A DNA stretch of 64,000 nt. Source: Candidatus Woesearchaeota archaeon. Its GTDB lineage: Archaea; Nanobdellota; Nanobdellia; UBA10117; GCA-020343615. The stretch covers positions 628,166 to 692,165 of the forward strand of contig CP070803.1 of the NCBI GenBank assembly GCA_020343615.1. The letters run 5' to 3'. Positions 1-64,000 of this stretch are shown here, piece after piece (within the stretch, counting starts at the first letter, position 1; each line of letters starts with the position of its first letter). The position numbers and the translations under genes are program-made. The notes beneath the pieces are model-generated. The model did no database searches, was not told where the DNA came from, and worked only from the letters and a program-made list of their open reading frames with translations.

Positions 1-1
1 T

Positions 2-763
2 AATAATTGGTTCTCTGCGCTTAGATCTTCATTAATAATAATTGGGCTAGCTCTTTCTATTAAAATAGCGGTTCAGAAGTATATATCTAGTAGAATTTCT
101 TGCCAGGTAGAATATAAAATATGGAAGTCTGGTTTAATTTTAGCTTTAATAACTACAATAGCGTCTTTAGGATATATAATCTGGGCAGCTCCTGGAGCTG
201 TTAGGATAATTAATAAAACTCGCTTTAGAATTGGAAAGGCGAAGGATGAAATACATCCTGGTCCACGTGATCATGCTTTAATTGCTGTTGCTGGGGTATT
301 TGTTTTTTTTATTTTTGCATTAATAGGTAAAATTCTTCTTTCTACGGGAGATAGTATTTTTGGAGATAAATTATTGTTTATAGGGAGCTATCTTGCGATA
401 TTTAATCTAATACCTTTTGTGTATCCTCATAACACAGTTCCACCAGTAATAGCGAAGGGAAACCTTCCTACTTTAGAAGGTGTATTAATCTTTTTTGGAT
501 CTAGGTCAATATGGGCTTTCTCTTTTTCATTCATATTAATAAGTGTCTTGGGTTTTCTATTCTTAGGAACTGGTGCTTCTCTTATTATAGCAATTGTTGG
601 TAGCATTCTTTTATTCCTCTTATGGTATTATTACGTAGAACCTTGGGGCATTGCTTCTCCAACAAGTGATAGATTTTATAGAGACTATTATGATACATTT
701 TCAAAAAAACCACGAGATATGGGTAAGTGGAAGTGGCAAAGTAAACACGAAAAATACAAATGA
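2..763 (+). CDS. polytopic membrane protein, 5'-truncated by window edge (weakly M50/site-2-protease-like)
   Basis: Frame 2 stays open from nt 2 into listed ORF 374..763 (hand translation NNWFSALRSS...GDKLLFIGSY has no stop). Several hydrophobic spans. FNLIPF...LEG loosely recalls the NxxPxxxLDG motif of M50 peptidases, but the spacing is atypical and no HExxH lies in the window. Confidence 0.35.
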   Translation, partial: NNWFSALRSSLIIIGLALSIKIAVQKYISSRISCQVEYKIWKSGLILALITTIASLGYIIWAAPGAVRIINKTRFRIGKAKDEIHPGPRDHALIAVAGVFVFFIFALIGKILLSTGDSIFGDKLLFIGSYLAIFNLIPFVYPHNTVPPVIAKGNLPTLEGVLIFFGSRSIWAFSFSFILISVLGFLFLGTGASLIIAIVGSILLFLLWYYYVEPWGIASPTSDRFYRDYYDTFSKKPRDMGKWKWQSKHEKYK

Positions 764-2319
764 GATTCCTTAAAGAAAAATTAAATTTAAGATTATACCA
801 ACAGACTATTCTAAATACTGCACTAAAGGAAAGCACGTTATGTGTTATTCCTACTGGTTTGGGTAAAACTTACATAGCTATAGCCTTGTCAGGTTTAAGA
901 TTAAAAACCCATCCTGAATCTAAAATTTTATTTCTTGCTCCTACTAAACCTTTGGTAGATCAACATAAAAAAACATTTTCTAAATTTTTTGAAGCTGATG
1001 GTAAAGAGATGATTATTTTTACTGGAGAAGTTCTTCCATCTATAAGAAAAAAGCAGTTTAAAGAGGCTAAAATAATTTTTTCCACACCTCAATGTATTAG
1101 AAATGATCTAGAGTGTAAAAGAATCTCTCTCAAAGATATAAGTTTGTTAATTGTTGATGAAGCGCATAGATCTGTTGGGGATTATGCTTATGTATACGTA
1201 GCGAGAGTTTACAAAGACCAAGCTGATAACTTTAGACTTCTTGCATTAACTGCTTCGCCTGGATCTAGTGAAGTAAAAATATCTGAAATATGTAATAATT
1301 TATTTGTAACTGCTCTAGAAGTAAGAGGTAGGGACCATAGTGAAGTTAAAGAATACATCCAACCCTTAACTTCTGAGTATAAATTTGTTGAACTTCCAGA
1401 GTATATGATTAAAATAAAGAAGTTCTTAGAAATTGCAATTAATGAGAGGTTGAGTTACTTGCATAGGAGGAAACTTATTCGTGTTTCAAAGGTTGATAGA
1501 GTAAGAAAAAAGGATTTAATTAGACTACAATTAATGCTACAAAAAAGATTAGCTAAAAAAGATTTTACAATAGCAAAGGCTGCTTCTGATTGTGCTTTTC
1601 TATTGAAGACATTTCATGCTTTGAGGTTATTAGAATCTGAATCTCTTGCTGCTTTTGATAAGTATATGGATAGGTTATGGAAAGATGCTAAAGAAAATAA
1701 AACTCGTGCCGTACAGAATATGGTTAAGGATAAGAATATAGAACAAGCTAAGATTCTAACTAAAAAAGAATTAGAAAAAAATCACGACCATCCTAAGCTA
1801 CCTCTACTTAGAAAAATTGTAGAAGAACAAGTTGGTATAAATAAATATTCTAAGATTCTTATATTTACAGAATTTCGTGATAATATTTCTAAATTAGTTG
1901 AAACCTTGGAAGACGTTAAACTTTGTAGTGTAGAGGAATTTATAGGTCAAGCTTCAAAATCAACCAAGGGTATGTCTCAAAAGCAACAGGTTGAAGTATT
2001 GGAAAGATTCAAGGGAGGATATATTACCTGTCTAATTGCTACAGCTGTGGCTGAAGAAGGTATCGATGTTCCTGATGTGGATCTTGTAATATTTTATACG
2101 CCTGTGCCTTCTGCTATTAGGTCTATTCAGAGAAAGGGTAGAACTGCAAGAAAAAAGGAGGGAAAATTAATTATATTGATAACTAAAAATACAAGAGATG
2201 AAGCTATCTTTTGGATATCTAAGAGAAGAGAAAAAGGTATGGACTTAGCAACTAAGAAGATATCTGAAAGAAAAATAAAGGGACAAAAAAGACTAGATTA
2301 TTATGAAAATAATAGTTGA
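760..2319 (+). CDS. hef: Hef/FANCM-type SF2 helicase (helicase half of archaeal Hef)
   Basis: 519 aa. Walker A PTGLGKTYIA, DEAH box IVDEAH, LTASPG, motif VI QRKGRTARK. Start overlaps the previous stop (ATGA); the 3' end overlaps the nuclease ORF by 17 nt. Confidence 0.85.
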   Translation: MRFLKEKLNLRLYQQTILNTALKESTLCVIPTGLGKTYIAIALSGLRLKTHPESKILFLAPTKPLVDQHKKTFSKFFEADGKEMIIFTGEVLPSIRKKQFKEAKIIFSTPQCIRNDLECKRISLKDISLLIVDEAHRSVGDYAYVYVARVYKDQADNFRLLALTASPGSSEVKISEICNNLFVTALEVRGRDHSEVKEYIQPLTSEYKFVELPEYMIKIKKFLEIAINERLSYLHRRKLIRVSKVDRVRKKDLIRLQLMLQKRLAKKDFTIAKAASDCAFLLKTFHALRLLESESLAAFDKYMDRLWKDAKENKTRAVQNMVKDKNIEQAKILTKKELEKNHDHPKLPLLRKIVEEQVGINKYSKILIFTEFRDNISKLVETLEDVKLCSVEEFIGQASKSTKGMSQKQQVEVLERFKGGYITCLIATAVAEEGIDVPDVDLVIFYTPVPSAIRSIQRKGRTARKKEGKLIILITKNTRDEAIFWISKRREKGMDLATKKISERKIKGQKRLDYYENNS

Positions 2320-2932
2320 TTTTCAGGAAAGTAGGAATTGCTTGATTGAATATCTTAAAGAAGAGTTAGAGGTAGAAATAAAAAAACTAAAAGTTGGTGA
2401 CTTTATAATTTCTAAAGATGTTGTTGTTGAGAGAAAAACAGTTGGTGACTTTATTAATTCTTTAATTGATAGACGATTGTTTAAGCAAGCTGACAATATG
2501 CAAAAGAATTATCCTTGTCCTATTTTCATTATTGAGGGGGATATTGAAGATATGTTTGCTAGAAATATATCTGAAAAGGCGATATGGTCTGCAATTATTT
2601 CTTTAATGTTAAAAAACAATGTTAAGTTTCTTTTTACAAAATCATTTAAGGAAACTGCTCAAGTTATATGTATTCTTGCTAAGAAAGAGCAGGTTGATGA
2701 TAATAAAGAGCTTGCTTTAAGATGTAAAACAAATAAAATGAGTTTGAAAGAAAAACAACAGTTCTTTGTTGAAGGTTTACCTGGGGTTGGCCCTAAATTA
2801 GCTAAGAATTTACTTAAGAAGTTTAAGTCTCCAGAAGGCGTTATAAACGCTGATGAATCTGAGCTTAAGAAAATAGACAAGTTGGGCCCTAAAAAAGCAG
2901 AATCAATAAAAAAATTATTAAGAACAGTATAG
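2303..2932 (+). CDS. XPF/ERCC4-family structure-specific nuclease with C-terminal (HhH)2 (nuclease half of Hef)
   Basis: 209 aa. VGDFIISKDVVVERKTVGDFINSLIDRR matches the ERCC4 GDxn-ERKxxxD signature. GLPGVGPKLAKNLL and IDKLGPKKAESI are helix-hairpin-helix motifs. Confidence 0.85.
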   Translation: MKIIVDFQESRNCLIEYLKEELEVEIKKLKVGDFIISKDVVVERKTVGDFINSLIDRRLFKQADNMQKNYPCPIFIIEGDIEDMFARNISEKAIWSAIISLMLKNNVKFLFTKSFKETAQVICILAKKEQVDDNKELALRCKTNKMSLKEKQQFFVEGLPGVGPKLAKNLLKKFKSPEGVINADESELKKIDKLGPKKAESIKKLLRTV

Positions 2933-2944
2933 TAAAAATAGAAA

Positions 2945-3304
2945 ATGAAAGAAATTTATTTAAAAATAATAATAATTGCTATGTTATTTTTAGGTGAGTC
3001 TTTAGCAATATTCGCTGAGATGACTGCTGCTAAAACTTATTCAATCTCTGACAAGCCTGCACTTCATATTTTTTTATTAATGTTAATTGTAATTTTACTT
3101 GCTGAAGCATTTTTGATTTTAGGCTATATGTTTGGATTTAGTACTTTCAAAAATATTTGGGTTATAAGCGTTGCATCTATAACTTCAATCTTGATAATGG
3201 AACCAATTTTAGCATACACTTTTTTTAATCAATTACCAACAAAAGGAGCAGTAGTTGGTTTCGTATTAGGTGTACTTGGATTTATCTCTGCTATGACTTA
3301 TTGA
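2945..3304 (+). CDS. small ~4-TM membrane protein (SMR/DMT-like size), function unknown
   Basis: 119 aa, almost entirely hydrophobic spans, no catalytic motif recognised. Confidence 0.4.
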   Translation: MKEIYLKIIIIAMLFLGESLAIFAEMTAAKTYSISDKPALHIFLLMLIVILLAEAFLILGYMFGFSTFKNIWVISVASITSILIMEPILAYTFFNQLPTKGAVVGFVLGVLGFISAMTY

Positions 3305-3362
3305 TATAGTTATAGTCTGTCATAGAATAAGATTTATAAGATTTTACTACAATATTATTTTA

Positions 3363-3656
3363 ATGGATGTTAAAAAAGATGCTCAAGAATTAAATTATGA
3401 TTCTATTCTCTTCAATATAATATATAACAAAAATAAATGTAAATTATTATTTTTTATTTATAATGACAAGAATAACGCGGCAATTACTGTTGACCAAATA
3501 AAAAAACATTGCGATGGAGATTCCATTTCAGCTTTGGAAGAAATGGTTAAGGAAGGAATATTAGTGTCTGGTTTTAGGAGAAAAATAGGCCAAACAACTA
3601 AAACATATGGTATTGAAGATAATTTCTATAAATTCTTTAAGGACTTTGTTAAATAA
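3363..3656 (+). CDS. hypothetical protein, possibly winged-helix DNA-binding
   Basis: 97 aa. ITVDQIKKHC...ISALEEMVKEGILV...KTYGI resembles an HTH-plus-wing layout; weak. Confidence 0.3.
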   Translation: MDVKKDAQELNYDSILFNIIYNKNKCKLLFFIYNDKNNAAITVDQIKKHCDGDSISALEEMVKEGILVSGFRRKIGQTTKTYGIEDNFYKFFKDFVK

Positions 3657-4386
3657 ACATGTATTTCCAAAAATTAAATTGTGTTGATATTTCTGGGAAT
3701 CCTTTATATATCAAAAAATATGCTATTAAAATAAAAACTGTTGAAATCATCACAAGAACTATAAAGAAATCAAAAGGGTACTCTCTTACTATAATTTTTA
3801 ATTTTCTTTGCTTATTTATATGATGTAAACTTACTAAAGGTATAAAGATTATGGCTGCTATTAAACCGAAGATTGATGTATGCCCTTCTATCATTGCGGT
3901 AGCTAAACCTATTCCGTGGAACATTGCAGCAAATAACAATACACTTATGTTTTTGAAATCCAATTGTAACGTAAATGGTCTTCTTGCTTGTATTAGAGAA
4001 CCTCCAAGCATAAGACCAAATAATCCTAAATACATTGTTACGTGTCCAAGAATTTCATCATAAAAGTAAGCATATTCCTTTGCGAGTGAAACTCCTTCTC
4101 CAAAATAATAGGCTATATGATTTGCTGCGCCATGCATGCCAATTCCTATATAGAATAAAACAAAACTTAACAATAAGATAGCTGGTGTTATTTTTATTAG
4201 TGTTTGTGGAAAGTCTTTGATAGTTTTATGTGATGTTAATTCCTTATAAATTAAATAAAATATAATTGCACTAAAAAGAGGCATAAATAAACTTTCAGAG
4301 TAATGGAAGAATAAATTCAAAAGGAGTATGATGGTTGCTCCGAAACTCCATATTGCTATAAGTTTTGTTAGCTTTTGTATCTTCAT
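3649..4386 (-). CDS. multi-pass integral membrane protein, function unknown
   Basis: 245 aa with about 7 hydrophobic segments; no family recognised. Confidence 0.5.
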   Translation of the reverse strand: MKIQKLTKLIAIWSFGATIILLLNLFFHYSESLFMPLFSAIIFYLIYKELTSHKTIKDFPQTLIKITPAILLLSFVLFYIGIGMHGAANHIAYYFGEGVSLAKEYAYFYDEILGHVTMYLGLFGLMLGGSLIQARRPFTLQLDFKNISVLLFAAMFHGIGLATAMIEGHTSIFGLIAAIIFIPLVSLHHINKQRKLKIIVREYPFDFFIVLVMISTVFILIAYFLIYKGFPEISTQFNFWKYMFI

Positions 4387-4418
4387 AAATAATAATTAAT
4401 AATTCATAATTATTAAAT

Positions 4419-4841
4419 TTATTCTAATGTTTTTAAGAATTCAAATACTTTAGGATGTAAGGATGTTGTAAAATAATTAGTAACTTCTGTTGGTTTTACC
4501 CACTTAACCTCTACAAACTTACCTTGTGCCTTTGCTTCTCTTCCTTCTACCTTGCATAAATAATATATTAATAAGAACTCTTTTTTCTCTGGCATAATTC
4601 TGGCGAAGATTAATTTTTTTACATCAACATCTAAATTAGTTTTTATTTTTACTTGTTGTTTAAGATACTCCTCAAGATCCTTTTCATATTCTGGCCTTCC
4701 TCCAGGGAAGCACCATGTTAATTGAGGGAGTTGTTCATCATTTTCTCTTCTCCCAATTAGAATTTTCTTTGTATCGGGATCATAGACTATCCCCAAGACA
4801 TTCACTAAGAAAATTCCCTTATCAAAACTATTCCAATCCAT
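4419..4841 (-). CDS. Nudix-fold protein with degenerate Nudix box
   Basis: 140 aa. PGGRPEYEKDLEEYLKQQVKIKTNL sits where GX5EX7REUXEEXGU is expected, but the REUXEE core is replaced. Confidence 0.5.
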   Translation of the reverse strand: MDWNSFDKGIFLVNVLGIVYDPDTKKILIGRRENDEQLPQLTWCFPGGRPEYEKDLEEYLKQQVKIKTNLDVDVKKLIFARIMPEKKEFLLIYYLCKVEGREAKAQGKFVEVKWVKPTEVTNYFTTSLHPKVFEFLKTLE

Positions 4842-4848
4842 TTTCTAA

Positions 4849-5073
4849 TTATTTTTTTCTAGATTGTCTGCTAGCTTTAACTAGCATATCTGGAGCTCTT
4901 TCTAAAGCATATTGATAAGCTAGGTCTTCAAAGCCTGCTTCTAAGAAAATATTAACTAGATTACGAGCTGCTTCATCTTCTTTTTCAGCTCTTTGTTTAC
5001 GCATGTAAAGCTTTTTTCTTTCCTTTACATACTTTCTTTGATTATATTTTTTCATGTATTCCTTTTTTCCCAT
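4849..5073 (-). CDS. small Lys/Arg-rich hypothetical protein
   Basis: 74 aa, highly basic N-terminal half (KKYNQRKYVKERKKLYMRKQRAEKE); co-directional with the DP1 gene string. Confidence 0.35.
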   Translation of the reverse strand: MGKKEYMKKYNQRKYVKERKKLYMRKQRAEKEDEAARNLVNIFLEAGFEDLAYQYALERAPDMLVKASRQSRKK

Positions 5074-5117
5074 AGCTAATTTCCAAAGGAAATAGAGGTT
5101 TAAAAATGTTGTTGTGT

Positions 5118-5744
5118 TTAAATAGCTTTTAAATATTTAGTGACAATATCTACAAATCTACGGTTTATTGATATCTTTGGGTATTTATAGATGAATTTAT
5201 TATCATAGTATACTGCTGTCCCTTTTCCTTTCATGCCCTCAATAGAATACACTATTTTGGCTGAATCCTTAGACTTTCCTGTTACATAACTTAACATACT
5301 CTCTATTAACCTATATTCTAGATTAGTCTCAAGTTTAGGGATAGTTTGCTCTTTACTTTCGAGTAGCGAGTCAATTGTTTCATTATCTATTTTTTTATCT
5401 AAAATAACGTTTAGCTCGTATGCGAGTAGTCCCTCCTTACCAAGTCCCTCCTTACCATGCATGTAGATATTAAAAAAGGAGTCTACTCCTTGTGGAAATT
5501 TGTATTTTTCTGTATCAAATTTAAAATCTGAATAATTTAGCTCCCTGTGTTGAGAATTAAAGCTAGCAGAGTTAGATGTAACAAGCGGTGTAATTACTTC
5601 AATTAATATGCCTTGTTTGTTTAGGTTGTGGATAATTACTATTTCTGTTAGCTTTCTTACTCCATCAATAACTTTAGATTTGAAGACTCTAGGATCTAAA
5701 TGTATTTTATTTGATAGAATAATGTAGGGTTTTATATCTACCAT
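5118..5744 (-). CDS. hypothetical protein, paralog pair member A
   Basis: 208 aa. Shares PYIxLSNK, Y(S/K)DxKFD and (V/I)DSxFNxY blocks with the upstream ORF. Contains the in-frame GKEGLGKEGL duplication. Confidence 0.6.
   Translation of the reverse strand: MVDIKPYIILSNKIHLDPRVFKSKVIDGVRKLTEIVIIHNLNKQGILIEVITPLVTSNSASFNSQHRELNYSDFKFDTEKYKFPQGVDSFFNIYMHGKEGLGKEGLLAYELNVILDKKIDNETIDSLLESKEQTIPKLETNLEYRLIESMLSYVTGKSKDSAKIVYSIEGMKGKGTAVYYDNKFIYKYPKISINRRFVDIVTKYLKAI
5428..5457. repeat. perfect 15-bp tandem duplication inside a CDS
   Basis: agtccctccttacca occurs twice back-to-back (5428..5442 and 5443..5457). On the minus strand this encodes GKEGL-GKEGL. Confidence 0.9.
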
Positions 5745-5794
5745 GATTGTTTTAATAAATGGTAAAATTAAAAAGAGTTTCTATTCAAATTGTT

Positions 5795-6361
5795 CTATTC
5801 TAAATATCCTTTAATTACTTCAATAACTCTTTTGTCTATTGGGATTTCATCCCCTCGAAAGAAAAGTTCTTTACCTGTAAAAAATAATTCATTGCTATCT
5901 CCAAATTTTACTAGATGATGTTGAGTTATTAGTGTGGGTTTTTTACGTTTCACTATAGATGTTAGTACATTTGCAAGACTATAGGTAATGCTAGAGAGAA
6001 CCTCTTCTTCATCATTGAGTACAGACTCTAAATAAGGTTGTGAAATCTCTTCTTTCAATTTAATATCTATCTCGTAATAATTAAGATCATCTTTGTTGAG
6101 GACATAGGTATTAAAAATTGAATCTATCTTATCTGGAAGGGGGTTCTTATCTTTGTCAAATTTTAAATCTTTATAAGATATTTCATCTAAAGATATGCTC
6201 GCTTTAGTATGCTGTCTATAGGGGCTACTACATTTTATTTTATTTTTTGTTATGTTCTTATTTGTAAGAGTAATAACTAAGAAGATATCTTCTCTATTTG
6301 ATTTTATCTCCTCGAAACATAGTTTATTTGATAGTTGTATATACGGAACAATACTACTCAT
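5795..6361 (-). CDS. hypothetical protein, paralog pair member B
   Basis: The ORF track starts at a TTG (6406). The ATG at 6361 gives MSSIVPYIQLSNK, which aligns with MVDIKPYIILSNK of the paralog. A 19-nt upstream block is duplicated (5771..5789 = 6389..6407). Confidence 0.55.
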   Translation of the reverse strand: MSSIVPYIQLSNKLCFEEIKSNREDIFLVITLTNKNITKNKIKCSSPYRQHTKASISLDEISYKDLKFDKDKNPLPDKIDSIFNTYVLNKDDLNYYEIDIKLKEEISQPYLESVLNDEEEVLSSITYSLANVLTSIVKRKKPTLITQHHLVKFGDSNELFFTGKELFFRGDEIPIDKRVIEVIKGYLE

Positions 6362-6398
6362 TTTATACTTTAATAAGTAGTAAAAAATAAAAGAGTTT

Positions 6399-7742
6399 CT
6401 ATTCAAAATGCATTACTGTTGTTTTTCCTGTTTTTAGATTTAAAAAAGGAACTCTTCCAGGTTCAGCATGCAAACCATGTTTGTCTTGGAAAGATGTATT
6501 TTTCTGCCAACAGCCAGCTGCAATTATAGTAACTCCTCTGTATTGTGAAACTTTAGACTTATGGATGTGTCCTGTAACAACCATATCTGGGATTGGATCT
6601 ATAATTAAAGGATCATATCTCATTGGTAAAGATAGTGTAGAAAGATGTGATGGCGCTAAGTGTCTTCTTTTTAATAAAAATTTAATTAAAGCATCTGGGG
6701 CATCGTACCCTCCTTCTTCAATTAAACCTTCAACATTGTTTATATAATAATCAAAACTATAGCCATGATACATTAAAATATCCAATCCTTCAAAACCATT
6801 TACATTATGAATATTTACATATGCGGGATTGCTTACATGTATTATATTTGGTAATTCATAAAGAGGTTTTGCTATTTCTTCCGGTAGAGGTGGTTGGGGT
6901 TCAGCTATCCTTAATGAATCATGATTTCCTGGGCATATAATTACATACTTATCTTTAGGTATTTTACTTAAATACTCTGCTGCTACTCTGTATTGTTCGT
7001 ATATGTCATCGATCTCTAATTCTTTCTGCTGACCAGGATATATACCTATACCATCTACTATATCCCCAACTAAGAAAATATACTTTGTTTTTTTAGCTAT
7101 CTCTTTTTGAGAAGGTGTACCAACTTCTCCTCTTAATAATTTGATAAAGTATTCTAATTTATCTCCTAAAAAAGTATTAGAGCCAACATGTAAGTCTCCT
7201 GTAAATGCTGCATAAACTTCCTCTTTAGCAAACTTCTTTTTATTGTTAATTACAACATCAGGTTGTATTATTTCATTAACAAAGAAAACACCTCTGGATG
7301 GGCTTCCTCTAACACCTAAAACTTCGTCTAAAGCTAGATATTTTGCTTCTTCTACTAGCTCTGAATCCTTTGAAATAATCCCTTTTATTTCACCAGAGGG
7401 ATCTTCTAGTAGTAGAGATATGGTTCCAGTTGAGAATCTTTGTATATCTTTTATAATCGCTATAATTGTACTCTTTTCACCATAGGAAGATAATTTGGAT
7501 ATTGATATTGGTGACTCTACGCCGGGTCTGTTTATCAAAAGATTCTTTATTTGTTCATACCGGCTTCTGAAATAAACGACAAAATCCTCAACTTTAATTT
7601 GTTTGGGTTCATATTCATATGATCTTATAATTGATACTTTAGATCCGTCAAACTCTATCTCTTTTTGATAATCGTGTATTTCTTTAGCTATAGGTAGCTT
7701 TCCCTCTTTCAAAAACTGATTAACTAGTTCTGTCTTGTTCAT
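6399..7742 (-). CDS. dp1: DNA polymerase II (PolD) small subunit DP1, Mre11-like phosphoesterase/exonuclease
   Basis: 447 aa. N-terminal OB-like region plus calcineurin-like phosphoesterase motifs (GDLHVGS, LVGDIVDGIG, CPGNHD, TGHIH). The DP2 gene lies nearby. Confidence 0.9.
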   Translation of the reverse strand: MNKTELVNQFLKEGKLPIAKEIHDYQKEIEFDGSKVSIIRSYEYEPKQIKVEDFVVYFRSRYEQIKNLLINRPGVESPISISKLSSYGEKSTIIAIIKDIQRFSTGTISLLLEDPSGEIKGIISKDSELVEEAKYLALDEVLGVRGSPSRGVFFVNEIIQPDVVINNKKKFAKEEVYAAFTGDLHVGSNTFLGDKLEYFIKLLRGEVGTPSQKEIAKKTKYIFLVGDIVDGIGIYPGQQKELEIDDIYEQYRVAAEYLSKIPKDKYVIICPGNHDSLRIAEPQPPLPEEIAKPLYELPNIIHVSNPAYVNIHNVNGFEGLDILMYHGYSFDYYINNVEGLIEEGGYDAPDALIKFLLKRRHLAPSHLSTLSLPMRYDPLIIDPIPDMVVTGHIHKSKVSQYRGVTIIAAGCWQKNTSFQDKHGLHAEPGRVPFLNLKTGKTTVMHFE

Positions 7743-7839
7743 GGTAAATATGTCAATTTTTCCCTTTTTAAGTTATTATATTATTAAGTATATTTTCAAT
7801 ACAGAAAAAAATTAATAAGTTTAATTGTTAGGAATATGT

Positions 7840-8157
7840 ATGGCTCAACGCGGCAGGAAGGCTGGAAGTTTGATAAGAGATCGGCTTGTTGAATTATTAT
7901 ATTATTTAAAAAAGGGGTATGGTTATGATATTTACAAGTATTATGTAAAAATCTGGGGCAAAGTAACTCTTAGATCTATTTATTATCATTTAAGAAAGGG
8001 TGTTGAATTAGAAGTCTTCAAAATAAAAAAAGTAGAGGAAGTAAAAGGAGATTATTCTTGGGGTTTGAAAGCTAAAAGAATTATTTATGAGTTAGGATCT
8101 AATGCTAATCCTACTAAAGATGTAAAAATTAAAAAGAAAATTGAAAAATTATTATAA
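7840..8157 (+). CDS. PadR-like winged-helix transcriptional regulator
   Basis: The ATG at 7840 (MAQRGRK) is preferred over the TTG at 7825. YGYDIYKYY...LRSIYYHLRKGVELEVF fits the PadR wHTH pattern. Confidence 0.5.
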   Translation: MAQRGRKAGSLIRDRLVELLYYLKKGYGYDIYKYYVKIWGKVTLRSIYYHLRKGVELEVFKIKKVEEVKGDYSWGLKAKRIIYELGSNANPTKDVKIKKKIEKLL

Positions 8158-8616
8158 ATTAACTCTCAGTTTATTTTGTATGGGGAAATTTTTAACATAC
8201 ATTTTGACTTTTTGAAGATATACTTCGAGTCCTTTTGTTTCTTTTTTACATATCTCTTTTACTGCGGATTTTGCTTGTTCTTCATGGATTTCATAATTAT
8301 CTATGATAGAGACAATATCATCTGAATTTAGATCTAAAATTTGATAAGTGTACGCACTAGAACAAGTTCCCCACAATCCATACGGTTCTGTTTTACTAAG
8401 ATTAACATTAAGTCCTACATACGGATCTAAATTTATAACTTCATGCATCTTATCAAATTCTTTTATAAGTCCTGCAAGTAAAAAATTATGTTTAATCGCT
8501 TTTGGATATCCGAGGTGTTGTGAATAAAGTACATATAATTTTAAATCTCTATCTTCTTGATATTTTTTCCATATCTCATCTGTTGTCAAACTTTTTATGT
8601 TATTCATGTTATTCAT
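8152..8616 (-). CDS. hypothetical protein
   Basis: 154-aa ORF with no recognisable motifs; borders the candidate origin. Confidence 0.4.
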   Translation of the reverse strand: MNNMNNIKSLTTDEIWKKYQEDRDLKLYVLYSQHLGYPKAIKHNFLLAGLIKEFDKMHEVINLDPYVGLNVNLSKTEPYGLWGTCSSAYTYQILDLNSDDIVSIIDNYEIHEEQAKSAVKEICKKETKGLEVYLQKVKMYVKNFPIQNKLRVNL

Positions 8617-8639
8617 TAAAGATAAAAAAACTTAAGTAA

Positions 8640-9015
8640 TTTTAGTCTTTAGATCTACTGCCCCTCTGACACCTATATTTCCAGTGGAACTTATGGAAAA
8701 ATAAAATTCGCTGAATTTTAACTACCTATACCCCTTTAGTTCAATTGGAACACTTCTAAAATTTAGTTTAATTTCCTTTGGAAAATAGTAGTAGTATAGT
8801 AGCATATATAACATATATATTATATATTTATTTTCAATATAGTAAATAAATAAAAATAAATAAAGACCGAGCTAATTTTTTAATAAATATTTTCCATAAG
8901 AAATGTTGGTGTTAGGTAGGATAATATAATTTTTAAATTAACCTTTATTTCCTTTGGAGTAATTATAACATGAATCATATAAAAGTTTAAAAAACCTTTA
9001 CTTCTTGTGGAATTT
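8640..9015. other. candidate chromosomal replication origin (oriC) with ORB-like repeats and an AT-only unwinding element
   Basis: TTCC-NN-TGGAA-type elements:
- 8678..8690 tttccagtggaac
- 8739..8753 gttcaattggaacac
- 8771..8785 atttcctttggaaaa
- 8947..8960 atttcctttggagt
- 9001..9015 cttcttgtggaattt
- a weak copy at 8891..8903
They flank an almost pure A/T stretch at about 8801..8880. The region lies directly upstream of orc1/cdc6. Confidence 0.7.
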
Positions 9016-9018
9016 AAA

Positions 9019-10230
9019 ATGGAACAATTAGGCTTAAATGATTACTTTGAGAATTATTTAAATAAAAAATCAATATTTAAAAACAAGAGAGTGCTCCAAG
9101 AGAAATATATCCCGTCTTCTATTTCTCATAGAAAACAACAAATATCTCAATTAGCATCTATGTTAGCACCAGCTTTGAAAGTAGATAGACCCTCTAATTT
9201 ATTTTTATACGGTAAAACAGGAACAGGTAAAACTCTATGTACTAAATATATTTTTAATGAATTAAGTGAAGTATGCAAGACTAAGAAAATTGCATTACAT
9301 TTAATTTATGTTAATTGTAAATTAAAGAAAGTTTCAAATACAGAATACAGGATTATTGCACAATTTGCAAGAGAAGTTGGGCAAGAAATACCAGCGACAG
9401 GTTTGCCTACAGAAGAAGTTTATAATAGATTTTTGAAGAAGATAAATGAAAAAAAGCAAGTTGTGATTTTAGCATTAGATGAAGTAGATAGATTGGTTTC
9501 AAAATTAGGAGTTGGAGATGAAATTCTATATAATCTTACAAGATTAAATGGGGAATTAGATAAAGCTCAATTAAGTATAATTGGTATTTCTAATGATCTA
9601 AGATTTATGGAACGACTAGATCCAAGAGTTAAGAGTTCTTTAAGTGAAGAAGAAATTATTTTCCCACCGTATAATGCACTCCAAATAAAAGAGATATTAA
9701 AAGAAAGGGCTAAACTAGCATTTAATTCAAATACCATTTCAGAAGGAGTCTTAGAAAAATGTGCAGCCTATGCTGCTAGAGAACATGGGGATGCAAGAAG
9801 AGCTTTGGATTTATTAAGAGTAGCAGGTGAAATCGCTGAGAGATCTGAAAGACACTTAGTTACTCCAGACGATATTGACAAAGCTGAAGAAAAAATAGAG
9901 AGGAGCAGAATTCTAGAAATAGCAAGAACCCAACCAATACAATCTCAAATCACATTATATTCAATAATTCTTTTATCAGAAGACAATAAAGATGGAATAG
10001 CAACTGGTGAGGTATTTGAAAAATACAAGGGAATATGCAAACAGTGTAAACTTCCAGTATTAACTCAAAGACGTGTTAGTGACCTTATTTCTGAATTAGA
10101 TATGTTAGGTATAATTCATGGTAGAGTAATAAGCAAAGGAAGATACGGAAGAACTAGAGAGATATATTCAAATATCCCCACGTCACTTTTAGAAAAGGTA
10201 AAAGAAGTTTTGGAAAAAGAAATAGTATAA
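9019..10230 (+). CDS. orc1/cdc6: Orc1/Cdc6 replication initiator (AAA+ with C-terminal winged helix)
   Basis: Walker A GKTGTGKT, Walker B LDEVD, sensor regions, C-terminal wH. The ATG at 9019 is preferred over the listed GTG at 9007. Confidence 0.92.
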   Translation: MEQLGLNDYFENYLNKKSIFKNKRVLQEKYIPSSISHRKQQISQLASMLAPALKVDRPSNLFLYGKTGTGKTLCTKYIFNELSEVCKTKKIALHLIYVNCKLKKVSNTEYRIIAQFAREVGQEIPATGLPTEEVYNRFLKKINEKKQVVILALDEVDRLVSKLGVGDEILYNLTRLNGELDKAQLSIIGISNDLRFMERLDPRVKSSLSEEEIIFPPYNALQIKEILKERAKLAFNSNTISEGVLEKCAAYAAREHGDARRALDLLRVAGEIAERSERHLVTPDDIDKAEEKIERSRILEIARTQPIQSQITLYSIILLSEDNKDGIATGEVFEKYKGICKQCKLPVLTQRRVSDLISELDMLGIIHGRVISKGRYGRTREIYSNIPTSLLEKVKEVLEKEIV

Positions 10231-10236
10231 GTTAAG

Positions 10237-13200
10237 ATGGAACTAAATGTTAAGAGTTCTCCAGAGATTAAAGAATATTTATCAAACTTACATAACTCCA
10301 CAGTTTCTATTTATAAGATAGCAAATCAAGCTAAAGCTAAGGGACTAGATCCTGAGAAAACTGTTCCAATACATTTAGCTACAACAATTGGTGAAAAAGT
10401 AGAAGGACTAATGTCTTCAGTAGTACCAGAACTTGAAGGAAGCGGTCTTGCAGAGAGATTAAAAGAATTGGAAAAAGAGTACGGTGCAGGCGACTGGAGA
10501 GTTTCCCTTAAGATTGCAGAAGAAATAGCTGATGGTAAATTCTGTAAATTTAGTAGTGTTGAAGATGAAATCCTTAATGGAGTAAGAACAGGTTTAGCAT
10601 ACATAACTCAAGGAATTGTTTCAGCGCCAATAGAAGGAATCATAGGAGTTAAATTAAAAAAGAGAAGAGACGGGAAATTATATTTAGCAGTTTACTACGG
10701 TGGACCTATTAGAGGAGCTGGAGGTACTGGTCAGTCTGTTTCTGTTTTACTAGCAGATCATCTTAGAAAGAAAAGAAATGTAGATGTATATGACCCTACA
10801 GATTCTGAGATAAAACGGTTTTTTACAGAAGTTACAGATTATTATGAAAAGATGGAAAGAAAACAGTATAAACCTACTGAAAGAGAAATGGAGTTCTTAA
10901 TTAAAAACATCCCTGTTGAACTAAGCGGAGATCCATCTACAGAATTAGAAGTTTCTAATTACAAAAACTTAGATAGAATCGAAACAAATAGGATTAGATC
11001 AGGTGTTGCATTACTTCTCACAGACGGATTACCTCTTAAAGCAGGAAAACTCTGGAAACAAATTTCAAAATGGGGTAAGGATTTTGATTTAGAATGGGAT
11101 TGGTTGAAAAAATTCCTTAAATTAAAAACCAAACTTAGAGACAAAGAAGAAAAAGAAGAAGAACAAAAATTAACACCAAATTATTATTTTCTTTCAGAAA
11201 TTGTAGCAGGGAGACCTGTTTTTTCATACCCTTTACATCCGAATGGTTTTAGAGTGAGATATGGACGTTCGAGATTAACAGGAGATGGAGCATGGGGGAT
11301 ACACCCCGCAACTATGAAAACCTTGAAAGATTACATAGCTACAGGAACACAACTTCGGGTTGAACGCCCAGGTAAATCCACTGCTTTAACTCCATGCGAT
11401 ACTATTGAAGGACCAATAGTTAAATTAAAAGATGGGTCAGTAAAACAAATAAATTCTATAGAAGAAGCTGAAGAGATAGTAGATAATCTTGAAGAAATAT
11501 TGTTTATTGGAGATCTACTAATCTCGCATGGAGATTTTTCAGAACAAGGAGAGAAGCTAGCACCAGTAGGATATTGTGAAGAATTCTGGGCTTTAGAATT
11601 AAATGAAAAAATAAAAGAGAAAGGTATAGAAAAATCAATTAAAGAGCTCAACATCCCTCCTGAAACATTAATAAATCTAATAAGAAATCCAATAGAATCT
11701 AAAATTACAGCTAGTGATGCAATAAATATTTCTACTGAATTAGGAATTCCTCTCCACCCAGCGTATACTTACAGATGGAGAATAATAACTAAAGAATCCT
11801 TTGAGAAATTATTAAAGTATTTGAAGGAATTGAATGATGGTGTTTTACCAATAAAAGAAGAAAAGAAAATACTTGAAGATATTGGTTTAACACATGAAGT
11901 AAAGAATAATAAAATAATCCTCTCAAAAGAGGATTCAGAAGTTTTAGAATATATTTCTAAAAATATCAAAGCAATAAAGGGAGAAGATGGTTTAGACTGT
12001 TTAAGTTCATTGCCAATTAAAATACAAGATAAAATAGGGTTAACTATTGGCGCAAGAATGGGTCGACCAGAAAAGGCAAGAATAAGAAAATTAAAAGGAA
12101 CACCCCATGTTTTGTTTCCAGTTGGCAAGGAAGGAGGAAGATTAAGATCTTTCCAATCAGCCAGCATGATTGGAAAAGTAGAAGGAGAATTCCCAATATT
12201 TGAATGTTCTGCTTGTGATAATGTTACAATATATCCTTATTGTGAGAAGTGCGGTAAGGAGACCAAAGAATGGAGAATATGTCCAGTATGTAAAAAGAAA
12301 ACGCGTAAGACTAAATGTCATAAAGAGACAATTCCTTATGAAAAAAAGAGAATAAATATCGATCACTACCTCGATACTTCTAAAAAGAGATTAGGTATAG
12401 ATCATCTACCAGAGTTGATAAAAGGAGTTAGAGGTACATCTAATAAAAACCACACTCCTGAAAATCTAGCTAAAGGAATTTTAAGAGCAAGAAATAATAT
12501 TTACGTAAATAAAGACGGAACCATTCGCTTCGATATGACAGAATTACCAATGACTCATTTTAAACCAAAAGAAGTAGGTTTGTCTTTAACAAAGGCCAAA
12601 GAGCTGGGCTATGAAAAAGATATAAAAGGGAAACTCCTCAATGATGAAAATCAAGTTTTAGAAATTAAACCTCAAGACATAATATTACCTGAAAAAGGAG
12701 GCGCATCATTATTTAGAGTTTCTAAATTTGTAGATGAAGAACTTAAAGGATTCTATAAACTGGATAGATTCTATAACTTAAAACATCCGAATGATTTAAT
12801 AGGACATTTAATTATAGGAATTGCTCCTCACACATCTGCAGGAATTATTGGTAGGGTTATAGGATTTTCAAATAGCCACACTGTTCTAGCACACCCATAC
12901 TGGCATGATGCTCAAAGAAGAGATTGTGACGGTGAAGAAACATCTGTTATTCTTGCGATGGATGCTTTCCTAAATTTCTCAAGAGAATATCTACCTGCTA
13001 AAAGAGGAGGAACAATGGATGCTCCGTTAGTTGTATCAACTATTTTAAACCCAGAGGAAATAGATGATGAAGTATATGATGTAGATACTTGTTGGAATTA
13101 TTCTCTAGACTTTTACAAAGCCACATTAGAGTATAAAGAACCGTGGTCAGTAAAAATAGAACAAATTAGAAATAGAGTAGGAAAGCCTCAGCAATATGAG

Positions 13201-13668
13201 GGAATAGGATACACACATAAAGTCAGCAATATAAATTTAGGAGTGATTTCCTCAAGTTATAAGACAATACCAACAATGGTAGAAAAGATGGAGGCTCAGA
13301 TGGAACTCGCAAATAAAATTCGAGCAGTTGATGCAGCGGGAGTTGCCGGACTAGTCATTGAAGGTCATTTTATCAGAGATATTAAAGGAAACTTAAGAAA
13401 ATTCACACAACAAGAATTTAGATGTGTCAGTTGTAATACGAAATATAGAAGACCTCCTCTATCCGGAGTATGTAGCAATTGTAGAGGTAAGCTGATATTT
13501 ACAATTAGCGAAGGAACTGTGAAGAAATACTTGGAACCAAGTCTTAATCTTGCTAATAACGAGAACGTACCAAATTATATAAAGCAGAGCATAGAACTGG
13601 TAAAAAATAGAATTGAGACAATATTTGGGAAAGAAAAAACCAAGCAAATGGATTTAAGAAGGTTTTGA
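10237..13668 (+). CDS. dp2: DNA polymerase II (PolD) large catalytic subunit DP2
   Basis: 1143 aa, the typical DP2 length. Zn-finger Cys clusters (CSACDNVTIYPYCEKCG, CPVC, CVSCNTKYRRPPLSGVCSNC). No intein-like insertion. Confidence 0.92.
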   Translation: MELNVKSSPEIKEYLSNLHNSTVSIYKIANQAKAKGLDPEKTVPIHLATTIGEKVEGLMSSVVPELEGSGLAERLKELEKEYGAGDWRVSLKIAEEIADGKFCKFSSVEDEILNGVRTGLAYITQGIVSAPIEGIIGVKLKKRRDGKLYLAVYYGGPIRGAGGTGQSVSVLLADHLRKKRNVDVYDPTDSEIKRFFTEVTDYYEKMERKQYKPTEREMEFLIKNIPVELSGDPSTELEVSNYKNLDRIETNRIRSGVALLLTDGLPLKAGKLWKQISKWGKDFDLEWDWLKKFLKLKTKLRDKEEKEEEQKLTPNYYFLSEIVAGRPVFSYPLHPNGFRVRYGRSRLTGDGAWGIHPATMKTLKDYIATGTQLRVERPGKSTALTPCDTIEGPIVKLKDGSVKQINSIEEAEEIVDNLEEILFIGDLLISHGDFSEQGEKLAPVGYCEEFWALELNEKIKEKGIEKSIKELNIPPETLINLIRNPIESKITASDAINISTELGIPLHPAYTYRWRIITKESFEKLLKYLKELNDGVLPIKEEKKILEDIGLTHEVKNNKIILSKEDSEVLEYISKNIKAIKGEDGLDCLSSLPIKIQDKIGLTIGARMGRPEKARIRKLKGTPHVLFPVGKEGGRLRSFQSASMIGKVEGEFPIFECSACDNVTIYPYCEKCGKETKEWRICPVCKKKTRKTKCHKETIPYEKKRINIDHYLDTSKKRLGIDHLPELIKGVRGTSNKNHTPENLAKGILRARNNIYVNKDGTIRFDMTELPMTHFKPKEVGLSLTKAKELGYEKDIKGKLLNDENQVLEIKPQDIILPEKGGASLFRVSKFVDEELKGFYKLDRFYNLKHPNDLIGHLIIGIAPHTSAGIIGRVIGFSNSHTVLAHPYWHDAQRRDCDGEETSVILAMDAFLNFSREYLPAKRGGTMDAPLVVSTILNPEEIDDEVYDVDTCWNYSLDFYKATLEYKEPWSVKIEQIRNRVGKPQQYEGIGYTHKVSNINLGVISSSYKTIPTMVEKMEAQMELANKIRAVDAAGVAGLVIEGHFIRDIKGNLRKFTQQEFRCVSCNTKYRRPPLSGVCSNCRGKLIFTISEGTVKKYLEPSLNLANNENVPNYIKQSIELVKNRIETIFGKEKTKQMDLRRF

Positions 13669-13669
13669 A

Positions 13670-14431
13670 ATGAAAGTAAAAATAAGATGCCCTAATGGTG
13701 AAATAAAAACTCCTAAAGAATGCTTAGATGCAGAAAAGTCTTTACCAACACCAATTCTAAAAAAAGTGCTTGAAGGAGTTCTAAAAGAATCTACACCAAG
13801 AGACAGAGTAAGATTTGGAGCAACTAAAATAACAACCAATTGTTTAAGACAGTCTTTTTATCAAATTACTGAAGAACAAATTTTAGACCTTGATAAATTA
13901 TGGATACTTTCAAGAGGTCATGCATTTCATGATCATTTTGATTTTGGAAAAAATGAAGTATTCGTTGAAAAGAAATTCAAGGATTTTGATGTTATTGGGT
14001 TCATAGACGGCATAGATAACAATGTGTTATATGAATTAAAAACAACGAGCAACATCCCTGAAGAACCACAAGATCATCATGTCTTGCAAGCTCAAGCATA
14101 CTATTCAATGTATCCTGATAAAGATAAGATAGACAAAATTATGTTAGTGTACTTAAGTTTAAGTACAATCAAAACTTTTGAAGTTCCTAAAAGAGACATA
14201 ATTCCATGGATTGAAAGTAGAGGACATCAGCTAGCAACTGCTTTGAAAACCAAAACTCCCCCACCAAAAGAGAAGACATGGTTGTGTAGTTACTGCCCTT
14301 TTTTAGATATTTGTGAAAATCATAAAGTTGAGAAAAAAGAGTCTGTAAAAAGAGAAGTAGATAAAATACTCTATAATAAAAAAGAAAAGAAAAAAGTAGA
14401 AACGTGGAAAGATATATTTAATAATGGTTAA
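13670..14431 (+). CDS. Cas4-like PD-(D/E)XK nuclease with 4-Cys (Fe-S) cluster
   Basis: One N-terminal Cys (TNCLRQSFY) plus C-terminal CSYCPFLDIC (CX2CX5C). IDGID...YELKTT is a D...ELK motif, and QAQAYY is the QxxxY motif. Starts 1 nt after the DP2 stop. Confidence 0.75.
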   Translation: MKVKIRCPNGEIKTPKECLDAEKSLPTPILKKVLEGVLKESTPRDRVRFGATKITTNCLRQSFYQITEEQILDLDKLWILSRGHAFHDHFDFGKNEVFVEKKFKDFDVIGFIDGIDNNVLYELKTTSNIPEEPQDHHVLQAQAYYSMYPDKDKIDKIMLVYLSLSTIKTFEVPKRDIIPWIESRGHQLATALKTKTPPPKEKTWLCSYCPFLDICENHKVEKKESVKREVDKILYNKKEKKKVETWKDIFNNG

Positions 14432-15123
14432 GTTTGACCACTATCCATAAACTCAATAATAGTTCTCATCACATTTTCAGCCATACCACTTAACTCAGCT
14501 ACATCATTAGTATAGCTTTTTTTATGGTCCTTTTTTCCAAGATAAACATTCTTAATTTTGTATCCTTGCTTATATGCAGATAGTATCAAACCAACATCGA
14601 TCCCCCAACTATCTACAAAGTCAAGTTTCATGAATGTTGATTTCTTAGCAGATATTTCCCCCTCAAGCGGCATGTTAACTTCTAGATCTGGAAACAGCAT
14701 TTTAAGCATAGGTTTAGCTACTAATTTAGTCACAGGAGCATCAGTAGGACCTCGTTCATAGTCAGCTTTACAAATATCAGTTTCACCTTTTATAATTGGA
14801 TCCGTCATTTGAGTTATCCACTTTTTGTCAAAATTTATTATATCTGCATCTAGAAATAATACAATATCCCCGGTAGCCTCCTTTACTCCAGTTTTCATAG
14901 CAACTCCTTTACCCGGAGCTACCTTTCTTGATTGTAGAAGAACTTTAGCACCCGCTTTCTCAGCGAATTCCCTAGTTCTATCTGTTGAAAAACCATCAAC
15001 AACTATAATTTCATGAATATCAGCTTCCTTTAATTTTTGTATAATATCAGCTATGTTGTTTTCCTCATTTTTAGCAGGTATAATCACAGATATTTTGTTT
15101 CCGTTTTCAGATTTTTCACTCAT
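14428..15123 (-). CDS. GT2-family glycosyltransferase (glucosyl-3-phosphoglycerate synthase-like or dolichyl-phosphate sugar synthase-like)
   Basis: ISVIIPAKNEENNI, VVDGFSTDRT, LFLDADI (DxD). Confidence 0.75.
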   Translation of the reverse strand: MSEKSENGNKISVIIPAKNEENNIADIIQKLKEADIHEIIVVDGFSTDRTREFAEKAGAKVLLQSRKVAPGKGVAMKTGVKEATGDIVLFLDADIINFDKKWITQMTDPIIKGETDICKADYERGPTDAPVTKLVAKPMLKMLFPDLEVNMPLEGEISAKKSTFMKLDFVDSWGIDVGLILSAYKQGYKIKNVYLGKKDHKKSYTNDVAELSGMAENVMRTIIEFMDSGQT

Positions 15124-15177
15124 TCCACTACCATTAACTTCTCTAATACTACTATAGTCTAATGATATTTATAAAGT

Positions 15178-15888
15178 TTAATCTTTAGCAAGCTTCCAAA
15201 GTATCTCAAATTGGTTCCTGTAACTTTTTGCAATGTCTTTATGATGTATTAATATAGAAATTGGATTTTTTGTCCAAAGAGAAATAGCTATATTATCTCC
15301 ATAAATATTTGTTGCAACAGTTGAAATATACGAATCTGGTAAATATCTAATTTTTGAAAGAGGAATGTCATATTTTTTCCGCTTACTTTCAGGAAATAAA
15401 ATTCTAATTTTTTGGTTTTGTTTTTTTCTTTTTATATCAAAAGGTGGAAAAAAGAACCGATTAACATCAGAATAGGTTGTAGCACCAATTACTAAAATTT
15501 CTTCACCAGTTTTAACCATATCCTCATAAATAATTTTTAAGCCAACCATTCCTTGATAGAAGCTAGTTTCAGGCCTTGATTTAGAAATATCAAATTTCTT
15601 AATCAAATCAGGAATAATCTGATTTAATTTATCTTCCTTATCTTTTATTTCTGTAAGAAGTCTACTAGGATGAGTGACATAATAATGCTTACGATTATTT
15701 TTTACGATATAAGTTGCCAAACCTTTCTTAATTAAACGTTCAACAGCATCATAAACACATCTTCTATGAATACCTGATCGACGGGAGATAACACTAGCTA
15801 AAGCAGAACCTTGTTCTAGGATTGCGAGATAGACTTTAGCTTCTAGTTTAGTTAATCCAATTTCTTCTAGAATTTTTTCATTAATCAT
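15178..15888 (-). CDS. TrmB-family transcriptional regulator
   Basis: N-terminal LEEIGLTKLEAKVYLAILEQGSALASVISRRSGIHRRCVYDAVERLIKKGL wHTH typical of TrmB, plus a C-terminal effector-like domain. Confidence 0.8.
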   Translation of the reverse strand: MINEKILEEIGLTKLEAKVYLAILEQGSALASVISRRSGIHRRCVYDAVERLIKKGLATYIVKNNRKHYYVTHPSRLLTEIKDKEDKLNQIIPDLIKKFDISKSRPETSFYQGMVGLKIIYEDMVKTGEEILVIGATTYSDVNRFFFPPFDIKRKKQNQKIRILFPESKRKKYDIPLSKIRYLPDSYISTVATNIYGDNIAISLWTKNPISILIHHKDIAKSYRNQFEILWKLAKD

Positions 15889-15911
15889 AATTAGAAAAAT
15901 AAAAAACAGTA

Positions 15912-17015
15912 TTATTTAACTGTTTCAGTTTTAATACCTGTTTTATATCTCAAACCAAATCCATTACCAATGTCTAATCTGTTCCAAGTATTTTTTGCTC
16001 TTGGACCGAGCTTGTATCCACTTTCCCATTCTGGTACGTTCCATCCGGGCTTGTTTAATCCGTTGTTTCCGTTTCCGTATTTATTAAATGCTAATTCGAC
16101 TGCTCTGTTTCTAAATCTCAATTTTGGTATTATTGAATAAGACAGCGTACTTGCCCTGTTTTGTGCATAGGCTAACCCCTCAGCGTTAGCATCTACTCCC
16201 GGGAATTCACCAGTATATGCAGGCACGTCCAATTCAGCCTTGAATGTTGGAACTTTTATCTTTCTTCCAGGTTCTTTATATATATCCGCAACTTTCTTGA
16301 CATCGTATCTAACGTCTTCATCAACAGCTCTTACTCCTATATCCTTGAGGTTTTTAGCAGCCATTCTATAATGCTGTGCTTCTTGAGTTAATCTTTGTTC
16401 AAGAGCCTTTGATTTTATGTAAGGAGCCCCGTAGAATGCACACCAAGCATTTGGATGTACAAAGTTCTTAACAACGATGCTGTTTCCAGTATAAAGTTCC
16501 TTGTCTTTTAAGAAATCATTTTCTTTAGCAGTTGGGCTAAACTCAATTGTACTCCATCCATTGTACATGTCTCCGTTAAGATCAGTTAACAAGAAGTTTC
16601 TATACGCTCCTGTTTCATTTGTTTTCCTGTTAACAACATTTTGGTCAAATATTCTTACAGAAAATGAAAACACATCTTTATTTGCAGCCACACCAGTTAT
16701 GTTTCCATGTCTATTTTCAGGAGAAACTACCCATTCATCTTCCTTATGTGTCTTTGCTCTACGTCCAGTATATTCTGGAATGTTTATTACAGCGTTTCTG
16801 TCTGCAAGAGCACTCATAATTGTTGCTAGGTCTAGATTAGTACCATGAAACATACCTGTAGCGTTATATGCCGGTGCAGGATTTCTTGAATACAAATCAT
16901 AATTCCAATCCTTCAGAATCTTTTCTGTAGTGGCGTCTATATTGGATTCTCTGTCCAGTATTTGTTCCATATCTTGGTCGTCTAATAGTCCATCTAAAGT
17001 TTGTGCGATTACCAT
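15912..17015 (-). CDS. orphan 367-aa protein, no family recognised
   Basis: The ATG at 17015 is preceded by GGTGAT (SD-like, 4-nt spacer); the listed start at 17027 is a TTG. The protein is N/G/Y/A-rich with no signal peptide or TM. The DNA looks richer in G+C than its neighbours (not computed). Confidence 0.6.
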   Translation of the reverse strand: MVIAQTLDGLLDDQDMEQILDRESNIDATTEKILKDWNYDLYSRNPAPAYNATGMFHGTNLDLATIMSALADRNAVINIPEYTGRRAKTHKEDEWVVSPENRHGNITGVAANKDVFSFSVRIFDQNVVNRKTNETGAYRNFLLTDLNGDMYNGWSTIEFSPTAKENDFLKDKELYTGNSIVVKNFVHPNAWCAFYGAPYIKSKALEQRLTQEAQHYRMAAKNLKDIGVRAVDEDVRYDVKKVADIYKEPGRKIKVPTFKAELDVPAYTGEFPGVDANAEGLAYAQNRASTLSYSIIPKLRFRNRAVELAFNKYGNGNNGLNKPGWNVPEWESGYKLGPRAKNTWNRLDIGNGFGLRYKTGIKTETVK

Positions 17016-17140
17016 TTTAATCACCAAATACTATTGAGAATCTAAGAGTGTATAAATTATCGTGGGTATAAGTAGTACCACATAATGTTTCAAATAAATT
17101 AAACCGGAAATTTATAAAACTTTTTTATGTTATAGTAGTT

Positions 17141-17485
17141 ATGCAGTCTATATTAGAAAAGAGAAGATTAGTAAGAAAAGATAATCCTAGCCCATGGGAT
17201 CTTCTTGAAGGGTTTGGGATGCAACACCCAACCTTATTAGACATCATTTCAGATAATAATCAAATACAAACATATTCTAAAATTCAAGCAGGAAAATATT
17301 TTTGTGATCACAACGATTCTAGAATTCTCTTAAATTTTATAGGCTATAATAAAAACACCGCGACATGTGATCACCTTTCTCTTGAGATAGGAAAGCCTTT
17401 CTTTTTTTATGATGTAAAAGACTGTTATGCGTTTAAACTATACATTAAAGATGGGCAACTCATAAAAGAAAAGATTACAAAATAG
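17141..17485 (+). CDS. hypothetical protein
   Basis: 114-aa ORF, no motifs recognised. Confidence 0.35.
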   Translation: MQSILEKRRLVRKDNPSPWDLLEGFGMQHPTLLDIISDNNQIQTYSKIQAGKYFCDHNDSRILLNFIGYNKNTATCDHLSLEIGKPFFFYDVKDCYAFKLYIKDGQLIKEKITK

Positions 17486-18671
17486 AATAAAAGATTACAG
17501 GCATAATTAAACATCCCATTAAATGAATCCTCTTGACCTTAAGACATGGAGCTAGCAATCCTACCGCTGAAGCCACAGATAATACCACAAACCCTACAAG
17601 ACCAGTGAGTATTACAACTAAAAGGATAATTAAAACAATAATAAATTTAGATACTTTCCTATAATTTATTTTTGAGATTCTATTTGCAAATATTTTCCCA
17701 ATTTTTAAACCAAACATTATTCCAAATCCAACAGAAGTTAATGCAGCCACCACTAAAATCATATAATGCTGTAAGTTTAAAGATAATAATTGTTGTAAGG
17801 AAGAAATAACACCAGTTCTCGCCTTGCCTAAAATATAAAACACAGTCAAAGTAAATATTGCTCCAGAAGTATTAATCCCCCCAAGTGTAACTAAAAAGTC
17901 TTCATCCTTCTTATGTTTTGAAAATCCACTAGCAATTATTGCAGCCTGCGCAGACCCAACACCAGGCATGATACTTACAAGAATTGAAGATAAGCTTGCT
18001 TTTAGATAACTAGTAATTCTATTTTTTCTTAGTAATTTTATATTGTTACTTACTCTTTGTATTATTATTTTATCCTGATTAAATAAAGAAATAACCAGAA
18101 CCGGAATTCCAAACAATCCGCTAAGTAAAGGGAAAAGAGGTTGTTTTATATTAATCCCATTTAATACAATTACTCCTAACGTTCCAGAAAGTAAAAATAA
18201 TATAAGAGCCCAGAGCCTACGTCTTTCCTGCAATATAAATAAAATTGAAAAAATAACAAGTAAAGGTATAATAAAATGACTTAAACTATTGTAAGCGCTT
18301 TCTAAAAATACAAATAATAAAGGAATAAATAAAATACTAAGAATTGAAGCACCAATCCCACCACTTATAGTAAATTTTAATGCGTCATACCCTCTACCAT
18401 TTAATAAAAAATCATGCCCAGGGAGTACAGATAATGCAGTTTCTCCTTCAGGAGCACCTAGAAATATCGAAGGTATGAAATCTAAAAAACTATGAACAAT
18501 AACCATTGAAATTAGAAAAACACCAAGATCTATTTTAGTAAAATAAGTGGATAAATAAGGAACAAAAGATAAGAGCAATATTGCAATTAAATTAACATGC
18601 ACACCCGGAATTAATCCAGTTACAATTCCAAACATAACACCCAACAACAAAGCTAAAATAATCAATGACAT
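17475..18671 (-). CDS. TctA/DUF112-family polytopic membrane protein (putative carboxylate transporter subunit)
   Basis: 398 aa and very hydrophobic. The N-terminal GVMFGIVTGLIPGVHVN is typical of the DUF112/TctA family. Confidence 0.55.
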   Translation of the reverse strand: MSLIILALLLGVMFGIVTGLIPGVHVNLIAILLLSFVPYLSTYFTKIDLGVFLISMVIVHSFLDFIPSIFLGAPEGETALSVLPGHDFLLNGRGYDALKFTISGGIGASILSILFIPLLFVFLESAYNSLSHFIIPLLVIFSILFILQERRRLWALILFLLSGTLGVIVLNGINIKQPLFPLLSGLFGIPVLVISLFNQDKIIIQRVSNNIKLLRKNRITSYLKASLSSILVSIMPGVGSAQAAIIASGFSKHKKDEDFLVTLGGINTSGAIFTLTVFYILGKARTGVISSLQQLLSLNLQHYMILVVAALTSVGFGIMFGLKIGKIFANRISKINYRKVSKFIIVLIILLVVILTGLVGFVVLSVASAVGLLAPCLKVKRIHLMGCLIMPVIFYSIL

Positions 18672-19000
18672 TTTATTTCATCCGCGATGATTTCTAACTC
18701 CCCTTTGTATACTTCAACTTTTCCTGTAACTTGTATGGCTGAACAAGGAGGTCTTTTTAATCTAGAAAAAGATACTACTAATATCTCTCCAGTTTTATCT
18801 CTAACCTCTATGAATGTTACAGTAGGTTTGGATGAAAAACTCAGAATTTCCCCATCAATTGTGACTACTTTACCTAAATTCTCATCAGAGCTAATTATGT
18901 TTATCTTAGCAGGTTCAGAGTACTCAGCAATGAGCAGTAAGATACATATCCCAATTATTGACCAAATAAAGGCACCTTTGAATAAAATAGAGTCTTTCAT
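18662..19000 (-). CDS. membrane-anchored OB-fold protein
   Basis: N-terminal TM, then VVTIDGEILSF...FIEVRDKTGEILVV...IQVTGKVEVYKGELEI, an OB-fold (tRNA_anti-like) pattern. Overlaps the downstream TctA-like gene by 10 nt. Confidence 0.5.
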   Translation of the reverse strand: MKDSILFKGAFIWSIIGICILLLIAEYSEPAKINIISSDENLGKVVTIDGEILSFSSKPTVTFIEVRDKTGEILVVSFSRLKRPPCSAIQVTGKVEVYKGELEIIADEIKCH

Positions 19001-19111
19001 AATTTAAAAGAAGCAGTACTTCAATAATAATGAATATAATTTACTAGTCCTGAAAGATTATTCAGCAGTAAGGAAATACTTAAAAATACTTCCGAATACT
19101 CAACTAAGGTG

Positions 19112-20380
19112 ATGGTTGTTAATATTGATAATCTTAAGAGACAGGACCCTAAGTTAGCAATATTGCTTGGGAAGGAATTAGAAAAGCAGAAGAACACTGT
19201 TAATTTGATTGCTTCAGAAAATTATACTTCTCTACCGGTTTTAGAAGCTACAGCATCTGTTCTCACAAACAAATATTCTGAAGGTTATCCAAGAGCAAGG
19301 TATTATGAAGGTAACGAATATATAGATGAAATAGAACAGCTGGCAATTGATAGAGCGAAAAAGTTATTCGGGGCAGATCATGCTAATGTTCAAGCCCTTT
19401 CAGGTTCTCCAGCCAATATGGCTGTATACATGGCCCTACTTAATTTAGGAGATAAAACAATGGCCATGAATTTAGATCAAGGCGGCCATCTAACTCATGG
19501 GAGTAAAGTTAGTTTCTCAGGTAAATGGTATAATTTTGTTCATTATAGCCTTTCTAAAGAGACAGAAATGCTAGATATGGATGAAATTAGAAAATTAGCA
19601 ATTAAAGAAAAACCAAAACTGATTGTTTGTGGAGCTTCTGCTTATCCTAGAAAAATTGACTTCAAGGCTTTCAGAGATATAGCTAATGAAGTCGGAGCGT
19701 ATTTAGTAGCAGACATTGCTCACATTGCTGGTTTAATTGCAGCAGAAGAACACATAAATTCTGTTCCGTATGCTGATATTACAACCTCTACAACACAAAA
19801 AACATTAAGAGGCCCTAGAAGTGGACTAATATTATGCAAAGAAGAATACGCTAAAAAGGTAGATTCTGCTGTATTTCCAGGCATTAGTGGAGGCCCGCAT
19901 GAACATATAATTGCCGCAAAAGCTGTAGCATTTAAGGAGGCTATGCAGCCAGAATTTAAGGATTATCAACGGCAAGTCGTAGAAAACGCAAAGGTATTGG
20001 CCCAGAATTTAAAAGATAAGGGTTTTAGGCTCATTTCAGGCGGAACAGATACCCATCTCGTACTAGTGGACCTTACAAACAAAGGAATAACAGGTAAACA
20101 AGCATCAGAAGCCTTAATTAGAGCAAATATTATAGTTAATATGAATATGATACCTTTTGATAAAAGAACACCTAGAGACCCTAGCGGAATTAGGCTAGGT
20201 ACGCCCGCACTAACAACAAGAGGATTTAAAGACGAAGAAATAGCAGCTGTTGCAGAAGGTATAGATATAGTCTTATCAAATATGAATAATAATAAAAAAA
20301 TAGAAAAAGTAAAAGAAGATATAATCGATCTATGTAAAAAATTCCCAATTTATCCAGAATTAAATTATGAAGGTAGATAG
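19112..20380 (+). CDS. glyA: serine hydroxymethyltransferase
   Basis: Full-length SHMT pattern: [30 protein letters not shown] (PLP-Lys region). Confidence 0.93.
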
Positions 20381-21770
20381 TATGTCTGATGAAAATAAAA
20401 GAAGGATATATGCATTAACTGGATTTCCCCCCGAGGTCACTGCAGTTACATTCGCGAAATGTTCAAGGAGCCCAGAACAATTTGATAAAATTGCAAAAGA
20501 GCTTAATGAAGATAAATCAAGACAATTCCATGAAAAATGGGTTGTTGGTTTTGGTCATTCTTCTGTAGCAGAGCATGCAGTATTATCTCTAGCAATAGAG
20601 AATGTTTCAATTCTCGCGACAAAAGTAATCGAAGACAATAGATTATGTTCCTTCACAGAGAAATCAACAAGGTATCAACTTTTTGATAGGAATAGGTATT
20701 ACAAACCAAAAAACCTAATGAATTCTTCTTTTGCGAAAGTGTACACAGAAACAGCAGACTATCTTTTAGATACATATAATTCTCTATTTCCACCAATGAT
20801 TGAATTCTGGAAGAAAAGATATCCTAAACCAGAGGATGCATCTGATAGATTGTATGAAGTGCAGTTAAATAACAAAGCACTTGACGTATTAAGATATATG
20901 CTACCAGTTTCTGTCCTCACAAATTTAGGAATGACTGTAAATGCAAGGAACTTAGAGCATGCAATAGTCAAACTACTTTCACATCCTTTAGAAGAAATGA
21001 GAGAAATAGGTGAGGATATAAAAGAAGCTGCTCTGAAAATAACCCCGACTCTTGTGAAATATACAAATTACAATAAGTATCTTGGAGAGACATGTTCTGA
21101 AATGGAGAAGTTAGCAAGAGAGTTAGTTGGCTCAACCAAAGGGGATGAAGAACAAAAAGCAACATTAGTAGAATACGATGAAGATGCAGATGATAAGATT
21201 GTAACATCTCTATTATATCGATTTTCAAATCTCCATTATAATGAAATAAAAGATAAAGTAAAAGAAATGTCTCAAAAGGAAAAAGAAAAAGTAATAGACG
21301 AGTCTCTATGCAAGATGGATAAATTTGACTGGCCTCTAAGAGAATTTGAGCATATCTATTACACCTTTGACGTGCTTATGGATTATGGTACATTCAGAGA
21401 TTTACAAAGACATAGAATATGTACACAAACTAATCAAAAATGTACAGTAGCTCATGGTTATTGCACACCTGAAGAAATTGAAGAGGCAGGGTTAAAAGAA
21501 AAATATGACAAATGTATGAAAAAAGCATTAGATGCTTATCAAAAAATATCAAAAGAATTTCCAGAAGAAGCACAATACATTGTGCCCCTAGCTTTTAGAA
21601 AGAGAACGCTTTTCACAATGAATCTAAGAGAATGTCATCACCTTATAAAATTAAGAACAACCAAGCAAGCACATAAATCTTATAAGCAAATAGCAAGACA
21701 AATGTATGCGGAAATAAAGAAAGTACACCCTCTAATGGCTAAATACATTAGAGTAACTCTAACAGACTAA
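20367..21770 (+). CDS. thyX: ThyX-like FAD-dependent thymidylate synthase, internally duplicated (pseudo-dimer) form
   Basis: 467 aa, about twice the normal ThyX length. The first half has HSSVAEHAV...[14 protein letters not shown]; the second half has [10 protein letters not shown]. Overlaps the glyA stop by 14 nt. Confidence 0.7.
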
Positions 21771-21778
21771 CTTATAAA

Positions 21779-22303
21779 ATGAAAAGAAAAAGACCAAATA
21801 AAGATAGATACTATCTAGAAATTGCTGACTCTATAGCTAAACGTGCAACTTGTTTAAGAATGCAAACAGGAGCAGTTATTGTTAATAATGATCAAATAAT
21901 AAGTAGTGGATATGTTGGAGCCCCAAGAGGAGTTCCCAATTGTTGTGATCTCGAGGAATGTTATAGAAATAAGAAAAAGATTCCACATGGACATCATTAT
22001 GAAAAATGTAGATCTGTACACGCTGAAGCAAATGCAATTATACACGCTCCTAGAGAGTTAATGATTGGTTCGACATTATATATGGTTGGTAGAAATTTAA
22101 GAGTAAAAGGAGATCCGATCGTACCTATATTCCCATGTATGATGTGTAAGAGATTTGTTATAAATGCAGGGATAAAAAGAGTTGTTACAATGAATGCAGA
22201 AGGTAAGATTTTCGAAAAAGATGTTAAAGAATGGATTGAAGAAGCAAAAGAACATCCATACAAAGAAATTGAAGAGCCAGATTACAATTGGGAATTAGAG
22301 TAA
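21779..22303 (+). CDS. dCMP deaminase (ComEB/CDA zinc deaminase)
   Basis: HAEANAI and PCMMCKRFV zinc-binding motifs; 174 aa. Confidence 0.88.
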   Translation: MKRKRPNKDRYYLEIADSIAKRATCLRMQTGAVIVNNDQIISSGYVGAPRGVPNCCDLEECYRNKKKIPHGHHYEKCRSVHAEANAIIHAPRELMIGSTLYMVGRNLRVKGDPIVPIFPCMMCKRFVINAGIKRVVTMNAEGKIFEKDVKEWIEEAKEHPYKEIEEPDYNWELE

Positions 22304-22307
22304 TAAG

Positions 22308-22976
22308 ATGAAATATAAACTAATCCTATTTGATTTGGATGGAACCTTATTTGATGTTGGATTTTTTGAAAATAAAAGAAAACAAGCTGCAAGTACATGG
22401 ACACTAATTGATCGAGAATTAGGATGTACTAAAGAGAAAGATAGATTGTTGGAGAGATGGATAAATAATGAATTTGATTTTGAGACATGGGCGAAATTAG
22501 CAACTGAAATCTATAAAAGACATAATCTAACAGAATCTCAATTTAACAAAGTAATTGAGTCTATTAAAGTTATGCCAGGAGCTAAAGAAACTTTATCTAA
22601 GTTAAAAAGTTATAAAACTGCAGTAATTACTGGAAGCTTTAGAAAATTAGCATTAAGGGCGAAGACAGAGTTAGGGATAAATTATATTTTTGCAGCAGCA
22701 GAGTTTATCTTTGATAAAACTGGGAAGTTAATTAGCTATACTATCTTACCTTGTGATTACGATAATAAAATTACTTTCTTTAATGCTTTGATAAAAAGCT
22801 TAAATATTTCTCCAGAAGAGTGCATTTTTGTAGGAGATGGAGTAAATGATATTCCAATAGCTAAAGAAGTAGGCTTATCCATTGCATTTAATGCGAGAGA
22901 GGAGCTAAAAGAAGTTTGTGATGTTATTATTGATAAAAAAGATTTAAGAGAAATATTAAATCATCTTCCTAGCTGA
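22308..22976 (+). CDS. HAD-superfamily phosphatase (SerB-like subfamily IB)
   Basis: LFDLDGTL (motif I), TGSF (motif II), GDGVNDIP (motif IV). Confidence 0.75.
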   Translation: MKYKLILFDLDGTLFDVGFFENKRKQAASTWTLIDRELGCTKEKDRLLERWINNEFDFETWAKLATEIYKRHNLTESQFNKVIESIKVMPGAKETLSKLKSYKTAVITGSFRKLALRAKTELGINYIFAAAEFIFDKTGKLISYTILPCDYDNKITFFNALIKSLNISPEECIFVGDGVNDIPIAKEVGLSIAFNAREELKEVCDVIIDKKDLREILNHLPS

Positions 22977-23512
22977 AACTTAGATATCTTCTCATAAATA
23001 GGACCATCTGATGTTAAAGTGCTCTTATATAGACAAAAAGAATCTATAGTGATTTCTCCGAACTTAATGTCTTTGTTTTTTTCAAAAAAAGAGGAGGCTT
23101 TATCTTTATTTGATATATTCTTAACTCTTGATAAGGTAATATGCGGCTCAAAGTTTCTATCCTTATGGAAGATATCCTTTAGTTTTTCATCAATCAAATT
23201 ATGCAGCTCTATAATCTCCTTTCTACCTTTATTAGCTCCAATCCACAATACCTTCACGTAATGCTTACTAGGGAAGGCTCTGATACCTTCCAAAGAAGCA
23301 GTAAAAGGCGTATACTTAATCTCACTAAGTAATCTCTCTACTTCCTCGATCTTACTAAGATCAACTTCTCCGAGGAACTTCAAAGATATATGCAAATTTT
23401 CAGATTCTACATATTTTCCGTAGAAGACGCCCATATGATCGGTTTGTTTAATAAACCTATTTACTTCCTCTCTCAAATTTTCCGATAAGTCAATACCGAC
23501 GAAACAACGCAT
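22961..23512 (-). CDS. thpR: 2H-phosphoesterase, RNA 2',3'-cyclic phosphodiesterase / 2'-5' RNA ligase (ThpR/LigT)
   Basis: Two HxT/S motifs, HISLKFLG and HITLSRV; 183 aa. Confidence 0.85.
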   Translation of the reverse strand: MRCFVGIDLSENLREEVNRFIKQTDHMGVFYGKYVESENLHISLKFLGEVDLSKIEEVERLLSEIKYTPFTASLEGIRAFPSKHYVKVLWIGANKGRKEIIELHNLIDEKLKDIFHKDRNFEPHITLSRVKNISNKDKASSFFEKNKDIKFGEITIDSFCLYKSTLTSDGPIYEKISKFQLGR

Positions 23513-23605
23513 TTTCTTTGGTATATAAATGTTTAAAAATGCTCTTTTTAAATAAATTTTACGATTTTTGAGGTATAATATCTTGTAGTAAATAAATGCT
23601 TTTAA

Positions 23606-23652
23606 ATACCATATGTTGTAAGTATAATAACATACAGCACAATATCTTGTAT
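23606..23652. promoter_or_regulatory. two tandem NrdR-box-like palindromes upstream of nrdR-nrdD
   Basis: Compared with the bacterial NrdR-box consensus acaCwAtATaTwGtgt:
- Box B 23637..23652 gcacaatatcttgtat matches 13/16.
- Box A 23606..23621 ataccatatgttgtaa matches about 10/16.
Their starts are 31 bp apart (three helical turns). Box B ends 15 nt before the nrdR ATG. Confidence 0.5.
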
Positions 23653-23667
23653 ATTTGTAGGTTTACG

Positions 23668-24111
23668 ATGAAGTGTCCGTATTGCAATTTTGAAGAAACA
23701 AGAGTGGTGGACTCCAGAGAAACTGAAGATCTAAAAACCACTAGAAGAAGGAGAGAATGTGCAATCTGTAAAAAGAGATTTACAACATACGAAAGAATAG
23801 AAAATGGTTTTCTAGTTGTTATCAAGAAAGATGGCAGGAGAGAAACATTTGACAGAGATAAACTTATGCGGAGCATATTGAAAGCTTGCGAAAAAAGGCC
23901 TATAAACATAAGAACAATTGAAAAGATAGTGCAGGATATCGAAGACGAACTGAGAAAAGAAGGAGAGATAGAAGTTTCTAGTAAAATTATAGGAGAAATG
24001 GTCATAGAACGATTGAAGAAATTAGATAAAGTTTCCTACATTCGTTTTGCTTCTGTTTATAGAGAATTCGAAGACATTAGCCAATTCATTAAAGAGGTGA
24101 ATGATTTATGA
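23668..24111 (+). CDS. nrdR: NrdR transcriptional repressor (Zn-ribbon plus ATP-cone)
   Basis: MKCPYCNFEETRVVDSRETEDLKTTRRRRECAICKKRFTTYERIE is the canonical NrdR N-terminus, followed by an ATP-cone. The ATG at 23668 is preferred over the listed 23596. Confidence 0.9.
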   Translation: MKCPYCNFEETRVVDSRETEDLKTTRRRRECAICKKRFTTYERIENGFLVVIKKDGRRETFDRDKLMRSILKACEKRPINIRTIEKIVQDIEDELRKEGEIEVSSKIIGEMVIERLKKLDKVSYIRFASVYREFEDISQFIKEVNDL

Positions 24112-26144
24112 TAAAATACGTTAAGAAAAGAATTGGTAGAATAGTGAAATTCAATAAAGAAAAAATTACTGAAGCTATTTTTAAAGCAGCCCAAGCAGTA
24201 GGAGGAAAAGATAAAAAACTATCTGCGAAGCTTGCTGATAAAGTTGTAAAACTACTAGAAGAAGAGTTTGATGGTAGAATCCCAACTGTTGAAGATGTAC
24301 AAAATAAAGTAGAAAAAATATTAATAGAAAATGGACACGCAGCAACAGCTAAAGCGTATATTCTCTACAGAGAGCAGCATAAGAACATAAGAGAAACAAC
24401 TCAATTATTGAGAGATATTAGAGTAGTTGATGACTATGTAAAAGAATTAGATTGGAGAATAAGAGAAAACAGCAATATGACTTATTCTTTGCAAGGGTTG
24501 AATGTAAACATAACAGAAAAAGTAATTTCAAATTATTGGTTAAATAATATTTACCCTAAAGAAATAAGAGAGAGTCACATTGACGGAGATTTTCATATTC
24601 ATGATTTAGGAACTTTAGGAGCTTATTGTGTAGGATGGGATTTACAAGATTTAATTGCAGTAGGTTTCAAAGGAGTAAGAGGTAAGATAGAAAGTAAGCC
24701 AGCGAAACACTTTGATGTAGCGTTGATGCAACTGGTGAATTTTCTTTATACATTACAAGGAGAAGCAGCAGGAGCTCAGGCGGTTTCTAACTTTGATACA
24801 TTGCTAGCTCCATTTATAAGATATGACAATCTCAATGAAAAGCAAGTAAAACAAGCAGTACAGAAGTTTTTATTTAATATGAATGTCCCAACAAGAGTTG
24901 GCTTCCAAACCCCCTTCACAAATGTAACTCTTGATTTGAAATATCCACAGTATATGAGAAAAGAGAATGCTATTGTAGGTGGGAAATTACAAAAAGAAAC
25001 ATATGAGGAATTCCAACCTGAAGCAGATGTAATAAATAAAGTTTTTGCAGAGGTTATGCTTAAAGGAGACGCAAAAGGAAGACCATTTACTTTTCCAATC
25101 CCTACATACAATATAACAAAGGATTTTGATTGGGACAATAAAAACTATGATGGAATATGGGAGATGACAGCAAAATACGGAATTCCGTATTTCGCTAATT
25201 TTGTCAATTCTGATATGCACCCAGATGATGCAAGAAGTATGTGTTGCAGATTAAGGTTGGACAAGAGAGAACTAAGAAAAAGAGGCGGAGGATTATTTGG
25301 ATCAAATCCATTAACAGGATCCATAGGAGTTGTAACAATAAATATGCCTCGTATAGCTTACAAATCTAAAGAAGAGGCAGACTTTTTCGAAACACTCGGA
25401 AGATTAATGGATAGAGCTATGGAAAGCTTAATCATAAAAAGAGAGATTTTAGAGAGATTCACAGAGAGAGGTCTTTATCCTTATAGTAAATTTTACTTAA
25501 GAGAGATATATAAAGCATTTGGAGAATATTGGAAAAATCATTTCTCAACAATAGGTCTTATTGGAATGAATGATGCTCTAATAAATATACTTGATTTAGA
25601 TATTTCAACAAAAGATGGAATAAAGTTCGCAAATAAAACTCTTGACTTTATGAGAGAAAGACTTGCAGATTATCAAGAAGAGACAGGGAATATCTTTAAT
25701 TTAGAAGCTACACCTGGAGAAGGAACTTCATATAGATTAGCTAAACTTGACAGAAACAAGTATCCAGATATTAAGATATATAACCAAGAGATATACAAAA
25801 AAAACGCAGAGCCCTATTATACCAACAGTTCACATCTTCCAGTAGGATTTACAGATGATATGTTTGAAGCATTGAAGCTACAAGACTCATTACAAATTAA
25901 ATATACCGGCGGAACAGTACTACATGGTTTTATTGGAGAAGCTATGCCAAGTATAGAATCTATTAAAACCTTAATAAGGAACATAGCACATAATTTCCAT
26001 TTACCTTATTATACTGTTACTCCCACATTTAGTATTTGTCCAGTACACGGTTATTTATCTGGAGCACACAAATACTGCCCAAAATGTGACGAAGAAATTG
26101 AATGTATCGCAAGAGGTAGAAAAAATGAAAAAAGCAGAATCTAA
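24108..26144 (+). CDS. nrdD: anaerobic (class III) ribonucleoside-triphosphate reductase NrdD, main body; reading frame ends before the glycyl-radical motif
   Basis: N-terminal ATP-cone and a long class III RNR core. Ends with a C-terminal Cys cluster, CPKCDEEIEC, then a stop at 26142..26144. Confidence 0.88.
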   Translation: MIKYVKKRIGRIVKFNKEKITEAIFKAAQAVGGKDKKLSAKLADKVVKLLEEEFDGRIPTVEDVQNKVEKILIENGHAATAKAYILYREQHKNIRETTQLLRDIRVVDDYVKELDWRIRENSNMTYSLQGLNVNITEKVISNYWLNNIYPKEIRESHIDGDFHIHDLGTLGAYCVGWDLQDLIAVGFKGVRGKIESKPAKHFDVALMQLVNFLYTLQGEAAGAQAVSNFDTLLAPFIRYDNLNEKQVKQAVQKFLFNMNVPTRVGFQTPFTNVTLDLKYPQYMRKENAIVGGKLQKETYEEFQPEADVINKVFAEVMLKGDAKGRPFTFPIPTYNITKDFDWDNKNYDGIWEMTAKYGIPYFANFVNSDMHPDDARSMCCRLRLDKRELRKRGGGLFGSNPLTGSIGVVTINMPRIAYKSKEEADFFETLGRLMDRAMESLIIKREILERFTERGLYPYSKFYLREIYKAFGEYWKNHFSTIGLIGMNDALINILDLDISTKDGIKFANKTLDFMRERLADYQEETGNIFNLEATPGEGTSYRLAKLDRNKYPDIKIYNQEIYKKNAEPYYTNSSHLPVGFTDDMFEALKLQDSLQIKYTGGTVLHGFIGEAMPSIESIKTLIRNIAHNFHLPYYTVTPTFSICPVHGYLSGAHKYCPKCDEEIECIARGRKNEKSRI

Positions 26145-26295
26145 GAAAAAAAGAACTAAATGTGAAATTTGGTCTAGAGCTGTAGGTTATTTGAGACCTG
26201 TAGAACAGTGGCACTCTGGCAAGCAAGCAGAGTTCAAAGATAGAAAAACTTATGATAAACAGTGCAGCGATAACCCAGCGAATCTAGGAAATTAA
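26086..26295 (+). CDS. nrdD: NrdD C-terminal glycyl-radical segment in the +1 frame (frameshifted or split nrdD tail)
   Basis: CEIWSRAVGYLRPVEQWHSGKQAEFKDRK matches the class III RNR glycyl-radical motif (xSRxxGYxRPVxxWNxGKxxEFxDR). Overlaps the main ORF across A6 runs at 26120..26125 and 26128..26133. Confidence 0.8.
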   Translation: MTKKLNVSQEVEKMKKAESKKKRTKCEIWSRAVGYLRPVEQWHSGKQAEFKDRKTYDKQCSDNPANLGN

Positions 26296-26303
26296 TTGTT
26301 CAA

Positions 26304-26990
26304 ATGAAAATCGGAGCAATCCTCCCCCAGAGCTTAATAGACTATCCTGGGAAGGTCTCCGCAGTATTTTTTACAATTGGATGTAATTTTAAGTGCCCTT
26401 ATTGTTATAATACAAAATTAGCTTTAGGTAAAATAAAACAACTAACGAAAGAAAAAATAGAACATTTTTTAGAAGAAAGAAAAAATTTCATTAATGCAGT
26501 AGTTCTTAGCGGAGGAGAACCCCTTTTACAAAAAGATATTGTTAATTTTGCTAAAAAAATAAAGAAGCATAATCTACTATTCGGGATAGAGACTAATGGT
26601 TCTCAACCAAAAATATTGGAAAAACTCCTAAAAGAAAAGCTTCTTGACTTTGTTGCAATGGATATTAAATCAGATTTTGATAGTTACAAAAATGCCACAG
26701 GAGTAAATGTAAACAAAGAAAACATACTAAAGAGCATAAATCTCTTGAAAAAATCAAAGATACAATATGAATTTAGGATTACTGCAGTTCCTAAATTAAT
26801 AAAAAAAACAGAATTAAAAAAGATAAGTAAATTAGTAAGAGGATCTAAAGTTGTTTTACAACAGTTTGTTAATGATAAAGATATGATTGACAATAAACTC
26901 AAAAAATTAAAACCTTATTCATCAAAAAAACTTGAAGAGTTTAAAGAAGCGCTATCAGAATGTTCTAAAGTAGAGATAAGAATATCTTAA
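26304..26990 (+). CDS. nrdG: anaerobic RNR activating enzyme (radical SAM)
   Basis: GCNFKCPYCYN radical-SAM cluster motif, LSGGEPLL; 228 aa, directly downstream of nrdD. Confidence 0.85.
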   Translation: MKIGAILPQSLIDYPGKVSAVFFTIGCNFKCPYCYNTKLALGKIKQLTKEKIEHFLEERKNFINAVVLSGGEPLLQKDIVNFAKKIKKHNLLFGIETNGSQPKILEKLLKEKLLDFVAMDIKSDFDSYKNATGVNVNKENILKSINLLKKSKIQYEFRITAVPKLIKKTELKKISKLVRGSKVVLQQFVNDKDMIDNKLKKLKPYSSKKLEEFKEALSECSKVEIRIS

Positions 26991-27026
26991 AAAAATATAT
27001 AAGCTCTTAATGCTTTTTTATATTTA

Positions 27027-27575
27027 ATGCCTAAAATAATCGGGATAGCTGGAATGCCAGCTGCAGGTAAAACCACAGTCGCTAAAGCCTTAAATAAAGA
27101 CGGAATTAAACTAATACATCTAGGCGATTTCATTTGGGAATATCTTAAAAGAAAACACATAAGAAGAAACCAAGAAACAGGGAATATGACTTCTCTTTAT
27201 TTTTGGGCAGAATACAGAGATATCCCAATAGCTGAATGGGCTTATGAACAGATAAAGAAAACTAAATACAAAAGTTATATTGTAGATGGAATAAGAACAC
27301 TAGAGGAGGTTTTATTTTTTAAAAGTAAGTTCAAAAATAATTTTAAATTAATATCAATTGTAGCTTCACCAGCTACAAGAAAATCAAGAGAAAAAAAGAG
27401 GAAACGTTTTTCCAAAGTTAATTTTGAGATGAGGGATAAAGAAGAATTAACCATCGGAGTTGGGGATGTAATAGCTTCTTCTGATTATTATATTGATGGA
27501 AACAAAACAAAGAAAGAAGTAGTATTGCAGGCTAATCAAATATTCAGAAAAATAGCCTGGGGGAAAAGTTTATAA
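27027..27575 (+). CDS. P-loop nucleotide/nucleoside kinase (dephospho-CoA-kinase-like / UPF0200-like)
   Basis: IIGIAGMPAAGKTTVAKAL Walker A at the N-terminus; 182 aa. Confidence 0.5.
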   Translation: MPKIIGIAGMPAAGKTTVAKALNKDGIKLIHLGDFIWEYLKRKHIRRNQETGNMTSLYFWAEYRDIPIAEWAYEQIKKTKYKSYIVDGIRTLEEVLFFKSKFKNNFKLISIVASPATRKSREKKRKRFSKVNFEMRDKEELTIGVGDVIASSDYYIDGNKTKKEVVLQANQIFRKIAWGKSL

Positions 27576-27615
27576 GTTTTAATCTCTTCTGAAGTAGTAA
27601 GAAAGGGTGATTTTA

Positions 27616-27876
27616 ATGAGTGATGAAAAAAAGAGAGCAGACCAAATTTTTGGCAAGACCGTTGTTAGTAAAGACGGTAAGAAATATGGCATTATCTCAG
27701 ATTTATCATTTGAAATAAGAACAGGCGAATTAATTTACTTAACCTTGAAAAATCCTACAGAACATACAAAATCTTTAGATTTAGAAAAAAATAAGAAAGG
27801 AGACTATTTGATTCCATTCTCAGCAGTAACAGCTATGGGCGACTTTATAGTTGTAGAAGAAAAAGATATTGTTTAA
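27616..27876 (+). CDS. PRC-barrel domain protein
   Basis: GKTVVSKDGKKYGIISDLSFEIRTGELIYLTL...IPFSAVTAMGDFIVV. GGTGAT lies 4 nt upstream of the ATG at 27616. Confidence 0.5.
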   Translation: MSDEKKRADQIFGKTVVSKDGKKYGIISDLSFEIRTGELIYLTLKNPTEHTKSLDLEKNKKGDYLIPFSAVTAMGDFIVVEEKDIV

Positions 27877-28019
27877 ATTTTAATATATTTCTTAAAAAGC
27901 TTTGACTATTAAATAAGCATTTATTATTCAGGATTTCATCTTGAATATTTATTCATCTAAGTAGAAATAAGCTCTGGTTTTAGCAAGGTTTTAATATAAT
28001 TATATAGCAAAAAGAAACT

Positions 28020-28760
28020 ATGGGAATGATTTCAATTGTTTTTGATGATACTATTGAAAATCAATACTTATACGCTTTTCCTTTAATGGAAAAATATGAA
28101 TTAAAGGGTGTTTTAGGAGTCGTAACTGGTAGGGTTGGTAAAACATACTTGCATACTGATGACTGGGAAGTGAAGAGCTTGACATGGGATCAAATAGAAG
28201 AATTCAGTAAAAGAGGGTGGGAAATTGCTAGTCATTCTAAAATGCATAGAAGTATAGAAGGTCCTCATTTAAATGGTAACTATTCTAAATTAAATGAGGT
28301 GGAATTGGAAGAAGAGATTTTAGGATCTAAAAAGGATTTGGAAAATCATGGATATTCTCCTGTTACTTTTATATGGGTTGGTAGTCCAGATCAAAATCCA
28401 TGTACTAAAAGAGAATTAAATGTTGTAAAAAAATATTACAAAGCTGCTCGTTTTTTTATTACTCATAATTTATCTAAAGATTATTTTAAGAAACCAAATT
28501 ATAATTCATTAAACTCTTCTCCATATGACTTAAAAGGTACTTGGTTAAAATCATATGAAGGTTTAATTGAAGACTTTAAAATATCCTTAAAGAATTTAAA
28601 AGATAACTGGTTAATTTTATCGTTACATGGGGTTGACAAAAAGGTGGGTAATTCAGTAGATATTAGTATCTCTGAATTTGAAGAGATTCTAAAGGTAATA
28701 AAGAATTCTAGAGTTAGAGTAGTTACAATAGAAGAGGGCATTAAATATCTAAAATATTAA
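28020..28760 (+). CDS. polysaccharide deacetylase-like (CE4/NodB-like) protein
   Basis: ISIVFDD...FPLMEKYELKGVLGV...ASHSKMH resembles the CE4 motifs (TFDD, HxxxH-like). Confidence 0.5.
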   Translation: MGMISIVFDDTIENQYLYAFPLMEKYELKGVLGVVTGRVGKTYLHTDDWEVKSLTWDQIEEFSKRGWEIASHSKMHRSIEGPHLNGNYSKLNEVELEEEILGSKKDLENHGYSPVTFIWVGSPDQNPCTKRELNVVKKYYKAARFFITHNLSKDYFKKPNYNSLNSSPYDLKGTWLKSYEGLIEDFKISLKNLKDNWLILSLHGVDKKVGNSVDISISEFEEILKVIKNSRVRVVTIEEGIKYLKY

Positions 28761-28880
28761 CCTTCTTTTAATTCTAAATAAATATTCAAGAACTCTGAAT
28801 TATTATTCAGGATTCAATAAATATTCAAAGCTTTCTTAAAAGAAAGTATTTTAAACGAACCACTACAAAGTAAAATAACT

Positions 28881-30173
28881 ATGAGAACCCTATCGCTAAT
28901 TGGATCTGGATATGCAGGAATTGCAACGGCAATAAGTTTTATTGAAAATGGATATAATACTATATGTGTTGATATTGATGAAAAGAAGGTAGAGTCAATA
29001 AATAAGGGAATAAATCCATTTTATGATCCAGGAATTAATGAGCGAGTAGAAAAATATGCGAAGAACAAGAAGTTACGAGCAACTACTGATTTAAAAGAAG
29101 CAATTCTTAATTCAGATGCATCTTTTATTTGTGTAGGAACACCATCTAAGGAAGACGGTGGTATTGATTTAAAGTATATTAAAGAAGCATCAAAGAGTAT
29201 AGGTAAAGTTCTAAGATACAATAAAAAATATCATGTCGTTGCTGTAAAAAGCACAGTAATTCCAGGAACTACTAAAGATATAGTTTTACCATTATTAGAA
29301 AAATATTCTAAGAAAAAAGCAGGTAAATCTTACGGAGTATGTATGAATCCAGAATTTCTAAGAGAAGGTAATGCATATTACGACTCTATTAACCCAGATA
29401 AAATAGTTATAGGTCAATTAGATAAAAAAAGCGGGGATGTATTAAGAAAAATATATTCTAATTTTGAAAGCGTAAAAAAGAACCCGGAAATACTAATAAC
29501 TACGGATTTAACCACAGCAGAAATGATAAAATATGCTAATAATGCCTTGTTAGCTACTAAGATTTCTTTCTCAAATGAAATAGGGAATTTATGTAAAAAA
29601 TTCGGGATAGATACTTATGAAGTTATGAAAATGGTTGGCATGGATAATAGACTTTCACCAAAGTTTTTAGCGTCAGGAATAGGTTTTGGAGGAAGCTGTT
29701 TTCCTAAAGACCTAGAAGCCCTTAGAGCCATATATGCTGATTTAAATGAGGATTCAGATATACTTGATGCGGTACTTGAAGTAAATAGAAAACAACCACA
29801 TAAAGCAGTAGATTTAGTTAATAAATATGATCCTGAAGTTGTAGCTGTTTTAGGATTATCATTTAAGCCAGACACAGACGATGTGAGAAAAACAAGGGTA
29901 GCTGCAATAATTGATAGATTATTAGACGAAGGAAAAGAAGTAGTAGCATGGGATCCTTTCGCGATAGAGACATTCAAAAAAGATTACCCAGAATTAGCAT
30001 ATAAAATAATATTAGAAAATAATTTAAAGAGAGCTGTAAAAAATGTAGATGCTATTATAATTGCTACAGAGCACTCAGAACTTAAGAACTTTAAATTCCC
30101 AGACATTCCAATAATCGAAGGAAGAAGAGTTTTTAAAAATAAAAAACCGAACGTAGAGGGAATATGTTGGTAG
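28881..30173 (+). CDS. ugd: UDP-glucose/nucleotide-sugar 6-dehydrogenase
   Basis: N-terminal GSGYAG Rossmann motif, catalytic GFGGSCFPKD, 430 aa. Confidence 0.88.
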   Translation: MRTLSLIGSGYAGIATAISFIENGYNTICVDIDEKKVESINKGINPFYDPGINERVEKYAKNKKLRATTDLKEAILNSDASFICVGTPSKEDGGIDLKYIKEASKSIGKVLRYNKKYHVVAVKSTVIPGTTKDIVLPLLEKYSKKKAGKSYGVCMNPEFLREGNAYYDSINPDKIVIGQLDKKSGDVLRKIYSNFESVKKNPEILITTDLTTAEMIKYANNALLATKISFSNEIGNLCKKFGIDTYEVMKMVGMDNRLSPKFLASGIGFGGSCFPKDLEALRAIYADLNEDSDILDAVLEVNRKQPHKAVDLVNKYDPEVVAVLGLSFKPDTDDVRKTRVAAIIDRLLDEGKEVVAWDPFAIETFKKDYPELAYKIILENNLKRAVKNVDAIIIATEHSELKNFKFPDIPIIEGRRVFKNKKPNVEGICW

Positions 30174-31021
30174 ACAAGAAAAAAGAAATTAAAGTTGAGA
30201 AGGCAGTTCTTCCAGTTGCAGGGCTAGCTAAAAGATGGGGAGAGATAACACAATACATTCCTAAAGAATTAATCCCTATTGTTAGAAGAGATACTGCTAA
30301 CATAAAACCAGCAATACAATATGTTGTTGAAGAAGTAATAGATTCTGGGGTCAAGGAATTAATTTTCATAATGGACTTTAAGAAAAAGGCACTCGTTGAT
30401 TGGATTAATAATCCTCCTCAAACTATAAAGGACAAAATAACCACAAAACCATACCCAGTTGTTTTCAAAATGGTTGAACAAGATAGACCAAGAGGTTTAG
30501 GTCATGCTATAGGATGCGCTAGATCAGAAATAGGAAATGAGTTTTTCATGGTCGCACTTCCGGATGATATAGTTATATATGGAGTTCCTCCAGCTAAGAG
30601 AATGGTAGATGTATGTAAAAAATATAATGCTAGTGTTTTATTATCTCATACTGTTCCTAAAACAGAATTACCTTTTTACGGAGTATTGTTCTCTACACCA
30701 GTTGAAAAGAATGTAGATGAAGTTCACGAAATGATTGAAAAACCAAGTGCAGTTTTAATTGAAGATATGCAAAAGAAAAGAGAACACAATATGACGACTA
30801 TTAGTGGTAGGTATATTCTAAAGGCTCCAGAAATTTTCAAAGAAATTGATAATACTAAACCAGGAGCTAGGAATGAAATACAAATAACAGACGCAATATT
30901 TAACTTAAAGAAAAAAGGGCACAAGGTCTATTCCTTACTTGATGAAGGGTTCAGAATAGATACCGGTGCACCACACAGATACTTACAAGCAACTCACTTC
31001 TTCTACTCTGCAGATAGTTAA
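30164..31021 (+). CDS. galU: UTP-glucose-1-phosphate uridylyltransferase-like nucleotidyltransferase
   Basis: KAVLPVAGLAKRWGEITQYIPKELIPIV...IQYVVEEVIDSGVKELIFI follows the GalU N-terminal pattern. Overlaps the ugd stop by 10 nt. Confidence 0.75.
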   Translation: MLVDKKKEIKVEKAVLPVAGLAKRWGEITQYIPKELIPIVRRDTANIKPAIQYVVEEVIDSGVKELIFIMDFKKKALVDWINNPPQTIKDKITTKPYPVVFKMVEQDRPRGLGHAIGCARSEIGNEFFMVALPDDIVIYGVPPAKRMVDVCKKYNASVLLSHTVPKTELPFYGVLFSTPVEKNVDEVHEMIEKPSAVLIEDMQKKREHNMTTISGRYILKAPEIFKEIDNTKPGARNEIQITDAIFNLKKKGHKVYSLLDEGFRIDTGAPHRYLQATHFFYSADS

Positions 31022-31040
31022 TTAAATATAAGTAAGAAAA

Positions 31041-31967
31041 ATGGCAAAAATAGGTATTGAAAATATTGATGAAATCAAAGTTAATGTAATTCCATTAGAA
31101 AGAACTTATGATTCTGTAGGCGATCTAAAAATTAATAGCGCAGTTAAGCGAATGTATATAACTAAAGGTTATCCTTCTGCTCCTAAATCTAGAGAAGAAG
31201 CAGATAAGCGAGGTGAAATACACTTCAACGGTTTGATGAGTTCTTTTACTAAAATCAAAGTTTATGAAGATTCAGATACTAAATTAGTATCAGTAGATAT
31301 CGTTCCCACACGTTATTTAATCGGTCAAGCAATGAGAGACTATATGAAAAAATTTTCTGATCAACTTCACACAAATAAAATATTAAGCTTAAGTCCAAAC
31401 ATGGCTAATGTATCCCTTATAGCACCTATAGAAAAGAATGACGGGTATTATCTTTTAAGCCAAATTAAGGGCAAGGCATTAGGTTCGGGTCAGATTCATA
31501 CTGGAATAGTTGCTGTAAATATAGCTGCTAAATATCTAGCTGATCCAGATCCATTAACTGGAGCAATAAGGGGAGGATGTTCTAGTGAATTAGGAATGAA
31601 GCTAGATCAATTAGATCCTACTTCAACTACATTTATGGTTGATGAAAGAGAAACCGGGCAGGTAAATTTTGCGAGCGTACTCAAGAACGCTGATTTTGGC
31701 GATATATACTCTTCCTATGAATCAAGTGTAAAAGATAAATCCCTTGAAGATTTAGAAGTAATGGGTATTGCGCTTTTACCAACGAAAAATATCAATCAAT
31801 TTATACGAGAAGGTATCGCGAGAGATGTTACATGTTTTATTCCAACTGAAAATGGTCTTGAAGAAAAAAAACAAGATCGACAATTAAGACCATATACTGT
31901 TGCAACTTTAAAGTACATTAAACGTCCAAAAAACCTTGAATTCTTAATTAAAAAAGCAGGATTCTAA
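31041..31967 (+). CDS. hypothetical protein, possibly a degenerate Nudix-like fold related to the convergent 372-aa ORF
   Basis: 308 aa. Its layout (F-NG...TRY...GSGQIHTG...GGCSSELGM) roughly parallels that of ORF 31978..33096; weak. Confidence 0.3.
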   Translation: MAKIGIENIDEIKVNVIPLERTYDSVGDLKINSAVKRMYITKGYPSAPKSREEADKRGEIHFNGLMSSFTKIKVYEDSDTKLVSVDIVPTRYLIGQAMRDYMKKFSDQLHTNKILSLSPNMANVSLIAPIEKNDGYYLLSQIKGKALGSGQIHTGIVAVNIAAKYLADPDPLTGAIRGGCSSELGMKLDQLDPTSTTFMVDERETGQVNFASVLKNADFGDIYSSYESSVKDKSLEDLEVMGIALLPTKNINQFIREGIARDVTCFIPTENGLEEKKQDRQLRPYTVATLKYIKRPKNLEFLIKKAGF

Positions 31968-31977
31968 TAGTGATTAA

Positions 31978-33096
31978 TTAAAGATGACTGATTTGTAGAG
32001 GGTACCTGTGTTTTTTTACCTGTTTTATATGTTCAGTATACCAATAATTGCCTATTTGATTTATTTTTAAATGATCTTTATGCTTTTTTAATTGTTCTTT
32101 AAAAAAAGAATCTCCAAATAAATATCTCCCAGCCCAGGGAAGCATAAACCCAGCTTTTCCTGTTGTTTTAATATTTCGTATCTCTTCAACCTTTTTAGTA
32201 TTAAGGTCTCTCATTTTTAGACCTCTTATTTCTTTAAAAACGTGATCTTCTAAAGGGATATTACCATGATCAATATCTGATGATATAAAAGCATCCCATA
32301 TTTCCTTATCTTTAGGAATAAAAACGTAAGGTCCGTCATGTTCCCAAGAATCTTTAGCCAGTTTCTTTCTTTTTATTATTTCATCAATAGTAATATTTGA
32401 TTTTATAATAGACATTACTGCAGAGTTCTGATGCGATCCCTTAAAGGTATCTTTAACAAAACCCAAAACCCTAGCTTTATCTATTTCCCCCTTTTCAGCA
32501 TTTACTCCTGTTTCTTCTTTCATCTCTGCGAATAGTATTTGTTCTAATTTATGGTTGTATCTTTGGTTTTTATTCATAAATGTGTCCCGGTTCCTATTAA
32601 GGTAGCCTGCTCCAGGAAAACTAAGATAACCAGCTCCAACAGCTAAGGTTTTCTTCCCTTTTTTACCCATTACCACATGATCTTCAACAATTAGAGCAGT
32701 AAATACAGATAAAGGGTCTATAGTCCTTCCTAAAAGATTAACATCTTGCTTAGTTAAACCATAATCTTTAGGGTTTTTTACACCATTCAGAAAGTCTTTT
32801 GTTGAATGATAATCTATAAATCTAATCGGCCCTAATGTAATAAGAGCAGTTTGATATTTTGATACAGGATCAAGCACTTCTAGAAGATTAAAAGAAGGTT
32901 TGTCGAAAAGTTCTCTTTTAGGCTTTTGAGCATTAGCATATGCTACTGATTCATCCCATGCTTTTTTTATACCTCTATTGATTCTTTCAGTAAATTCAAG
33001 AGTTCTATCAGGAGTTTCTTGATAATCCAAGAGAAAACGGGATAAATTAGCTCCGTTAGGCCCAAAATCATTATACACACTAATAGTTCTTACCAT
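31978..33096 (-). CDS. divergent Nudix-superfamily protein with N- and C-terminal extensions
   Basis: FPGAGYL...LEQILFAEMKEETGV. AEMKEETGV matches REUXEEXGU except for R to A, and there is an insertion between the Gly and the helix. Confidence 0.45.
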   Translation of the reverse strand: MVRTISVYNDFGPNGANLSRFLLDYQETPDRTLEFTERINRGIKKAWDESVAYANAQKPKRELFDKPSFNLLEVLDPVSKYQTALITLGPIRFIDYHSTKDFLNGVKNPKDYGLTKQDVNLLGRTIDPLSVFTALIVEDHVVMGKKGKKTLAVGAGYLSFPGAGYLNRNRDTFMNKNQRYNHKLEQILFAEMKEETGVNAEKGEIDKARVLGFVKDTFKGSHQNSAVMSIIKSNITIDEIIKRKKLAKDSWEHDGPYVFIPKDKEIWDAFISSDIDHGNIPLEDHVFKEIRGLKMRDLNTKKVEEIRNIKTTGKAGFMLPWAGRYLFGDSFFKEQLKKHKDHLKINQIGNYWYTEHIKQVKKHRYPLQISHL

Positions 33097-33138
33097 TTTA
33101 ATTATCCATCCTATTTGAGTAACATTTTATAAATTTTT

Positions 33139-34218
33139 TTATTCATACTTAAATATGTCCTTCCATTCTTTTACTTTCTCAGGTAATCTAGGAATAACTT
33201 TAGTCCTAAGAACATTATAAATTTTATTGCTAGCTTCTCCCTCTGGAGCGATAAAATAAGAGCCAGTTTCTTCCTTTAATAAATTACAATTAAGAGTATT
33301 GCCCTCAAAATCCCAAACATTCATTCCAGCAACTTTAGATGCAAAGAATGCGGGAGGAGCAAAATCATGAGCATAAGAACCTCTTTTCATTTTTATATTA
33401 TGTTTTTGTAACTCTTTTTTAACAATGTCTCTTATATCAAAAGAGATACTTCTTGTTGTAGTTGCTTGAAGAATTTCATTAGTAGTAGAACCCGTTGCTC
33501 TGTATCCTAAACTGTAATTCTCAGGTATTTTCAGTTCTTTAAGAATTTCTTGAATAGCAAATGTAGATATTAATTCAGCATGCAAGTAATGAGCAGCAGG
33601 GTATAGTTTTGTAGTTAAAGTTATTTCGTTTAAAGGAGCTAGTGAAACTAAAGAAGCCATTTCTCCCGCTTTTTCAGCAAAAGCATATTTTTTATCAGCA
33701 AAAAACTGATAACCATCCCATCTCTGAATAGCACAACATTCAGCATCTTGCAAATTAGGTTTATCTAAATAAAATGCAATAACAGTGCTAAATAATTTAT
33801 CAGTATCTCCAAGAATGATAGGTTTATTATAACCACTACGCACAGTAGGAACATCAGATTTACTTCCATCTATAGGATCGCAAAGTAAACAGATATATGG
33901 TTTTAATTTTGAAAGATCATCAACTTCAACGAATGTTTCCTCACCGTTCTCGAAATAATGCCATTTTTCTTTCTCAAAGTAAATAGCAACTTTAGATTTT
34001 TTATTCCTTTTGCTTTCATTTAGGAGGAAAGTCCTTATAGCGTCTTCAGCATCTTTTTCAAACTGAGAGATAGGATGATGCGTAGCACCTCTAACGTCAA
34101 TATGATCAAATTCCTTTTTAAGTAAGTCTTCTCTTTTACTAGTTACACTATTAAATGCAACTCTAGTAATACCCCGACACAACTTCAATGGATCTAGCTT
34201 CATCTCTAATGTCCCCAT
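33139..34218 (-). CDS. inositol-monophosphatase/FBPase/CysQ-superfamily phosphatase
   Basis: CDPIDGSKS (DPIDGT-type metal motif) and AHDFAPPAFFASKVAG (WDxAAG-like C-terminal motif). Confidence 0.6.
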   Translation of the reverse strand: MGTLEMKLDPLKLCRGITRVAFNSVTSKREDLLKKEFDHIDVRGATHHPISQFEKDAEDAIRTFLLNESKRNKKSKVAIYFEKEKWHYFENGEETFVEVDDLSKLKPYICLLCDPIDGSKSDVPTVRSGYNKPIILGDTDKLFSTVIAFYLDKPNLQDAECCAIQRWDGYQFFADKKYAFAEKAGEMASLVSLAPLNEITLTTKLYPAAHYLHAELISTFAIQEILKELKIPENYSLGYRATGSTTNEILQATTTRSISFDIRDIVKKELQKHNIKMKRGSYAHDFAPPAFFASKVAGMNVWDFEGNTLNCNLLKEETGSYFIAPEGEASNKIYNVLRTKVIPRLPEKVKEWKDIFKYE

Positions 34219-34298
34219 GGAATTACTTTTAGGTAAATAATTTATAAAGTTTGCTATTTTTATAAAAGTTTATAAAGGAACTCTACTGTTTAGTGATT

Positions 34299-35162
34299 AT
34301 GGTATGGTTCATATTTGCTCTACTGACAGCGCTATTTGCGTCATTGAAGGACTTGTTTAGTAAGAAAGGACTAGATAAAATAGATGAGTACGTTCTTGCC
34401 TTTTCACTTAGAACATTCGCACTATTGTTTACACTTCCTCTTCTATTTTTCATAGAGATCCCTAAATTAGGAAGTCAATTCTGGATTGCTTTGGTTGTCG
34501 GTGGAAGTTTAAATATTGTTACAACTATCCTCTATCTGAAAGCACTTAAAGCTTCAGATATGTCAATAAGCGTACCAATGATTACTTTTACTCCTCTATT
34601 CCTATTGATAATGTCCCCGATACTTGTTGGAGAATTTCCTTCGTTTTTTGGAATTATAGGTATATTATTTATAGTCTTCGGAGCGTATATCTTAAAAATT
34701 AGAGAGACGTCAGAAGGTTATCTTACACCATTTAAGGCCTTGCTAAAAGAAAAAGGACCACGTTACATGCTAATAGTAGCATTTATTTGGAGCATAACCT
34801 CTAATTTCGATAAAATAGGAATATTGAACTCTTCATCAAATTTTTGGAATATTTCAATACAATTTTTCATAGTGGTGTTTATGTTCCCTATTTTATTATT
34901 AAAATCCCCAGATAAAGCATATCAAGTTCCAAATAATCTACGCGCAATAGTTCCTCTAGGAATCTTTGTATGTTTAATGCGTATATTCCAAATGATAGCA
35001 ATTCGGTTATCACTAGTAGCTTATGTCATTTCTATTAAACGAACAAGTGCAGTTATGACTGTATTATTCGGATGTTTGATACTTAAAGAAAAAGGAATAA
35101 AAGAGAGATTAACTGGAGTAGTCCTTATGATTATTGGAGTATTGTTTATTCTTTTATTTTGA
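34299..35162 (+). CDS. EamA/DMT-family transporter (tandem paralog 1)
   Basis: 10-TM pattern. MVWFIFALLTALFASL and the C-terminal KEKGIKERLTGVVLMIIGV are shared with the next ORF. Confidence 0.75.
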   Translation: MVWFIFALLTALFASLKDLFSKKGLDKIDEYVLAFSLRTFALLFTLPLLFFIEIPKLGSQFWIALVVGGSLNIVTTILYLKALKASDMSISVPMITFTPLFLLIMSPILVGEFPSFFGIIGILFIVFGAYILKIRETSEGYLTPFKALLKEKGPRYMLIVAFIWSITSNFDKIGILNSSSNFWNISIQFFIVVFMFPILLLKSPDKAYQVPNNLRAIVPLGIFVCLMRIFQMIAIRLSLVAYVISIKRTSAVMTVLFGCLILKEKGIKERLTGVVLMIIGVLFILLF

Positions 35163-35203
35163 TGAAGATAATTTTATATAATTAAGATTAAGAATTATTA
35201 AGT

Positions 35204-36067
35204 ATGGTGTGGTTTATATTTGCTCTATTAACTGCTCTTTTTTCCTCACTTATGAATATTTTTGGTAAAAAAGGACTCAAAAAAGTAGATGAATACATTA
35301 TAGCATTTTCATGGAGATTTTTTTCATTACCTTTCCTATTTCTAATGCTGTTAGTATTAGGTTTCCCATTAGTCAAAAATCAATTTTGGCTAGCTTTAGT
35401 AATTGGAGGAACACTAAATCTTATAGCAACAATATTATATGTAAAGGCAATTAAATATTCAGATTTGTCTATAAGCGTTCCGATGCTTGCTTTTACTCCA
35501 GCATTCATTATCCTTTTCTCACCATTTATTATCAATGAGATTCCAACACTGGTAGGATTTGCCGGAGTATTCTTAATAATTGTTGGAACATATGTTCTAG
35601 AAATAAAAAAGCGGAAAAATATTCTTTATCCATTTAAAGCACTGTTTAAAGAAAGAGGAGCAGTATTAATGCTGTTTGTGGCTTTTATTTGGGCATTCGG
35701 TTCTATTGTAGATAAAATAGGAGTAATTAGTTCTTCTCCAGTATACTGGGTTGCGATAAAAGATGTTTATATTTCTTTATTTATTATACCAATAATGCTG
35801 ATTAAATCAAAAGAACATATACATAAGATACCTGAGAATTTAAAATTGTTAATACCTATTGGGCTTCTTAATGCTTTAATGCTATCTTCACAAATGACTG
35901 CAATAAGTATGGGAATCGTATCTTACGTTATGTCGATAAAAAGAATGAGCATATTATTTACCGTTTTGTTTGGATATTTTATATTTAAAGAAAAGGGAAT
36001 AAAAGAAAGATTACTAGGAGCTATAATCATGATAATAGGAGTTATATTAATAACTGTATTCAGTTAA
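35204..36067 (+). CDS. EamA/DMT-family transporter (tandem paralog 2)
   Basis: MVWFIFALLTALFSSL...KEKGIKERLLGAIIMIIGV; collinear similarity with 34299..35162. Confidence 0.75.
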   Translation: MVWFIFALLTALFSSLMNIFGKKGLKKVDEYIIAFSWRFFSLPFLFLMLLVLGFPLVKNQFWLALVIGGTLNLIATILYVKAIKYSDLSISVPMLAFTPAFIILFSPFIINEIPTLVGFAGVFLIIVGTYVLEIKKRKNILYPFKALFKERGAVLMLFVAFIWAFGSIVDKIGVISSSPVYWVAIKDVYISLFIIPIMLIKSKEHIHKIPENLKLLIPIGLLNALMLSSQMTAISMGIVSYVMSIKRMSILFTVLFGYFIFKEKGIKERLLGAIIMIIGVILITVFS

Positions 36068-36968
36068 TTATTTCTTTTAAACCAGTATCTAATGAATATT
36101 TAGGTTCGAAGTTTAATTTTTCTTTTGATAAATCTATACCTGCCACTGACCTAATTATGTCGCCTTCCCTAGGTCTAGAGTATACTACTTTACTTTTAGA
36201 ATTTGTTAACTCAATTATTTTTTTAGCTAATTCATTAATTGAAAGTTCTTTACCTGATGCGATATTAATAATATCACCATTGAGTTTGGTGTTTATAGCC
36301 GATAAAAAAGCCTCACAAACATCTTTTATGTAAATAAAATCTCTGGTTTGCTCTCCATCACCATAGATAATTAAATCCTTTCCTTCTAGAGCTTTTTTTA
36401 TAAATATTGGTATAACAGCGGCGTAGGGAGAGGCAGGGTTCTGATTAGGACCATACACATTAAATAATCTTAAAGCAGCAGTTTCAATGTCCTTACTAAA
36501 CTCCTTTACTAATCTCTCTTTTTGTATTTTAGATTCAGCATAAGGAGACAATGGCATCAACTTACTATCTTCAGTTTTTGGTAATTCAGGGTCATCACCA
36601 TAAACTGCTGCAGAACTAGGGATAATAACCTTCTTAGCACCAATCTCCTTTGCAATTTCCAAAATATTTTTTGTTCCTTTAACGTTGATTTCAAAAGTTT
36701 CACATCTTTTTTTGACAGACTCAGGAACAGAAACAAAAGCAGCAAGATGAAAAATGTAATCAATATCCTTTAAGTTCTTTCTTAGACCTTCTATATCCCT
36801 GACATCCAGTTCTAATACTTCTATTTTATCCTTAATACGCTCAATATTTTCTCTGCTACCTGTAGAGAAATTATCGAGAATAACAACGTCAAGTCCTTTG
36901 TCTAGCAAGAACTCTGCTAAGTTTGAGCCGATAAAACCAGCTCCCCCTGTGATTAAAATTTTTGACAT
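36060..36968 (-). CDS. NAD-dependent nucleotide-sugar epimerase/dehydratase (GalE-like SDR)
   Basis: ITGGAGFIGSNL, YAESK (YxxxK), 302 aa. Confidence 0.8.
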   Translation of the reverse strand: MSKILITGGAGFIGSNLAEFLLDKGLDVVILDNFSTGSRENIERIKDKIEVLELDVRDIEGLRKNLKDIDYIFHLAAFVSVPESVKKRCETFEINVKGTKNILEIAKEIGAKKVIIPSSAAVYGDDPELPKTEDSKLMPLSPYAESKIQKERLVKEFSKDIETAALRLFNVYGPNQNPASPYAAVIPIFIKKALEGKDLIIYGDGEQTRDFIYIKDVCEAFLSAINTKLNGDIINIASGKELSINELAKKIIELTNSKSKVVYSRPREGDIIRSVAGIDLSKEKLNFEPKYSLDTGLKEIIN

Positions 36969-37936
36969 CAGTCGAATAAACCCTTTTTGTGAGATTTTTT
37001 ACACCACTCAATACAGGCTTTAGTTCCCTCTTTGAGAGGCATAGTTGGTTCAAATCCTAATTCTTTTTTAGCTTTTGATATATTCGCATGAGTATTTCTT
37101 ACATCTCCTTTAGGAGGAGGAATGTTTGTTATTTCAGTATCTATCAAATCTGAAATATTCTTAACCATATCATTTACACTTACTCTTCTACAAGAGCCTA
37201 AATTGTATAAATGGAATCCAGACTTCAACTTTTTAGCAGCAAGCAAATTACCTTTTACTATATCCCCAACGTAAGTAAAGTCTCTAGTTTGTTCACCATC
37301 CCCATAAATAGTAATTGGTTCTCCTTTTAATGAAGCTCTAATGAATTTAGTAAAAGCTTCATCAGGTCTCTGTCTAGGACCATACACAGTATAAAATCTT
37401 AAAGCAGTTATTTGAGTTCCATATATCTCTGAAAACATTTCACAAACTTCTTCAGCATTCTTTTTAGATAAAGCATAAGGACAAATAGGCGTTAACTTTC
37501 TATCTTCACTTACAGGCAAATCTTCTTCAGGAACATCCCCATAAACTGAAGATGAAGAAGCATATATGAATTTAGAATCCTTGAATTTTTTTAGTAGTCT
37601 AACAGTCCCCTCTACGTTTATTTGGAAGTAAGGTACTGGGTTTCTAATAGAGTTTCTAACTCCAGCTATTGCCGCTAGATGAAAAACAGTATCGATCTCA
37701 TTTGGAATTTTATCTATATCTTTATCATTTAGTATTGAACCCTCTATAAAATTAAAGGTACCATTATGCTCCTCAGCAGTTTTCTTAATTTCTTCAATAT
37801 TATCCCTTTTTATTATAGGACTATAATAAGGATGAAAATTATCAATTCCCCATACGTTATACCCTTCCTTTATTAGAGCTTCCGCTAGATGACTTCCTAT
37901 AAAACCAGCACAACCTGTGACTAAGACGTTTTTCAT
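36968..37936 (-). CDS. NAD-dependent nucleotide-sugar epimerase, UDP-glucuronate 4-epimerase-like
   Basis: VTGCAGFIGSHL, GIDNFHPYYSPIIKRDNI (typical of the UDP-GlcA 4-epimerase subgroup), YALSK. Confidence 0.7.
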   Translation of the reverse strand: MKNVLVTGCAGFIGSHLAEALIKEGYNVWGIDNFHPYYSPIIKRDNIEEIKKTAEEHNGTFNFIEGSILNDKDIDKIPNEIDTVFHLAAIAGVRNSIRNPVPYFQINVEGTVRLLKKFKDSKFIYASSSSVYGDVPEEDLPVSEDRKLTPICPYALSKKNAEEVCEMFSEIYGTQITALRFYTVYGPRQRPDEAFTKFIRASLKGEPITIYGDGEQTRDFTYVGDIVKGNLLAAKKLKSGFHLYNLGSCRRVSVNDMVKNISDLIDTEITNIPPPKGDVRNTHANISKAKKELGFEPTMPLKEGTKACIEWCKKSHKKGLFD

Positions 37937-38038
37937 ATGCTTTCTTTACCTTTTAGGAGGATATTTAAATATTTCTATAGAGGATTTAAATAATTCCATT
38001 TATAAAGTTTAAGTAAAATAAAATACTCACAATTTAAT

Positions 38039-39415
38039 ATGGAAAAAAGCGAACTCAGAAAGAAAATATTAGATCAAAGGAATAAACTCACAAAAGAGGC
38101 AATACTAGATAGAAGTCTAAAAATAAAAAGAAATCTATACTTATTAAAAGAATTTAAGGAAGCAGAAGCATTTAATTGTTACGTTTCTAAAGACTCAGAA
38201 GTTTCTACTCATGATATATTAAAAGAAAATAAGAATAAGAAGCTAGTCTGCGTTCCATGTGTTAGTGAAAAGAACATAGTTAATAGTTGTCTAAAAGATT
38301 TTGATAAATTAGTTGAAAGATGTTTCGGAATTTTAGAACCGAAAACAATAGAAGAAATTAACAAATCAAAATTAGATGTTGTGATTGTTCCAGGTATAGT
38401 CTTCGATAGAAAAGGGTATAGAATTGGATATGGTATGGGTTACTATGACAGATTTTTAAGTAACTTAAATGTTATGAAGATAAGTCTGGCATATAATTTT
38501 CAAGTATTGGATAAAATACCCCATGATACTCATGATATAAAATTAGATTATATTATAACCGAAAATGAGATTATAGAGTGTAAAATGAATAAAATAATTG
38601 ACGGGCGTGAAGTAGCAGACAAAATATATTCTGAACTAAAACAAAAAATATCAAAATTACCAAGGAAACCTGGTTTAGGAGTTATATTAGTTGGAGATAA
38701 TCCTGCTTCTCTAAAGTATATTTCAATAAAAGAAGAGAAGTGTAGAGAACTCGGAATACTATTCAAGAAAGTACATCTAGAAGAAGAGATTAGTAAAGAA
38801 AAATTAATTGAAGAGATAGATAAATTAAACAACGATAAAACAATAGATGGAGTACTTATTCAACTACCGTTACCTAAATTTGATACCATTGAAATACTTT
38901 CCAATATTAAAAGAGACAAAGATGTAGAAGGTTTACACCCAGATAATTTTAGTAAATTAGTAAGAGGTGAAAAGGTTCTTACAGTTACACCAACGGCATT
39001 TATCCACCTAATGGAATATTATAATATTGATCCATCAAAAAGAGATGTAGTTATAATTAATGATAGTTATTTAATTGGAAAGCCACTAATGTACATACTT
39101 CTTAACAAAAAAGCAACAGTTGACGTCTGTAATAGGAGCACATCTAACTTAAAAAATCACACTATAAAAGCAGACATATTAATTTCTGCAGTTGGTAAAC
39201 CTAACCTTATAACTTCAGATATGGTTAAGGAGGGCGTAATCATTTTCGATGCAGGTTTTTCTTTAGTTAATAATCAAGTCGTAGGAGATGTTGATTTTGA
39301 AAATGTAAAGAATAAATGTAAGTATATAACCCCCAATCCAGGCGGAGTAGGTCCAGTAACTGTAGCACTTTTAATGCAGAATACTTATGAGTTATGTAAA
39401 AAACATTTAATCTAA
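38039..39415 (+). CDS. folD: fusion protein: 5-formyltetrahydrofolate cyclo-ligase (N-terminal) plus methylene-THF dehydrogenase/methenyl-THF cyclohydrolase FolD (C-terminal)
   Basis: The N-terminal ~185 aa (LRKKILDQRNKL...VPGIVFDRKGYRIGYGMGYYDRFL) are MTHFS-like. The remainder is FolD (IIDGREVADKI...PGLGVILVGDNPASLKYI...DGVLIQLPLP...PNPGGVGPVT). No stop separates the two parts. Confidence 0.8.
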   Translation: MEKSELRKKILDQRNKLTKEAILDRSLKIKRNLYLLKEFKEAEAFNCYVSKDSEVSTHDILKENKNKKLVCVPCVSEKNIVNSCLKDFDKLVERCFGILEPKTIEEINKSKLDVVIVPGIVFDRKGYRIGYGMGYYDRFLSNLNVMKISLAYNFQVLDKIPHDTHDIKLDYIITENEIIECKMNKIIDGREVADKIYSELKQKISKLPRKPGLGVILVGDNPASLKYISIKEEKCRELGILFKKVHLEEEISKEKLIEEIDKLNNDKTIDGVLIQLPLPKFDTIEILSNIKRDKDVEGLHPDNFSKLVRGEKVLTVTPTAFIHLMEYYNIDPSKRDVVIINDSYLIGKPLMYILLNKKATVDVCNRSTSNLKNHTIKADILISAVGKPNLITSDMVKEGVIIFDAGFSLVNNQVVGDVDFENVKNKCKYITPNPGGVGPVTVALLMQNTYELCKKHLI

Positions 39416-39628
39416 GTAACCTAGACTCTTAAGTCTTTCCTTCACCTTTTTTTCATCTTCTTTAGAGTATTCCTCTTTGTCTACCTTAATCTTATTTTCT
39501 TCTTCTAATCGGCCCACAATTTGTTTAAGAATGTAATCTACGTATCCTTCTACTGAGTCAAATTCATCCATATCTTTAATTCTTTCTTTTATTTTTTCTA
39601 TAATCTCATTATCTATTTCAACTTTCAT
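39407..39628 (-). CDS. small ribbon-helix-helix (CopG-like) protein with C-terminal RLKxLGY tail, paralog A
   Basis: MKVEIDNEIIEKIKERIK..FDSVEGYVDYILKQIV...KVKERLKSLGYLD; similar to 50767..50982 and to the C-terminal half of 42647..42976. Confidence 0.6.
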   Translation of the reverse strand: MKVEIDNEIIEKIKERIKDMDEFDSVEGYVDYILKQIVGRLEEENKIKVDKEEYSKEDEKKVKERLKSLGYLD

Positions 39629-40352
39629 TTTTTATACCTCTTATTAATTCATAAAATTCTGTTATCTTTGGAGTTTTTAAATCTTTAAAATTAGTACTCC
39701 AAAAACCATATTCACTATGGTCCCCAAATCTACCAATAGCTTTCATTCCATGATCTGAGAGGATTATCAAACTCTTAACTCTTTTATTTTTCTTTATTTT
39801 CTCAGCCATCTCATCCAGTTCTATATAAATCATTTTCATGATAACTTTATTTCCGAAATTTAGATGTCCTATAACATCTGCTACTGAAAAATATCCCAAT
39901 ACAAAGTCTCTATCTTCTCCAAGAGCTTTAAAAAACTTATCTTTAATTTTTCTATGATGATCGAAAGCATCTTTATTATACTCTTTCTTTAAGTTCTCTT
40001 TTTTTTCAAGGTTTTTAGTTTCAAAGAAGTTCTTCAAAAGTATTCTGGATTTTCCATGAAATCCTAAATCATAAGAAAATCCTGGAAGATCTAAAACAAC
40101 AGGATTTTCGAAAAAAGAGAAGAATGTTTCTTTAATGTCCCATTTTTTATTCCACATCTCTTTATTACCATCTTCTAAAACATCATCTTCCTTATTTTTT
40201 CCAGTCATAAAACTACTCCATAAAACCATAGTTCTAGGTTGAGAAAATTCAGATATATCTGTTTTTCCATAATATTTTTGCTTTAGATTTTTACAATTAA
40301 ATTCTTCTACTAAGTTATACTCTAAAGCATCTATAGCGAATATTACAATCAT
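39618..40352 (-). CDS. alkaline-phosphatase-superfamily protein, NPP/phosphodiesterase-like with putative Thr nucleophile
   Basis: [12 protein letters not shown] (metal Asp), QPRTMVLWSSFMTGKN (Thr at the nucleophile position, 9 residues before TG), ILSDHGM. Confidence 0.6.
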   Translation of the reverse strand: MIVIFAIDALEYNLVEEFNCKNLKQKYYGKTDISEFSQPRTMVLWSSFMTGKNKEDDVLEDGNKEMWNKKWDIKETFFSFFENPVVLDLPGFSYDLGFHGKSRILLKNFFETKNLEKKENLKKEYNKDAFDHHRKIKDKFFKALGEDRDFVLGYFSVADVIGHLNFGNKVIMKMIYIELDEMAEKIKKNKRVKSLIILSDHGMKAIGRFGDHSEYGFWSTNFKDLKTPKITEFYELIRGIKNES

Positions 40353-40603
40353 TTTTCAACTCCAACCCTAACTTCAAAATTAGCTGAAAACACCCAATCA
40401 TATAAGAAATATGTTATTGCGTTTATAATATTCCATATAACACTTATACCAAACGATAATTTAAGATCTCTTATAAAAAAATAAGTTACAATCGTCTGCA
40501 AACCTATAATCAATATTCTATATACTATTGATTTCCAAATTAATAACCCAACCTTAACTTTCCTTTTAGGATCGTGTTTAAATAACATTTGTTTTACCTC
40601 CAA
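40349..40603 (-). CDS. small 2-TM membrane protein, DUF2061-like
   Basis: [17 protein letters not shown]...[11 protein letters not shown] resembles the DUF2061 pattern as I remember it. I also recall this family lying next to sulfate-activation genes in other genomes (from memory, not verified). Confidence 0.45.
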
Positions 40604-41828
40604 TTTCAGTGATTATTCCACCAGCACAGGTATCTTGTCTTTCCAAAACAAATCTACCTAATGTAGGTATATCATTAAAGTCCTCGAAAACAACATCCGA
40701 ACTTAACTTTATAATAACATCAGCAACCTCTCTATTTTTAATTTCATCAGCATCTTCTCTTAAAGTCTCAAGTGTTGAGGAATCTATAACTCTCTCTATT
40801 TTTTCAAGTTCACCCATAATCTCCTGTGACGATAATTTAAATAGTACTCTTTCACCTTTTTTGTAAGGTTCCCTATCCAACCAAAATAAATGTCCCTTTA
40901 CCGCACTTGTTATTTTAGGTTGTTCTTCATCTTTATGAGTAAGTATGCACCCTCTATCTAAGAAAAGACCATCTTCAGTGACTATCCCAATACTTTTTCC
41001 AGCTTCAGCTTCTTTAGGTGCCTTAAGCCACTCCTTTATTTCCTTTACTTTTGTAGTTTCCTTAGACGGAAGAACAAGTATCTCATCATTTTCTTTTATT
41101 AATCCACTTAAAACCATACCAGCATTTATCCTTTCATCAAATTTGTAGACATCTTGAACAGCAAACCTAGTTGGTCTATCAATTAAAGACTCTTCCTTAC
41201 TAAAACTATCAAGAGCGTCCAAAACTGTAGGTCCATCAAACCATTTTAAGTTCTCAGTTTTTTTAGCAATAAAGTCACCTTCTTTAGCAGATATTGGAAT
41301 AATATAAGATGGTTTTATATTGAGTTTATCTAAAAATTCTATAAGCTCTTTTTTTACCTCATTAAATCTATCCTTACTATAATCAACAAGATCCATTTTA
41401 TTTATAGTTACAATAACTTGTTTTAACCCCAACATTTTCAAGATGTAGGAATGTCTTCTTGTTTGTTCTTTAACACCTTCATTAGCATCGACAATTAGAA
41501 TTGCTGCTTCAGCCTGAGAGGCACCAGTAATCATATTTTTTATAAATTCTACATGACCCGGAGCATCTATAATTGTATATTCTCTCTTATCAGTACGGAA
41601 AAATGTTTGAGCAGTATCTATAGTAACACCCTGATCTCTCTCTTCCGCCAAGTGATCCATCACATATCCAAACTCTATATCCTTACCAAGAGATTCACAT
41701 ATTTGTTTTATTTCTTCAATTTTTCCTTCAGGTAGAGAATCAGTATCATAAAACAACCTACCTATAAGTGTAGATTTCCCATGATCAACATGCCCAACAA
41801 TTACAAATCTTAAGTTTTCCTTTTCCAT
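40578..41828 (-). CDS. cysN: sulfate adenylyltransferase subunit 1 (CysN, EF-Tu-like GTPase), without a fused APS-kinase domain
   Basis: [23 protein letters not shown]. About 416 aa from the ATG at 41828 (the listed start at 41843 is a TTG). Confidence 0.85.
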
Positions 41829-41829
41829 T

Positions 41830-42642
41830 TTACATATACCCAAGAGCTCTAAGCTTTTGCATAGCTTGAGCCTCTTCTTTATCTTGAGCCCTTCCAGATC
41901 TTTCAGCGATTTTACTTTCTCTGATTTCTTTTATTATCTCATCAACATTAGTTGCTTTACTAGGCATAGGAGAAGTACAAGGGACACAACCCAAACTTCT
42001 GTAACGAACCATCTTTCCATCTCTTTTTTTAGCAAAATATAGAGAATTTACAGGAAGATTCTCTCTTTTAACATACTTCCAGACATCTATTTCAGTCCAT
42101 TCAAGTAAGGGGTGGATTCTAAGATGTTGCTCAGATTCTTTTTGGGATTTGTACTGATCCCATAACTCTGGAGCCTGGTTCTTGTAATCCCATCTAAAAT
42201 CTTTATTTCTAGGGCTGAATATTCTTTCTTTGGCTCTTATTCCATGTTCATCTCTTCTTATACCTAATAATAAAGCCTCAAACTTGTACTTATCAATTGT
42301 TTTCTTAAGAGCATCAGTTTTTCTTGCAGTACAGCAATCTAATTTATCTTCAGGACTAATCCCTTTTTTATCCGATTCATCAATATTATCAGATACAATT
42401 AGATTGAGATCCCATTTCTTTACACATTCATCCCTAAAATCATACATTTCCTTGAAATGTTTTCCAGTGTCTATATACACAACTGGAAATGGTACGTTTC
42501 CAAAGAAAGCCTTTTTTGCAAGCCAAATAAGAACGGTAGAATCTTTACCAATCGACCACAACATAGCGATTTTTCTAAATTTTTTATATGCTTCTCTAAT
42601 TATATATATACTCTTACTCTCTAATTCATCTAGATGATCCAT
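41830..42642 (-). CDS. cysD: sulfate adenylyltransferase subunit 2 (CysD, PAPS-reductase-fold ATP pyrophosphatase)
   Basis: [12 protein letters not shown]...[10 protein letters not shown] (PP-loop SxGxDS). 270 aa; its stop lies 1 nt before the cysN ATG. Confidence 0.85.
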
Positions 42643-42646
42643 TTCT

Positions 42647-42976
42647 TCACAAATATCCTAAATTTTCAAGCCTCTTTTTGATTTTAATCTCATCAGACTC
42701 ACTAAGCTTTACATCTTCAGACAGTATAAGGCGCAACATAAAAGTGACGTATTCTGAAACTGAAGATATATCCGTGTCTTTGATTTTATCTTTCAATTTG
42801 TTAGATAATTTAGAGGGTATAGATACAATTGTTTTTTCACGATCCAATTCCTTAAAAACAGAAATCATATCACTAAGTAACTCTTGGTATGAGATATCCC
42901 TATTAGAAGCTAAAATTCTCAATTCTTTCCTCAAGTTTTCAGAAACTTGAATAGTAGTTCTGTTTTTCATAACCAT
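42647..42976 (-). CDS. double ribbon-helix-helix protein with C-terminal RLENLGYL tail, paralog C
   Basis: N-terminal RHH (TTIQVSENLRKELRILASNRDISYQELLSDMISVF). A second RHH-like unit (IVSIPSKLSNKLKDKIKDTDISSVSEYVTFMLRLIL) and the tail (IKKRLENLGYL) match paralogs A and B. Confidence 0.6.
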   Translation of the reverse strand: MVMKNRTTIQVSENLRKELRILASNRDISYQELLSDMISVFKELDREKTIVSIPSKLSNKLKDKIKDTDISSVSEYVTFMLRLILSEDVKLSESDEIKIKKRLENLGYL

Positions 42977-43028
42977 ACATATAATTATGTATGATTATAT
43001 AAATCTTTCCTTTATTGAATTTAAAGAA

Positions 43029-43730
43029 TTAATTTTTTCCGAGAATGGCTATGTGTTTTAAAACTGGATGAATGATAAAATATGTTTCTCCTTCATCTTT
43101 TTGGATAGGTATATCTGGAAACTCACCAATTTTTAAATAGTCCTTTATAACAGATACCAACAAATCTGCTCTTATATACGGATCGTATTCATAGTCTATA
43201 ATAGTTCTATCTTTTGGAGGAGCATATTCTTTCATTTTGATAACACCCCCCGCATCTATCCTTTTTTCTAGAAAAAAAGCGCTCGCAAAACATTTATTCT
43301 CTTTTAATATACTATAATAAACAGTAGTGCTTCCTCTATAGCCTGGAAGACTGCCCGGGTGTACATGAAGAAATTTCTTCCCACAATTAAGAATATCCTC
43401 TTTCAAAATAGCTCCTCCACTCCCAGAATAAATGAAATATTTTTCAGGTCTCTTTTTTAAAATCTTAATAACTGTCTCACTGTTAATATCTTTTGTAGGA
43501 CAGATTTCAAAAGATATATTATTATCTTTTATAGTTTGCATTATATCTTCATTTAAATCAAAATATTCATTTGAACTTCTTATCTTTTTTTTAAGTTGTC
43601 CTGGAGAAACCTTTTTGTCTTCCATTATAATAACATGTGAAGGAATAAGATTTTCCGCAACTAGTTTTTGTAAGTAAGCCTGTGATCTTGGAGACGAAAC
43701 GATTAACATACCTACATTATTAATTATCAT
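43029..43730 (-). CDS. formyltransferase-fold protein (Formyl_trans_N-like)
   Basis: FLHVHPGSLPGYRGSTT...RIDAGGVI parallels the HPSLLPxYRG...DxG core of Fmt/PurN-type enzymes. Confidence 0.55.
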   Translation of the reverse strand: MIINNVGMLIVSSPRSQAYLQKLVAENLIPSHVIIMEDKKVSPGQLKKKIRSSNEYFDLNEDIMQTIKDNNISFEICPTKDINSETVIKILKKRPEKYFIYSGSGGAILKEDILNCGKKFLHVHPGSLPGYRGSTTVYYSILKENKCFASAFFLEKRIDAGGVIKMKEYAPPKDRTIIDYEYDPYIRADLLVSVIKDYLKIGEFPDIPIQKDEGETYFIIHPVLKHIAILGKN

Positions 43731-44458
43731 AACTCCACCTTTTTTGTTTTGATTAAACTACTAATTGCTTGTTTTTCTAATTTTAATAATAAATAACTAA
43801 TAATTAATTCTTCACGTGTTTCTATTTTGTCGATAACTGAACAAATCGTGTCATTTATTTTTAGAGTTGCATTTAAGAATTTAAAGTTACGTGAGAAATT
43901 ATAATAATCCATAATTAAAAATGATAGTAAGATGTAATTTTTGATAGTTCTATAATCAGATTCATTTTTTACAAAATTTTTAGCATACGAGTCACATATT
44001 TTTTTTGTAACTTCAAATTTTTTCAGTAATTTACTCAACACAAAATAGAATTTTTCTTTGTTATCCACATTCAACATCATTAAAATTAATTTTTCTAGTG
44101 CTGATTTAGTAATTATTTCTTCATTTCCGAGAGTCTCAAGGAACGAATTAGTTTCTTCTAAGGAAAATTTATCAAACTCTTGAATTATTAATGAATTACT
44201 TATTTTATTATTTTCTTCCAAAATCTTTATTTTATTAGCGAAATTTATAACACACGAACCCACTTTAGTTAATTCTATTTTTTCACTAGAGTTTTGATTA
44301 GAGAAAAGGTTTTCTAATATTTTCTCTTGACATTCCTTTCGATATTCAAAAAATTCATTAAGAAAATCTTTTCCATTATACAGAGTATACATATATATAT
44401 TAGGAGATTCAATCCTATTGATTTTTGAATATTCATAAACCATAGTTTTTATTTTCAA
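43727..44458 (-). CDS. hypothetical, predicted helical protein
   Basis: 243 aa with no motif recognised. Overlaps both neighbours (4 nt and 26 nt), so it belongs to the operon. Confidence 0.4.
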   Translation of the reverse strand: MKIKTMVYEYSKINRIESPNIYMYTLYNGKDFLNEFFEYRKECQEKILENLFSNQNSSEKIELTKVGSCVINFANKIKILEENNKISNSLIIQEFDKFSLEETNSFLETLGNEEIITKSALEKLILMMLNVDNKEKFYFVLSKLLKKFEVTKKICDSYAKNFVKNESDYRTIKNYILLSFLIMDYYNFSRNFKFLNATLKINDTICSVIDKIETREELIISYLLLKLEKQAISSLIKTKKVEL

Positions 44459-45560
44459 ACATTATTTCTTTTAATTCTTCTTTATATTTTTTAATTATAC
44501 TATCATTTTTAGCATAAATATTATTTTTTTCTTCAGGATCCTTTTCTAGATCATAAAATTCCCAAGTAGAAGGCGTTTTGTTACAAATAAGTTTTTTATC
44601 ATCATGTCTTACACAAAAAACATTATGTTCTTCCGGTGACGGCCAAGGACCTTTTATTCCTCCAGTTTCAATAAAAGCGACTCTATCCTTTTTTTCTTTT
44701 TCTTTTATTATAGGAATCAAACTTTTACCCTGCATTGTTATAAAAGAAAAGTCTTCAGGAATATTTAACATTCTTAATATTGTAGGCATTATATCAATTA
44801 TTCTACATTGAACACGAGTTTTCGAAGTTTTGATATTAGGAGCATAAAGATAACAAAACGATTTTACAGTATAATCATAAGTAAATACACCATATATTTT
44901 TTCTCCAACTTTTTCTCCAACACTTGTTCCATGATCTGAGTGATAGATTATTATGCTGTTATCGAATAATTTTAACTCTTCAAATAATCTGTTCATTTTT
45001 CCAACGTACTCATTGCATTCTTTTACAAAACCCTCATAACGTTGAATATTTTTCTTAATATTTCCAAAATACTCTTCACTAAAATCATCATATTTTTCAG
45101 CAACTTCTTTCACTAGTCTGTTATGTATAGGACTATATTGTATATGTAAGAAAAAAGGCTCTTTCTTAATTAACTCCTTTATTAATTCTTTTTGTCTTAA
45201 AAACATATCAATATTTTTTTTATGAACCATTACTTCATCAAACCCTTGTTCAGGAAGAAGGCATTTGTTTACTACATCAGAAACACAGTAATAATTTTTT
45301 TCTTTTAAGTATTGAGATAGAGTTTTACATATATTTTTTTTAAATCTGAACATTCTATAGTAACCATTTACTCCATTTTTTGAAGGATGCATTCCTGTAT
45401 GAAGTGTGTGAAAAGACGCCATAGTATACGGAGAATTTGTAATCATATTACTAAAGAAAAAACTTTTTTTCTCAAACTCTTTTAAATTGTTACATAAATT
45501 TAGTCTATCTCTTCTTAATGCATCTAAAGTTATTATAATAACGTTTTTCAAAGTAATCAC
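44433..45560 (-). CDS. sulfatase-family (alkaline-phosphatase superfamily) protein with Thr in place of the Cys/Ser-x-Pro-x-Arg nucleophile motif
   Basis: IIITLDALRRDRL, NSPYTMASFHTLHTGMHPSKNGV (Thr aligns with the sulfatase Cys; no P or R follows), YHSDHGTSVGE. Confidence 0.65.
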   Translation of the reverse strand: MITLKNVIIITLDALRRDRLNLCNNLKEFEKKSFFFSNMITNSPYTMASFHTLHTGMHPSKNGVNGYYRMFRFKKNICKTLSQYLKEKNYYCVSDVVNKCLLPEQGFDEVMVHKKNIDMFLRQKELIKELIKKEPFFLHIQYSPIHNRLVKEVAEKYDDFSEEYFGNIKKNIQRYEGFVKECNEYVGKMNRLFEELKLFDNSIIIYHSDHGTSVGEKVGEKIYGVFTYDYTVKSFCYLYAPNIKTSKTRVQCRIIDIMPTILRMLNIPEDFSFITMQGKSLIPIIKEKEKKDRVAFIETGGIKGPWPSPEEHNVFCVRHDDKKLICNKTPSTWEFYDLEKDPEEKNNIYAKNDSIIKKYKEELKEIMFENKNYGL

Positions 45561-46348
45561 CCTTCTAAATCAATAAATCTATTTAATGTTTTATTTTCCA
45601 ACCATGATTGATATTTTTCATAATCTTCATCAGTATCAAATTCAAGCCAACTGTTTTTGATATTTATTGTTTTTACAAGGTATCCATTATTAATCAATGC
45701 CTGTAACATACAAGTCATATACGCTTTTTTGAATGATTTTGAATTTAACCAAGGTTCATCTTTATCGAAATATTTCTCTTTATTCTCATGATAAACTTTC
45801 TTGAGTGCTTCAACACGGTACTTTGAAAATTTAATTAATCCAACATATCTTATTTTAGCCTCGTCAGGTGAACAATTACAATTCCCCAACTCAACTATTC
45901 TACCATCTTTATCAACAACCAAACTTTCCATATCTTCTTTAGGTTTATCAAGTCTTGCACTCCAATAAGCTAGATAATCTGTATCCACAGTTACTCCAAT
46001 ATCTGATCTATCCGATAAAATCTTATTTATCACTCTTTTTTCATAGATTATGTCTCCATAACATACAAGAATTTCATCAATCATTTCTTCTTCAGCGCTA
46101 AAGAGTGTTTCTACCATATTTGTATTTTCATAATCCTCGTTCGTATAGTATTTAACATCTGGAATTTTTATTTTATCCGCCATGTATCCTTTTACTATAG
46201 TAATATCAGTTACACCGCAGGCTCTTAGCGTTTCTATTTGTCTCTGAATAAGGCTTTTTCCATTAAATTTTAACATACATTTAGGTAAGTTTTTAGTATA
46301 TTTTTTTAATCTTGTCCCTTTTCCTGCAGCGAGAATTATTGCTTTCAT
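45557..46348 (-). CDS. NTP-transferase (sugar/phospho-compound nucleotidyltransferase; same family as LicC and Cj1416)
   Basis: MKAIILAAGKGTRLKKYTKNLPKCML signature; 263 aa. Confidence 0.75.
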   Translation of the reverse strand: MKAIILAAGKGTRLKKYTKNLPKCMLKFNGKSLIQRQIETLRACGVTDITIVKGYMADKIKIPDVKYYTNEDYENTNMVETLFSAEEEMIDEILVCYGDIIYEKRVINKILSDRSDIGVTVDTDYLAYWSARLDKPKEDMESLVVDKDGRIVELGNCNCSPDEAKIRYVGLIKFSKYRVEALKKVYHENKEKYFDKDEPWLNSKSFKKAYMTCMLQALINNGYLVKTINIKNSWLEFDTDEDYEKYQSWLENKTLNRFIDLEG

Positions 46349-46356
46349 TTTGATAA

Positions 46357-47013
46357 TTAATTTTTCTTTAGAATAAGAAAGATTCTTTCTTTTACATTAT
46401 AAGGATAATTAGAAGGTACTCTTTTATGAACTAATATATCGAAATGTTTCTTTAAATGTTCCAGTTTTGGTTGAAATATTTCTTCTTCACTGTCTTCTGC
46501 CTGACTTTCAAATATAAGTAAGCCTTTAGGTTTTAATATTGAAATAATCTTGTCTATATATTCAATAAAGTTAAACTTAGTATTCTCGTCTATGGTAGAA
46601 TCATTAGCAAGTGAGAATACTATATCTTTTCGGCCAATCACAATATAATCCTCGAAAGAACAGGCGTGGAAATTGGCGTTTTTAATTCCTAGAAACTTTT
46701 TAGTTTCGTCAGAGATCATTACTAAATAAGGGTTTATCTCGACGCCTTCTATATGCTTTAAGTAGTCAGATAATAGTAGAGTTAAGAAACCGTTGTTACT
46801 GCCTATGTCTAGAGCTGTCTTGTCACGGGAGAGGTATTTTCCTATGTTGTACCTCCTAAACCTCTCTTCTGTAGGTCTGGCTCCCTTTATTCCGACCCTA
46901 TCAAATCCCTGGTAGAACCCTCCCTCTTCTTCACTATATCTAAAAGACGGCCAGTTTTCTTCCTGTTCCTTAAGATGACTCTTCAGTTTTTCATGTAATT
47001 CTGTTAATTCCAT
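46357..47013 (-). CDS. class I SAM-dependent methyltransferase
   Basis: ALDIGSNNGFLTLLL (motif I), GVEINP (motif II). Confidence 0.7.
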   Translation of the reverse strand: MELTELHEKLKSHLKEQEENWPSFRYSEEEGGFYQGFDRVGIKGARPTEERFRRYNIGKYLSRDKTALDIGSNNGFLTLLLSDYLKHIEGVEINPYLVMISDETKKFLGIKNANFHACSFEDYIVIGRKDIVFSLANDSTIDENTKFNFIEYIDKIISILKPKGLLIFESQAEDSEEEIFQPKLEHLKKHFDILVHKRVPSNYPYNVKERIFLILKKN

Positions 47014-47016
47014 TTT

Positions 47017-47718
47017 TTATTTTTCTCTCCAAAATAATTCTTTATTAATAAATAGTTTTATGATTTTTTCATTTAATTGCTCATCATGATCTAATTTATT
47101 TCTTTCAGGATGCCACTGTATTCCTGCTATAGGCAGTTTTGGATGAAATATTCCTTCAATTATGCCATCTTCCGCTATTGCAAATGGTTTTAATTCAGAA
47201 GATAGTGTTTTCGAATTAACACCTTGATTATGATATGAGTTCACATTTGCTTCTTTACACAATTCTTTTTTTACAACTTCATCAATGATTTTGATTTTAT
47301 GAGTTTTAGCTACATGTTCAATTTTTGATTCTATTTCTTCTTTTATATTAGATATTAGTTTTCCATTAAAAAACACATTTATAAATTGCATACCTCTACA
47401 AATTCCTAAAACAGGAAGGTTTTTTTCTATACTTGTTTTTAACATGTTTTTTTCAATCTCATCTCTTTCTTCAGAGAAATCATCACTTTTATATTCTTCA
47501 CCACCATAATTTTTAGGACGTACAGAATTCCCTCCAGATAATATTACTCCAGAAATATATAATTTTTCAAAGTAATAATTAAAATTCTTTGTTGAATTAG
47601 GTATTGTTATAAGCTTTATCCCAAATTTTTCAAGATAATTAATATAGTTGTTTTCTAAATTATCTATCAAATCGCCATTCTTATTTCTATCGTTTCTTTG
47701 AGATATTGCAACTATCAT
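47017..47718 (-). CDS. class I glutamine amidotransferase-like / peptidase C26 gamma-glutamyl hydrolase
   Basis: LPVLGICRGMQFINV (nucleophile Cys), GIQWHPE (His/Glu). Confidence 0.75.
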   Translation of the reverse strand: MIVAISQRNDRNKNGDLIDNLENNYINYLEKFGIKLITIPNSTKNFNYYFEKLYISGVILSGGNSVRPKNYGGEEYKSDDFSEERDEIEKNMLKTSIEKNLPVLGICRGMQFINVFFNGKLISNIKEEIESKIEHVAKTHKIKIIDEVVKKELCKEANVNSYHNQGVNSKTLSSELKPFAIAEDGIIEGIFHPKLPIAGIQWHPERNKLDHDEQLNEKIIKLFINKELFWREK

Positions 47719-50696
47719 TTTATTTTAGTAATGTTCTTAGCCTCACAATCTAAGATTATTGAATCATTATGATTTAATTTTTCGTAAAGAGATCCACACC
47801 CAATTGCTGCAGGTATTCCGAATTCTGCACATCTTATCGCCATGTGAGATGCTACTCCGCCATATTTTGTTATTAACCCCGCAGGCTTTTTAGTGAATAT
47901 CCAATCATATCCAGGATCTCCATTTTCAAGAATTACAATTTTATTTTCAATCTCAGGAATATCTGTACTTTCTCCACCTATCTTTACGATGCTTCCTTTT
48001 ATTTTGTGTTGAGTTATAAAATTAGGTTTCGGGTTATAAGACTGGATTATATCGAAATTATCTTTCGAAAAGATTATTGGAGGTAAAATTATTTTACTGT
48101 TAATTTCTTTTCCTTTTATTCTTGAAGAAATAATACTCTTTAAATTTTCAGCCATATCTTCTCTTTTCATTTTTAAGCTAGAAAAAAGTTCATGAACGCT
48201 TAGCATACTCATTTCTTCTCTTGTAAAACCCATTAATTCTCCCGCCAAAGCTATGAATTCAATAGCATCACTAAGATTTTTTGTAAATTCAAATTTAGAA
48301 TATTCTCTTGATTCAATTCCGGACTTTGCGAATTCGAACAATTCTTCTGCATCAAATTTCAAACCGTATTCTTTAAGAGTCCTTGTAATTTTTTTCTTTT
48401 TCTCTTCATTTAATTCAAATTTACTTAATTTTTTTGTTTTAGTTATTTTTGATGCTTTTATTAATAAAGGATTGAGTCCGTATCTAGGGTTGGTAATATC
48501 ATAAGATCCAGGTCTTAAATGATTATATTTTTTAATAAAAGTGCTCTCATCAAGGCGATTCATACTTAACATTTCAAAATCTTTATTCATTTCTGTTGCT
48601 ACAGTGTTTATAGAATCCATAAACCGATAATATTCTTGTTTTGTCATGACTCCTTTTTTTACAAGACTTTTCAATATTATTTTTCCAACAAATGCAAGCC
48701 TTGCAAGCCTTGAAAATTGAACTGTTCCCCTTTCTCTACAGTCGTCTAATAAATATTTAGCATTATAAATTAGTTTATGTACAGAGGCGTAAACACTATC
48801 TAAATCTTCCTTTAATTTATCCTTATTTTCTATCAATTTTTTAAGTGAATTTAAATCCTCATTAATAGTCTTTTTTGAATTAAGTATTAGATTATTTGTT
48901 AACTCTAATAACGCTCCCTTTAGTTGTTTAATTTCTTCTTCATCAAAACCATTATTAATTAAGTCTTTAGTTCTCTCATCAAAATTTATATCGTAACAAG
49001 TATGTGCTATTTCAAATTCAATTTTATCTTGTAGTTCAGGATTTTCTTCTAATTTTTTAAGATAAAAAGATACCAGCTTATGTCGTAATTTAGGATTAAT
49101 AGTTGAAGGAACAAAAGAATTAAAGCTGTTTCTAACATCAATATAAGGTTTGTTTCCCATTAATACTACTAATTTAGCAGGATTTACATTATGATAGCCT
49201 TGAGATGTTCTTGCTTCGTGCCACGCACTATTTGTTATTAAATAATCATACAAAGTGTAAGCTAAATGATTTGGTCTATCTCCAATTATTTCTGCAGGAT
49301 TCCAATCAGGCATGTCTGCTAAGATTGTTTTTTCTCCACCTAGGTGTTCTTTCTTTTTGATTATTTCCTCAAATTCTCGTTTAAGAAATTCTATTTTATT
49401 TTTTATTAACTCTTGTTCTGATTTTTTCATAGATTTACAAGTTAAAGGTCTCACTTGAAAAATAATTACTTCCTTATATTTATTAATTGAAAATTCTATA
49501 TCTAATCCTAAATTAGGAACTATTTCTTCAATTTCTTTTACTGATTCAATTAGTTTTTTGAACTTATTAGGTATTTTTTCTAATTGACAGAATTTAGATA
49601 TACTTATCGATTTATTCTCTACCCCTTTTGTGACAGTATTAGATTCTCCAGTAGAATCATCAAAGTTAATAACATAGTAAGGAGCACTTTTTTCTAAACT
49701 GTGCGTGAACAGAACACCACTTATCTCAATATCATCTGTTTGAGCTTGAATTAAAACTTTGTTAAATGAGCTTCCAGAATTATTTTTTTCATAAGATTTA
49801 ATTACTTTATTTATTGCCGATTCAACACTAGTTGTATTTTTTGAATCTACACTTAAAAAACTTTCAAAATATCCAGCCATAGATTCTTCTTCAGTATCTT
49901 CAGTTAATGCTGAACTTCTAACAACAATATTTTTTCCATCAAATTTTTCTCTAATTAACTGTAACATCTTTTCACGATTATTTTTCCATTCAGAAACAGA
50001 AAAAGAAAATAGTTTTTCAATTTTTGATTTCTTAAGTAATGGTTGAAGTGCCTCTAATGTATCTGCTTTGTTCGATATTATTGTTTTATTTTCTTTTTCA
50101 GAAGGAATATTTTTTTCCTTCGTTAATAATGAACTAAATTTCACAAGATCTTTTTGTTGTTTTATATTTTCAATTAATTTATTAGTAATTTTAAATGTTG
50201 AAAGTTTATCATAATAAGGTGTTTTTCTAAGTTTACCGTTAATTTTTCTTATATATTCCGATCCCGGGACATATTTCCAGTCACTCCCATGAATTAGAAT
50301 AATTTCTGCTTCCGGGAACTCTTCATGTATTTTTTTTAAGTTATCCTCTGGATCTCTACTATGCTGTATCATTACTTTATCTATGTGTCTTAAATTTGAG
50401 ATTACCGCCTTCCTTTCTTTTAAATTAGAAATAGGTTCTCCTCGATACTCTTTAACTGCTTCATCTGTAAGAATTCCACACACCACATAATCTACTATTG
50501 ATTTGGCAAACAGTATTGTTTGTAAGTGACCATAATGAAAAAGATCTCCTACTATTCCTAAATAAGCGATTTTCTTTATATCTACCTTTTTTAATTCTAG
50601 AATGTGCCCTTCTTTTATTCCCAAGCCTCGAGGTATTGTTACACATAATTGTCCATTAGATTTATTCTTCCACACTACTTTTTTCAATTTATACAC
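47715..50696 (-). CDS. multidomain enzyme: AbrB/SpoVT-like N-terminus, HxGH cytidylyltransferase-like domain, PPDK_N-type ATP-grasp, and a C-terminal PEP-utilizer swivel phosphohistidine domain
   Basis: - QLCVTIPRGLGIKEGHILELKK is AbrB-like.
- GIVGDLFHYGHLQTILFAKS is the HxGH nucleotidyltransferase motif.
- NIVVRSSALTEDTEEESMAGYFESF is the PPDK_N signature.
- GGVASHMAIRCAEFGIPAAIGC is the phospho-His swivel.
- GTG start at 50696; there is no ATG within the first ~100 codons. Confidence 0.7.
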   Translation of the reverse strand: MYKLKKVVWKNKSNGQLCVTIPRGLGIKEGHILELKKVDIKKIAYLGIVGDLFHYGHLQTILFAKSIVDYVVCGILTDEAVKEYRGEPISNLKERKAVISNLRHIDKVMIQHSRDPEDNLKKIHEEFPEAEIILIHGSDWKYVPGSEYIRKINGKLRKTPYYDKLSTFKITNKLIENIKQQKDLVKFSSLLTKEKNIPSEKENKTIISNKADTLEALQPLLKKSKIEKLFSFSVSEWKNNREKMLQLIREKFDGKNIVVRSSALTEDTEEESMAGYFESFLSVDSKNTTSVESAINKVIKSYEKNNSGSSFNKVLIQAQTDDIEISGVLFTHSLEKSAPYYVINFDDSTGESNTVTKGVENKSISISKFCQLEKIPNKFKKLIESVKEIEEIVPNLGLDIEFSINKYKEVIIFQVRPLTCKSMKKSEQELIKNKIEFLKREFEEIIKKKEHLGGEKTILADMPDWNPAEIIGDRPNHLAYTLYDYLITNSAWHEARTSQGYHNVNPAKLVVLMGNKPYIDVRNSFNSFVPSTINPKLRHKLVSFYLKKLEENPELQDKIEFEIAHTCYDINFDERTKDLINNGFDEEEIKQLKGALLELTNNLILNSKKTINEDLNSLKKLIENKDKLKEDLDSVYASVHKLIYNAKYLLDDCRERGTVQFSRLARLAFVGKIILKSLVKKGVMTKQEYYRFMDSINTVATEMNKDFEMLSMNRLDESTFIKKYNHLRPGSYDITNPRYGLNPLLIKASKITKTKKLSKFELNEEKKKKITRTLKEYGLKFDAEELFEFAKSGIESREYSKFEFTKNLSDAIEFIALAGELMGFTREEMSMLSVHELFSSLKMKREDMAENLKSIISSRIKGKEINSKIILPPIIFSKDNFDIIQSYNPKPNFITQHKIKGSIVKIGGESTDIPEIENKIVILENGDPGYDWIFTKKPAGLITKYGGVASHMAIRCAEFGIPAAIGCGSLYEKLNHNDSIILDCEAKNITKIK

Positions 50697-50766
50697 CGTT
50701 TACTAGTATAACTAGTAATAAGTATTTAAATTTTCTGTTAAATGTAAATTAGAAATAAAACATTAA

Positions 50767-50982
50767 CTATCGTTCATATCCTAGTTGCTTAAGTCTTTCT
50801 TTTGATTTCTTTTTTTCCTCTTCAGATAAAGGCCTTTCATTATCTGATTCAGAAATTTCAATTCTTCGAGCAACTTGTCCTAAAATGAAATTCACATACT
50901 CATCAACTGTTTCGAATTCATCTGAATTATTAACTTGTTTTTCTAGTTTTTTCCCAATTTCATCAAGTAGTTCAACTTTCAT
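50767..50982 (-). CDS. small ribbon-helix-helix (CopG-like) protein with C-terminal RLKQLGY tail, paralog B
   Basis: MKVELLDEIGKKLEKQV..FETVDEYVNFILGQVA...SKERLKQLGYER. The start at 50982 was chosen by alignment to paralog A (the listed start is 50991). Confidence 0.6.
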   Translation of the reverse strand: MKVELLDEIGKKLEKQVNNSDEFETVDEYVNFILGQVARRIEISESDNERPLSEEEKKKSKERLKQLGYER

Positions 50983-51133
50983 TTTTAACACCTTTCATTA
51001 ATATAATAACCAATTCATATTTCTTTTTTTAGCCATCTCGTAATCTTAATAATTACTAATAAGAAATATCCTAATTATGTATATAAATCTTTTCTTCACT
51101 AAATTTATATACTTATATACAAAAAAATAAGTT

Positions 51134-52627
51134 ATGGATTACGCTAAAAATGCCGTTAAAAGAACAGCACTTGTTTTTACAATAAGCATAATTGCAGCAT
51201 TTATTGGTTTTCTTGTCCGTTTAGTCCTTGCTAGAGAATTAAGCCCCGAAGATTATGGATTATTATTTTCTATTTTTACACTAATAACTTTTCTTACTTT
51301 ATTTCGAAGAGTAGGATTATTACAGACGATAGTTAAGTTTATTCCAGAATTCCAAGTAAAGAAAAAACCAGATTTAATTAAAAATGCAATTGTGATTGTA
51401 TTAGGAATAAATTTAATATTATCTATAATTATTTCTGTAATTCTAATAACGTCCTCAAATTTTCTCGCAAAAAATTATTTTAGACACCCACTCGCAGAGC
51501 CTGTTTTAATAATATTCTCATTCATATTTATAGCATCTGTCTTCAAGATGACTTTACGTTATATATTTAACGCTTTTCAGAAGATGGACAAATTCTCTTT
51601 AATGTACTTAGCAGAAAATTTTCTTATTTTGTTGTTTATACTATTATTTTTTAAATTAAATATTTTTAATTCACCAAGAGTTTTTTTAGCAGCAATAGCA
51701 TATCTTATAACATATATCCTTTTATTTTTTATTTTTGTACCTTTTTTCCTTAAAATTTATCCTTTCTTTAAATATAAATTTAAATTTTCGTCGAAATTAT
51801 CTAAAAAATTAATAAAGTTTGGGATATTAGTTATGATTTCAGGTATTGGAAATATTACTATTCTCTATACAGATACTCTAGTCCTTACGTATTTCTCTAA
51901 TCTTAGAGAAGTAGGTATTTATAATGTCCTTGTTCCTACTGCAATGCTTTTAGATTTTTTTGGCAGATCAGTGAGTCAAGTAATAATGCCAATGGTTTCT
52001 GAACTTTGGGCGAAGAAGCTTAAAGAGTATGTAAACAAAGGAGTTTTATTATTGCAGAGATATGCATTATTTGCTATAATTCCATTAGCAACAGTAATGT
52101 TTTCTTTCCCAGAATTATTGATTAAAGTATTATTTGGAAACGAATACATTTCAGGGGCCTTTACTTTACAACTATTAGTTATAGGAATGATATTTTTTAT
52201 TATAGCATCAATAAATATGAATATATTAAAAGCAATTGGAAAACCTTTCGCAGTTAGTAAAGTCATATTAACAGGAGCGTTATTTAATTTAATTACAAAT
52301 TTTTACTTTATTCCAAAATACGGGATAGTTGGAGCAGGTTTAACGTCTCTTATTAGTTATTTCTTAATTTTGTTAATTTCAATAATTTATTTAAAAAGGA
52401 GCGTAAAATTAAAATTCCCACTATATGACTGGCTAAAATTATTCTTTTCAGGGGTAATTATGGCTCTTTTAATGATTATTCTGAAGGCGATAATTGATAT
52501 AAATGTTTATGCAGAGGCATTAGTGGTCTGTTTACTAGGAGGAGCAACATATCTAACATTAGCAATAATAACTAAGGCAATAGATATCGAAACAACAAAG
52601 AACTTTATAAAGAATATATACAAGTAA
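51134..52627 (+). CDS. MOP-superfamily polysaccharide/oligosaccharide flippase (Wzx-like)
   Basis: 497 aa with about 12-14 TM segments, the typical Wzx length and topology. Confidence 0.7.
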   Translation: MDYAKNAVKRTALVFTISIIAAFIGFLVRLVLARELSPEDYGLLFSIFTLITFLTLFRRVGLLQTIVKFIPEFQVKKKPDLIKNAIVIVLGINLILSIIISVILITSSNFLAKNYFRHPLAEPVLIIFSFIFIASVFKMTLRYIFNAFQKMDKFSLMYLAENFLILLFILLFFKLNIFNSPRVFLAAIAYLITYILLFFIFVPFFLKIYPFFKYKFKFSSKLSKKLIKFGILVMISGIGNITILYTDTLVLTYFSNLREVGIYNVLVPTAMLLDFFGRSVSQVIMPMVSELWAKKLKEYVNKGVLLLQRYALFAIIPLATVMFSFPELLIKVLFGNEYISGAFTLQLLVIGMIFFIIASINMNILKAIGKPFAVSKVILTGALFNLITNFYFIPKYGIVGAGLTSLISYFLILLISIIYLKRSVKLKFPLYDWLKLFFSGVIMALLMIILKAIIDINVYAEALVVCLLGGATYLTLAIITKAIDIETTKNFIKNIYK

Positions 52628-52695
52628 TATCAAAATCTTTTTAAGTTAATCAGTAATTTTTATAAATAGACCAATTCATTATTCAGAAGAGAAAA

Positions 52696-53715
52696 ATGAA
52701 AAACTTCTATGAGGGAAAAGATATACTCGTGACTGGAGGATGCGGTTCTATAGGTAAAGAACTAGTTAAGCAGATTCTAGAATTTAGTCCTAGAAGACTA
52801 AGAGTTTTTGATCAAAACGAATCTGGTTTATTTCATTTACAGGAAGAACTAGCAGCGCATAATAATTTGAGATTTTTAGTTGGAAATCTAAGGGATAAAG
52901 AGAGATTAAGAAGAGCTGTAAGGGGAGCAGATATTGTTTTTCATGCAGCAGCCTTAAAGCACGTTCCACTATGCGAATATAACCCTTACGAAGCAGTTCA
53001 GACCAATGTAATAGGAACTCAAAATTTAATAGAAGTATGCAGAGATGAAGATGTTGAAAGAGTTATAGCTATAAGTACAGATAAAGCAGCACACCCAATT
53101 AATACAATGGGTGCTACTAAATTATTAAGTGAGAAGCTGATATTGACTGGAGCCACAGGTAAGTGTAAGACCATCTTTTCATGTGTAAGATTTGGTAATG
53201 TACTAAATTCTGACGGATCTGTTATACCTATATTTAAAAGACAAATTGCAAAAGGAGGCCCAGTAACAATTACGTCTAAGGAAATGACGCGGTTCTTTAT
53301 GAGCATGGGAAAAGCAATAGAATTAGTACTGAAATCAGCAATTCTTACAAGAGGTGGAGAAATATTTATACTACCAATGAATGCCTTAAAAATTACAGAC
53401 TTAGCGGAAGTTATTGTTGAGGAACTCGCTCCAAAATACGGTTATCATCCTGAAGAAATAGAATTTAAGGAAGTAGGAATAAGACCTGGAGAAAAGACAC
53501 ATGAGTATCTCGTAACTAAAGAGGAAGTTAAAGATATGGTACACTCTGATGATCTAATAGTATTATATTCTTCTTTATTAATTGAACCAGAAGTCAGAAA
53601 ACAACTCATAAAAAAGAAGAGCACACATAACCACCAACATTACCATTCAGGTAACATACCTTTACTTAGTAAAGATGAAATAAAGAAGATACTAAAAAAA
53701 GAAAAAATAATTTGA
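52696..53715 (+). CDS. UDP-GlcNAc 4,6-dehydratase-type SDR (PseB/FlaA1/CapD-like)
   Basis: ILVTGGCGSIGKEL, AAALKHVP, STDKA...TKLLSE (the Y-to-M variant seen in FlaA1/CapD-type enzymes). Confidence 0.75.
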   Translation: MKNFYEGKDILVTGGCGSIGKELVKQILEFSPRRLRVFDQNESGLFHLQEELAAHNNLRFLVGNLRDKERLRRAVRGADIVFHAAALKHVPLCEYNPYEAVQTNVIGTQNLIEVCRDEDVERVIAISTDKAAHPINTMGATKLLSEKLILTGATGKCKTIFSCVRFGNVLNSDGSVIPIFKRQIAKGGPVTITSKEMTRFFMSMGKAIELVLKSAILTRGGEIFILPMNALKITDLAEVIVEELAPKYGYHPEEIEFKEVGIRPGEKTHEYLVTKEEVKDMVHSDDLIVLYSSLLIEPEVRKQLIKKKSTHNHQHYHSGNIPLLSKDEIKKILKKEKII

Positions 53716-53716
53716 T

Positions 53717-54553
53717 TTATTGTACTTCTTTTTCCTTAGGCTTATGAATTACGAATTTCTTACCTTTGTATAAACTAGCAGTTTCAAATATTTTTGGAGG
53801 ACGTACCGGAATTCCAGCGTCATGCATTGCTTTTTTTGCCATATCAGGGGTTATAGGAGTATAATGAAATATACTACCTGCAGCAGCAGCAGAAGCATGA
53901 CCTTCTTTTACAACCTTTACAAAGTCCTCTAATTTTCCAGCACCACCTGCAGCGATAATGGGTATCTTTACAGCGTCCGAAACCATCCTCATAAGTTCTA
54001 TATCATAACCATCCATAGTACCTTCATGAGTTATAGAATTAAGAAGAATCTCTCCAGCACCTAATTTTTCAACCTTTTTAGCCCATTTAACAGGGTCTAA
54101 TCCTGTTGGTTTCGAACCACTCCTTGTATAAACTTCATAAGAACCATCTTTTTTTCTTTTAGCATCAATTGAAACAATGATACATTGGCTACCAAATTTT
54201 TTAGAACCTTCAGTTATTAATTTAGGATTAGCAACAGCAGCAGTATTTATGACTATCTTCTCAGCCCCAGCTCTTATGATCTGGGTCATTTGCTCAACAG
54301 ATTTGATACCGCCGCCGTATGCGAAAGGCATGAATACTTCTTCAGATACTTGTTTTATGAGGAAAGGATCATATTCTTCTTCCTCAACAGTGCTTCCAAT
54401 ATCCAATAACATAAGTTCGTCTACTTGTCTTGCTTCAAAAACCCGCACAATAGTAATTACGTTAGCTACAGTTCTTGAATTTTTAAACTGTACTGGTTTT
54501 TTTAACAAACCATCTTGTGTAAGCAACACAGGTATGACTCTAACTTTTAACAT
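53717..54553 (-). CDS. HisF-like cyclase subunit of a glycan acetamidino-forming module (WbuZ/AglZ-like)
   Basis: RVIPVLLTQDGLLKKPVQFKN...DELMLLDI...GGGI...IAAGGAG is a HisF (beta/alpha)8 pattern. The context contains HisH-like and WbpG-like genes, not his genes. Confidence 0.8.
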   Translation of the reverse strand: MLKVRVIPVLLTQDGLLKKPVQFKNSRTVANVITIVRVFEARQVDELMLLDIGSTVEEEEYDPFLIKQVSEEVFMPFAYGGGIKSVEQMTQIIRAGAEKIVINTAAVANPKLITEGSKKFGSQCIIVSIDAKRKKDGSYEVYTRSGSKPTGLDPVKWAKKVEKLGAGEILLNSITHEGTMDGYDIELMRMVSDAVKIPIIAAGGAGKLEDFVKVVKEGHASAAAAGSIFHYTPITPDMAKKAMHDAGIPVRPPKIFETASLYKGKKFVIHKPKEKEVQ

Positions 54554-54670
54554 TTATGCACCTCTTTTTAGGTTTATCTTATCCTTAGCGAATTTAGACC
54601 TCTCATAAAAGTCAAGACTATCATTTTCTTCTTCTCGTTCATCATACCAATAGTCTTCTAATTTTCTCAT
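54554..54670 (-). CDS. possible 38-aa acidic micro-ORF between the HisH-like and HisF-like genes
   Basis: Hand translation: ATG at 54670 gives MRKLEDYWYDEREEENDSLDFYERSKFAKDKINLKRGA. The stop at 54556..54554 abuts the HisF-like ATG (54553). Below the ORF-track size cutoff. Confidence 0.2.
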   Translation of the reverse strand: MRKLEDYWYDEREEENDSLDFYERSKFAKDKINLKRGA

Positions 54671-54695
54671 TATTTTTTTTACTTCCTTTCCCCTA

Positions 54696-55358
54696 TCAGT
54701 CGCCATCTTTATTTTCCTCCTTATTCTCGAAACTCTTTACATAATCAGCAAAGTTCTTTATTATTTGAAGTCCATATCTATGACTTTTTTCAGGATGGAA
54801 TTGTGTACCGAATATATTTTTATATTCTACTGCTGAAACAAACTCTTGACCATAATCACACACAGCAACAATAATATAATCCTTGTTACATGAAGTATAG
54901 TAACTGTGAACATAATAGAAGTCAGCTCCATTAAGTACGTCCTTAAACAATATTGAATCTTTTTTGAGAATATAAGTATCATCCCATCCAATATGAGGAA
55001 GTCTTAAACTATCATCTCTACTAATGTCTAATAATTTAATAGTCATAGGTAAAAAGTTAAGACCACCATGCTTACCCCCTTCTTCACCTTCAGTTCCTAA
55101 TAATTGTACTCCTAAACATATACCTAAAATAGGCTTACCTTCTTTCATAACAGCTTCAGTTAGTGGTTCAATTAGTTTAAGTTTTTTTAAGTTATTCATA
55201 GCATCACCAAATGCACCAACACCAGCCAAAACAAAAGCATCAGCCTTTTTAACATCTTCAACCTTGTTAGAGATTACCACATCTGCATAACCCATTTTAT
55301 TAAAGGCTTTCATTACATTATTCAAATTACCCATATCATAATCAATTATTAATATCAT
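54696..55358 (-). CDS. HisH-like glutamine amidotransferase subunit (WbuY/AglY-like)
   Basis: PILGICLGVQLL (nucleophile Cys), FGTQFHPEKS. Confidence 0.82.
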   Translation of the reverse strand: MILIIDYDMGNLNNVMKAFNKMGYADVVISNKVEDVKKADAFVLAGVGAFGDAMNNLKKLKLIEPLTEAVMKEGKPILGICLGVQLLGTEGEEGGKHGGLNFLPMTIKLLDISRDDSLRLPHIGWDDTYILKKDSILFKDVLNGADFYYVHSYYTSCNKDYIIVAVCDYGQEFVSAVEYKNIFGTQFHPEKSHRYGLQIIKNFADYVKSFENKEENKDGD

Positions 55359-56551
55359 TTTCTTTTAGTACTTTTAGTTGGATCCCTCCGCATTTCAACA
55401 TATTTTTTCTTTAAGATAAGACTACCATCAATATCTCTTTTGAAAGTACCATCTTTCTCGGTTTCGAATAAAACTCTATTTGTGAATGAATCACAAATTT
55501 CATCAAATTCTTCTCTAGTGTATCCAAATCTTCTACAAAATCTTCTAGCAGCTTCTAATGGATATTTACCTTCATATCTATCCGCTAATCTAACAGCTTC
55601 TTCACGGTCGATAATACCATTTCTTATATCTCTTACAAGATCATCAGTTGCTCTACCAAAACCATATTTCACAAATTTAAGATAGTCATGTATCGTCATA
55701 GAATAACAATCAATATTTTCATAATCTTCATATGTTACCTCAACTCTATCAATTCTACTAACCCAACCACGTTCTTTTACTATTCTGAGTTGCTCAGGAA
55801 CATTCCACGGAAAATAATAACCATACCATACACTAGTAACTCCAACTCTTTCTAAATCTTCTTTCGATGGATAGATATACGGTTTAAGATCAGATAGAGT
55901 GATGTTTAGATCTTCACAGACCATATCTTCAGGTCTGTTACCAATTAATCCACCATAATCATATAGCCATCTTTGGTCAAGAACATGAGCACTTCTAGCT
56001 TCTTTTGTATATCCACCATACTCTGTTTGAGGACATTCTCCCCAAATGACCAAAGGAACATTAAATTTAACAGCAAAATGAATAGGCACTGTAAATATTC
56101 CTATATGATTTGGCCAGTCATTATCTCCAACTCTTCTAAGACCTTCTTTAACCATGTAATCATAGACTAAAGGATTACGTTTAAAATGAATTAAATCAAC
56201 ACCCATTCTATTCATAACATCAATATTTTTTCTTCCAGTTTTAGTAGGTAATGTAGGCTCAAACAAGACACATAGTGGCCTCATTTTATAGACTTCCTTT
56301 AAAGCATAAACAAGGAACATACTATCCTTTCCACCACTAACCGGGATGATACAGTCGTATGTTAAGGGGTCATCATTTTTGAACTTCTTTATTAATGCTT
56401 CAAATTCCTTCTTTCTAGCATTCCAATCTATTGGGTCTTTATGCTGAGCATATTTTCTCTCAGAGCTCCTACACGCGTTACATATACCTTCCTCATCAAA
56501 AGTAAGGTCAGGCTTTGTATCCGGCATAATGCATTTTTTACAGTATCTCAT
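55355..56551 (-). CDS. N-acetyl-sugar amidotransferase (WbpG/WbuX/AglX-like PP-loop enzyme)
   Basis: MRYCKKCIMPDTKPDLTFDEEGICNACR Zn-ribbon start and the IPVSGGKDS PP-loop. Confidence 0.82.
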   Translation of the reverse strand: MRYCKKCIMPDTKPDLTFDEEGICNACRSSERKYAQHKDPIDWNARKKEFEALIKKFKNDDPLTYDCIIPVSGGKDSMFLVYALKEVYKMRPLCVLFEPTLPTKTGRKNIDVMNRMGVDLIHFKRNPLVYDYMVKEGLRRVGDNDWPNHIGIFTVPIHFAVKFNVPLVIWGECPQTEYGGYTKEARSAHVLDQRWLYDYGGLIGNRPEDMVCEDLNITLSDLKPYIYPSKEDLERVGVTSVWYGYYFPWNVPEQLRIVKERGWVSRIDRVEVTYEDYENIDCYSMTIHDYLKFVKYGFGRATDDLVRDIRNGIIDREEAVRLADRYEGKYPLEAARRFCRRFGYTREEFDEICDSFTNRVLFETEKDGTFKRDIDGSLILKKKYVEMRRDPTKSTKRK

Positions 56552-56665
56552 TTTTAGTAATTAGTAATGTTATTTACTAATAATAACTAAATTTTTTTAT
56601 ATCTTTTGTTAATTTTTTCTTAAATTTTCGAAATATTTAAATATCATACTTAAAATTTAAGATAT

Positions 56666-57172
56666 ATGAAGTTAGATAAAAAAGATTGTATGATTTTGAA
56701 TTTACTACAAATAAACTGTAGAATGTCTTTAACAGAAATTTCAAGGAAAGTTCACTTATCTGTAGACTCTACTAAAAAAAGAATTAACAAGATGATTGAT
56801 AATAGAGTATTTTTTCCAAGAATACAACTTAGACCGAGGAACTTTGGATTCACAAATATCGTTGATGTAAAAATAAAACTTCAAAATACAAATGAAGAGA
56901 GCGTAAAGAATTTTATAGAATATTTAAAAAAACACCCTAAAGTTGTTGAAATATTTTTAATATCTGGAGAATGCGATTTATCAATAGTGATAGTAGCAAA
57001 AGATTCCATTGATTTAGGAAAAACAACACAAGAAATTAGAAATAAATTTGGAAGAATAATAAATTCCTGGAACGAGTCATTGACAGTGTATTCTTATAAA
57101 TTCGAGGATTATGATATGACTAAATTGATGAAATATAAAAACAATAATAAAGGGATAATAAAAGACAATTAA
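56666..57172 (+). CDS. Lrp/AsnC-family transcriptional regulator
   Basis: LDKKDCMILNLLQINCRMSLTEISRKVHLSVDSTKKRINKM HTH, plus a C-terminal RAM-like domain. Confidence 0.8.
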   Translation: MKLDKKDCMILNLLQINCRMSLTEISRKVHLSVDSTKKRINKMIDNRVFFPRIQLRPRNFGFTNIVDVKIKLQNTNEESVKNFIEYLKKHPKVVEIFLISGECDLSIVIVAKDSIDLGKTTQEIRNKFGRIINSWNESLTVYSYKFEDYDMTKLMKYKNNNKGIIKDN

Positions 57173-57179
57173 ATTTAAA

Positions 57180-57923
57180 ATGGAAAAAGTTAGGGGAGAT
57201 ATAGGAATTAGTACTACTTCATTTTTTTATTGGTTTGAAGATACTAGAAGTAATTGGTTAAATCGCCAATTAGAAGTTCTCGAATTAATTAAAGATATTT
57301 TTATAACTGTAGAGCTTCATTTTTTAGAAAGAAATATTTTCGAATTCAATGAAGAGTTCATGGAAAAATATTCAAAAAAATTATCTTGGTTTAATAAAAT
57401 AACTTTACACTTACCTTCTAATTTTTCAGATGTTGTAAGTCCAGAAGAATATAATATAGCTAATAAAAAATTAAATGAAATAGTAGAAAGATTGAATATA
57501 GAATATTGTGTCATGCATGCAAATCAATACAAAAAAATTGATTTTAATTTTACATTCCCAATATCCATTGAGAATACCGATCCTAGATCTGAAGATTATG
57601 ATTTAATTAAAATCAACGAACTTGAAAAACCAATAGTTTTAGATGTTGATCATTTAGAAGAAAAGGGAGAAGGAGTTTTTGATGAACAGATAGACCTTCT
57701 AAAAAATAAAATCTCAGAGATTCATTTTTCTATTCCTAGGAATGAATACTATAACCAATTCAAAGAAATAATCACACCACACTTTTTAGCATACAAGTCT
57801 GATTATAATATTCCTAAAAAAATACCAAAAGATAAAATATGGATAATTGAAGGAGTTATTCCAAATAACAGAATGGATATGTTAGAAGGCGAGGTAAAAT
57901 TAATTGAAAAATATAAAAACTAA
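57180..57923 (+). CDS. hypothetical protein, possibly a xylose-isomerase-like TIM barrel (sugar phosphate isomerase/epimerase family)
   Basis: Periodic strand-end H/D/E residues (VELHF, LHLP, VMHA, IENT, LDVDH, IHFS); weak. Confidence 0.35.
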   Translation: MEKVRGDIGISTTSFFYWFEDTRSNWLNRQLEVLELIKDIFITVELHFLERNIFEFNEEFMEKYSKKLSWFNKITLHLPSNFSDVVSPEEYNIANKKLNEIVERLNIEYCVMHANQYKKIDFNFTFPISIENTDPRSEDYDLIKINELEKPIVLDVDHLEEKGEGVFDEQIDLLKNKISEIHFSIPRNEYYNQFKEIITPHFLAYKSDYNIPKKIPKDKIWIIEGVIPNNRMDMLEGEVKLIEKYKN

Positions 57924-58321
57924 TCTTTTTCTATTTTCTTGAAAAATTTAGCAGGAGTCCCAAACCATATTTCATTAGGAGGAATGTCTTTATTTACTAA
58001 ACTATTAGCACCAACTGTAGAGTTTTCCCCGATAGTTACACCCGGCATAACAACTGTTTTTGTTCCAACATTACAGTTCTTTTTTAAAACTACCTTACCA
58101 CTCTTCCCATCAATAGATGAATGGCTCATAATTACTGCGCTCCATCCAATTTTGACATCATCTTCTATTCTTACACCACTACTAGCATCGATTACTGTGA
58201 AAGCACCTATTTCAGTGTTTTCTCCAAGTTCAAAATTTTCACGATGTCTTACTAACCAATACCATTGAGTCATTCCATAATCATCATATATTGGTCCTTG
58301 ACGCTTGCTTTTTTCCACCAT
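57920..58321 (-). CDS. hexapeptide-repeat (left-handed beta-helix) acetyltransferase
   Basis: Repeated [LIV]-G-x4 units (IGAFTVI, IGWSAVI, VGTKTVV, IGENSTV, VGANSLV). Confidence 0.8.
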   Translation of the reverse strand: MVEKSKRQGPIYDDYGMTQWYWLVRHRENFELGENTEIGAFTVIDASSGVRIEDDVKIGWSAVIMSHSSIDGKSGKVVLKKNCNVGTKTVVMPGVTIGENSTVGANSLVNKDIPPNEIWFGTPAKFFKKIEKD

Positions 58322-58322
58322 T

Positions 58323-59009
58323 TTAATAATCTCTTAACTCTTTTATTTCACCATATTTTTTAAATAATTGCTTTTTTCCTCTTTCCACTAAATCTTTATC
58401 TGCAGTAATACTTTTACTATGTCTAAAATAATTAAATAGAGGCTCGTGAATCCTCCTTCCTTTATATTTTTGTTTAAGTTTGATTAATAAATCATATTCA
58501 GGGAAAACTAAGTTTTCATCATAATATCCAAGATCGTCAAATATTTGTTTTTTAAACATAATTCCACCAGCAAGACAATTAAGAATATTATCTGTGTTAA
58601 CAATTTTCTTATTTCCTTTTTCATCAGTTTCGTAATAATCACTATACACAAAACTAACGTTCTCATCATTTTCGATTACATTAAACATCTTTTCTAGAAT
58701 ACTCGGTTCAAAAGTATCATCTCCATCCAGCAATATTAAAAAATCAGTTTTTGTATTCCTAATACCATCATTAAGTGTTTTGACGTAGTTTTTGTTATTC
58801 ACATTCATTACTATAATGTCTTTTTTGTGCCTTTCTAAAATCTTAGACGTATTATCTGTAGAACTATCATTTACCACAAGTATATCGAATTTGTCTCTAG
58901 ATAATGTTTGATTAAGAACGCTTTTAATAGCCTTGCTAACTAATCCTTCTTGATTATGAGTCCTTATTATTATAGTTACTAATTTCATTTTGTAAATAGA
59001 TAATCCCAA
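58323..59009 (-). CDS. GT2-family glycosyltransferase
   Basis: VTIIIRTHNQEGLVSKAIKSVLNQT, VVNDSSTDNT, LLDGDD (DxD). Confidence 0.8.
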   Translation of the reverse strand: MGLSIYKMKLVTIIIRTHNQEGLVSKAIKSVLNQTLSRDKFDILVVNDSSTDNTSKILERHKKDIIVMNVNNKNYVKTLNDGIRNTKTDFLILLDGDDTFEPSILEKMFNVIENDENVSFVYSDYYETDEKGNKKIVNTDNILNCLAGGIMFKKQIFDDLGYYDENLVFPEYDLLIKLKQKYKGRRIHEPLFNYFRHSKSITADKDLVERGKKQLFKKYGEIKELRDY

Positions 59010-60091
59010 GTGAGTCCTGTATTAGCCTTTATATCTTTTGTGACTTTAACTTTTTTATTTAGTAAGAATTCATAATATCTTGGATGTAAACCATTATCTT
59101 TTTCCCCAGGTCTTAGCACATCTATATTCTCTTTAGTAAGCATATCGCCCTTTTTAATATCTTTAATTGTAAAAATTCCCCGATATGCAAATTTTCTAAC
59201 ATACTCTTCAACAGGATATACTTTCTTTTCACCAGATCCTAAAAGTATTTCATCAATACCCATACGTTCATTATCCGCAAGTTTTCTTTCAGCTTCTCTT
59301 ATCGCTTCAACCATTTGTTTAAGTTGTTTAGGATTAAGCGCAAAACTATGGTCTGCACCTGGAAGAGTTTTATCCAATGTAAAGTGTTTTTCTATAACTC
59401 TTGCACCCATGGCAACAGCAGCAGTTGGAGCCTTAACAGGATCTTCGGAATGATCTGAAAAACCAATTATTGCTTCAGGGAATGCAGATTTTAGAGTTTG
59501 AATGACTCTAGCATTAGTTACTTCTAATGGTGCAGGGTACTTTCCAATACAATGCATCATTACTGTTTTATTATTACCTTCATTTCTAATTGTGTGATAT
59601 GCTTCTTCTACTTCTCTAAGTAATGCACAACCAGTTGAAAAAATAATAGGTTTCTGTTTCCTTGCACAGTGTTTAAGTAAAGGTATATGTGTTATAGCAA
59701 ACGATGCCATTTTTATAGCATCAATGTCATTGTTAGCTAATGTATCTGCAGATTTTTCGTCACAAGCAGTACAAATAAAAATAACATCTTTCTTTTTACA
59801 GTAACTCATTAATTTCGGTATCCATGATTCTGATACTTCAACTTCTTCCATAAGGTTGTATATAGATTTCTTTTCACCTTTAGCAGTTGTATAATCGCCT
59901 GCTTCCTTATGATACATTTTCTTAGCTTTAAATAATTGAAATTTAACAGCATCAACTCCAGCTTCAGTAGCAGCATCTATCATTTTTAAGGCTTGATTAT
60001 ATTTTCCATCATGATTTATTCCAGCTTCAGCTATGACGAATACTGGTTGATCTTCTCCAACTAATCGATTACCGATTTTTATTTTATTCAT
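58985..60091 (-). CDS. neuB: nonulosonic acid synthase (NeuB/PseI/LegI family) with C-terminal SAF domain, copy 1
   Basis: VFVIAEAGINHDGKYNQALKMIDAATEAGVDAVKFQ; 368 aa. Confidence 0.85.
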   Translation of the reverse strand: MNKIKIGNRLVGEDQPVFVIAEAGINHDGKYNQALKMIDAATEAGVDAVKFQLFKAKKMYHKEAGDYTTAKGEKKSIYNLMEEVEVSESWIPKLMSYCKKKDVIFICTACDEKSADTLANNDIDAIKMASFAITHIPLLKHCARKQKPIIFSTGCALLREVEEAYHTIRNEGNNKTVMMHCIGKYPAPLEVTNARVIQTLKSAFPEAIIGFSDHSEDPVKAPTAAVAMGARVIEKHFTLDKTLPGADHSFALNPKQLKQMVEAIREAERKLADNERMGIDEILLGSGEKKVYPVEEYVRKFAYRGIFTIKDIKKGDMLTKENIDVLRPGEKDNGLHPRYYEFLLNKKVKVTKDIKANTGLTWDYLFTK

Positions 60092-60165
60092 CTTGGGCCT
60101 CTAAAAGCATGTTACTTTATAATAATACAAATTATAAACTTTTTGGAGAGTAATTAGTAATTATA

Positions 60166-60906
60166 TTACCAAATACGAGACGTTCCTGTAGGAATATCTA
60201 AATTTATTTTTTTAAAATCAGGATTTTTATCAAGAAAAGAAATAACATCTCTAACTAAAATAGTATCTTTTTTTATTTTTTCAAAAATAATATTTGCAAG
60301 TCTAAGATCCCTTTTAGTATCTATTGTAAGGCGGATATCAGGTCTGTTAAGTTCTTTATCAAGCTCATATTTTTTGATCTTGAACATATCTTTATTATCC
60401 TTTATGAATGAAGTTACAAGCTCACTTTTATGTTTATCTTCACCAAGTTCATGTGATTTTATAAGAGCAGCGCTGTTTATAATTTCAACAATACAACCTA
60501 AAGGAAGGTCAATAGCATAGGAAAAATCATATCCTTTATCTATATGTTCTTCTATAAATTTGTCAAGCTTTTCGAAATAAAATAAAGGATTTTCAGATGT
60601 AAGTCGGAGTAAAACATCAACATCAAACTTTTTTATACAATCTACATATCTTTTTAAAACATCTTCCTCGTCCCCAATAAAATAATCAACATTTAACCTT
60701 TTTGCAAGTTCAATAAATACAGAATTCTCTTTTTTATCTGAGGTAGCGATTATAATTTGATCAATGTTCCTTAGTTTTTTAACTCTTTCAATAACATGCT
60801 CTATTGTTGGCTTCCCAGTGATTAGTTTCATGGGTTTTCCATACATTCTCTTAGAATCCATTCTTGCAGCTACAATAGCAGCCACTTTTTTATCTTTAAA
60901 TCTCAT
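60166..60906 (-). CDS. CMP-nonulosonate/acylneuraminate cytidylyltransferase family (SpsF/PseF-like)
   Basis: VAAIVAARMDSKRMYGKPMKLITGKP; 246 aa, lying between the two NeuB genes. Confidence 0.7.
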   Translation of the reverse strand: MRFKDKKVAAIVAARMDSKRMYGKPMKLITGKPTIEHVIERVKKLRNIDQIIIATSDKKENSVFIELAKRLNVDYFIGDEEDVLKRYVDCIKKFDVDVLLRLTSENPLFYFEKLDKFIEEHIDKGYDFSYAIDLPLGCIVEIINSAALIKSHELGEDKHKSELVTSFIKDNKDMFKIKKYELDKELNRPDIRLTIDTKRDLRLANIIFEKIKKDTILVRDVISFLDKNPDFKKINLDIPTGTSRIW

Positions 60907-61913
60907 ATTTCAAGTTTCTCCAAAGTTATTTCTTCGTCCTTTCTAATTTTTTCTTTAACTTTTTTACCTATAACCTTATCAACATTATAAGGATAAAGAC
61001 CTTGAGGAGATCTTTTAAAAGCAAGATTTTCTAAAGTCAATATTTCTCCAGCCGCAATATCCTTTTTAGCAACGATATGTTTCATAGTAGTGAAGAAATG
61101 CTTCTTTTGGGTTTCCGAGAGTACTAAGTTACTAGATCCAAACATTTCCTCTAAATCTCTAATTTCATTTACAAGCTTTTTAAAAACCGGAGGCTCAATT
61201 GCAGATTCCCAATCAATATTCTTCTTACTTTTATCTAAAGTGAAATGCTTCTCAAGAACAGTCGCACCTATAGCAACGCCTGCTATTGATGCAGTTAGTC
61301 CAGTTGTATGATCTGCGAAACCAATAGTATAATCAAATTCTTTTTGTAGCATGTTTAATATGTTAAGATTAATATGTTTTGATTTAGTAGGATAATCTTG
61401 GAAACCATGCATCAGGATTATTTTATTATTGCCAGCTTTTTCAATAATCGCGATAGCGTTTTTTAAGTCCTCCATTTCAACAAGGCCGAGATGTAAAATC
61501 ATAGGTTTTTTCTTTTTAGCAACATATTCTAAAAAATAAGGATTTCTTAAGTCTCCTGTGTGTATCTTAAAAATCTTAACACCGATAGAATCCATCAAAT
61601 CAACACTTTTTCTATCGTTCACATCAACAATAAACTCTAGATTATTCTCAGTTGCCGTTTTAAACAATTTAATCCACTGGTCTTTAGTAAATTCAAGTTT
61701 CTTATATAAATTATAATATTTGTGCTCTTTTACAGCAAAAGACTCCGCGAATAAACACTGGAATTTAACAGCATCTGCTCCAGTCTTTGCAGCAGCATTA
61801 ATCATTCTTTTTGCAGTTTCGAAGTCACCATTATGATTATTGGCAGCTTCCGCTATAATGAATATATGCTCATTCGTTCCAATAATTTTATTACCTAACT
61901 TTATTTTTTTCAT
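60903..61913 (-). CDS. neuB: nonulosonic acid synthase (NeuB/SpsE family), copy 2
   Basis: IFIIAEAANNHNGDFETAKRMINAAAKTGADAVKFQ; 336 aa with a SAF-like C-terminus. Confidence 0.82.
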   Translation of the reverse strand: MKKIKLGNKIIGTNEHIFIIAEAANNHNGDFETAKRMINAAAKTGADAVKFQCLFAESFAVKEHKYYNLYKKLEFTKDQWIKLFKTATENNLEFIVDVNDRKSVDLMDSIGVKIFKIHTGDLRNPYFLEYVAKKKKPMILHLGLVEMEDLKNAIAIIEKAGNNKIILMHGFQDYPTKSKHINLNILNMLQKEFDYTIGFADHTTGLTASIAGVAIGATVLEKHFTLDKSKKNIDWESAIEPPVFKKLVNEIRDLEEMFGSSNLVLSETQKKHFFTTMKHIVAKKDIAAGEILTLENLAFKRSPQGLYPYNVDKVIGKKVKEKIRKDEEITLEKLEI

Positions 61914-63085
61914 TTCCTATCTATACTAATTATTTCTCCAACAGCATCAATCACATACTCAATATCCGCTTTTGTCATGCTAGGATATAGAGGTAATGAA
62001 ATAATGTTCTCATATATTTTTTCCGCTATTGGGAAATCTCCAACACAATAATTAAAAGTTTTCTTATAATATGGATGAATATGGAGAGGTATAAAATGTA
62101 CACTCGTTGAAATACTCCTCCTTTTTAACTCTTCAATAAATTCATTTCTATTTATTTTGAGATTTGAAGTATTAAGCCATATTGTGTATAAATGGTATAT
62201 GTTACCAACCTCATCTTTAATTTTTCTTAATTTAATTTCTGGAATCTTAGAAAAAGATTCATTATATATAGCTGCAAGCTTTCCTCTTTTTTTGTTTAAG
62301 TCACCTAATTTCTTTAATTGGGAGAGGCCCAAAGCAGCTTGAATATCACTCATATTATATTTATATCCTTTGTCTAATATTTCATAATACCAAGATCCTT
62401 CATCAGAGTAACGCTTCCAAGCATCTTTACTGATACCATGAAGCCTTAATATGTTCATCTTTTTAGCGTACTCCTTATCATTAGTCGTAACCATACCACC
62501 TTCTCCAGTGGTCATATTTTTTGTTGCGTAAAAGCTAAAGGCTGTTATGTCTCCAACATTGCCTATTTTTTTACCTTTGTATTCAGCACCAATAGCATGA
62601 GCAGCGTCTTCAATAACTTTTAAATTATGTTTTTTAGCAATAGCCATAATCTCATCCATATCGCACGGTTGACCACCATAGTGAACAGGGATTATTGCTC
62701 TGGTTTTAGAAGTTATTTTTGCTTCTATTTTTTTAGGATCAATGTTATAAGTATCTTCTTTTATATCTACAAATACAGGTTTAGCATCAAAGTAGCATAT
62801 AACCTCTCCAGTAGCTGCGAAAGTAAATGGAGAAGTTATAATTTCATCACCTTTTTTAATTCCAATAGAATCTAACGCAATATGAAGAGCCGCAGTACAA
62901 GAATTTACAGCTATAGAATATTTTGAGTTTGTATACTTACTAAATTCCTCTTCAAATTTTTTAGTCTTAGGTCCAGTAGTTATCCAACCAGACTTCAGAG
63001 TATCAACTACCTCGTTAATTTCTTCCTCTTCAATGTCCGGTTTAAAATAAGGAATCTTTCTCATTTGTCTCTTAAATTTAATCAT
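61910..63085 (-). CDS. DegT/DnrJ/EryC1-family PLP-dependent sugar aminotransferase (PseC/LegC-like)
   Basis: FSFYATKNMTTGEGGMV (PLP Lys); 391 aa. Confidence 0.85.
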   Translation of the reverse strand: MIKFKRQMRKIPYFKPDIEEEEINEVVDTLKSGWITTGPKTKKFEEEFSKYTNSKYSIAVNSCTAALHIALDSIGIKKGDEIITSPFTFAATGEVICYFDAKPVFVDIKEDTYNIDPKKIEAKITSKTRAIIPVHYGGQPCDMDEIMAIAKKHNLKVIEDAAHAIGAEYKGKKIGNVGDITAFSFYATKNMTTGEGGMVTTNDKEYAKKMNILRLHGISKDAWKRYSDEGSWYYEILDKGYKYNMSDIQAALGLSQLKKLGDLNKKRGKLAAIYNESFSKIPEIKLRKIKDEVGNIYHLYTIWLNTSNLKINRNEFIEELKRRSISTSVHFIPLHIHPYYKKTFNYCVGDFPIAEKIYENIISLPLYPSMTKADIEYVIDAVGEIISIDRK

Positions 63086-64000
63086 TTTAATTTATAGCTT
63101 TCAAGCTCGAGACAGTCTTTACATGCAGGAATTAGATGATGGTTTAAATTTTTATGATGTTTTCTTATAGCATTCAATTTTTTACCATTCCAGATGTTAT
63201 GTATAGTTTCTTTATTAACATCGCCAAGAATGCTTTTCATTTTCCAATCACCACAACACATCATGACCTTACCGTCATAAGATATTACTAACCTTTGCCA
63301 AAGCATAGAACAAGCTTTTCTACCAACAATTGTAGAACCTTCAACGTAAGGTTTGTTTTCTTTATAGTGTATTTCAGGATTTACAAAAACTTCATCTACT
63401 TTTGGTTCCCAGAAATCAACAAACTTATTTATCTCGTGTTCATTTTGTTTAAGTTTAACCATTTGTACACGAACAAAAGGCTTTACCGCATTTAACTCCT
63501 TTTTACGTTTTAAGAAATACTCAACATTTTCTGTTAACTTATCATAGCTTCCACCAACTCTTATCCTTTCATAAACATCTTTACTCGCGCCGTCAATAGA
63601 AAATATTATCCGATCTAGACCGGCCTCTATTAGCCCGTCAGCTTTTTCTTTGTCAAGTAATTGACCATTAGTATTAAATTGAACATCAATAATGCCCTTC
63701 TTTTTAGCATAATCAACCATTTCAACAATTTTAGGATGTAGTAATGGCTCCCCTCGCCAATTAAGTTTTATTGAACACAAATTATTTTTAGATCCTTCAT
63801 CGATAATTTTTTTATAAAGATTCCAACTAATAAGACCTGGAGGTGTACGTTTAACAGCATTAAAACACATTATACATCTTAGATTACATCCACTAGATGC
63901 TTCTATGTCTAAGTGAAGTGGAAATTTTGTTACGAGTTTAAGTTTAGGCGCATATATCCATTTTAACCTATATTTTCTATAATTTAAGTCTACGCCTCTT
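63082..64000 (-). CDS. radical SAM protein with C-terminal SPASM-like Cys motifs, 5'-truncated by window edge
   Basis: Hand translation upstream of the listed Met stays open to nt 64000 and gives LHLDIEASSGCNLRCIMCF (CxxxCxxC). MMCCGDW and CKDC near the C-terminus are SPASM-like. Confidence 0.75.
   Translation of the reverse strand, partial: RGVDLNYRKYRLKWIYAPKLKLVTKFPLHLDIEASSGCNLRCIMCFNAVKRTPPGLISWNLYKKIIDEGSKNNLCSIKLNWRGEPLLHPKIVEMVDYAKKKGIIDVQFNTNGQLLDKEKADGLIEAGLDRIIFSIDGASKDVYERIRVGGSYDKLTENVEYFLKRKKELNAVKPFVRVQMVKLKQNEHEINKFVDFWEPKVDEVFVNPEIHYKENKPYVEGSTIVGRKACSMLWQRLVISYDGKVMMCCGDWKMKSILGDVNKETIHNIWNGKKLNAIRKHHKNLNHHLIPACKDCLELESYKLK

Follow-up and report, generated by a model that had tools for sequence, protein, structure and literature searches.

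The window analyzed here, a 64,000-nt stretch of Woesearchaeota DNA, carries a forward-strand gene set for a class III ribonucleotide reductase, an oxygen-sensitive enzyme of DNA-precursor synthesis, in which the sequence of NrdD is distributed over two overlapping reading frames. The features of the locus, all on the forward strand, are as follows.

23668 to 24111, forward: nrdR, the Zn-ribbon and ATP-cone repressor (Pfam PF22811 and PF03477; translation)
24094 to 24098, forward: GAGGT, Shine-Dalgarno sequence of the nrdD body, one of the window's GAGGT-N5-9-ATG sites
24108 to 26144, forward: nrdD body, 678 aa, 78 kDa (Pfam; translation)
26037 to 26087, forward: metal-knuckle codons CPVH...CPKC, both knuckles being retained by the body
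26113 to 26117, forward: GAGGT, Shine-Dalgarno sequence of the small subunit gene, within the 3' end of the body gene
26120 to 26133, forward: two A6 runs (26120 to 26125 and 26128 to 26133), not needed for expression
26125 to 26295, forward: glycyl-radical small subunit gene, 56 aa (Pfam NRDD positions 532 to 562)
26125 to 26144, forward: overlap of the body and small cistrons, 20 nt
26185 to 26187, forward: GGT codon of the predicted radical glycine, Gly21 (RAVGY; invariant column, alignment to solved NrdDs)
26304 to 26990, forward: nrdG, the radical-SAM activase (Pfam PF04055 and PF13353; motif CNFKCPYC)

The nrdR stop codon and the nrdD start codon overlap as ATGA, and 8 nt separate the small gene from the start of nrdG. 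The intact nrdR upstream and nrdG downstream that the first-pass annotation had recognized are borne out by their Pfam matches. An Rfam scan of the window returned zero matches, so no known frameshift or regulatory RNA element lies there. A sigma-70 promoter and terminator scan of positions 23300 to 27300 found nothing above the shuffle level, the sigma-70 model not being applicable to archaeal promoters.

The NrdD body and its glycyl-radical peptide

The body ORF (24108 to 26144), which ends in ...CPKCDEEIECIARGRKNEKSRI before its stop codon, contains an ATP-cone and matches the Pfam NRDD profile (PF13597) over positions 1 to 538 of 562 with E = 2.7e-178. Its finger-loop cysteine pair, MCCR, lies at residue 378 in a column that is invariant among relatives, and a C-terminal metal cluster is predicted at C644-x2-H647...C657-x2-C660 (C644-P-V-H647 and C657-P-K-C660). 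The chain stops 18 residues past C660 and has no radical glycine. It aligns to residues 101 to 609 of Thermotoga maritima NrdD (4COI) and to Prevotella copri NrdD (8P23) as far as the CPKC knuckle, and body and tail jointly cover NRDD positions 1 to 562. Our coordinates reproduce the initial observations that the 678-aa ORF ends at 26144, just after its Cys cluster, and that the glycyl-radical motif is encoded in an overlapping +1-frame ORF.

This second ORF, called mechanically at 26086 to 26295 in the +1 frame relative to the body, contains SRAVGYLRPVEQWHSGKQAEFKDRK. The 59-nt overlap originally reported for the two frames is correct when counted from the mechanical GTG start but comes to 20 nt from the likely start, ATG 26125. 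The small gene almost certainly starts at this ATG, because GAGGT lies 7 nt upstream of it and because, in the close relative L057, stop codons close off the upstream GTG and TTG, leaving the ATG as the only possible start there. The window as a whole holds 15 GAGGT-N5-9-ATG arrangements against 5.1 expected, an enrichment of about threefold, and none of 100 shuffles reaches 15. An independent assembly (P0001) also calls the small gene as a 56-aa protein.

The product translated from ATG 26125 is a 56-aa small subunit of 6.6 kDa with a pI of 9.7 and the sequence MKKAESKKKRTKCEIWSRAVGYLRPVEQWHSGKQAEFKDRKTYDKQCSDNPANLGN. Its Pfam match is confined to NRDD positions 532 to 562, with no match to the PFL Gly_radical family. 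The Gly21 column is invariant in 36 small subunits and aligns to the RxxGY of solved NrdDs. A profile of these 36 sequences maps to 4COI residues 611 to 645; the mapping came from this profile, the 56-aa peptide having given zero matches when compared with the PDB by phmmer. These features demonstrate, at the level of sequence, an independent ribosome start for the 56-residue peptide at ATG 26125, behind its own GAGGT and within the final 20 nt of the body ORF. The nrdD gene is thus very probably, by nature, two cistrons in an nrdR-nrdD(body)-nrdD(radical peptide)-nrdG operon.

Distribution of split and one-piece nrdD genes

Across about 800 genomes of this organism's class, we analyzed 126 nrdD loci, of which 56 are split, 66 one-piece (fused), and 4 tail-only. 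The split loci vary in frame offset (+1 in 29, +2 in 17, and an in-frame stop in 10), and their tails, which start with ATG in 52 of the 56, begin at positions -71 to +131 nt when counted from the body stop. Matches to GGAGGTG of 5 nt or more (5 to 7 nt) are present 3 to 10 nt upstream in 53 of the 56 split loci versus 1 of the 66 fused controls, and an nrdG-like gene comes next in 45 of the split and 48 of the fused loci. In some lineages, the cut passes through the second metal knuckle. A GTDB-wide scan of all species genomes, which used a narrower alignment (A2), gave 50 split and 27 fused among the best 80 loci of the same NrdD subtype. On the NrdD tree (unrooted, quick method), the split or fused state switches at least 12 times. 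Dozens of independent genomes show the split together with separate start signals, which is far beyond chance, and we are highly confident that the split represents a conserved natural design in about half of the relatives' copies.

In some other genomes, extra tail-only copies adjoin peroxiredoxin or rubrerythrin genes. In a 'Bacillota' MAG with a solitary tail gene, a PHROG scan of the neighboring genes gave no phage family matches except the tail itself, so a phage origin there would be conjectural. For a natural fused relative with a long linker (L220), AlphaFold2 with a 15-sequence alignment returned a mean pLDDT of 76, with the last 80 residues at only 31 to 65, too low for the model to bear on the linker or on docking.

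Four independent metagenome assemblies of close relatives all keep the +1 layout, with a 678-aa body and a 20-nt overlap in L056 (SRR21285571) and L057 (SRR7615342) and a 32-nt overlap in L280 (ERR6290779) and L281 (SRR32456846). The Shine-Dalgarno sequence is preserved as GAGG in L056 and L057, and GAGGTG and AAGGTG are found in L280 and L281. The homopolymer runs are less constant. The first A6 run reads AAAGAAAA in L056 and L057, the ATGAAAAAAG stretch (an A6 run) is common to these two and the window, and L280 and L281 have a different sequence at the junction that lacks A6 runs. A third run, A7, occupies positions 26146 to 26152 in the window. Comparison with the nrdD genes of related genomes, a check that the first-pass annotation had proposed, finds the split layout kept, with no decay. 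For the small gene, dN/dS is 0.05 to 0.10 against L056 and L057, at a pS of 0.41 to 0.71, and 0.08 to 0.21 in six other pairs. The small gene is under strong purifying selection; neither relaxed selection (dN/dS near 1) nor additional stops were seen in close relatives.

Alternative readings of the junction

Programmed +1 frameshifting or transcriptional slippage on the A-runs would make the functional product a single chain of about 725 residues. The two A6 runs lie where the first-pass annotation had put them, removal of one A from the first does fuse the frames, and re-pairing of a Lys-tRNA one base on is conceivable at the ATGAAAAAAG stretch that L056 and L057 share with the window. However, frameshift sites of the prfB/dnaX type combine a conserved slippery site and offset with the lack of an independent downstream start, whereas here the first A6 run is not conserved, the L280 and L281 junction has no such runs, and the offset is +1, +2, or 0 across relatives. 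The strong Shine-Dalgarno sequence and start that precede the tail in split loci, and almost never in the fused controls, point the same way, and the ATG often lies past the body stop, an arrangement in which a frameshift would be unable to connect the frames. An A6 run is also short for efficient transcriptional slippage. We therefore regard recoding as very unlikely to be the main explanation, although the window locus may yield a minor fused product through a +1 slip on the conserved ATGAAAAAAG.

A separate small glycyl-radical protein, analogous to GrcA/YfiD of Escherichia coli, had been another suggestion. Its first part is well supported, and the analogy is imprecise. A spare of this type would be an accessory peptide that rescues only an oxygen-damaged, otherwise complete enzyme. 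Like GrcA/YfiD and Y06I of phage T4, the archaeal peptide appears to be a small, autonomous glycyl-radical protein that inserts into a larger barrel, and the tail-only copies beside peroxiredoxin or rubrerythrin genes in other genomes would fit such a role. GrcA, however, is homologous to the PFL C-terminus, whereas the archaeal peptide is homologous to NrdD and matches Pfam NRDD rather than the PFL Gly_radical family. The partner of GrcA comes with a radical domain and depends on GrcA only once oxygen has cleaved that domain, whereas the archaeal peptide is the only predicted radical carrier. The body ends ahead of the radical glycine, and no second nrdD or second tail was found in the 919-kb single-contig genome, which argues that the peptide is a regular subunit. 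A spare-part role is accordingly highly improbable; since the body itself lacks a radical domain, the peptide is predicted to be an obligate, regular subunit.

Decay of nrdD into a pseudogene through a recent inactivating frameshift is extremely unlikely. The NCBI record of one split relative has no CDS for the body, which suggests that annotation pipelines treat split nrdD genes as broken. Against decay, the body, nrdR, and nrdG are intact, the split is shared by relatives among which the tail shows the low dN/dS given above at substantial synonymous divergence, and no other ribonucleotide reductase was found in the genome, a search for class I or II enzymes (PF02867) across the single contig having found none. 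Because the genome lacks a class I or II reductase, we infer that the split NrdD must function in this organism. This sole-reductase argument is weakened by the possibility that DPANN archaea scavenge deoxynucleosides. A homopolymer sequencing or assembly error, with a true A5 run giving one continuous ORF, has next to no probability: although the overlap holds two A6 runs and a one-A deletion fuses the frames, the four independent assemblies keep the two-ORF +1 layout with AAAGAAAA or unrelated sequence at the first A-run, the small ORF has its own Shine-Dalgarno sequence and ATG, and error cannot account for every one of the 56 and 50 further split loci, in which all three frame offsets occur.

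Relation to known enzymes and proposed mechanism

In textbooks, class III ribonucleotide reductase consists of one chain on which the glycyl radical also resides. The one-piece NrdD/NrdG systems of phage T4 (1H78/1H79), T. maritima (4COI/4U3E), and P. copri (8P23) share with the locus described here the ATP-cone, the barrel with its finger-loop Cys, the C-terminal Cys/His metal site, the RxxGY followed by a W-N-x-G-K-x2-E-F-x-D-R tail, an adjacent nrdG, and nrdR control. What sets the locus apart from these systems is a break in the chain after the metal site and before the radical loop: the end of the radical domain is encoded as a protein of 56 residues that has a translation start to itself. 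The locus thus has the NRDD domain with finger-loop Cys, the predicted metal site, and the cognate NrdG of a class III enzyme, but its RAVGY lies in the +1 frame rather than on the polypeptide of the barrel.

Other reductases are divided as well. In the split class II enzyme NrdJa/NrdJb of Pseudomonas aeruginosa (Crona et al. 2015, cited in PMC9669993), the catalytic chain is likewise encoded by two consecutive, sometimes overlapping ORFs, with the C-terminal Cys-rich part on the second chain. That enzyme is B12-dependent, and its second chain is large, with reductant-shuttling domains and no radical cofactor. The archaeal locus similarly has two adjacent ORFs that cover one catalytic chain and are conserved across species, here as a class III enzyme. 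Some phage nrdD genes also occupy more than one ORF; mobile elements (group I introns, homing endonucleases) break up these genes, and splicing restores most of them (PMC3653736). The archaeal junction, by contrast, has no intron, intein, or endonuclease, only a stop, a Shine-Dalgarno sequence, and a start. According to a 2026 review (PMC13450708), spare-part proteins are known for no glycyl-radical enzyme class other than the formate lyases, and we found no paper that describes a two-piece NrdD.

We propose that the body and the peptide are translationally coupled, as their 20-nt overlap suggests, and made in roughly equal amounts. The peptide would correspond exactly to the part of a one-piece NrdD beyond the structural metal site, namely the buried Gly-radical loop and the C-terminal tail, and would bind, without a covalent link, inside the barrel formed by the 78-kDa body. 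NrdG would then abstract a hydrogen from Gly21 of the small subunit. As in one-piece enzymes, the resulting glycyl radical would give rise to a thiyl radical on the cysteine of the finger loop. The cut falls within a linker in which relatives tolerate insertions. The radical domain of P. copri NrdD, which comprises the metal site, the buried Gly loop, and the C-terminal tail, is very mobile and can become entirely disordered (PMC11226230). This tolerance of the linker, together with the mobility of the radical domain in solved NrdDs, would account for why the split works and why it arose or reverted many times.

A further idea, which we consider rather unlikely, is that the detached peptide serves as a radical carrier that can be sacrificed and exchanged: NrdG would activate the peptide free in solution, and a fresh 6.6-kDa copy would replace one that O2 has cleaved at the glycyl radical, sparing resynthesis of the 78-kDa body. 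Such a benefit would explain why a dozen or more splits have arisen or been kept in tiny-genome archaea and bacteria at oxic-anoxic interfaces, and it would also explain why, in some genomes, additional tail-only copies lie beside genes for peroxiredoxin or rubrerythrin.

A widespread natural NrdD variant with its radical on a separate peptide of 40 to 80 residues bears on the enzymology of the class. It is relevant to how the activase gains access to a buried glycine, as a free peptide would be an easy substrate, and to the swapping of damaged radical domains outside pyruvate formate-lyase, a question that the 2026 review leaves open. Lineages in which the cut passes through the second knuckle raise the question of whether a metal site bridges both chains. 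In annotation, split nrdD genes are often labeled as frameshifted or as pseudogenes, or else the small ORF goes unnoticed entirely. Either mistake would make many DPANN and CPR organisms look, wrongly, as if they had no functional reductase. The split NrdD may also offer a ready-made two-piece design in which to study radical installation.

The nrdD locus of the window and its closest relatives

The analysis confirms that the window locus encodes a genuine class III ribonucleotide reductase in two subunits, an arrangement that is conserved. The two open reading frames, their frames and the A6 runs reported by the first-pass annotation match the sequence as read, and the flanking nrdR and nrdG genes are both assigned by Pfam.

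Features of the nrdD region
23668..24111, + strand: nrdR; Pfam NrdR (Zn-ribbon and ATP-cone); ATGA overlap with nrdD
24108..26144, + strand: nrdD body, 678 aa, C-terminal end ...TPTFSICPVHGYLSGAHKYCPKCDEEIECIARGRKNEKSRI*; Pfam ATP-cone and NRDD 1-538 of 562
26086..26295, + strand: +1-frame ORF encoding ...MKKAESKKKRTKCEIWSRAVGYLRPVEQWHSGKQAEFKDRK...; Pfam NRDD 532-562
26113..26117, + strand: GAGGT (Shine-Dalgarno, SD), 7 nt 5' of the ATG at 26125
26120..26125 and 26128..26133: A6 runs, read from the sequence
26304..26990, + strand: radical-SAM activase (nrdG), by Pfam; downstream of the small ORF

Read from the ATG at 26125, the small subunit is a basic peptide (pI 9.7) of 56 aa and 6.6 kDa whose gene shares 20 nt with that of the body. 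The window contains 15 copies of the arrangement GAGGT-N5-9-ATG where 5.1 would be expected, a count reached by 0 of 100 shuffles, and one of these sites is the nrdD body's own start (24094). An A7 run within the small gene (26146-26152; codons KKK) is not conserved, being CAAAAAAAG and AAAGAAAAG in the closest split relatives, L056 and L057, respectively. The nrdR gene (23668-24111) is a bacterial-type gene in an archaeal genome; its linkage to nrdD is also present in relatives L056, L280 and L198.

A search of a large protein collection with the 56-aa peptide returned 84 clusters whose members are small, free-standing proteins (36-90 aa), every one with an NRDD Pfam match. The two closest peptides (91% and 84% identity) come from separate sequencing runs, SRR21285571 (L056) and SRR7615342 (L057), and both loci have the order nrdD body (678 aa), 20-nt overlap, small ORF, nrdG. 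Two more, from ERR6290779 (L280) and SRR32456846 (L281), at 71-73% identity, are also in the +1 frame, with a 32-nt overlap and likely TTG starts preceded by GAGGTG or AAGGTG. The comparison with related genomes proposed in the first-pass annotation thus finds the split +1 layout kept in independent samples. DNA alignment shows the first A6 run as AAAGAAAA in both closest relatives. The small frame of L057 stays open through a 6-nt insertion, and since stop codons cut off the GTG and TTG upstream, only the ATG can start its peptide. For three pairs, the small gene has dN/dS values of 0.10, 0.05 and 0.08 at a pS of 0.41-0.71 (Nei-Gojobori counts).

Split and fused loci across the class

We searched ≈800 genomes of the class (here equivalent to the phylum) with the peptide and fetched 127 loci, of which 126 were analyzed together with the window's own locus. 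Body C-termini and tails were placed by tblastn and stop-to-stop frames compared; at split loci, where body and tail are two ORFs, the start codon was picked by the best upstream match to GGAGGTG.

Locus states and start signals
Locus state: 56 split, 66 fused, 4 tail-only
Frame offset, split loci: +1 in 29, +2 in 17, in-frame stop in 10
Start codon, split loci: ATG 52, TTG 3, GTG 1
SD match, split loci: 6-7 nt in 47, 5 nt in 6, 4 nt in 3; spacers 3-10 nt
Start relative to body stop, split loci: −71 to +131 nt; 9 ATGA overlaps; 6 with ATG immediately after the stop
Peptide length, split loci: 39-139 aa, median 50.5

When the 30 codons preceding the tail of fused genes were put through this start-and-SD choice as a control, 1 of 66 genes had an SD match of 5 nt or more. 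At the C-terminus of split bodies, ...GG(E/D)... or ...(K/I)EV... is frequent, the in-frame translation of GGAGGTG. An nrdG-like gene lies within 1.3 kb downstream of 45/56 split and 48/66 fused loci. When all species genomes were scanned by pattern, 50 of the best 80 loci of the window's NrdD subtype were split and 27 fused; record titles of the split ones include Aenigmatarchaeota, Woesearchaeota, Micrarchaeota, Iainarchaeum and Pacearchaeota as well as several Patescibacteria groups, Thermotogae, Bipolaricaulota and others.

Split nrdD bodies seem to be dropped or pseudogenized by annotation pipelines. In a Candidatus Aenigmatarchaeota MAG (JAFGFG010000004.1; L198/L199), a 1009-aa nrdD body with a faint intein match lies between nrdR and a 50-aa tail, where the NCBI record lists no CDS; a dCMP deaminase gene separates tail from nrdG. 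Many bodies of the window's NrdD subtype are 900-1000 aa long, or open to the locus edge, among them those at L281 (SRR32456846 contig), L203, L204, L210, L218, L225, L236, L246 and L252, consistent with inteins inside the barrel that are independent of the C-terminal split.

The four possibilities raised by the first-pass annotation fare differently against these data. A separate small glycyl-radical protein is borne out by the peptide's conservation and own start, but its likeness to GrcA fails on two defining points: the peptide is an NRDD-family member and not one of the PFL Gly_radical family, and the nrdD body lacks a radical domain. Programmed frameshifting, which would join body and tail, is contradicted by the unconserved A6 run, the ATG-only start in L057 and the class-wide occurrence of +1, +2 and in-frame-stop arrangements with an SD and start codon before the tail; low-level +1 slippage on the conserved ATGAAAAAAG may occur at the window locus and is not needed as an explanation. 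A recent inactivating mutation, making nrdD a pseudogene, is at odds with the low dN/dS, the persistence of the split in independent samples and the many split loci with start signals of their own. Sequencing or assembly error is likewise contradicted by split loci in every frame offset; together, the close-relative layout, A6 change and dN/dS form a pattern that neither error nor a recent lesion can yield.

On a quick maximum-likelihood tree of 119 bodies (trait region excluded), the split/fused state changes 18 times, at least 12 of these forced by well-supported branches, against a mean of ≈40 under label shuffles. The window body pairs with that of the fused genome G541 (support 99), and two genomes of one genus, G006 (split) and G016 (fused), are sisters. 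Because the tree is unrooted and quickly built, and horizontal transfer and gene conversion possibly influence the pattern, we claim many transitions and no direction. Fused forms with long linkers, such as CPICDEEIGLKKSAKAKSLERKRTRCEVYSR in L220, are possibly re-fusions.

Position of the cut

The body aligns with residues 101-609 of Thermotoga maritima NrdD (4COI) and with Prevotella copri NrdD (8P23) as far as the CPKC knuckle, and a profile of 36 small subunits, with invariant R18, G21, K33, E36 and R40, aligns with 4COI residues 611-645 and 8P23 residues 712-737. The cut therefore separates the structural metal site from the buried radical loop. The P. copri radical domain comprises a Zn site, buried Gly loop and C-terminal tail, and is highly dynamic, with complete disorder in its complexes with dATP (PMC11226230). 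Counted from TPTFS to the radical glycine, fused proteins span 29 residues in 36/56 measurable genes (median 29) and 42-51 in 9, whereas split ones span 34-106 summed over both chains (median 54.5), so extra linker sequence accompanies every split. Compared with G541 (...CPKCGKICEIWSR...), the fused relative closest to it, the window has a 64-nt insert in which stop, SD and ATG lie. Two cut positions occur: the whole second CxxC knuckle stays on the body at 30/56 split loci, the window included, and at 26/56 the body keeps only 'CP', the peptide having C-x3-C or a single Cys. To judge from these residues, the metal site may bridge both chains in the latter lineages.

Other architectures were also encountered. 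The 139-aa small subunit after the nrdD body at L160 (G548:C9:30387-35209) combines a glycyl-radical tail (NRDD 532-562) with a glutaredoxin-like domain (CPNC; PF00462, 28 bits against a cut-off of 22.9), suggesting that the reductant is physically linked to the peptide bearing the radical. A second, divergent NrdD clade (L185-L194; e.g. G040:C1:14500-19500, G084:C18, G267:C3, G164:C11), with 28% body identity to the window's, is split in every example examined; its bodies end ...ISPEFTVCxDCxxxSxGYxR*, and the cut falls between the two metal knuckles, the 49-80-aa open frame beginning CxHCGSxNVYGISRVVGYFS. At L185, the NrdR Zn-ribbon, two ATP-cones and NRDD domain share a single open frame. 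A lone 45-aa NRDD-tail ORF (L058; GCA_048616555.1, JBMCJB010000001.1, 5001-5138), in a MAG labelled Bacillota, sits among ≈15 tiny ORFs without Pfam matches; the region has a phage-like look, but the tail itself is the only PHROGs match.

Proposed working and significance

The window's genome (919 kb, single contig) holds one nrdD body and one tail, and no match to PF02867, the class I or II large subunit, was found in it by a search positive in 12/14 control genomes. The split enzyme is therefore its only recognizable route to deoxynucleotides, although a symbiont may scavenge them instead. As far as DNA comparison can establish it, body and peptide come from two cistrons that each have initiation signals of their own, and split nrdD is conserved under purifying selection in an operon context. 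Body and peptide would be translationally coupled through the 20-nt overlap; the peptide's Gly loop would dock non-covalently into the barrel, NrdG would activate the predicted radical glycine, Gly21, and the radical would pass to the finger-loop Cys (MCCR, residue 378).

A bolder idea, which we hold unlikely, is that a detachable peptide could be renewed at low cost once oxygen has cleaved it. Its support is only circumstantial and comes from two other genomes, which have tail-only genes with no nrdD body nearby and a regular nrdD elsewhere: in G321 (L195, G321:C34, about 5741-5872), a second tail lies ≈0.7 kb upstream of an AhpC/TSA peroxiredoxin gene, and in G473 (L197, G473:C63, 4643-5162), two tandem tail ORFs, each with a Cys-rich, Zn-ribbon-like N-terminus, adjoin a rubrerythrin gene. 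These extra tails have the look of candidates for genuine spare parts.

According to a 2026 review (PMC13450708), known spare-part proteins among glycyl-radical enzymes are confined to formate lyases. Split class II NrdJa/NrdJb is already known (PMC9669993), and split nrdD genes of phages have been attributed to introns and homing endonucleases (PMC3653736). Full-text literature searches turned up no account of a class III reductase in split form, and this form is apparently undescribed in print. Our contribution is a quantified archaeal (DPANN) survey and a count of split/fused transitions, along with a description of the +1 overlap and its 64-nt insert and of the two places at which the chain is cut with respect to the metal knuckles. 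The window locus is an ordinary member of a large set, and the interest comes from the split architecture rather than from this locus alone.

Follow-up and report, generated by a model that had tools for sequence, protein, structure and literature searches.

In Campylobacter jejuni, the enzymes Cj1415 to Cj1418 convert glutamine, ATP, and CTP into CDP-phosphoramidate 3′-phosphate (PMC11800397), and for archaeal Borgs a similar cluster was put forward in a 2024 preprint. The initial annotation of the DNA analyzed here (a 64-kb stretch from a Woesearchaeota archaeon, referred to in its entirety as the window) cited this chemistry only from Campylobacter and took an archaeal version to be new. 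Such novelty is overstated at the gene level, given that the Borg cluster has already been read in the same way and that members of the kinase family concerned are known from 575 GTDB species or more, among them the cultured Haloferax elongans. The operon is real but not unique, because its core of kinase, C26 hydrolase, and NTP transferase genes is shared by hundreds of species of bacteria and archaea. We nonetheless consider it likely that the operon carries out a Campylobacter-type synthesis of a nucleoside diphosphoramidate, with the phosphoramidate being placed on a cell-surface glycan of the Woesearchaeota archaeon.

Seven tightly packed open reading frames occupy the minus strand from position 50696 to position 43029. 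According to Pfam, they encode a 993-aa fusion of CTP_transf_like, PPDK_N, and PEP-utilizers domains (50696..47715), a 233-aa Peptidase_C26/GATase protein (47718..47017), a 218-aa class I methyltransferase (47013..46357), a 263-aa NTP_transf_3 protein (46348..45557), a 375-aa Sulfatase/Phosphodiest protein (45560..44433), a 243-aa protein without a Pfam match (unk243; 44458..43727), and a 233-aa protein with a weak match to Formyl_trans_N (Fmt233; 43730..43029). Four of the six junctions overlap (by 4, 4, 26, and 4 nt), and the other two are gaps of 3 and 8 nt. These coordinates are exactly those of the initial annotation, whose cited motifs all appear in the translations and whose family assignments are each matched by Pfam, save for the absent match of the 243-aa protein and the weak one of Fmt233. 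The co-directional unit does not, however, end at position 43029 as had been claimed. After a gap of 52 nt there follows, on the same strand, the gene for a 109-aa CopG/RHH-like protein (42976..42647; Pfam CopG_antitoxin at E = 9e-5, short of the gathering score), and 4 nt beyond it are the genes for the sulfate adenylyltransferase subunit CysD (42642..41830; NF003587, 363.7 bits with a cut-off of 195; Pfam PAPS_reduct) and the GTPase subunit CysN (41843..40578; TIGR02034, 345.1 bits with a cut-off of 336.1; Pfam GTP_EFTU), which overlap by 14 nt. CysD and CysN both exceed their NCBIfam cut-offs, and CysN lacks an APS-kinase domain. The transcription unit probably extends through these three genes to position 40578.

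The kinase portion of the fusion protein (residues 202-993; 47718..50093, minus strand) is a glutamine-kinase-like dikinase, comprising an ATP-grasp domain, a helical substrate domain, and a swivelling phospho-His domain. Residues 202-991 match positions 6-787 of the 789-position model NF004508/PRK05849 with 851.5 bits (cut-off 501), and the catalytic residue, His951 within GGVASHMAIR, is invariant among homologues, which, the archaeal ones included, carry the IMG name 'glutamine kinase'. The Cj1418-like kinase previously placed at approximately residues 190-993 is recovered as a full-length family match. Preceding it is an HxGH-type cytidylyl/adenylyltransferase domain (approximately residues 41-175; 50172..50576, minus strand; Pfam CTP_transf_like at residues 51-146) whose top PDB match is the CyTase domain of Fom1 (5x3d, sequence E = 4.7e-12). 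5x3d is likewise the closest match to the predicted fold (TM 0.84, rmsd 2.3), with TagD (1coz) next. Among 54 homologues, H54, G56, H57, and the PYY.RLS motif are conserved at 90% or more, and at one related locus (L007) the domain is encoded by its own gene immediately upstream of the kinase gene. The Pfam and Fom1 matches agree with the additional cytidylyltransferase domain first reported for this protein, which by its sequence features is a putative second nucleotidyltransferase joined to the kinase. The N-terminal residues, approximately 40 in number (VTIPRGLGIKEGHILELKK; 50577..50696, minus strand), read as AbrB/SpoVT-like; they have no Pfam match and are modeled by AF2 as short strands with a pLDDT of 63-75.

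The class I GATase/peptidase C26 protein (Pfam Peptidase_C26, E = 5.6e-41) has as its best NCBIfam model NF045546, gamma-glutamyl-CDP-amidate hydrolase, at 103 bits, which is below the cut-off of 250; the second-best model, PuuD, scores 66 bits. NF045546 is likewise the top model for all 43 of the cluster-linked C26 homologues, and the triad C107, H203, and E205 is intact in the window protein and invariant in its homologues. The assignment to the Cj1417 type thus holds up at the level of the best-scoring family and its active site, and the protein is a candidate gamma-glutamyl-NDP-amidate hydrolase. For the LicC/PntC-like NTP_transf_3 protein (Pfam NTP_transf_3 and NTP_transferase), a PDB search ranks LicC (1jyk) first and also matches PntC (6pd1), and no specific NCBIfam model for the cytidylyltransferase step was matched. 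Its gene is the syntenic nucleotidyltransferase gene that follows C26 in all related clusters, and the protein shares 30-41% identity over its full length with the lone post-C26 transferase of bacterial clusters, versus 21-27% with NTP-type domains fused to kinases. Synteny and identity support its proposed equivalence to a Cj1416-like CTP:phosphoglutamine cytidylyltransferase, as first suggested. In many bacterial clusters, this type is the sole nucleotidyltransferase.

The kinase, C26, and NTP transferase genes occur together at all 31 unique close archaeal loci. Of the bacterial loci, 46 have 5 kb or more of flanking sequence; 41 of these contain C26 and 36 the NTP transferase, and in Clostridia and Bacteroides C26 is fused to the kinase. 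This combination is far beyond chance, and the gene-neighborhood comparison proposed in the initial annotation thus shows conservation in relatives.

Family membership and conserved synteny support the donor-making steps proposed for the core enzymes. The NTP_transf_3 protein would convert phosphoglutamine and CTP to CDP-glutamine, from which the C26 hydrolase, using Cys107, His203, and Glu205, would strip glutamate to leave cytidine diphosphoramidate. The likeness to Campylobacter, drawn through family models and synteny, encompasses the kinase, C26, and the NTP transferase. Unlike the Campylobacter pathway, which includes a Cj1415-type kinase, the window contains no APS-kinase-like sequence of this type by tblastn or by a jackhmmer profile, as the initial annotation had also reported. 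The unphosphorylated donor might be used directly, or a 3′-kinase may be encoded elsewhere in the genome. Conversely, the Woesearchaeota cluster possesses the HxGH domain, the unk243/Fmt233 pair, and CysDN, none of which is needed by the C. jejuni pathway. Because these components are extra, the product may differ from MeOPN.

Transfer of the group to a sugar hydroxyl might be performed by the soluble alkaline-phosphatase-superfamily protein (Pfam Sulfatase, SGSH_C, and Phosphodiest; minus strand), through a covalent Thr intermediate for which LtaS/EptA relatives in the same Pfam family offer a parallel. A Thr indeed replaces the Cys/Ser of the CxPxR motif in its nucleophile region (YTMASFHTLHTG), in keeping with its original description as a Thr-type member of the superfamily, and its C-terminal half is carbohydrate-sulfatase-like. 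Relatives lie near the core at 8 of the 31 close loci (35% identity in L004), and the protein is a candidate phosphoramidate transferase or phosphodiesterase. Alternatively, unk243 and the formyltransferase-fold protein could act as the transferase, either alone or with the Thr-type protein. The class I SAM-dependent methyltransferase (Pfam Methyltransf_31/23) possibly performs an O- or N-methylation step and may methylate the phosphoramidate group. Non-iterated phmmer detected relatives only at L006, L082, and L087, and the similarity to the methyltransferase of an Azospirillum cluster is generic. Because no function has been assigned to Cj1419 or Cj1420 (PMC11800397), O-methylation by the window enzyme is a guess. 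Genes for a Wzx-type flippase, two NeuB proteins, a CMP-sugar synthetase, DegT, and GT2 in the window provide a glycan context, and related loci encode AglB/STT3, an S-layer protein, and glycosyltransferases. To our knowledge, no chemistry of the phosphoramidate kind has been described for archaeal glycans.

The initial annotation listed the 243-aa and formyltransferase-fold proteins as extras, but they form a widely conserved pair within the larger cluster family. The all-helical unk243 has no match in Pfam, NCBIfam, or the PDB, and its AF2 model has a pLDDT of only 55. By jackhmmer, it is present at 27 bacterial and archaeal loci, with conserved YPY, KKFEVxKR, and LNxxLKxND motifs; fusions join it to Fmt233 in L013, L015, L118, and L145, and in L045 and L051 its fusion partner is an APS-kinase-like domain. 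It belongs to a new conserved family that partners the Fmt-fold protein. Fmt233 itself matches Formyl_trans_N and fmt models weakly, and its family profile finds Fmt (4iqf, E = 1.5e-11) and sugar N-formyltransferases in the PDB. Its variant active-site motif, HxHxGxLPxY(R/K)GST...D, includes invariant H122, H124, and D159, with His in place of the catalytic Asn of N-x-H. In bacteria, 14 of 16 Fmt233 copies have an APS-kinase-like gene alongside. Such genes are present at 27 of the 46 bacterial loci, mostly as members of the PRK05541 subfamily scoring below the canonical apsK cut-off; in P0093 and P0099 the HxGH-kinase protein carries the domain as a fusion, and L007 holds the four Campylobacter enzyme families as separate genes. 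Sequence comparison therefore supports an APS-kinase-like function in relatives, supplied by an adjoining gene or a kinase fusion.

Other readings of the locus differ in how they treat the core. A role in central metabolism, with the large protein acting as PEP synthase or pyruvate phosphate dikinase amid unrelated glycan genes, would accommodate the PPDK_N and PEP-utilizers domains and the RefSeq name 'PEP-utilizing enzyme' of relatives. It is already refuted: Pfam detects no PEP-utilizers_C TIM barrel, the domain that binds PEP/pyruvate, in the 993-aa protein; PEP synthase, PigC, and RPH models score at most 56 bits, as do those for PPDK, compared with 851 for PRK05849; and its gene is strictly syntenic with those for C26 and the NTP transferase. 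In fold comparisons with the AF2 model of the kinase (pLDDT 85), the three-domain rifampin phosphotransferase (5hv1/5fbs, E = 8e-21) ranks above any PEP synthase. The profile evidence supports a full-length PRK05849 member that is neither PEP synthase nor PPDK. A grouping with those enzymes and a complete TIM barrel had been named at the outset as one observation that would refute the proposal, as had a lack of conserved co-occurrence in relatives, and neither check refutes it. Installation of a different, phosphodiester-linked CDP-activated head group, of the sort known from C. difficile flagellin (the CDP-threonine pathway) and from phosphocholine/AEP decoration, is unlikely. The kinase would then act on a different substrate from glutamine, or the donor itself would be CDP-glutamine or a CDP-amino acid related to it, with each nucleotidyltransferase activating its own head group. 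The nearest relatives of the HxGH domain are phosphonate, glycerol-phosphate, and ethanolamine-phosphate cytidylyltransferases (Fom1, TagD, and ECT), and those of the NTP_transf_3 protein are LicC and PntC. CDP-alcohol phosphatidyltransferase genes flank the core at 14 of the 31 close loci, a TagF-like gene does so on a Vibrio plasmid and in L006, and CDP-amino acid donors exist (bioRxiv 10.64898/2026.02.12.704994). Strict coupling of C26 to the kinase, by co-occurrence at every close locus and by fusion, makes sense only with removal of a glutamyl group, and both the CDP-amidate hydrolase assignment of C26 and the full-length glutamine-kinase match favor phosphoramidate synthesis.

A third possibility retains nucleoside diphosphoramidate synthesis by the core and adds a use of APS by CysDN and unk243/Fmt233, standing in for the Campylobacter 3′-kinase step. 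The phosphoramidate might be modified, for example by an N-sulfonation like that of the sulfodiaminophosphinyl group in phaseolotoxin, or the donor might be built by adenylyl transfer. The bona fide CysD and CysN genes are co-directional with the core, and sulfate-activation genes recur beside it, with Sat or CysDN at 9 of the 31 unique close loci. Fmt233 is present at 10 of these 31 loci, 6 of which have Sat or CysDN, versus 3 of the 21 that lack Fmt233 (Fisher p = 0.015 in a small sample, without phylogenetic correction). In L004, L006, and L015, Sat-type ATP sulfurylase and a HIT protein follow Fmt233, at the position of the window CysDN, which is a non-orthologous replacement of Sat. CysDN also adjoins the core in Saprospiraceae (L034) and on the Vibrio plasmid, where an SLC13 permease accompanies it. 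The association of bacterial unk243/Fmt233 with APS-kinase-like genes points in the same direction, as might, by analogy, the PPDK-like gene and cysC1 of the phaseolotoxin Pht cluster (PMC3927611). Nevertheless, the fold of Fmt233 is that of a formyltransferase rather than a sulfotransferase, neither it nor unk243 has a known enzyme activity, and other Sat-bearing loci encode CysQ together with PAPS-type sulfotransferases of the ordinary kind, a pattern that suggests a plain sulfation pathway running in parallel. We judge an APS-linked product improbable relative to simple phosphoramidate transfer.

Two smaller genes border the unit. Ahead of the operon, a 74-aa ORF (50991..50767, minus strand) had been described as an RHH regulator. 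It has no significant Pfam or NCBIfam match and is possibly a ribbon-helix-helix regulator. The RHH-like protein of 109 aa encoded downstream is its paralogue, since BLASTP aligns the 74-aa protein with that protein's C-terminal half (E = 2e-7, 34% identity). At the other end, 225 nt downstream of CysN, lies a gene for a 244-aa alkaline-phosphatase/NPP-like protein (40352..39618, minus strand; Pfam Phosphodiest, E = 1.2e-5). It may belong to the operon, and a relative is encoded 3 kb from the core at locus L020.

All seven minus-strand ORFs that the initial annotation had placed between 50696 and 43029 were recovered at those coordinates, with overlaps at four junctions (4, 4, 26 and 4 nt) and gaps at the other two (3 and 8 nt), and the family calls made for them were reproduced by Pfam. 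The first encodes a 993-aa protein carrying a CTP_transf_like domain (aa 51-146), a PPDK_N domain and a PEP-utilizers mobile domain (aa 917-985). It is followed, in order and on the same strand, by genes for a Peptidase_C26/GATase protein, a class I methyltransferase, an NTP_transf_3 protein, a Sulfatase/Phosphodiest-family protein, a 243-aa protein without a Pfam match (unk243; 43727..44458) and a 233-aa protein with a weak Formyl_trans_N match (Fmt233; 43029..43730). The unit does not end at Fmt233, as had been proposed, but runs on co-directionally, after 52 nt, into a gene for a 109-aa CopG-like protein, then, after 4 nt, into CysD, and from there into CysN with a 14-nt overlap.

Small paralogous genes flank the operon on both sides (50767-50991 and 42647-42976); their products are 34% identical (E = 2e-7) and both end in the sequence ...RL(K/E)(Q/N)LGY. 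The upstream, 74-aa product had been called an RHH regulator. It lacks a family match of its own and corresponds, as a paralogue, to the C-terminal half of the 109-aa protein. The latter, the only one of the two with a weak CopG/RHH match, appears to be a tandemly duplicated version of the small-paralogue module.

The kinase part of the 993-aa protein (aa 202-991) matches the NCBIfam model NF004508/PRK05849 over profile positions 6-787 of 789 (851.5 bits; cut-off, 501). This full-length match above a curated cut-off bears out, at the family level, the proposed kinase of the type of Cj1418, an enzyme that we take to be a member of the same model. The histidine of the motif GGVASHMAIR, His951, is invariant among 54 homologues and among 24, and several homologues carry the IMG label "glutamine kinase". 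NCBIfam models for PEP synthase, PPDK, PigC and rifampin phosphotransferase score at most 56 bits on the same protein (TIGR01418, 56 bits against a cut-off of 740; TIGR01828, 14.5 against 843), and Pfam detects no PEP/pyruvate TIM barrel (PEP-utilizers_C, PF02896) in its 993 residues. For an AlphaFold model built on the 54 homologues (pLDDT 85), the best fold match is the three-domain rifampin phosphotransferase 5hv1/5fbs (E = 8e-21). The missing TIM barrel, the low model scores and this fold match together refute an identity as PEP synthase or PPDK; a grouping with those enzymes and a full TIM barrel was what the initial annotation had named as counting against its proposal, and neither is found. 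The resemblance to rifampin phosphotransferase (RPH-Lm; 5HV1, 5FBS) lies in the shared ATP-grasp, helical substrate-binding and swivelling phospho-His domains, again without a TIM barrel, whereas sequence identity is 14%, NCBIfam RPH models reach no more than 21 bits on the window kinase, and the two have different substrate domains and genomic contexts. Ahead of the HxGH domain of the 993-aa protein, aa 1-40 (50577-50696) form an AbrB/SpoVT-like segment (VTIPRGLGIKEGHILELKK) for which Pfam gives no significant match; judging from coverage figures, this segment is probably present in homologues with 99-100% query coverage and missing from those at ~96%.

The start codon of the C26 gene and the stop codon of the kinase gene overlap by 4 nt. 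The best NCBIfam family for the C26 protein is NF045546, gamma-glutamyl-CDP-amidate hydrolase (the Cj1417 equivalog), at 103.3 bits, followed by PuuD at 65.7, and NF045546 is likewise the best match for 43 of 43 cluster-linked C26 homologues, with no E-value better than 4e-43. The class I GATase Cys-His-Glu triad is invariant (Cys107, His203, Glu205), and the gene adjoins that of the kinase in 31/31 close loci. Family, triad and adjacency thus speak for the proposed Cj1417-type hydrolase, but the score lies under the equivalog cut-off of 250 bits. The NTP_transf_3 protein resembles LicC and PntC and aligns over its full length, at 30-41% identity, with the transferase that follows the C26 gene in bacterial clusters, including those with a single transferase. 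Its best named NCBIfam matches are of the LicC, AglF and GlmU types, each under its own cut-off, and no cytidylyltransferase-specific NCBIfam model matched its C-terminal half. A transferase of this type accompanies the kinase and the C26 protein in the window and is present in all 31 close loci.

Homologous clusters were compared using six-frame ORFs from 150 loci, searched with phmmer and jackhmmer; counts refer to iterated profiles within 8 kb of the kinase. The HxGH-type set, in which the kinase bears an N-terminal HxGH domain, comprises 31 unique loci flanked by 5 kb or more on each side, and all co-occurrence counts are uncorrected for phylogeny. The C26 hydrolase and the NTP transferase are both present in 31/31 of these loci; among 46 bacterial loci, the former occurs in 41 and the latter in 36. 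A failure of the four families to co-occur in relatives had also been listed as evidence that would weigh against the proposal; of these, the trio of kinase, C26 and NTP transferase proves to be conserved. Near-universal in a large DPANN group, the three-enzyme core is also found in cultured Haloferax, Pseudomonas, Cohnella, Alteromonas, Vibrio and Azospirillum. The kinase family as a whole spans 1,532 representative clusters (50% identity) at E <= 1e-30 and at least 575 GTDB species. Its carriers include archaea of DPANN and other groups, such as the cultured Haloferax elongans; the bacteria Pseudomonas, Cohnella, Alteromonas, Methyloversatilis, Desulfovibrio, Lachnospiraceae, Omnitrophota and CPR; and plasmids of Vibrio, Azospirillum, Cupriavidus and others. 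Cohnella panacarvi, Alteromonas ponticola and Methyloversatilis universalis are further cultured carriers of the cluster. Campylobacter was neither among the 80 loci listed in the contig profile scan nor among ten representative kinases, and PDB sequence searches returned no structure of Cj1415-Cj1422.

The C. jejuni donor pathway consists of the L-glutamine kinase Cj1418, the CTP:phosphoglutamine cytidylyltransferase Cj1416, the gamma-glutamyl-CDP-amidate hydrolase Cj1417 and the cytidine diphosphoramidate 3'-kinase Cj1415, and in the literature searched it has been worked out solely in that organism (PMC11800397). The best-supported reading of the window's core, from family membership and strict synteny, is that it would perform the corresponding C. 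jejuni steps (PMC11800397): the amide nitrogen of glutamine would be phosphorylated via phospho-His951, the NTP_transf_3 protein would cytidylylate the phosphoglutamine, and the C26 protein would strip off glutamate to yield cytidine diphosphoramidate. Compared via family models, the two systems share three core enzyme families, their placement in one operon, a surface-glycan locus and intact catalytic residues. The window version differs in being archaeal, in the fusion of an HxGH nucleotidyltransferase to the kinase, in a C26 protein that scores under its equivalog cut-off, in lacking a Cj1415-type kinase within 64 kb, and in the addition of unk243, an Fmt-fold protein, a Thr-type AlkP-family protein and co-directional CysDN.

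The glycan island adjoining the operon encodes a Wzx-type flippase, a PseB-like protein, a HisH/HisF-like pair, two NeuB proteins, a CMP-sugar synthetase, DegT and GT2, and the window, part of a Candidatus Woesearchaeota MAG, also contains the archaeal housekeeping genes PolD and Cdc6. Upstream of the operon, on both strands of 52696-63870, lies a nonulosonic-acid-type sugar pathway made up of the PseB-like dehydratase, the HisH/HisF-like pair and an accompanying 398-aa protein, the two NeuB proteins, the CMP-sugar synthetase, DegT and GT2, plus a hexapeptide acetyltransferase and one radical SAM/SPASM protein, a combination suggesting that the same glycan contains a pseudaminic- or legionaminic-like acid. 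ORFs of 308, 372 and 359 aa (31041-34218) and of 247 aa (57180-57923) gave no Pfam match at E <= 0.001. The 372-aa ORF carries a Nudix-like EMKEETG motif, and the 359-aa ORF (33139..34218) a DPIDGS motif; a role for the latter as a CysQ-type phosphatase was rejected, as neither Pfam nor PDB supports it.

The N-terminal domain of the AlphaFold model of the 993-aa protein matches the cytidylyltransferase domain of Fom1 and TagD (TM 0.83-0.84). It shares the fold of the HxGH cytidylyltransferases (Fom1 CyTase 5X3D, TagD 1COZ, ECT/CCT, RfaE domain II/HldC; TM 0.84 to 5x3d) and keeps their HxGH and C-terminal nucleotide-binding motifs, but differs from them in being fused to a glutamine-kinase-like protein. 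In DPANN, the position N-terminal to the kinase is occupied by this HxGH type, whereas in Haloferax, Vibrio, Saprospiraceae, CPR and others it is taken by an NTP_transf-type paralogue, so that two unrelated folds fill a single position. The HxGH domain was rejected as the primary candidate for a Cj1416 equivalent because clusters with a single transferase always carry the NTP_transf_3 type.

No Cj1415-type, APS-kinase-like gene occurs in the 64-kb window, in agreement with the initial annotation. Such a gene accompanies the core in 27/46 bacterial and 10/31 HxGH-type loci; in two kinase homologues, P0093 and P0099, the APS-kinase-like domain forms an N-terminal fusion with the HxGH-kinase protein, and one related cluster (L007) holds all four Campylobacter families as separate genes together with a free-standing HxGH gene. 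For most of the cluster-linked APS-kinase-like proteins that were tested, PRK05541 is the best-fitting subfamily, and their scores lie under the canonical apsK cut-off. In the window, the donor might be used without 3'-phosphorylation, or a 3'-kinase might be encoded elsewhere.

Both subunits of the window's ATP sulfurylase pass their NCBIfam cut-offs (CysD, 363.7 bits against 195; CysN, TIGR02034, 345.1 against 336.1). A Sat-type ATP sulfurylase is present in eight further DPANN loci, either with unk243/Fmt233 or with PAPS-type sulfotransferases, and CysDN genes lie near the core in Saprospiraceae and also on a Vibrio plasmid, where an SLC13 permease accompanies them; an Azospirillum cluster combines an APS-kinase fusion with sulfotransferase-domain proteins. 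Sat or CysDN occurs in 6/10 loci with Fmt233 and in 3/21 without it (Fisher p = 0.015, uncorrected for phylogeny). Of the Sat loci that hold unk243/Fmt233, 4/5 have a HIT gene. HIT (histidine triad) enzymes act on nucleoside phosphoramidates and APS. A HIT-family gene adjoins the C26/NTP genes or falls between Fmt233 and ATP sulfurylase in eight DPANN loci (L004, L006, L015, L093, L100, L103, L113 and L118); none is found in the window.

Candidate transferases differ from locus to locus. A CDP-alcohol phosphatidyltransferase is present in 14/31 HxGH-type loci and AlkP/Sulfatase-family proteins in 8/31; TagF-like proteins are encoded by L006 and the Vibrio plasmid, and some loci have sulfotransferase-fold proteins. 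The phosphoramidate transferases of C. jejuni are Cj1421 and Cj1422. In formylglycine-dependent sulfatases (Pfam Sulfatase, S1), formylglycine arises from a C/S-x-P-x-R motif. The soluble AlkP/Sulfatase-family protein of the window retains the family match overall, but not this motif: the corresponding segment is T-M-A-S-F (YTMASFHTLHTG), which places Thr at the position of the formylglycine precursor. A second, small AlkP/NPP-like gene (244 aa; 39618-40352) lies on the same strand 225 nt downstream of CysN, and it has a relative near the core in L020. Transfer in the window could be carried out by the Thr-type AlkP-family protein, by unk243/Fmt233, or by both, and methylation may follow among the later steps. 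Broad orthology of the window methyltransferase is unsupported: it has three non-iterated relatives, and its similarity to the Azospirillum enzyme is generic.

The unk243 and Fmt233 proteins constitute a conserved pair; unk243 occurs in 27 loci and Fmt233 in 30. They are fused to one another in four loci (L013, L015, L118 and L145), unk243 is fused to an APS-kinase-like domain in two (L045 and L051), and 14/16 bacterial loci with Fmt233 also hold an APS-kinase-like gene. Formyltransferases dependent on N10-formyl-THF use an Asn-x-His...Asp catalytic triad. Fmt233, which scores 16.9 bits against Pfam PF00551 (gathering score 26.1), retains the His and Asp, and the catalytic Asn is replaced by a His that is invariant in 21 family members. 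No relative of unk243 was detected in Pfam, in NCBIfam, or in the PDB when searched by family profile; word-indexed homologue searches yielded 1 and then 4 proteins only, and an AF2 model from 4 sequences reached pLDDT 55.

Among rival readings, the CysDN/Sat pattern suggests an APS-linked or N-sulfo variant of phosphoramidate, for which the PPDK-like and cysC1 genes of the phaseolotoxin cluster also speak (PMC3927611). Systems that make and use PAPS (CysDN or Sat, CysC, sulfotransferases, CysQ) resemble the window's co-directional unit in its bona fide CysDN, and the cores of relatives are flanked by Sat, APS kinase, sulfotransferase-domain proteins and CysQ; the window differs in having neither an APS kinase nor a sulfotransferase. 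The Campylobacter phosphoramidate donor is a PAPS analogue. It is conceivable, although in our estimation improbable, that the DPANN clusters represent a distinct kinase-less branch in which ATP sulfurylase (CysDN/Sat), a HIT protein, and the hitherto undescribed pair of unk243 and variant Fmt-fold protein act on a nucleoside diphosphoramidate, so that the glycan carries a modified group (e.g. N-sulfonated or N-acylated) and not MeOPN, the O-methyl phosphoramidate of the Campylobacter capsule. If so, unk243/Fmt233 would be a missing and widespread enzyme of P-N glycan formation, present for example in Pseudomonas, Cohnella and Alteromonas.

The similarities of both nucleotidyltransferases also suggest that a different CDP-activated head group might be made, and CDP-threonine provides a precedent (bioRxiv 10.64898/2026.02.12.704994). 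C. difficile FtaABCD, the CDP-threonine system, and other CDP-head-group decorations likewise combine a nucleotidyltransferase, a methyltransferase and a phosphotransferase around a CDP-activated donor, but FtaABCD has neither a dikinase nor a C26 hydrolase, and its donor retains the amino acid. CDP-glutamine, the intermediate implied by the phosphoramidate reading, is known only from in vitro work on C. jejuni, according to a 2026 preprint (bioRxiv 10.64898/2026.02.12.704994).

The initial annotation took this chemistry to be known from Campylobacter only and an archaeal version to be new, a view that does not hold at the gene level. Chemical proof of glycan phosphoramidate exists for Campylobacter (MeOPN) and, in unmethylated form, for the LPS of Xanthomonas and Shewanella, with no further case in the literature searched (PMC3907429). 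A Methanoperedens Borg cluster was read as MeOPN-like in 2024, on assignments by structure prediction (bioRxiv 10.1101/2024.11.05.622173). Together with the IMG naming of glutamine kinases, these precedents mean that the operon is not unique at the gene level. The Borg cluster likewise combines an archaeal-associated glutamine kinase, a C26 hydrolase and one or more cytidylyltransferases in a glycan region (bioRxiv 10.1101/2024.11.05.622173); by description, not by sequence, it differs in being Borg-borne with a PEP-mutase fusion, whereas the window's cluster lies on a DPANN chromosome with an HxGH fusion, unk243/Fmt233 and CysDN. The literature searched yielded no paper on the DPANN versions or the wider cluster family, and none naming PRK05849. 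RefSeq names for the core genes are generic ("PEP-utilizing enzyme", "gamma-glutamyl-GABA hydrolase family", "phosphocholine cytidylyltransferase family"). Because the core is common yet so labelled, P-N glycan decoration may far exceed what the chemical literature suggests. The value of the operon lies in a pathway seen as widespread and modular, and in the candidate components that it exposes: the unk243/Fmt-fold pair, a second nucleotidyltransferase drawn from two unrelated folds, the varied transferases and the repeated association with sulfate activation.

Variant arrangements of the core were also observed. Single-protein fusions of kinase and C26 occur in Lachnospiraceae, Clostridia and Bacteroides (L043, L046, L047, L055, L061, L075, L079, L086 and L088), with neither an NTP transferase nor an APS-kinase-like gene nearby among the matches listed. 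On Vibrio alfacsensis plasmid pYa108 (L157), cysDN and the SLC13 permease adjoin the kinase-C26-NTP genes and a TagF-like phosphotransferase, and, besides kinase-C26-NTP, Azospirillum lipoferum 4B plasmid AZO_p6 (L158) carries genes for a methyltransferase, two sulfotransferase-domain proteins and an APS-kinase fusion of 846 aa. Haloferax elongans ATCC BAA-1513 (L037; NZ_AOLK01000024.1), a cultured haloarchaeon that is tractable for tests of archaeal phosphoramidate glycans, encodes an NTP-type-fused kinase, C26 and an NTP transferase, along with a PRK05541-type APS-kinase-like gene and a short ORF that resembles unk243.
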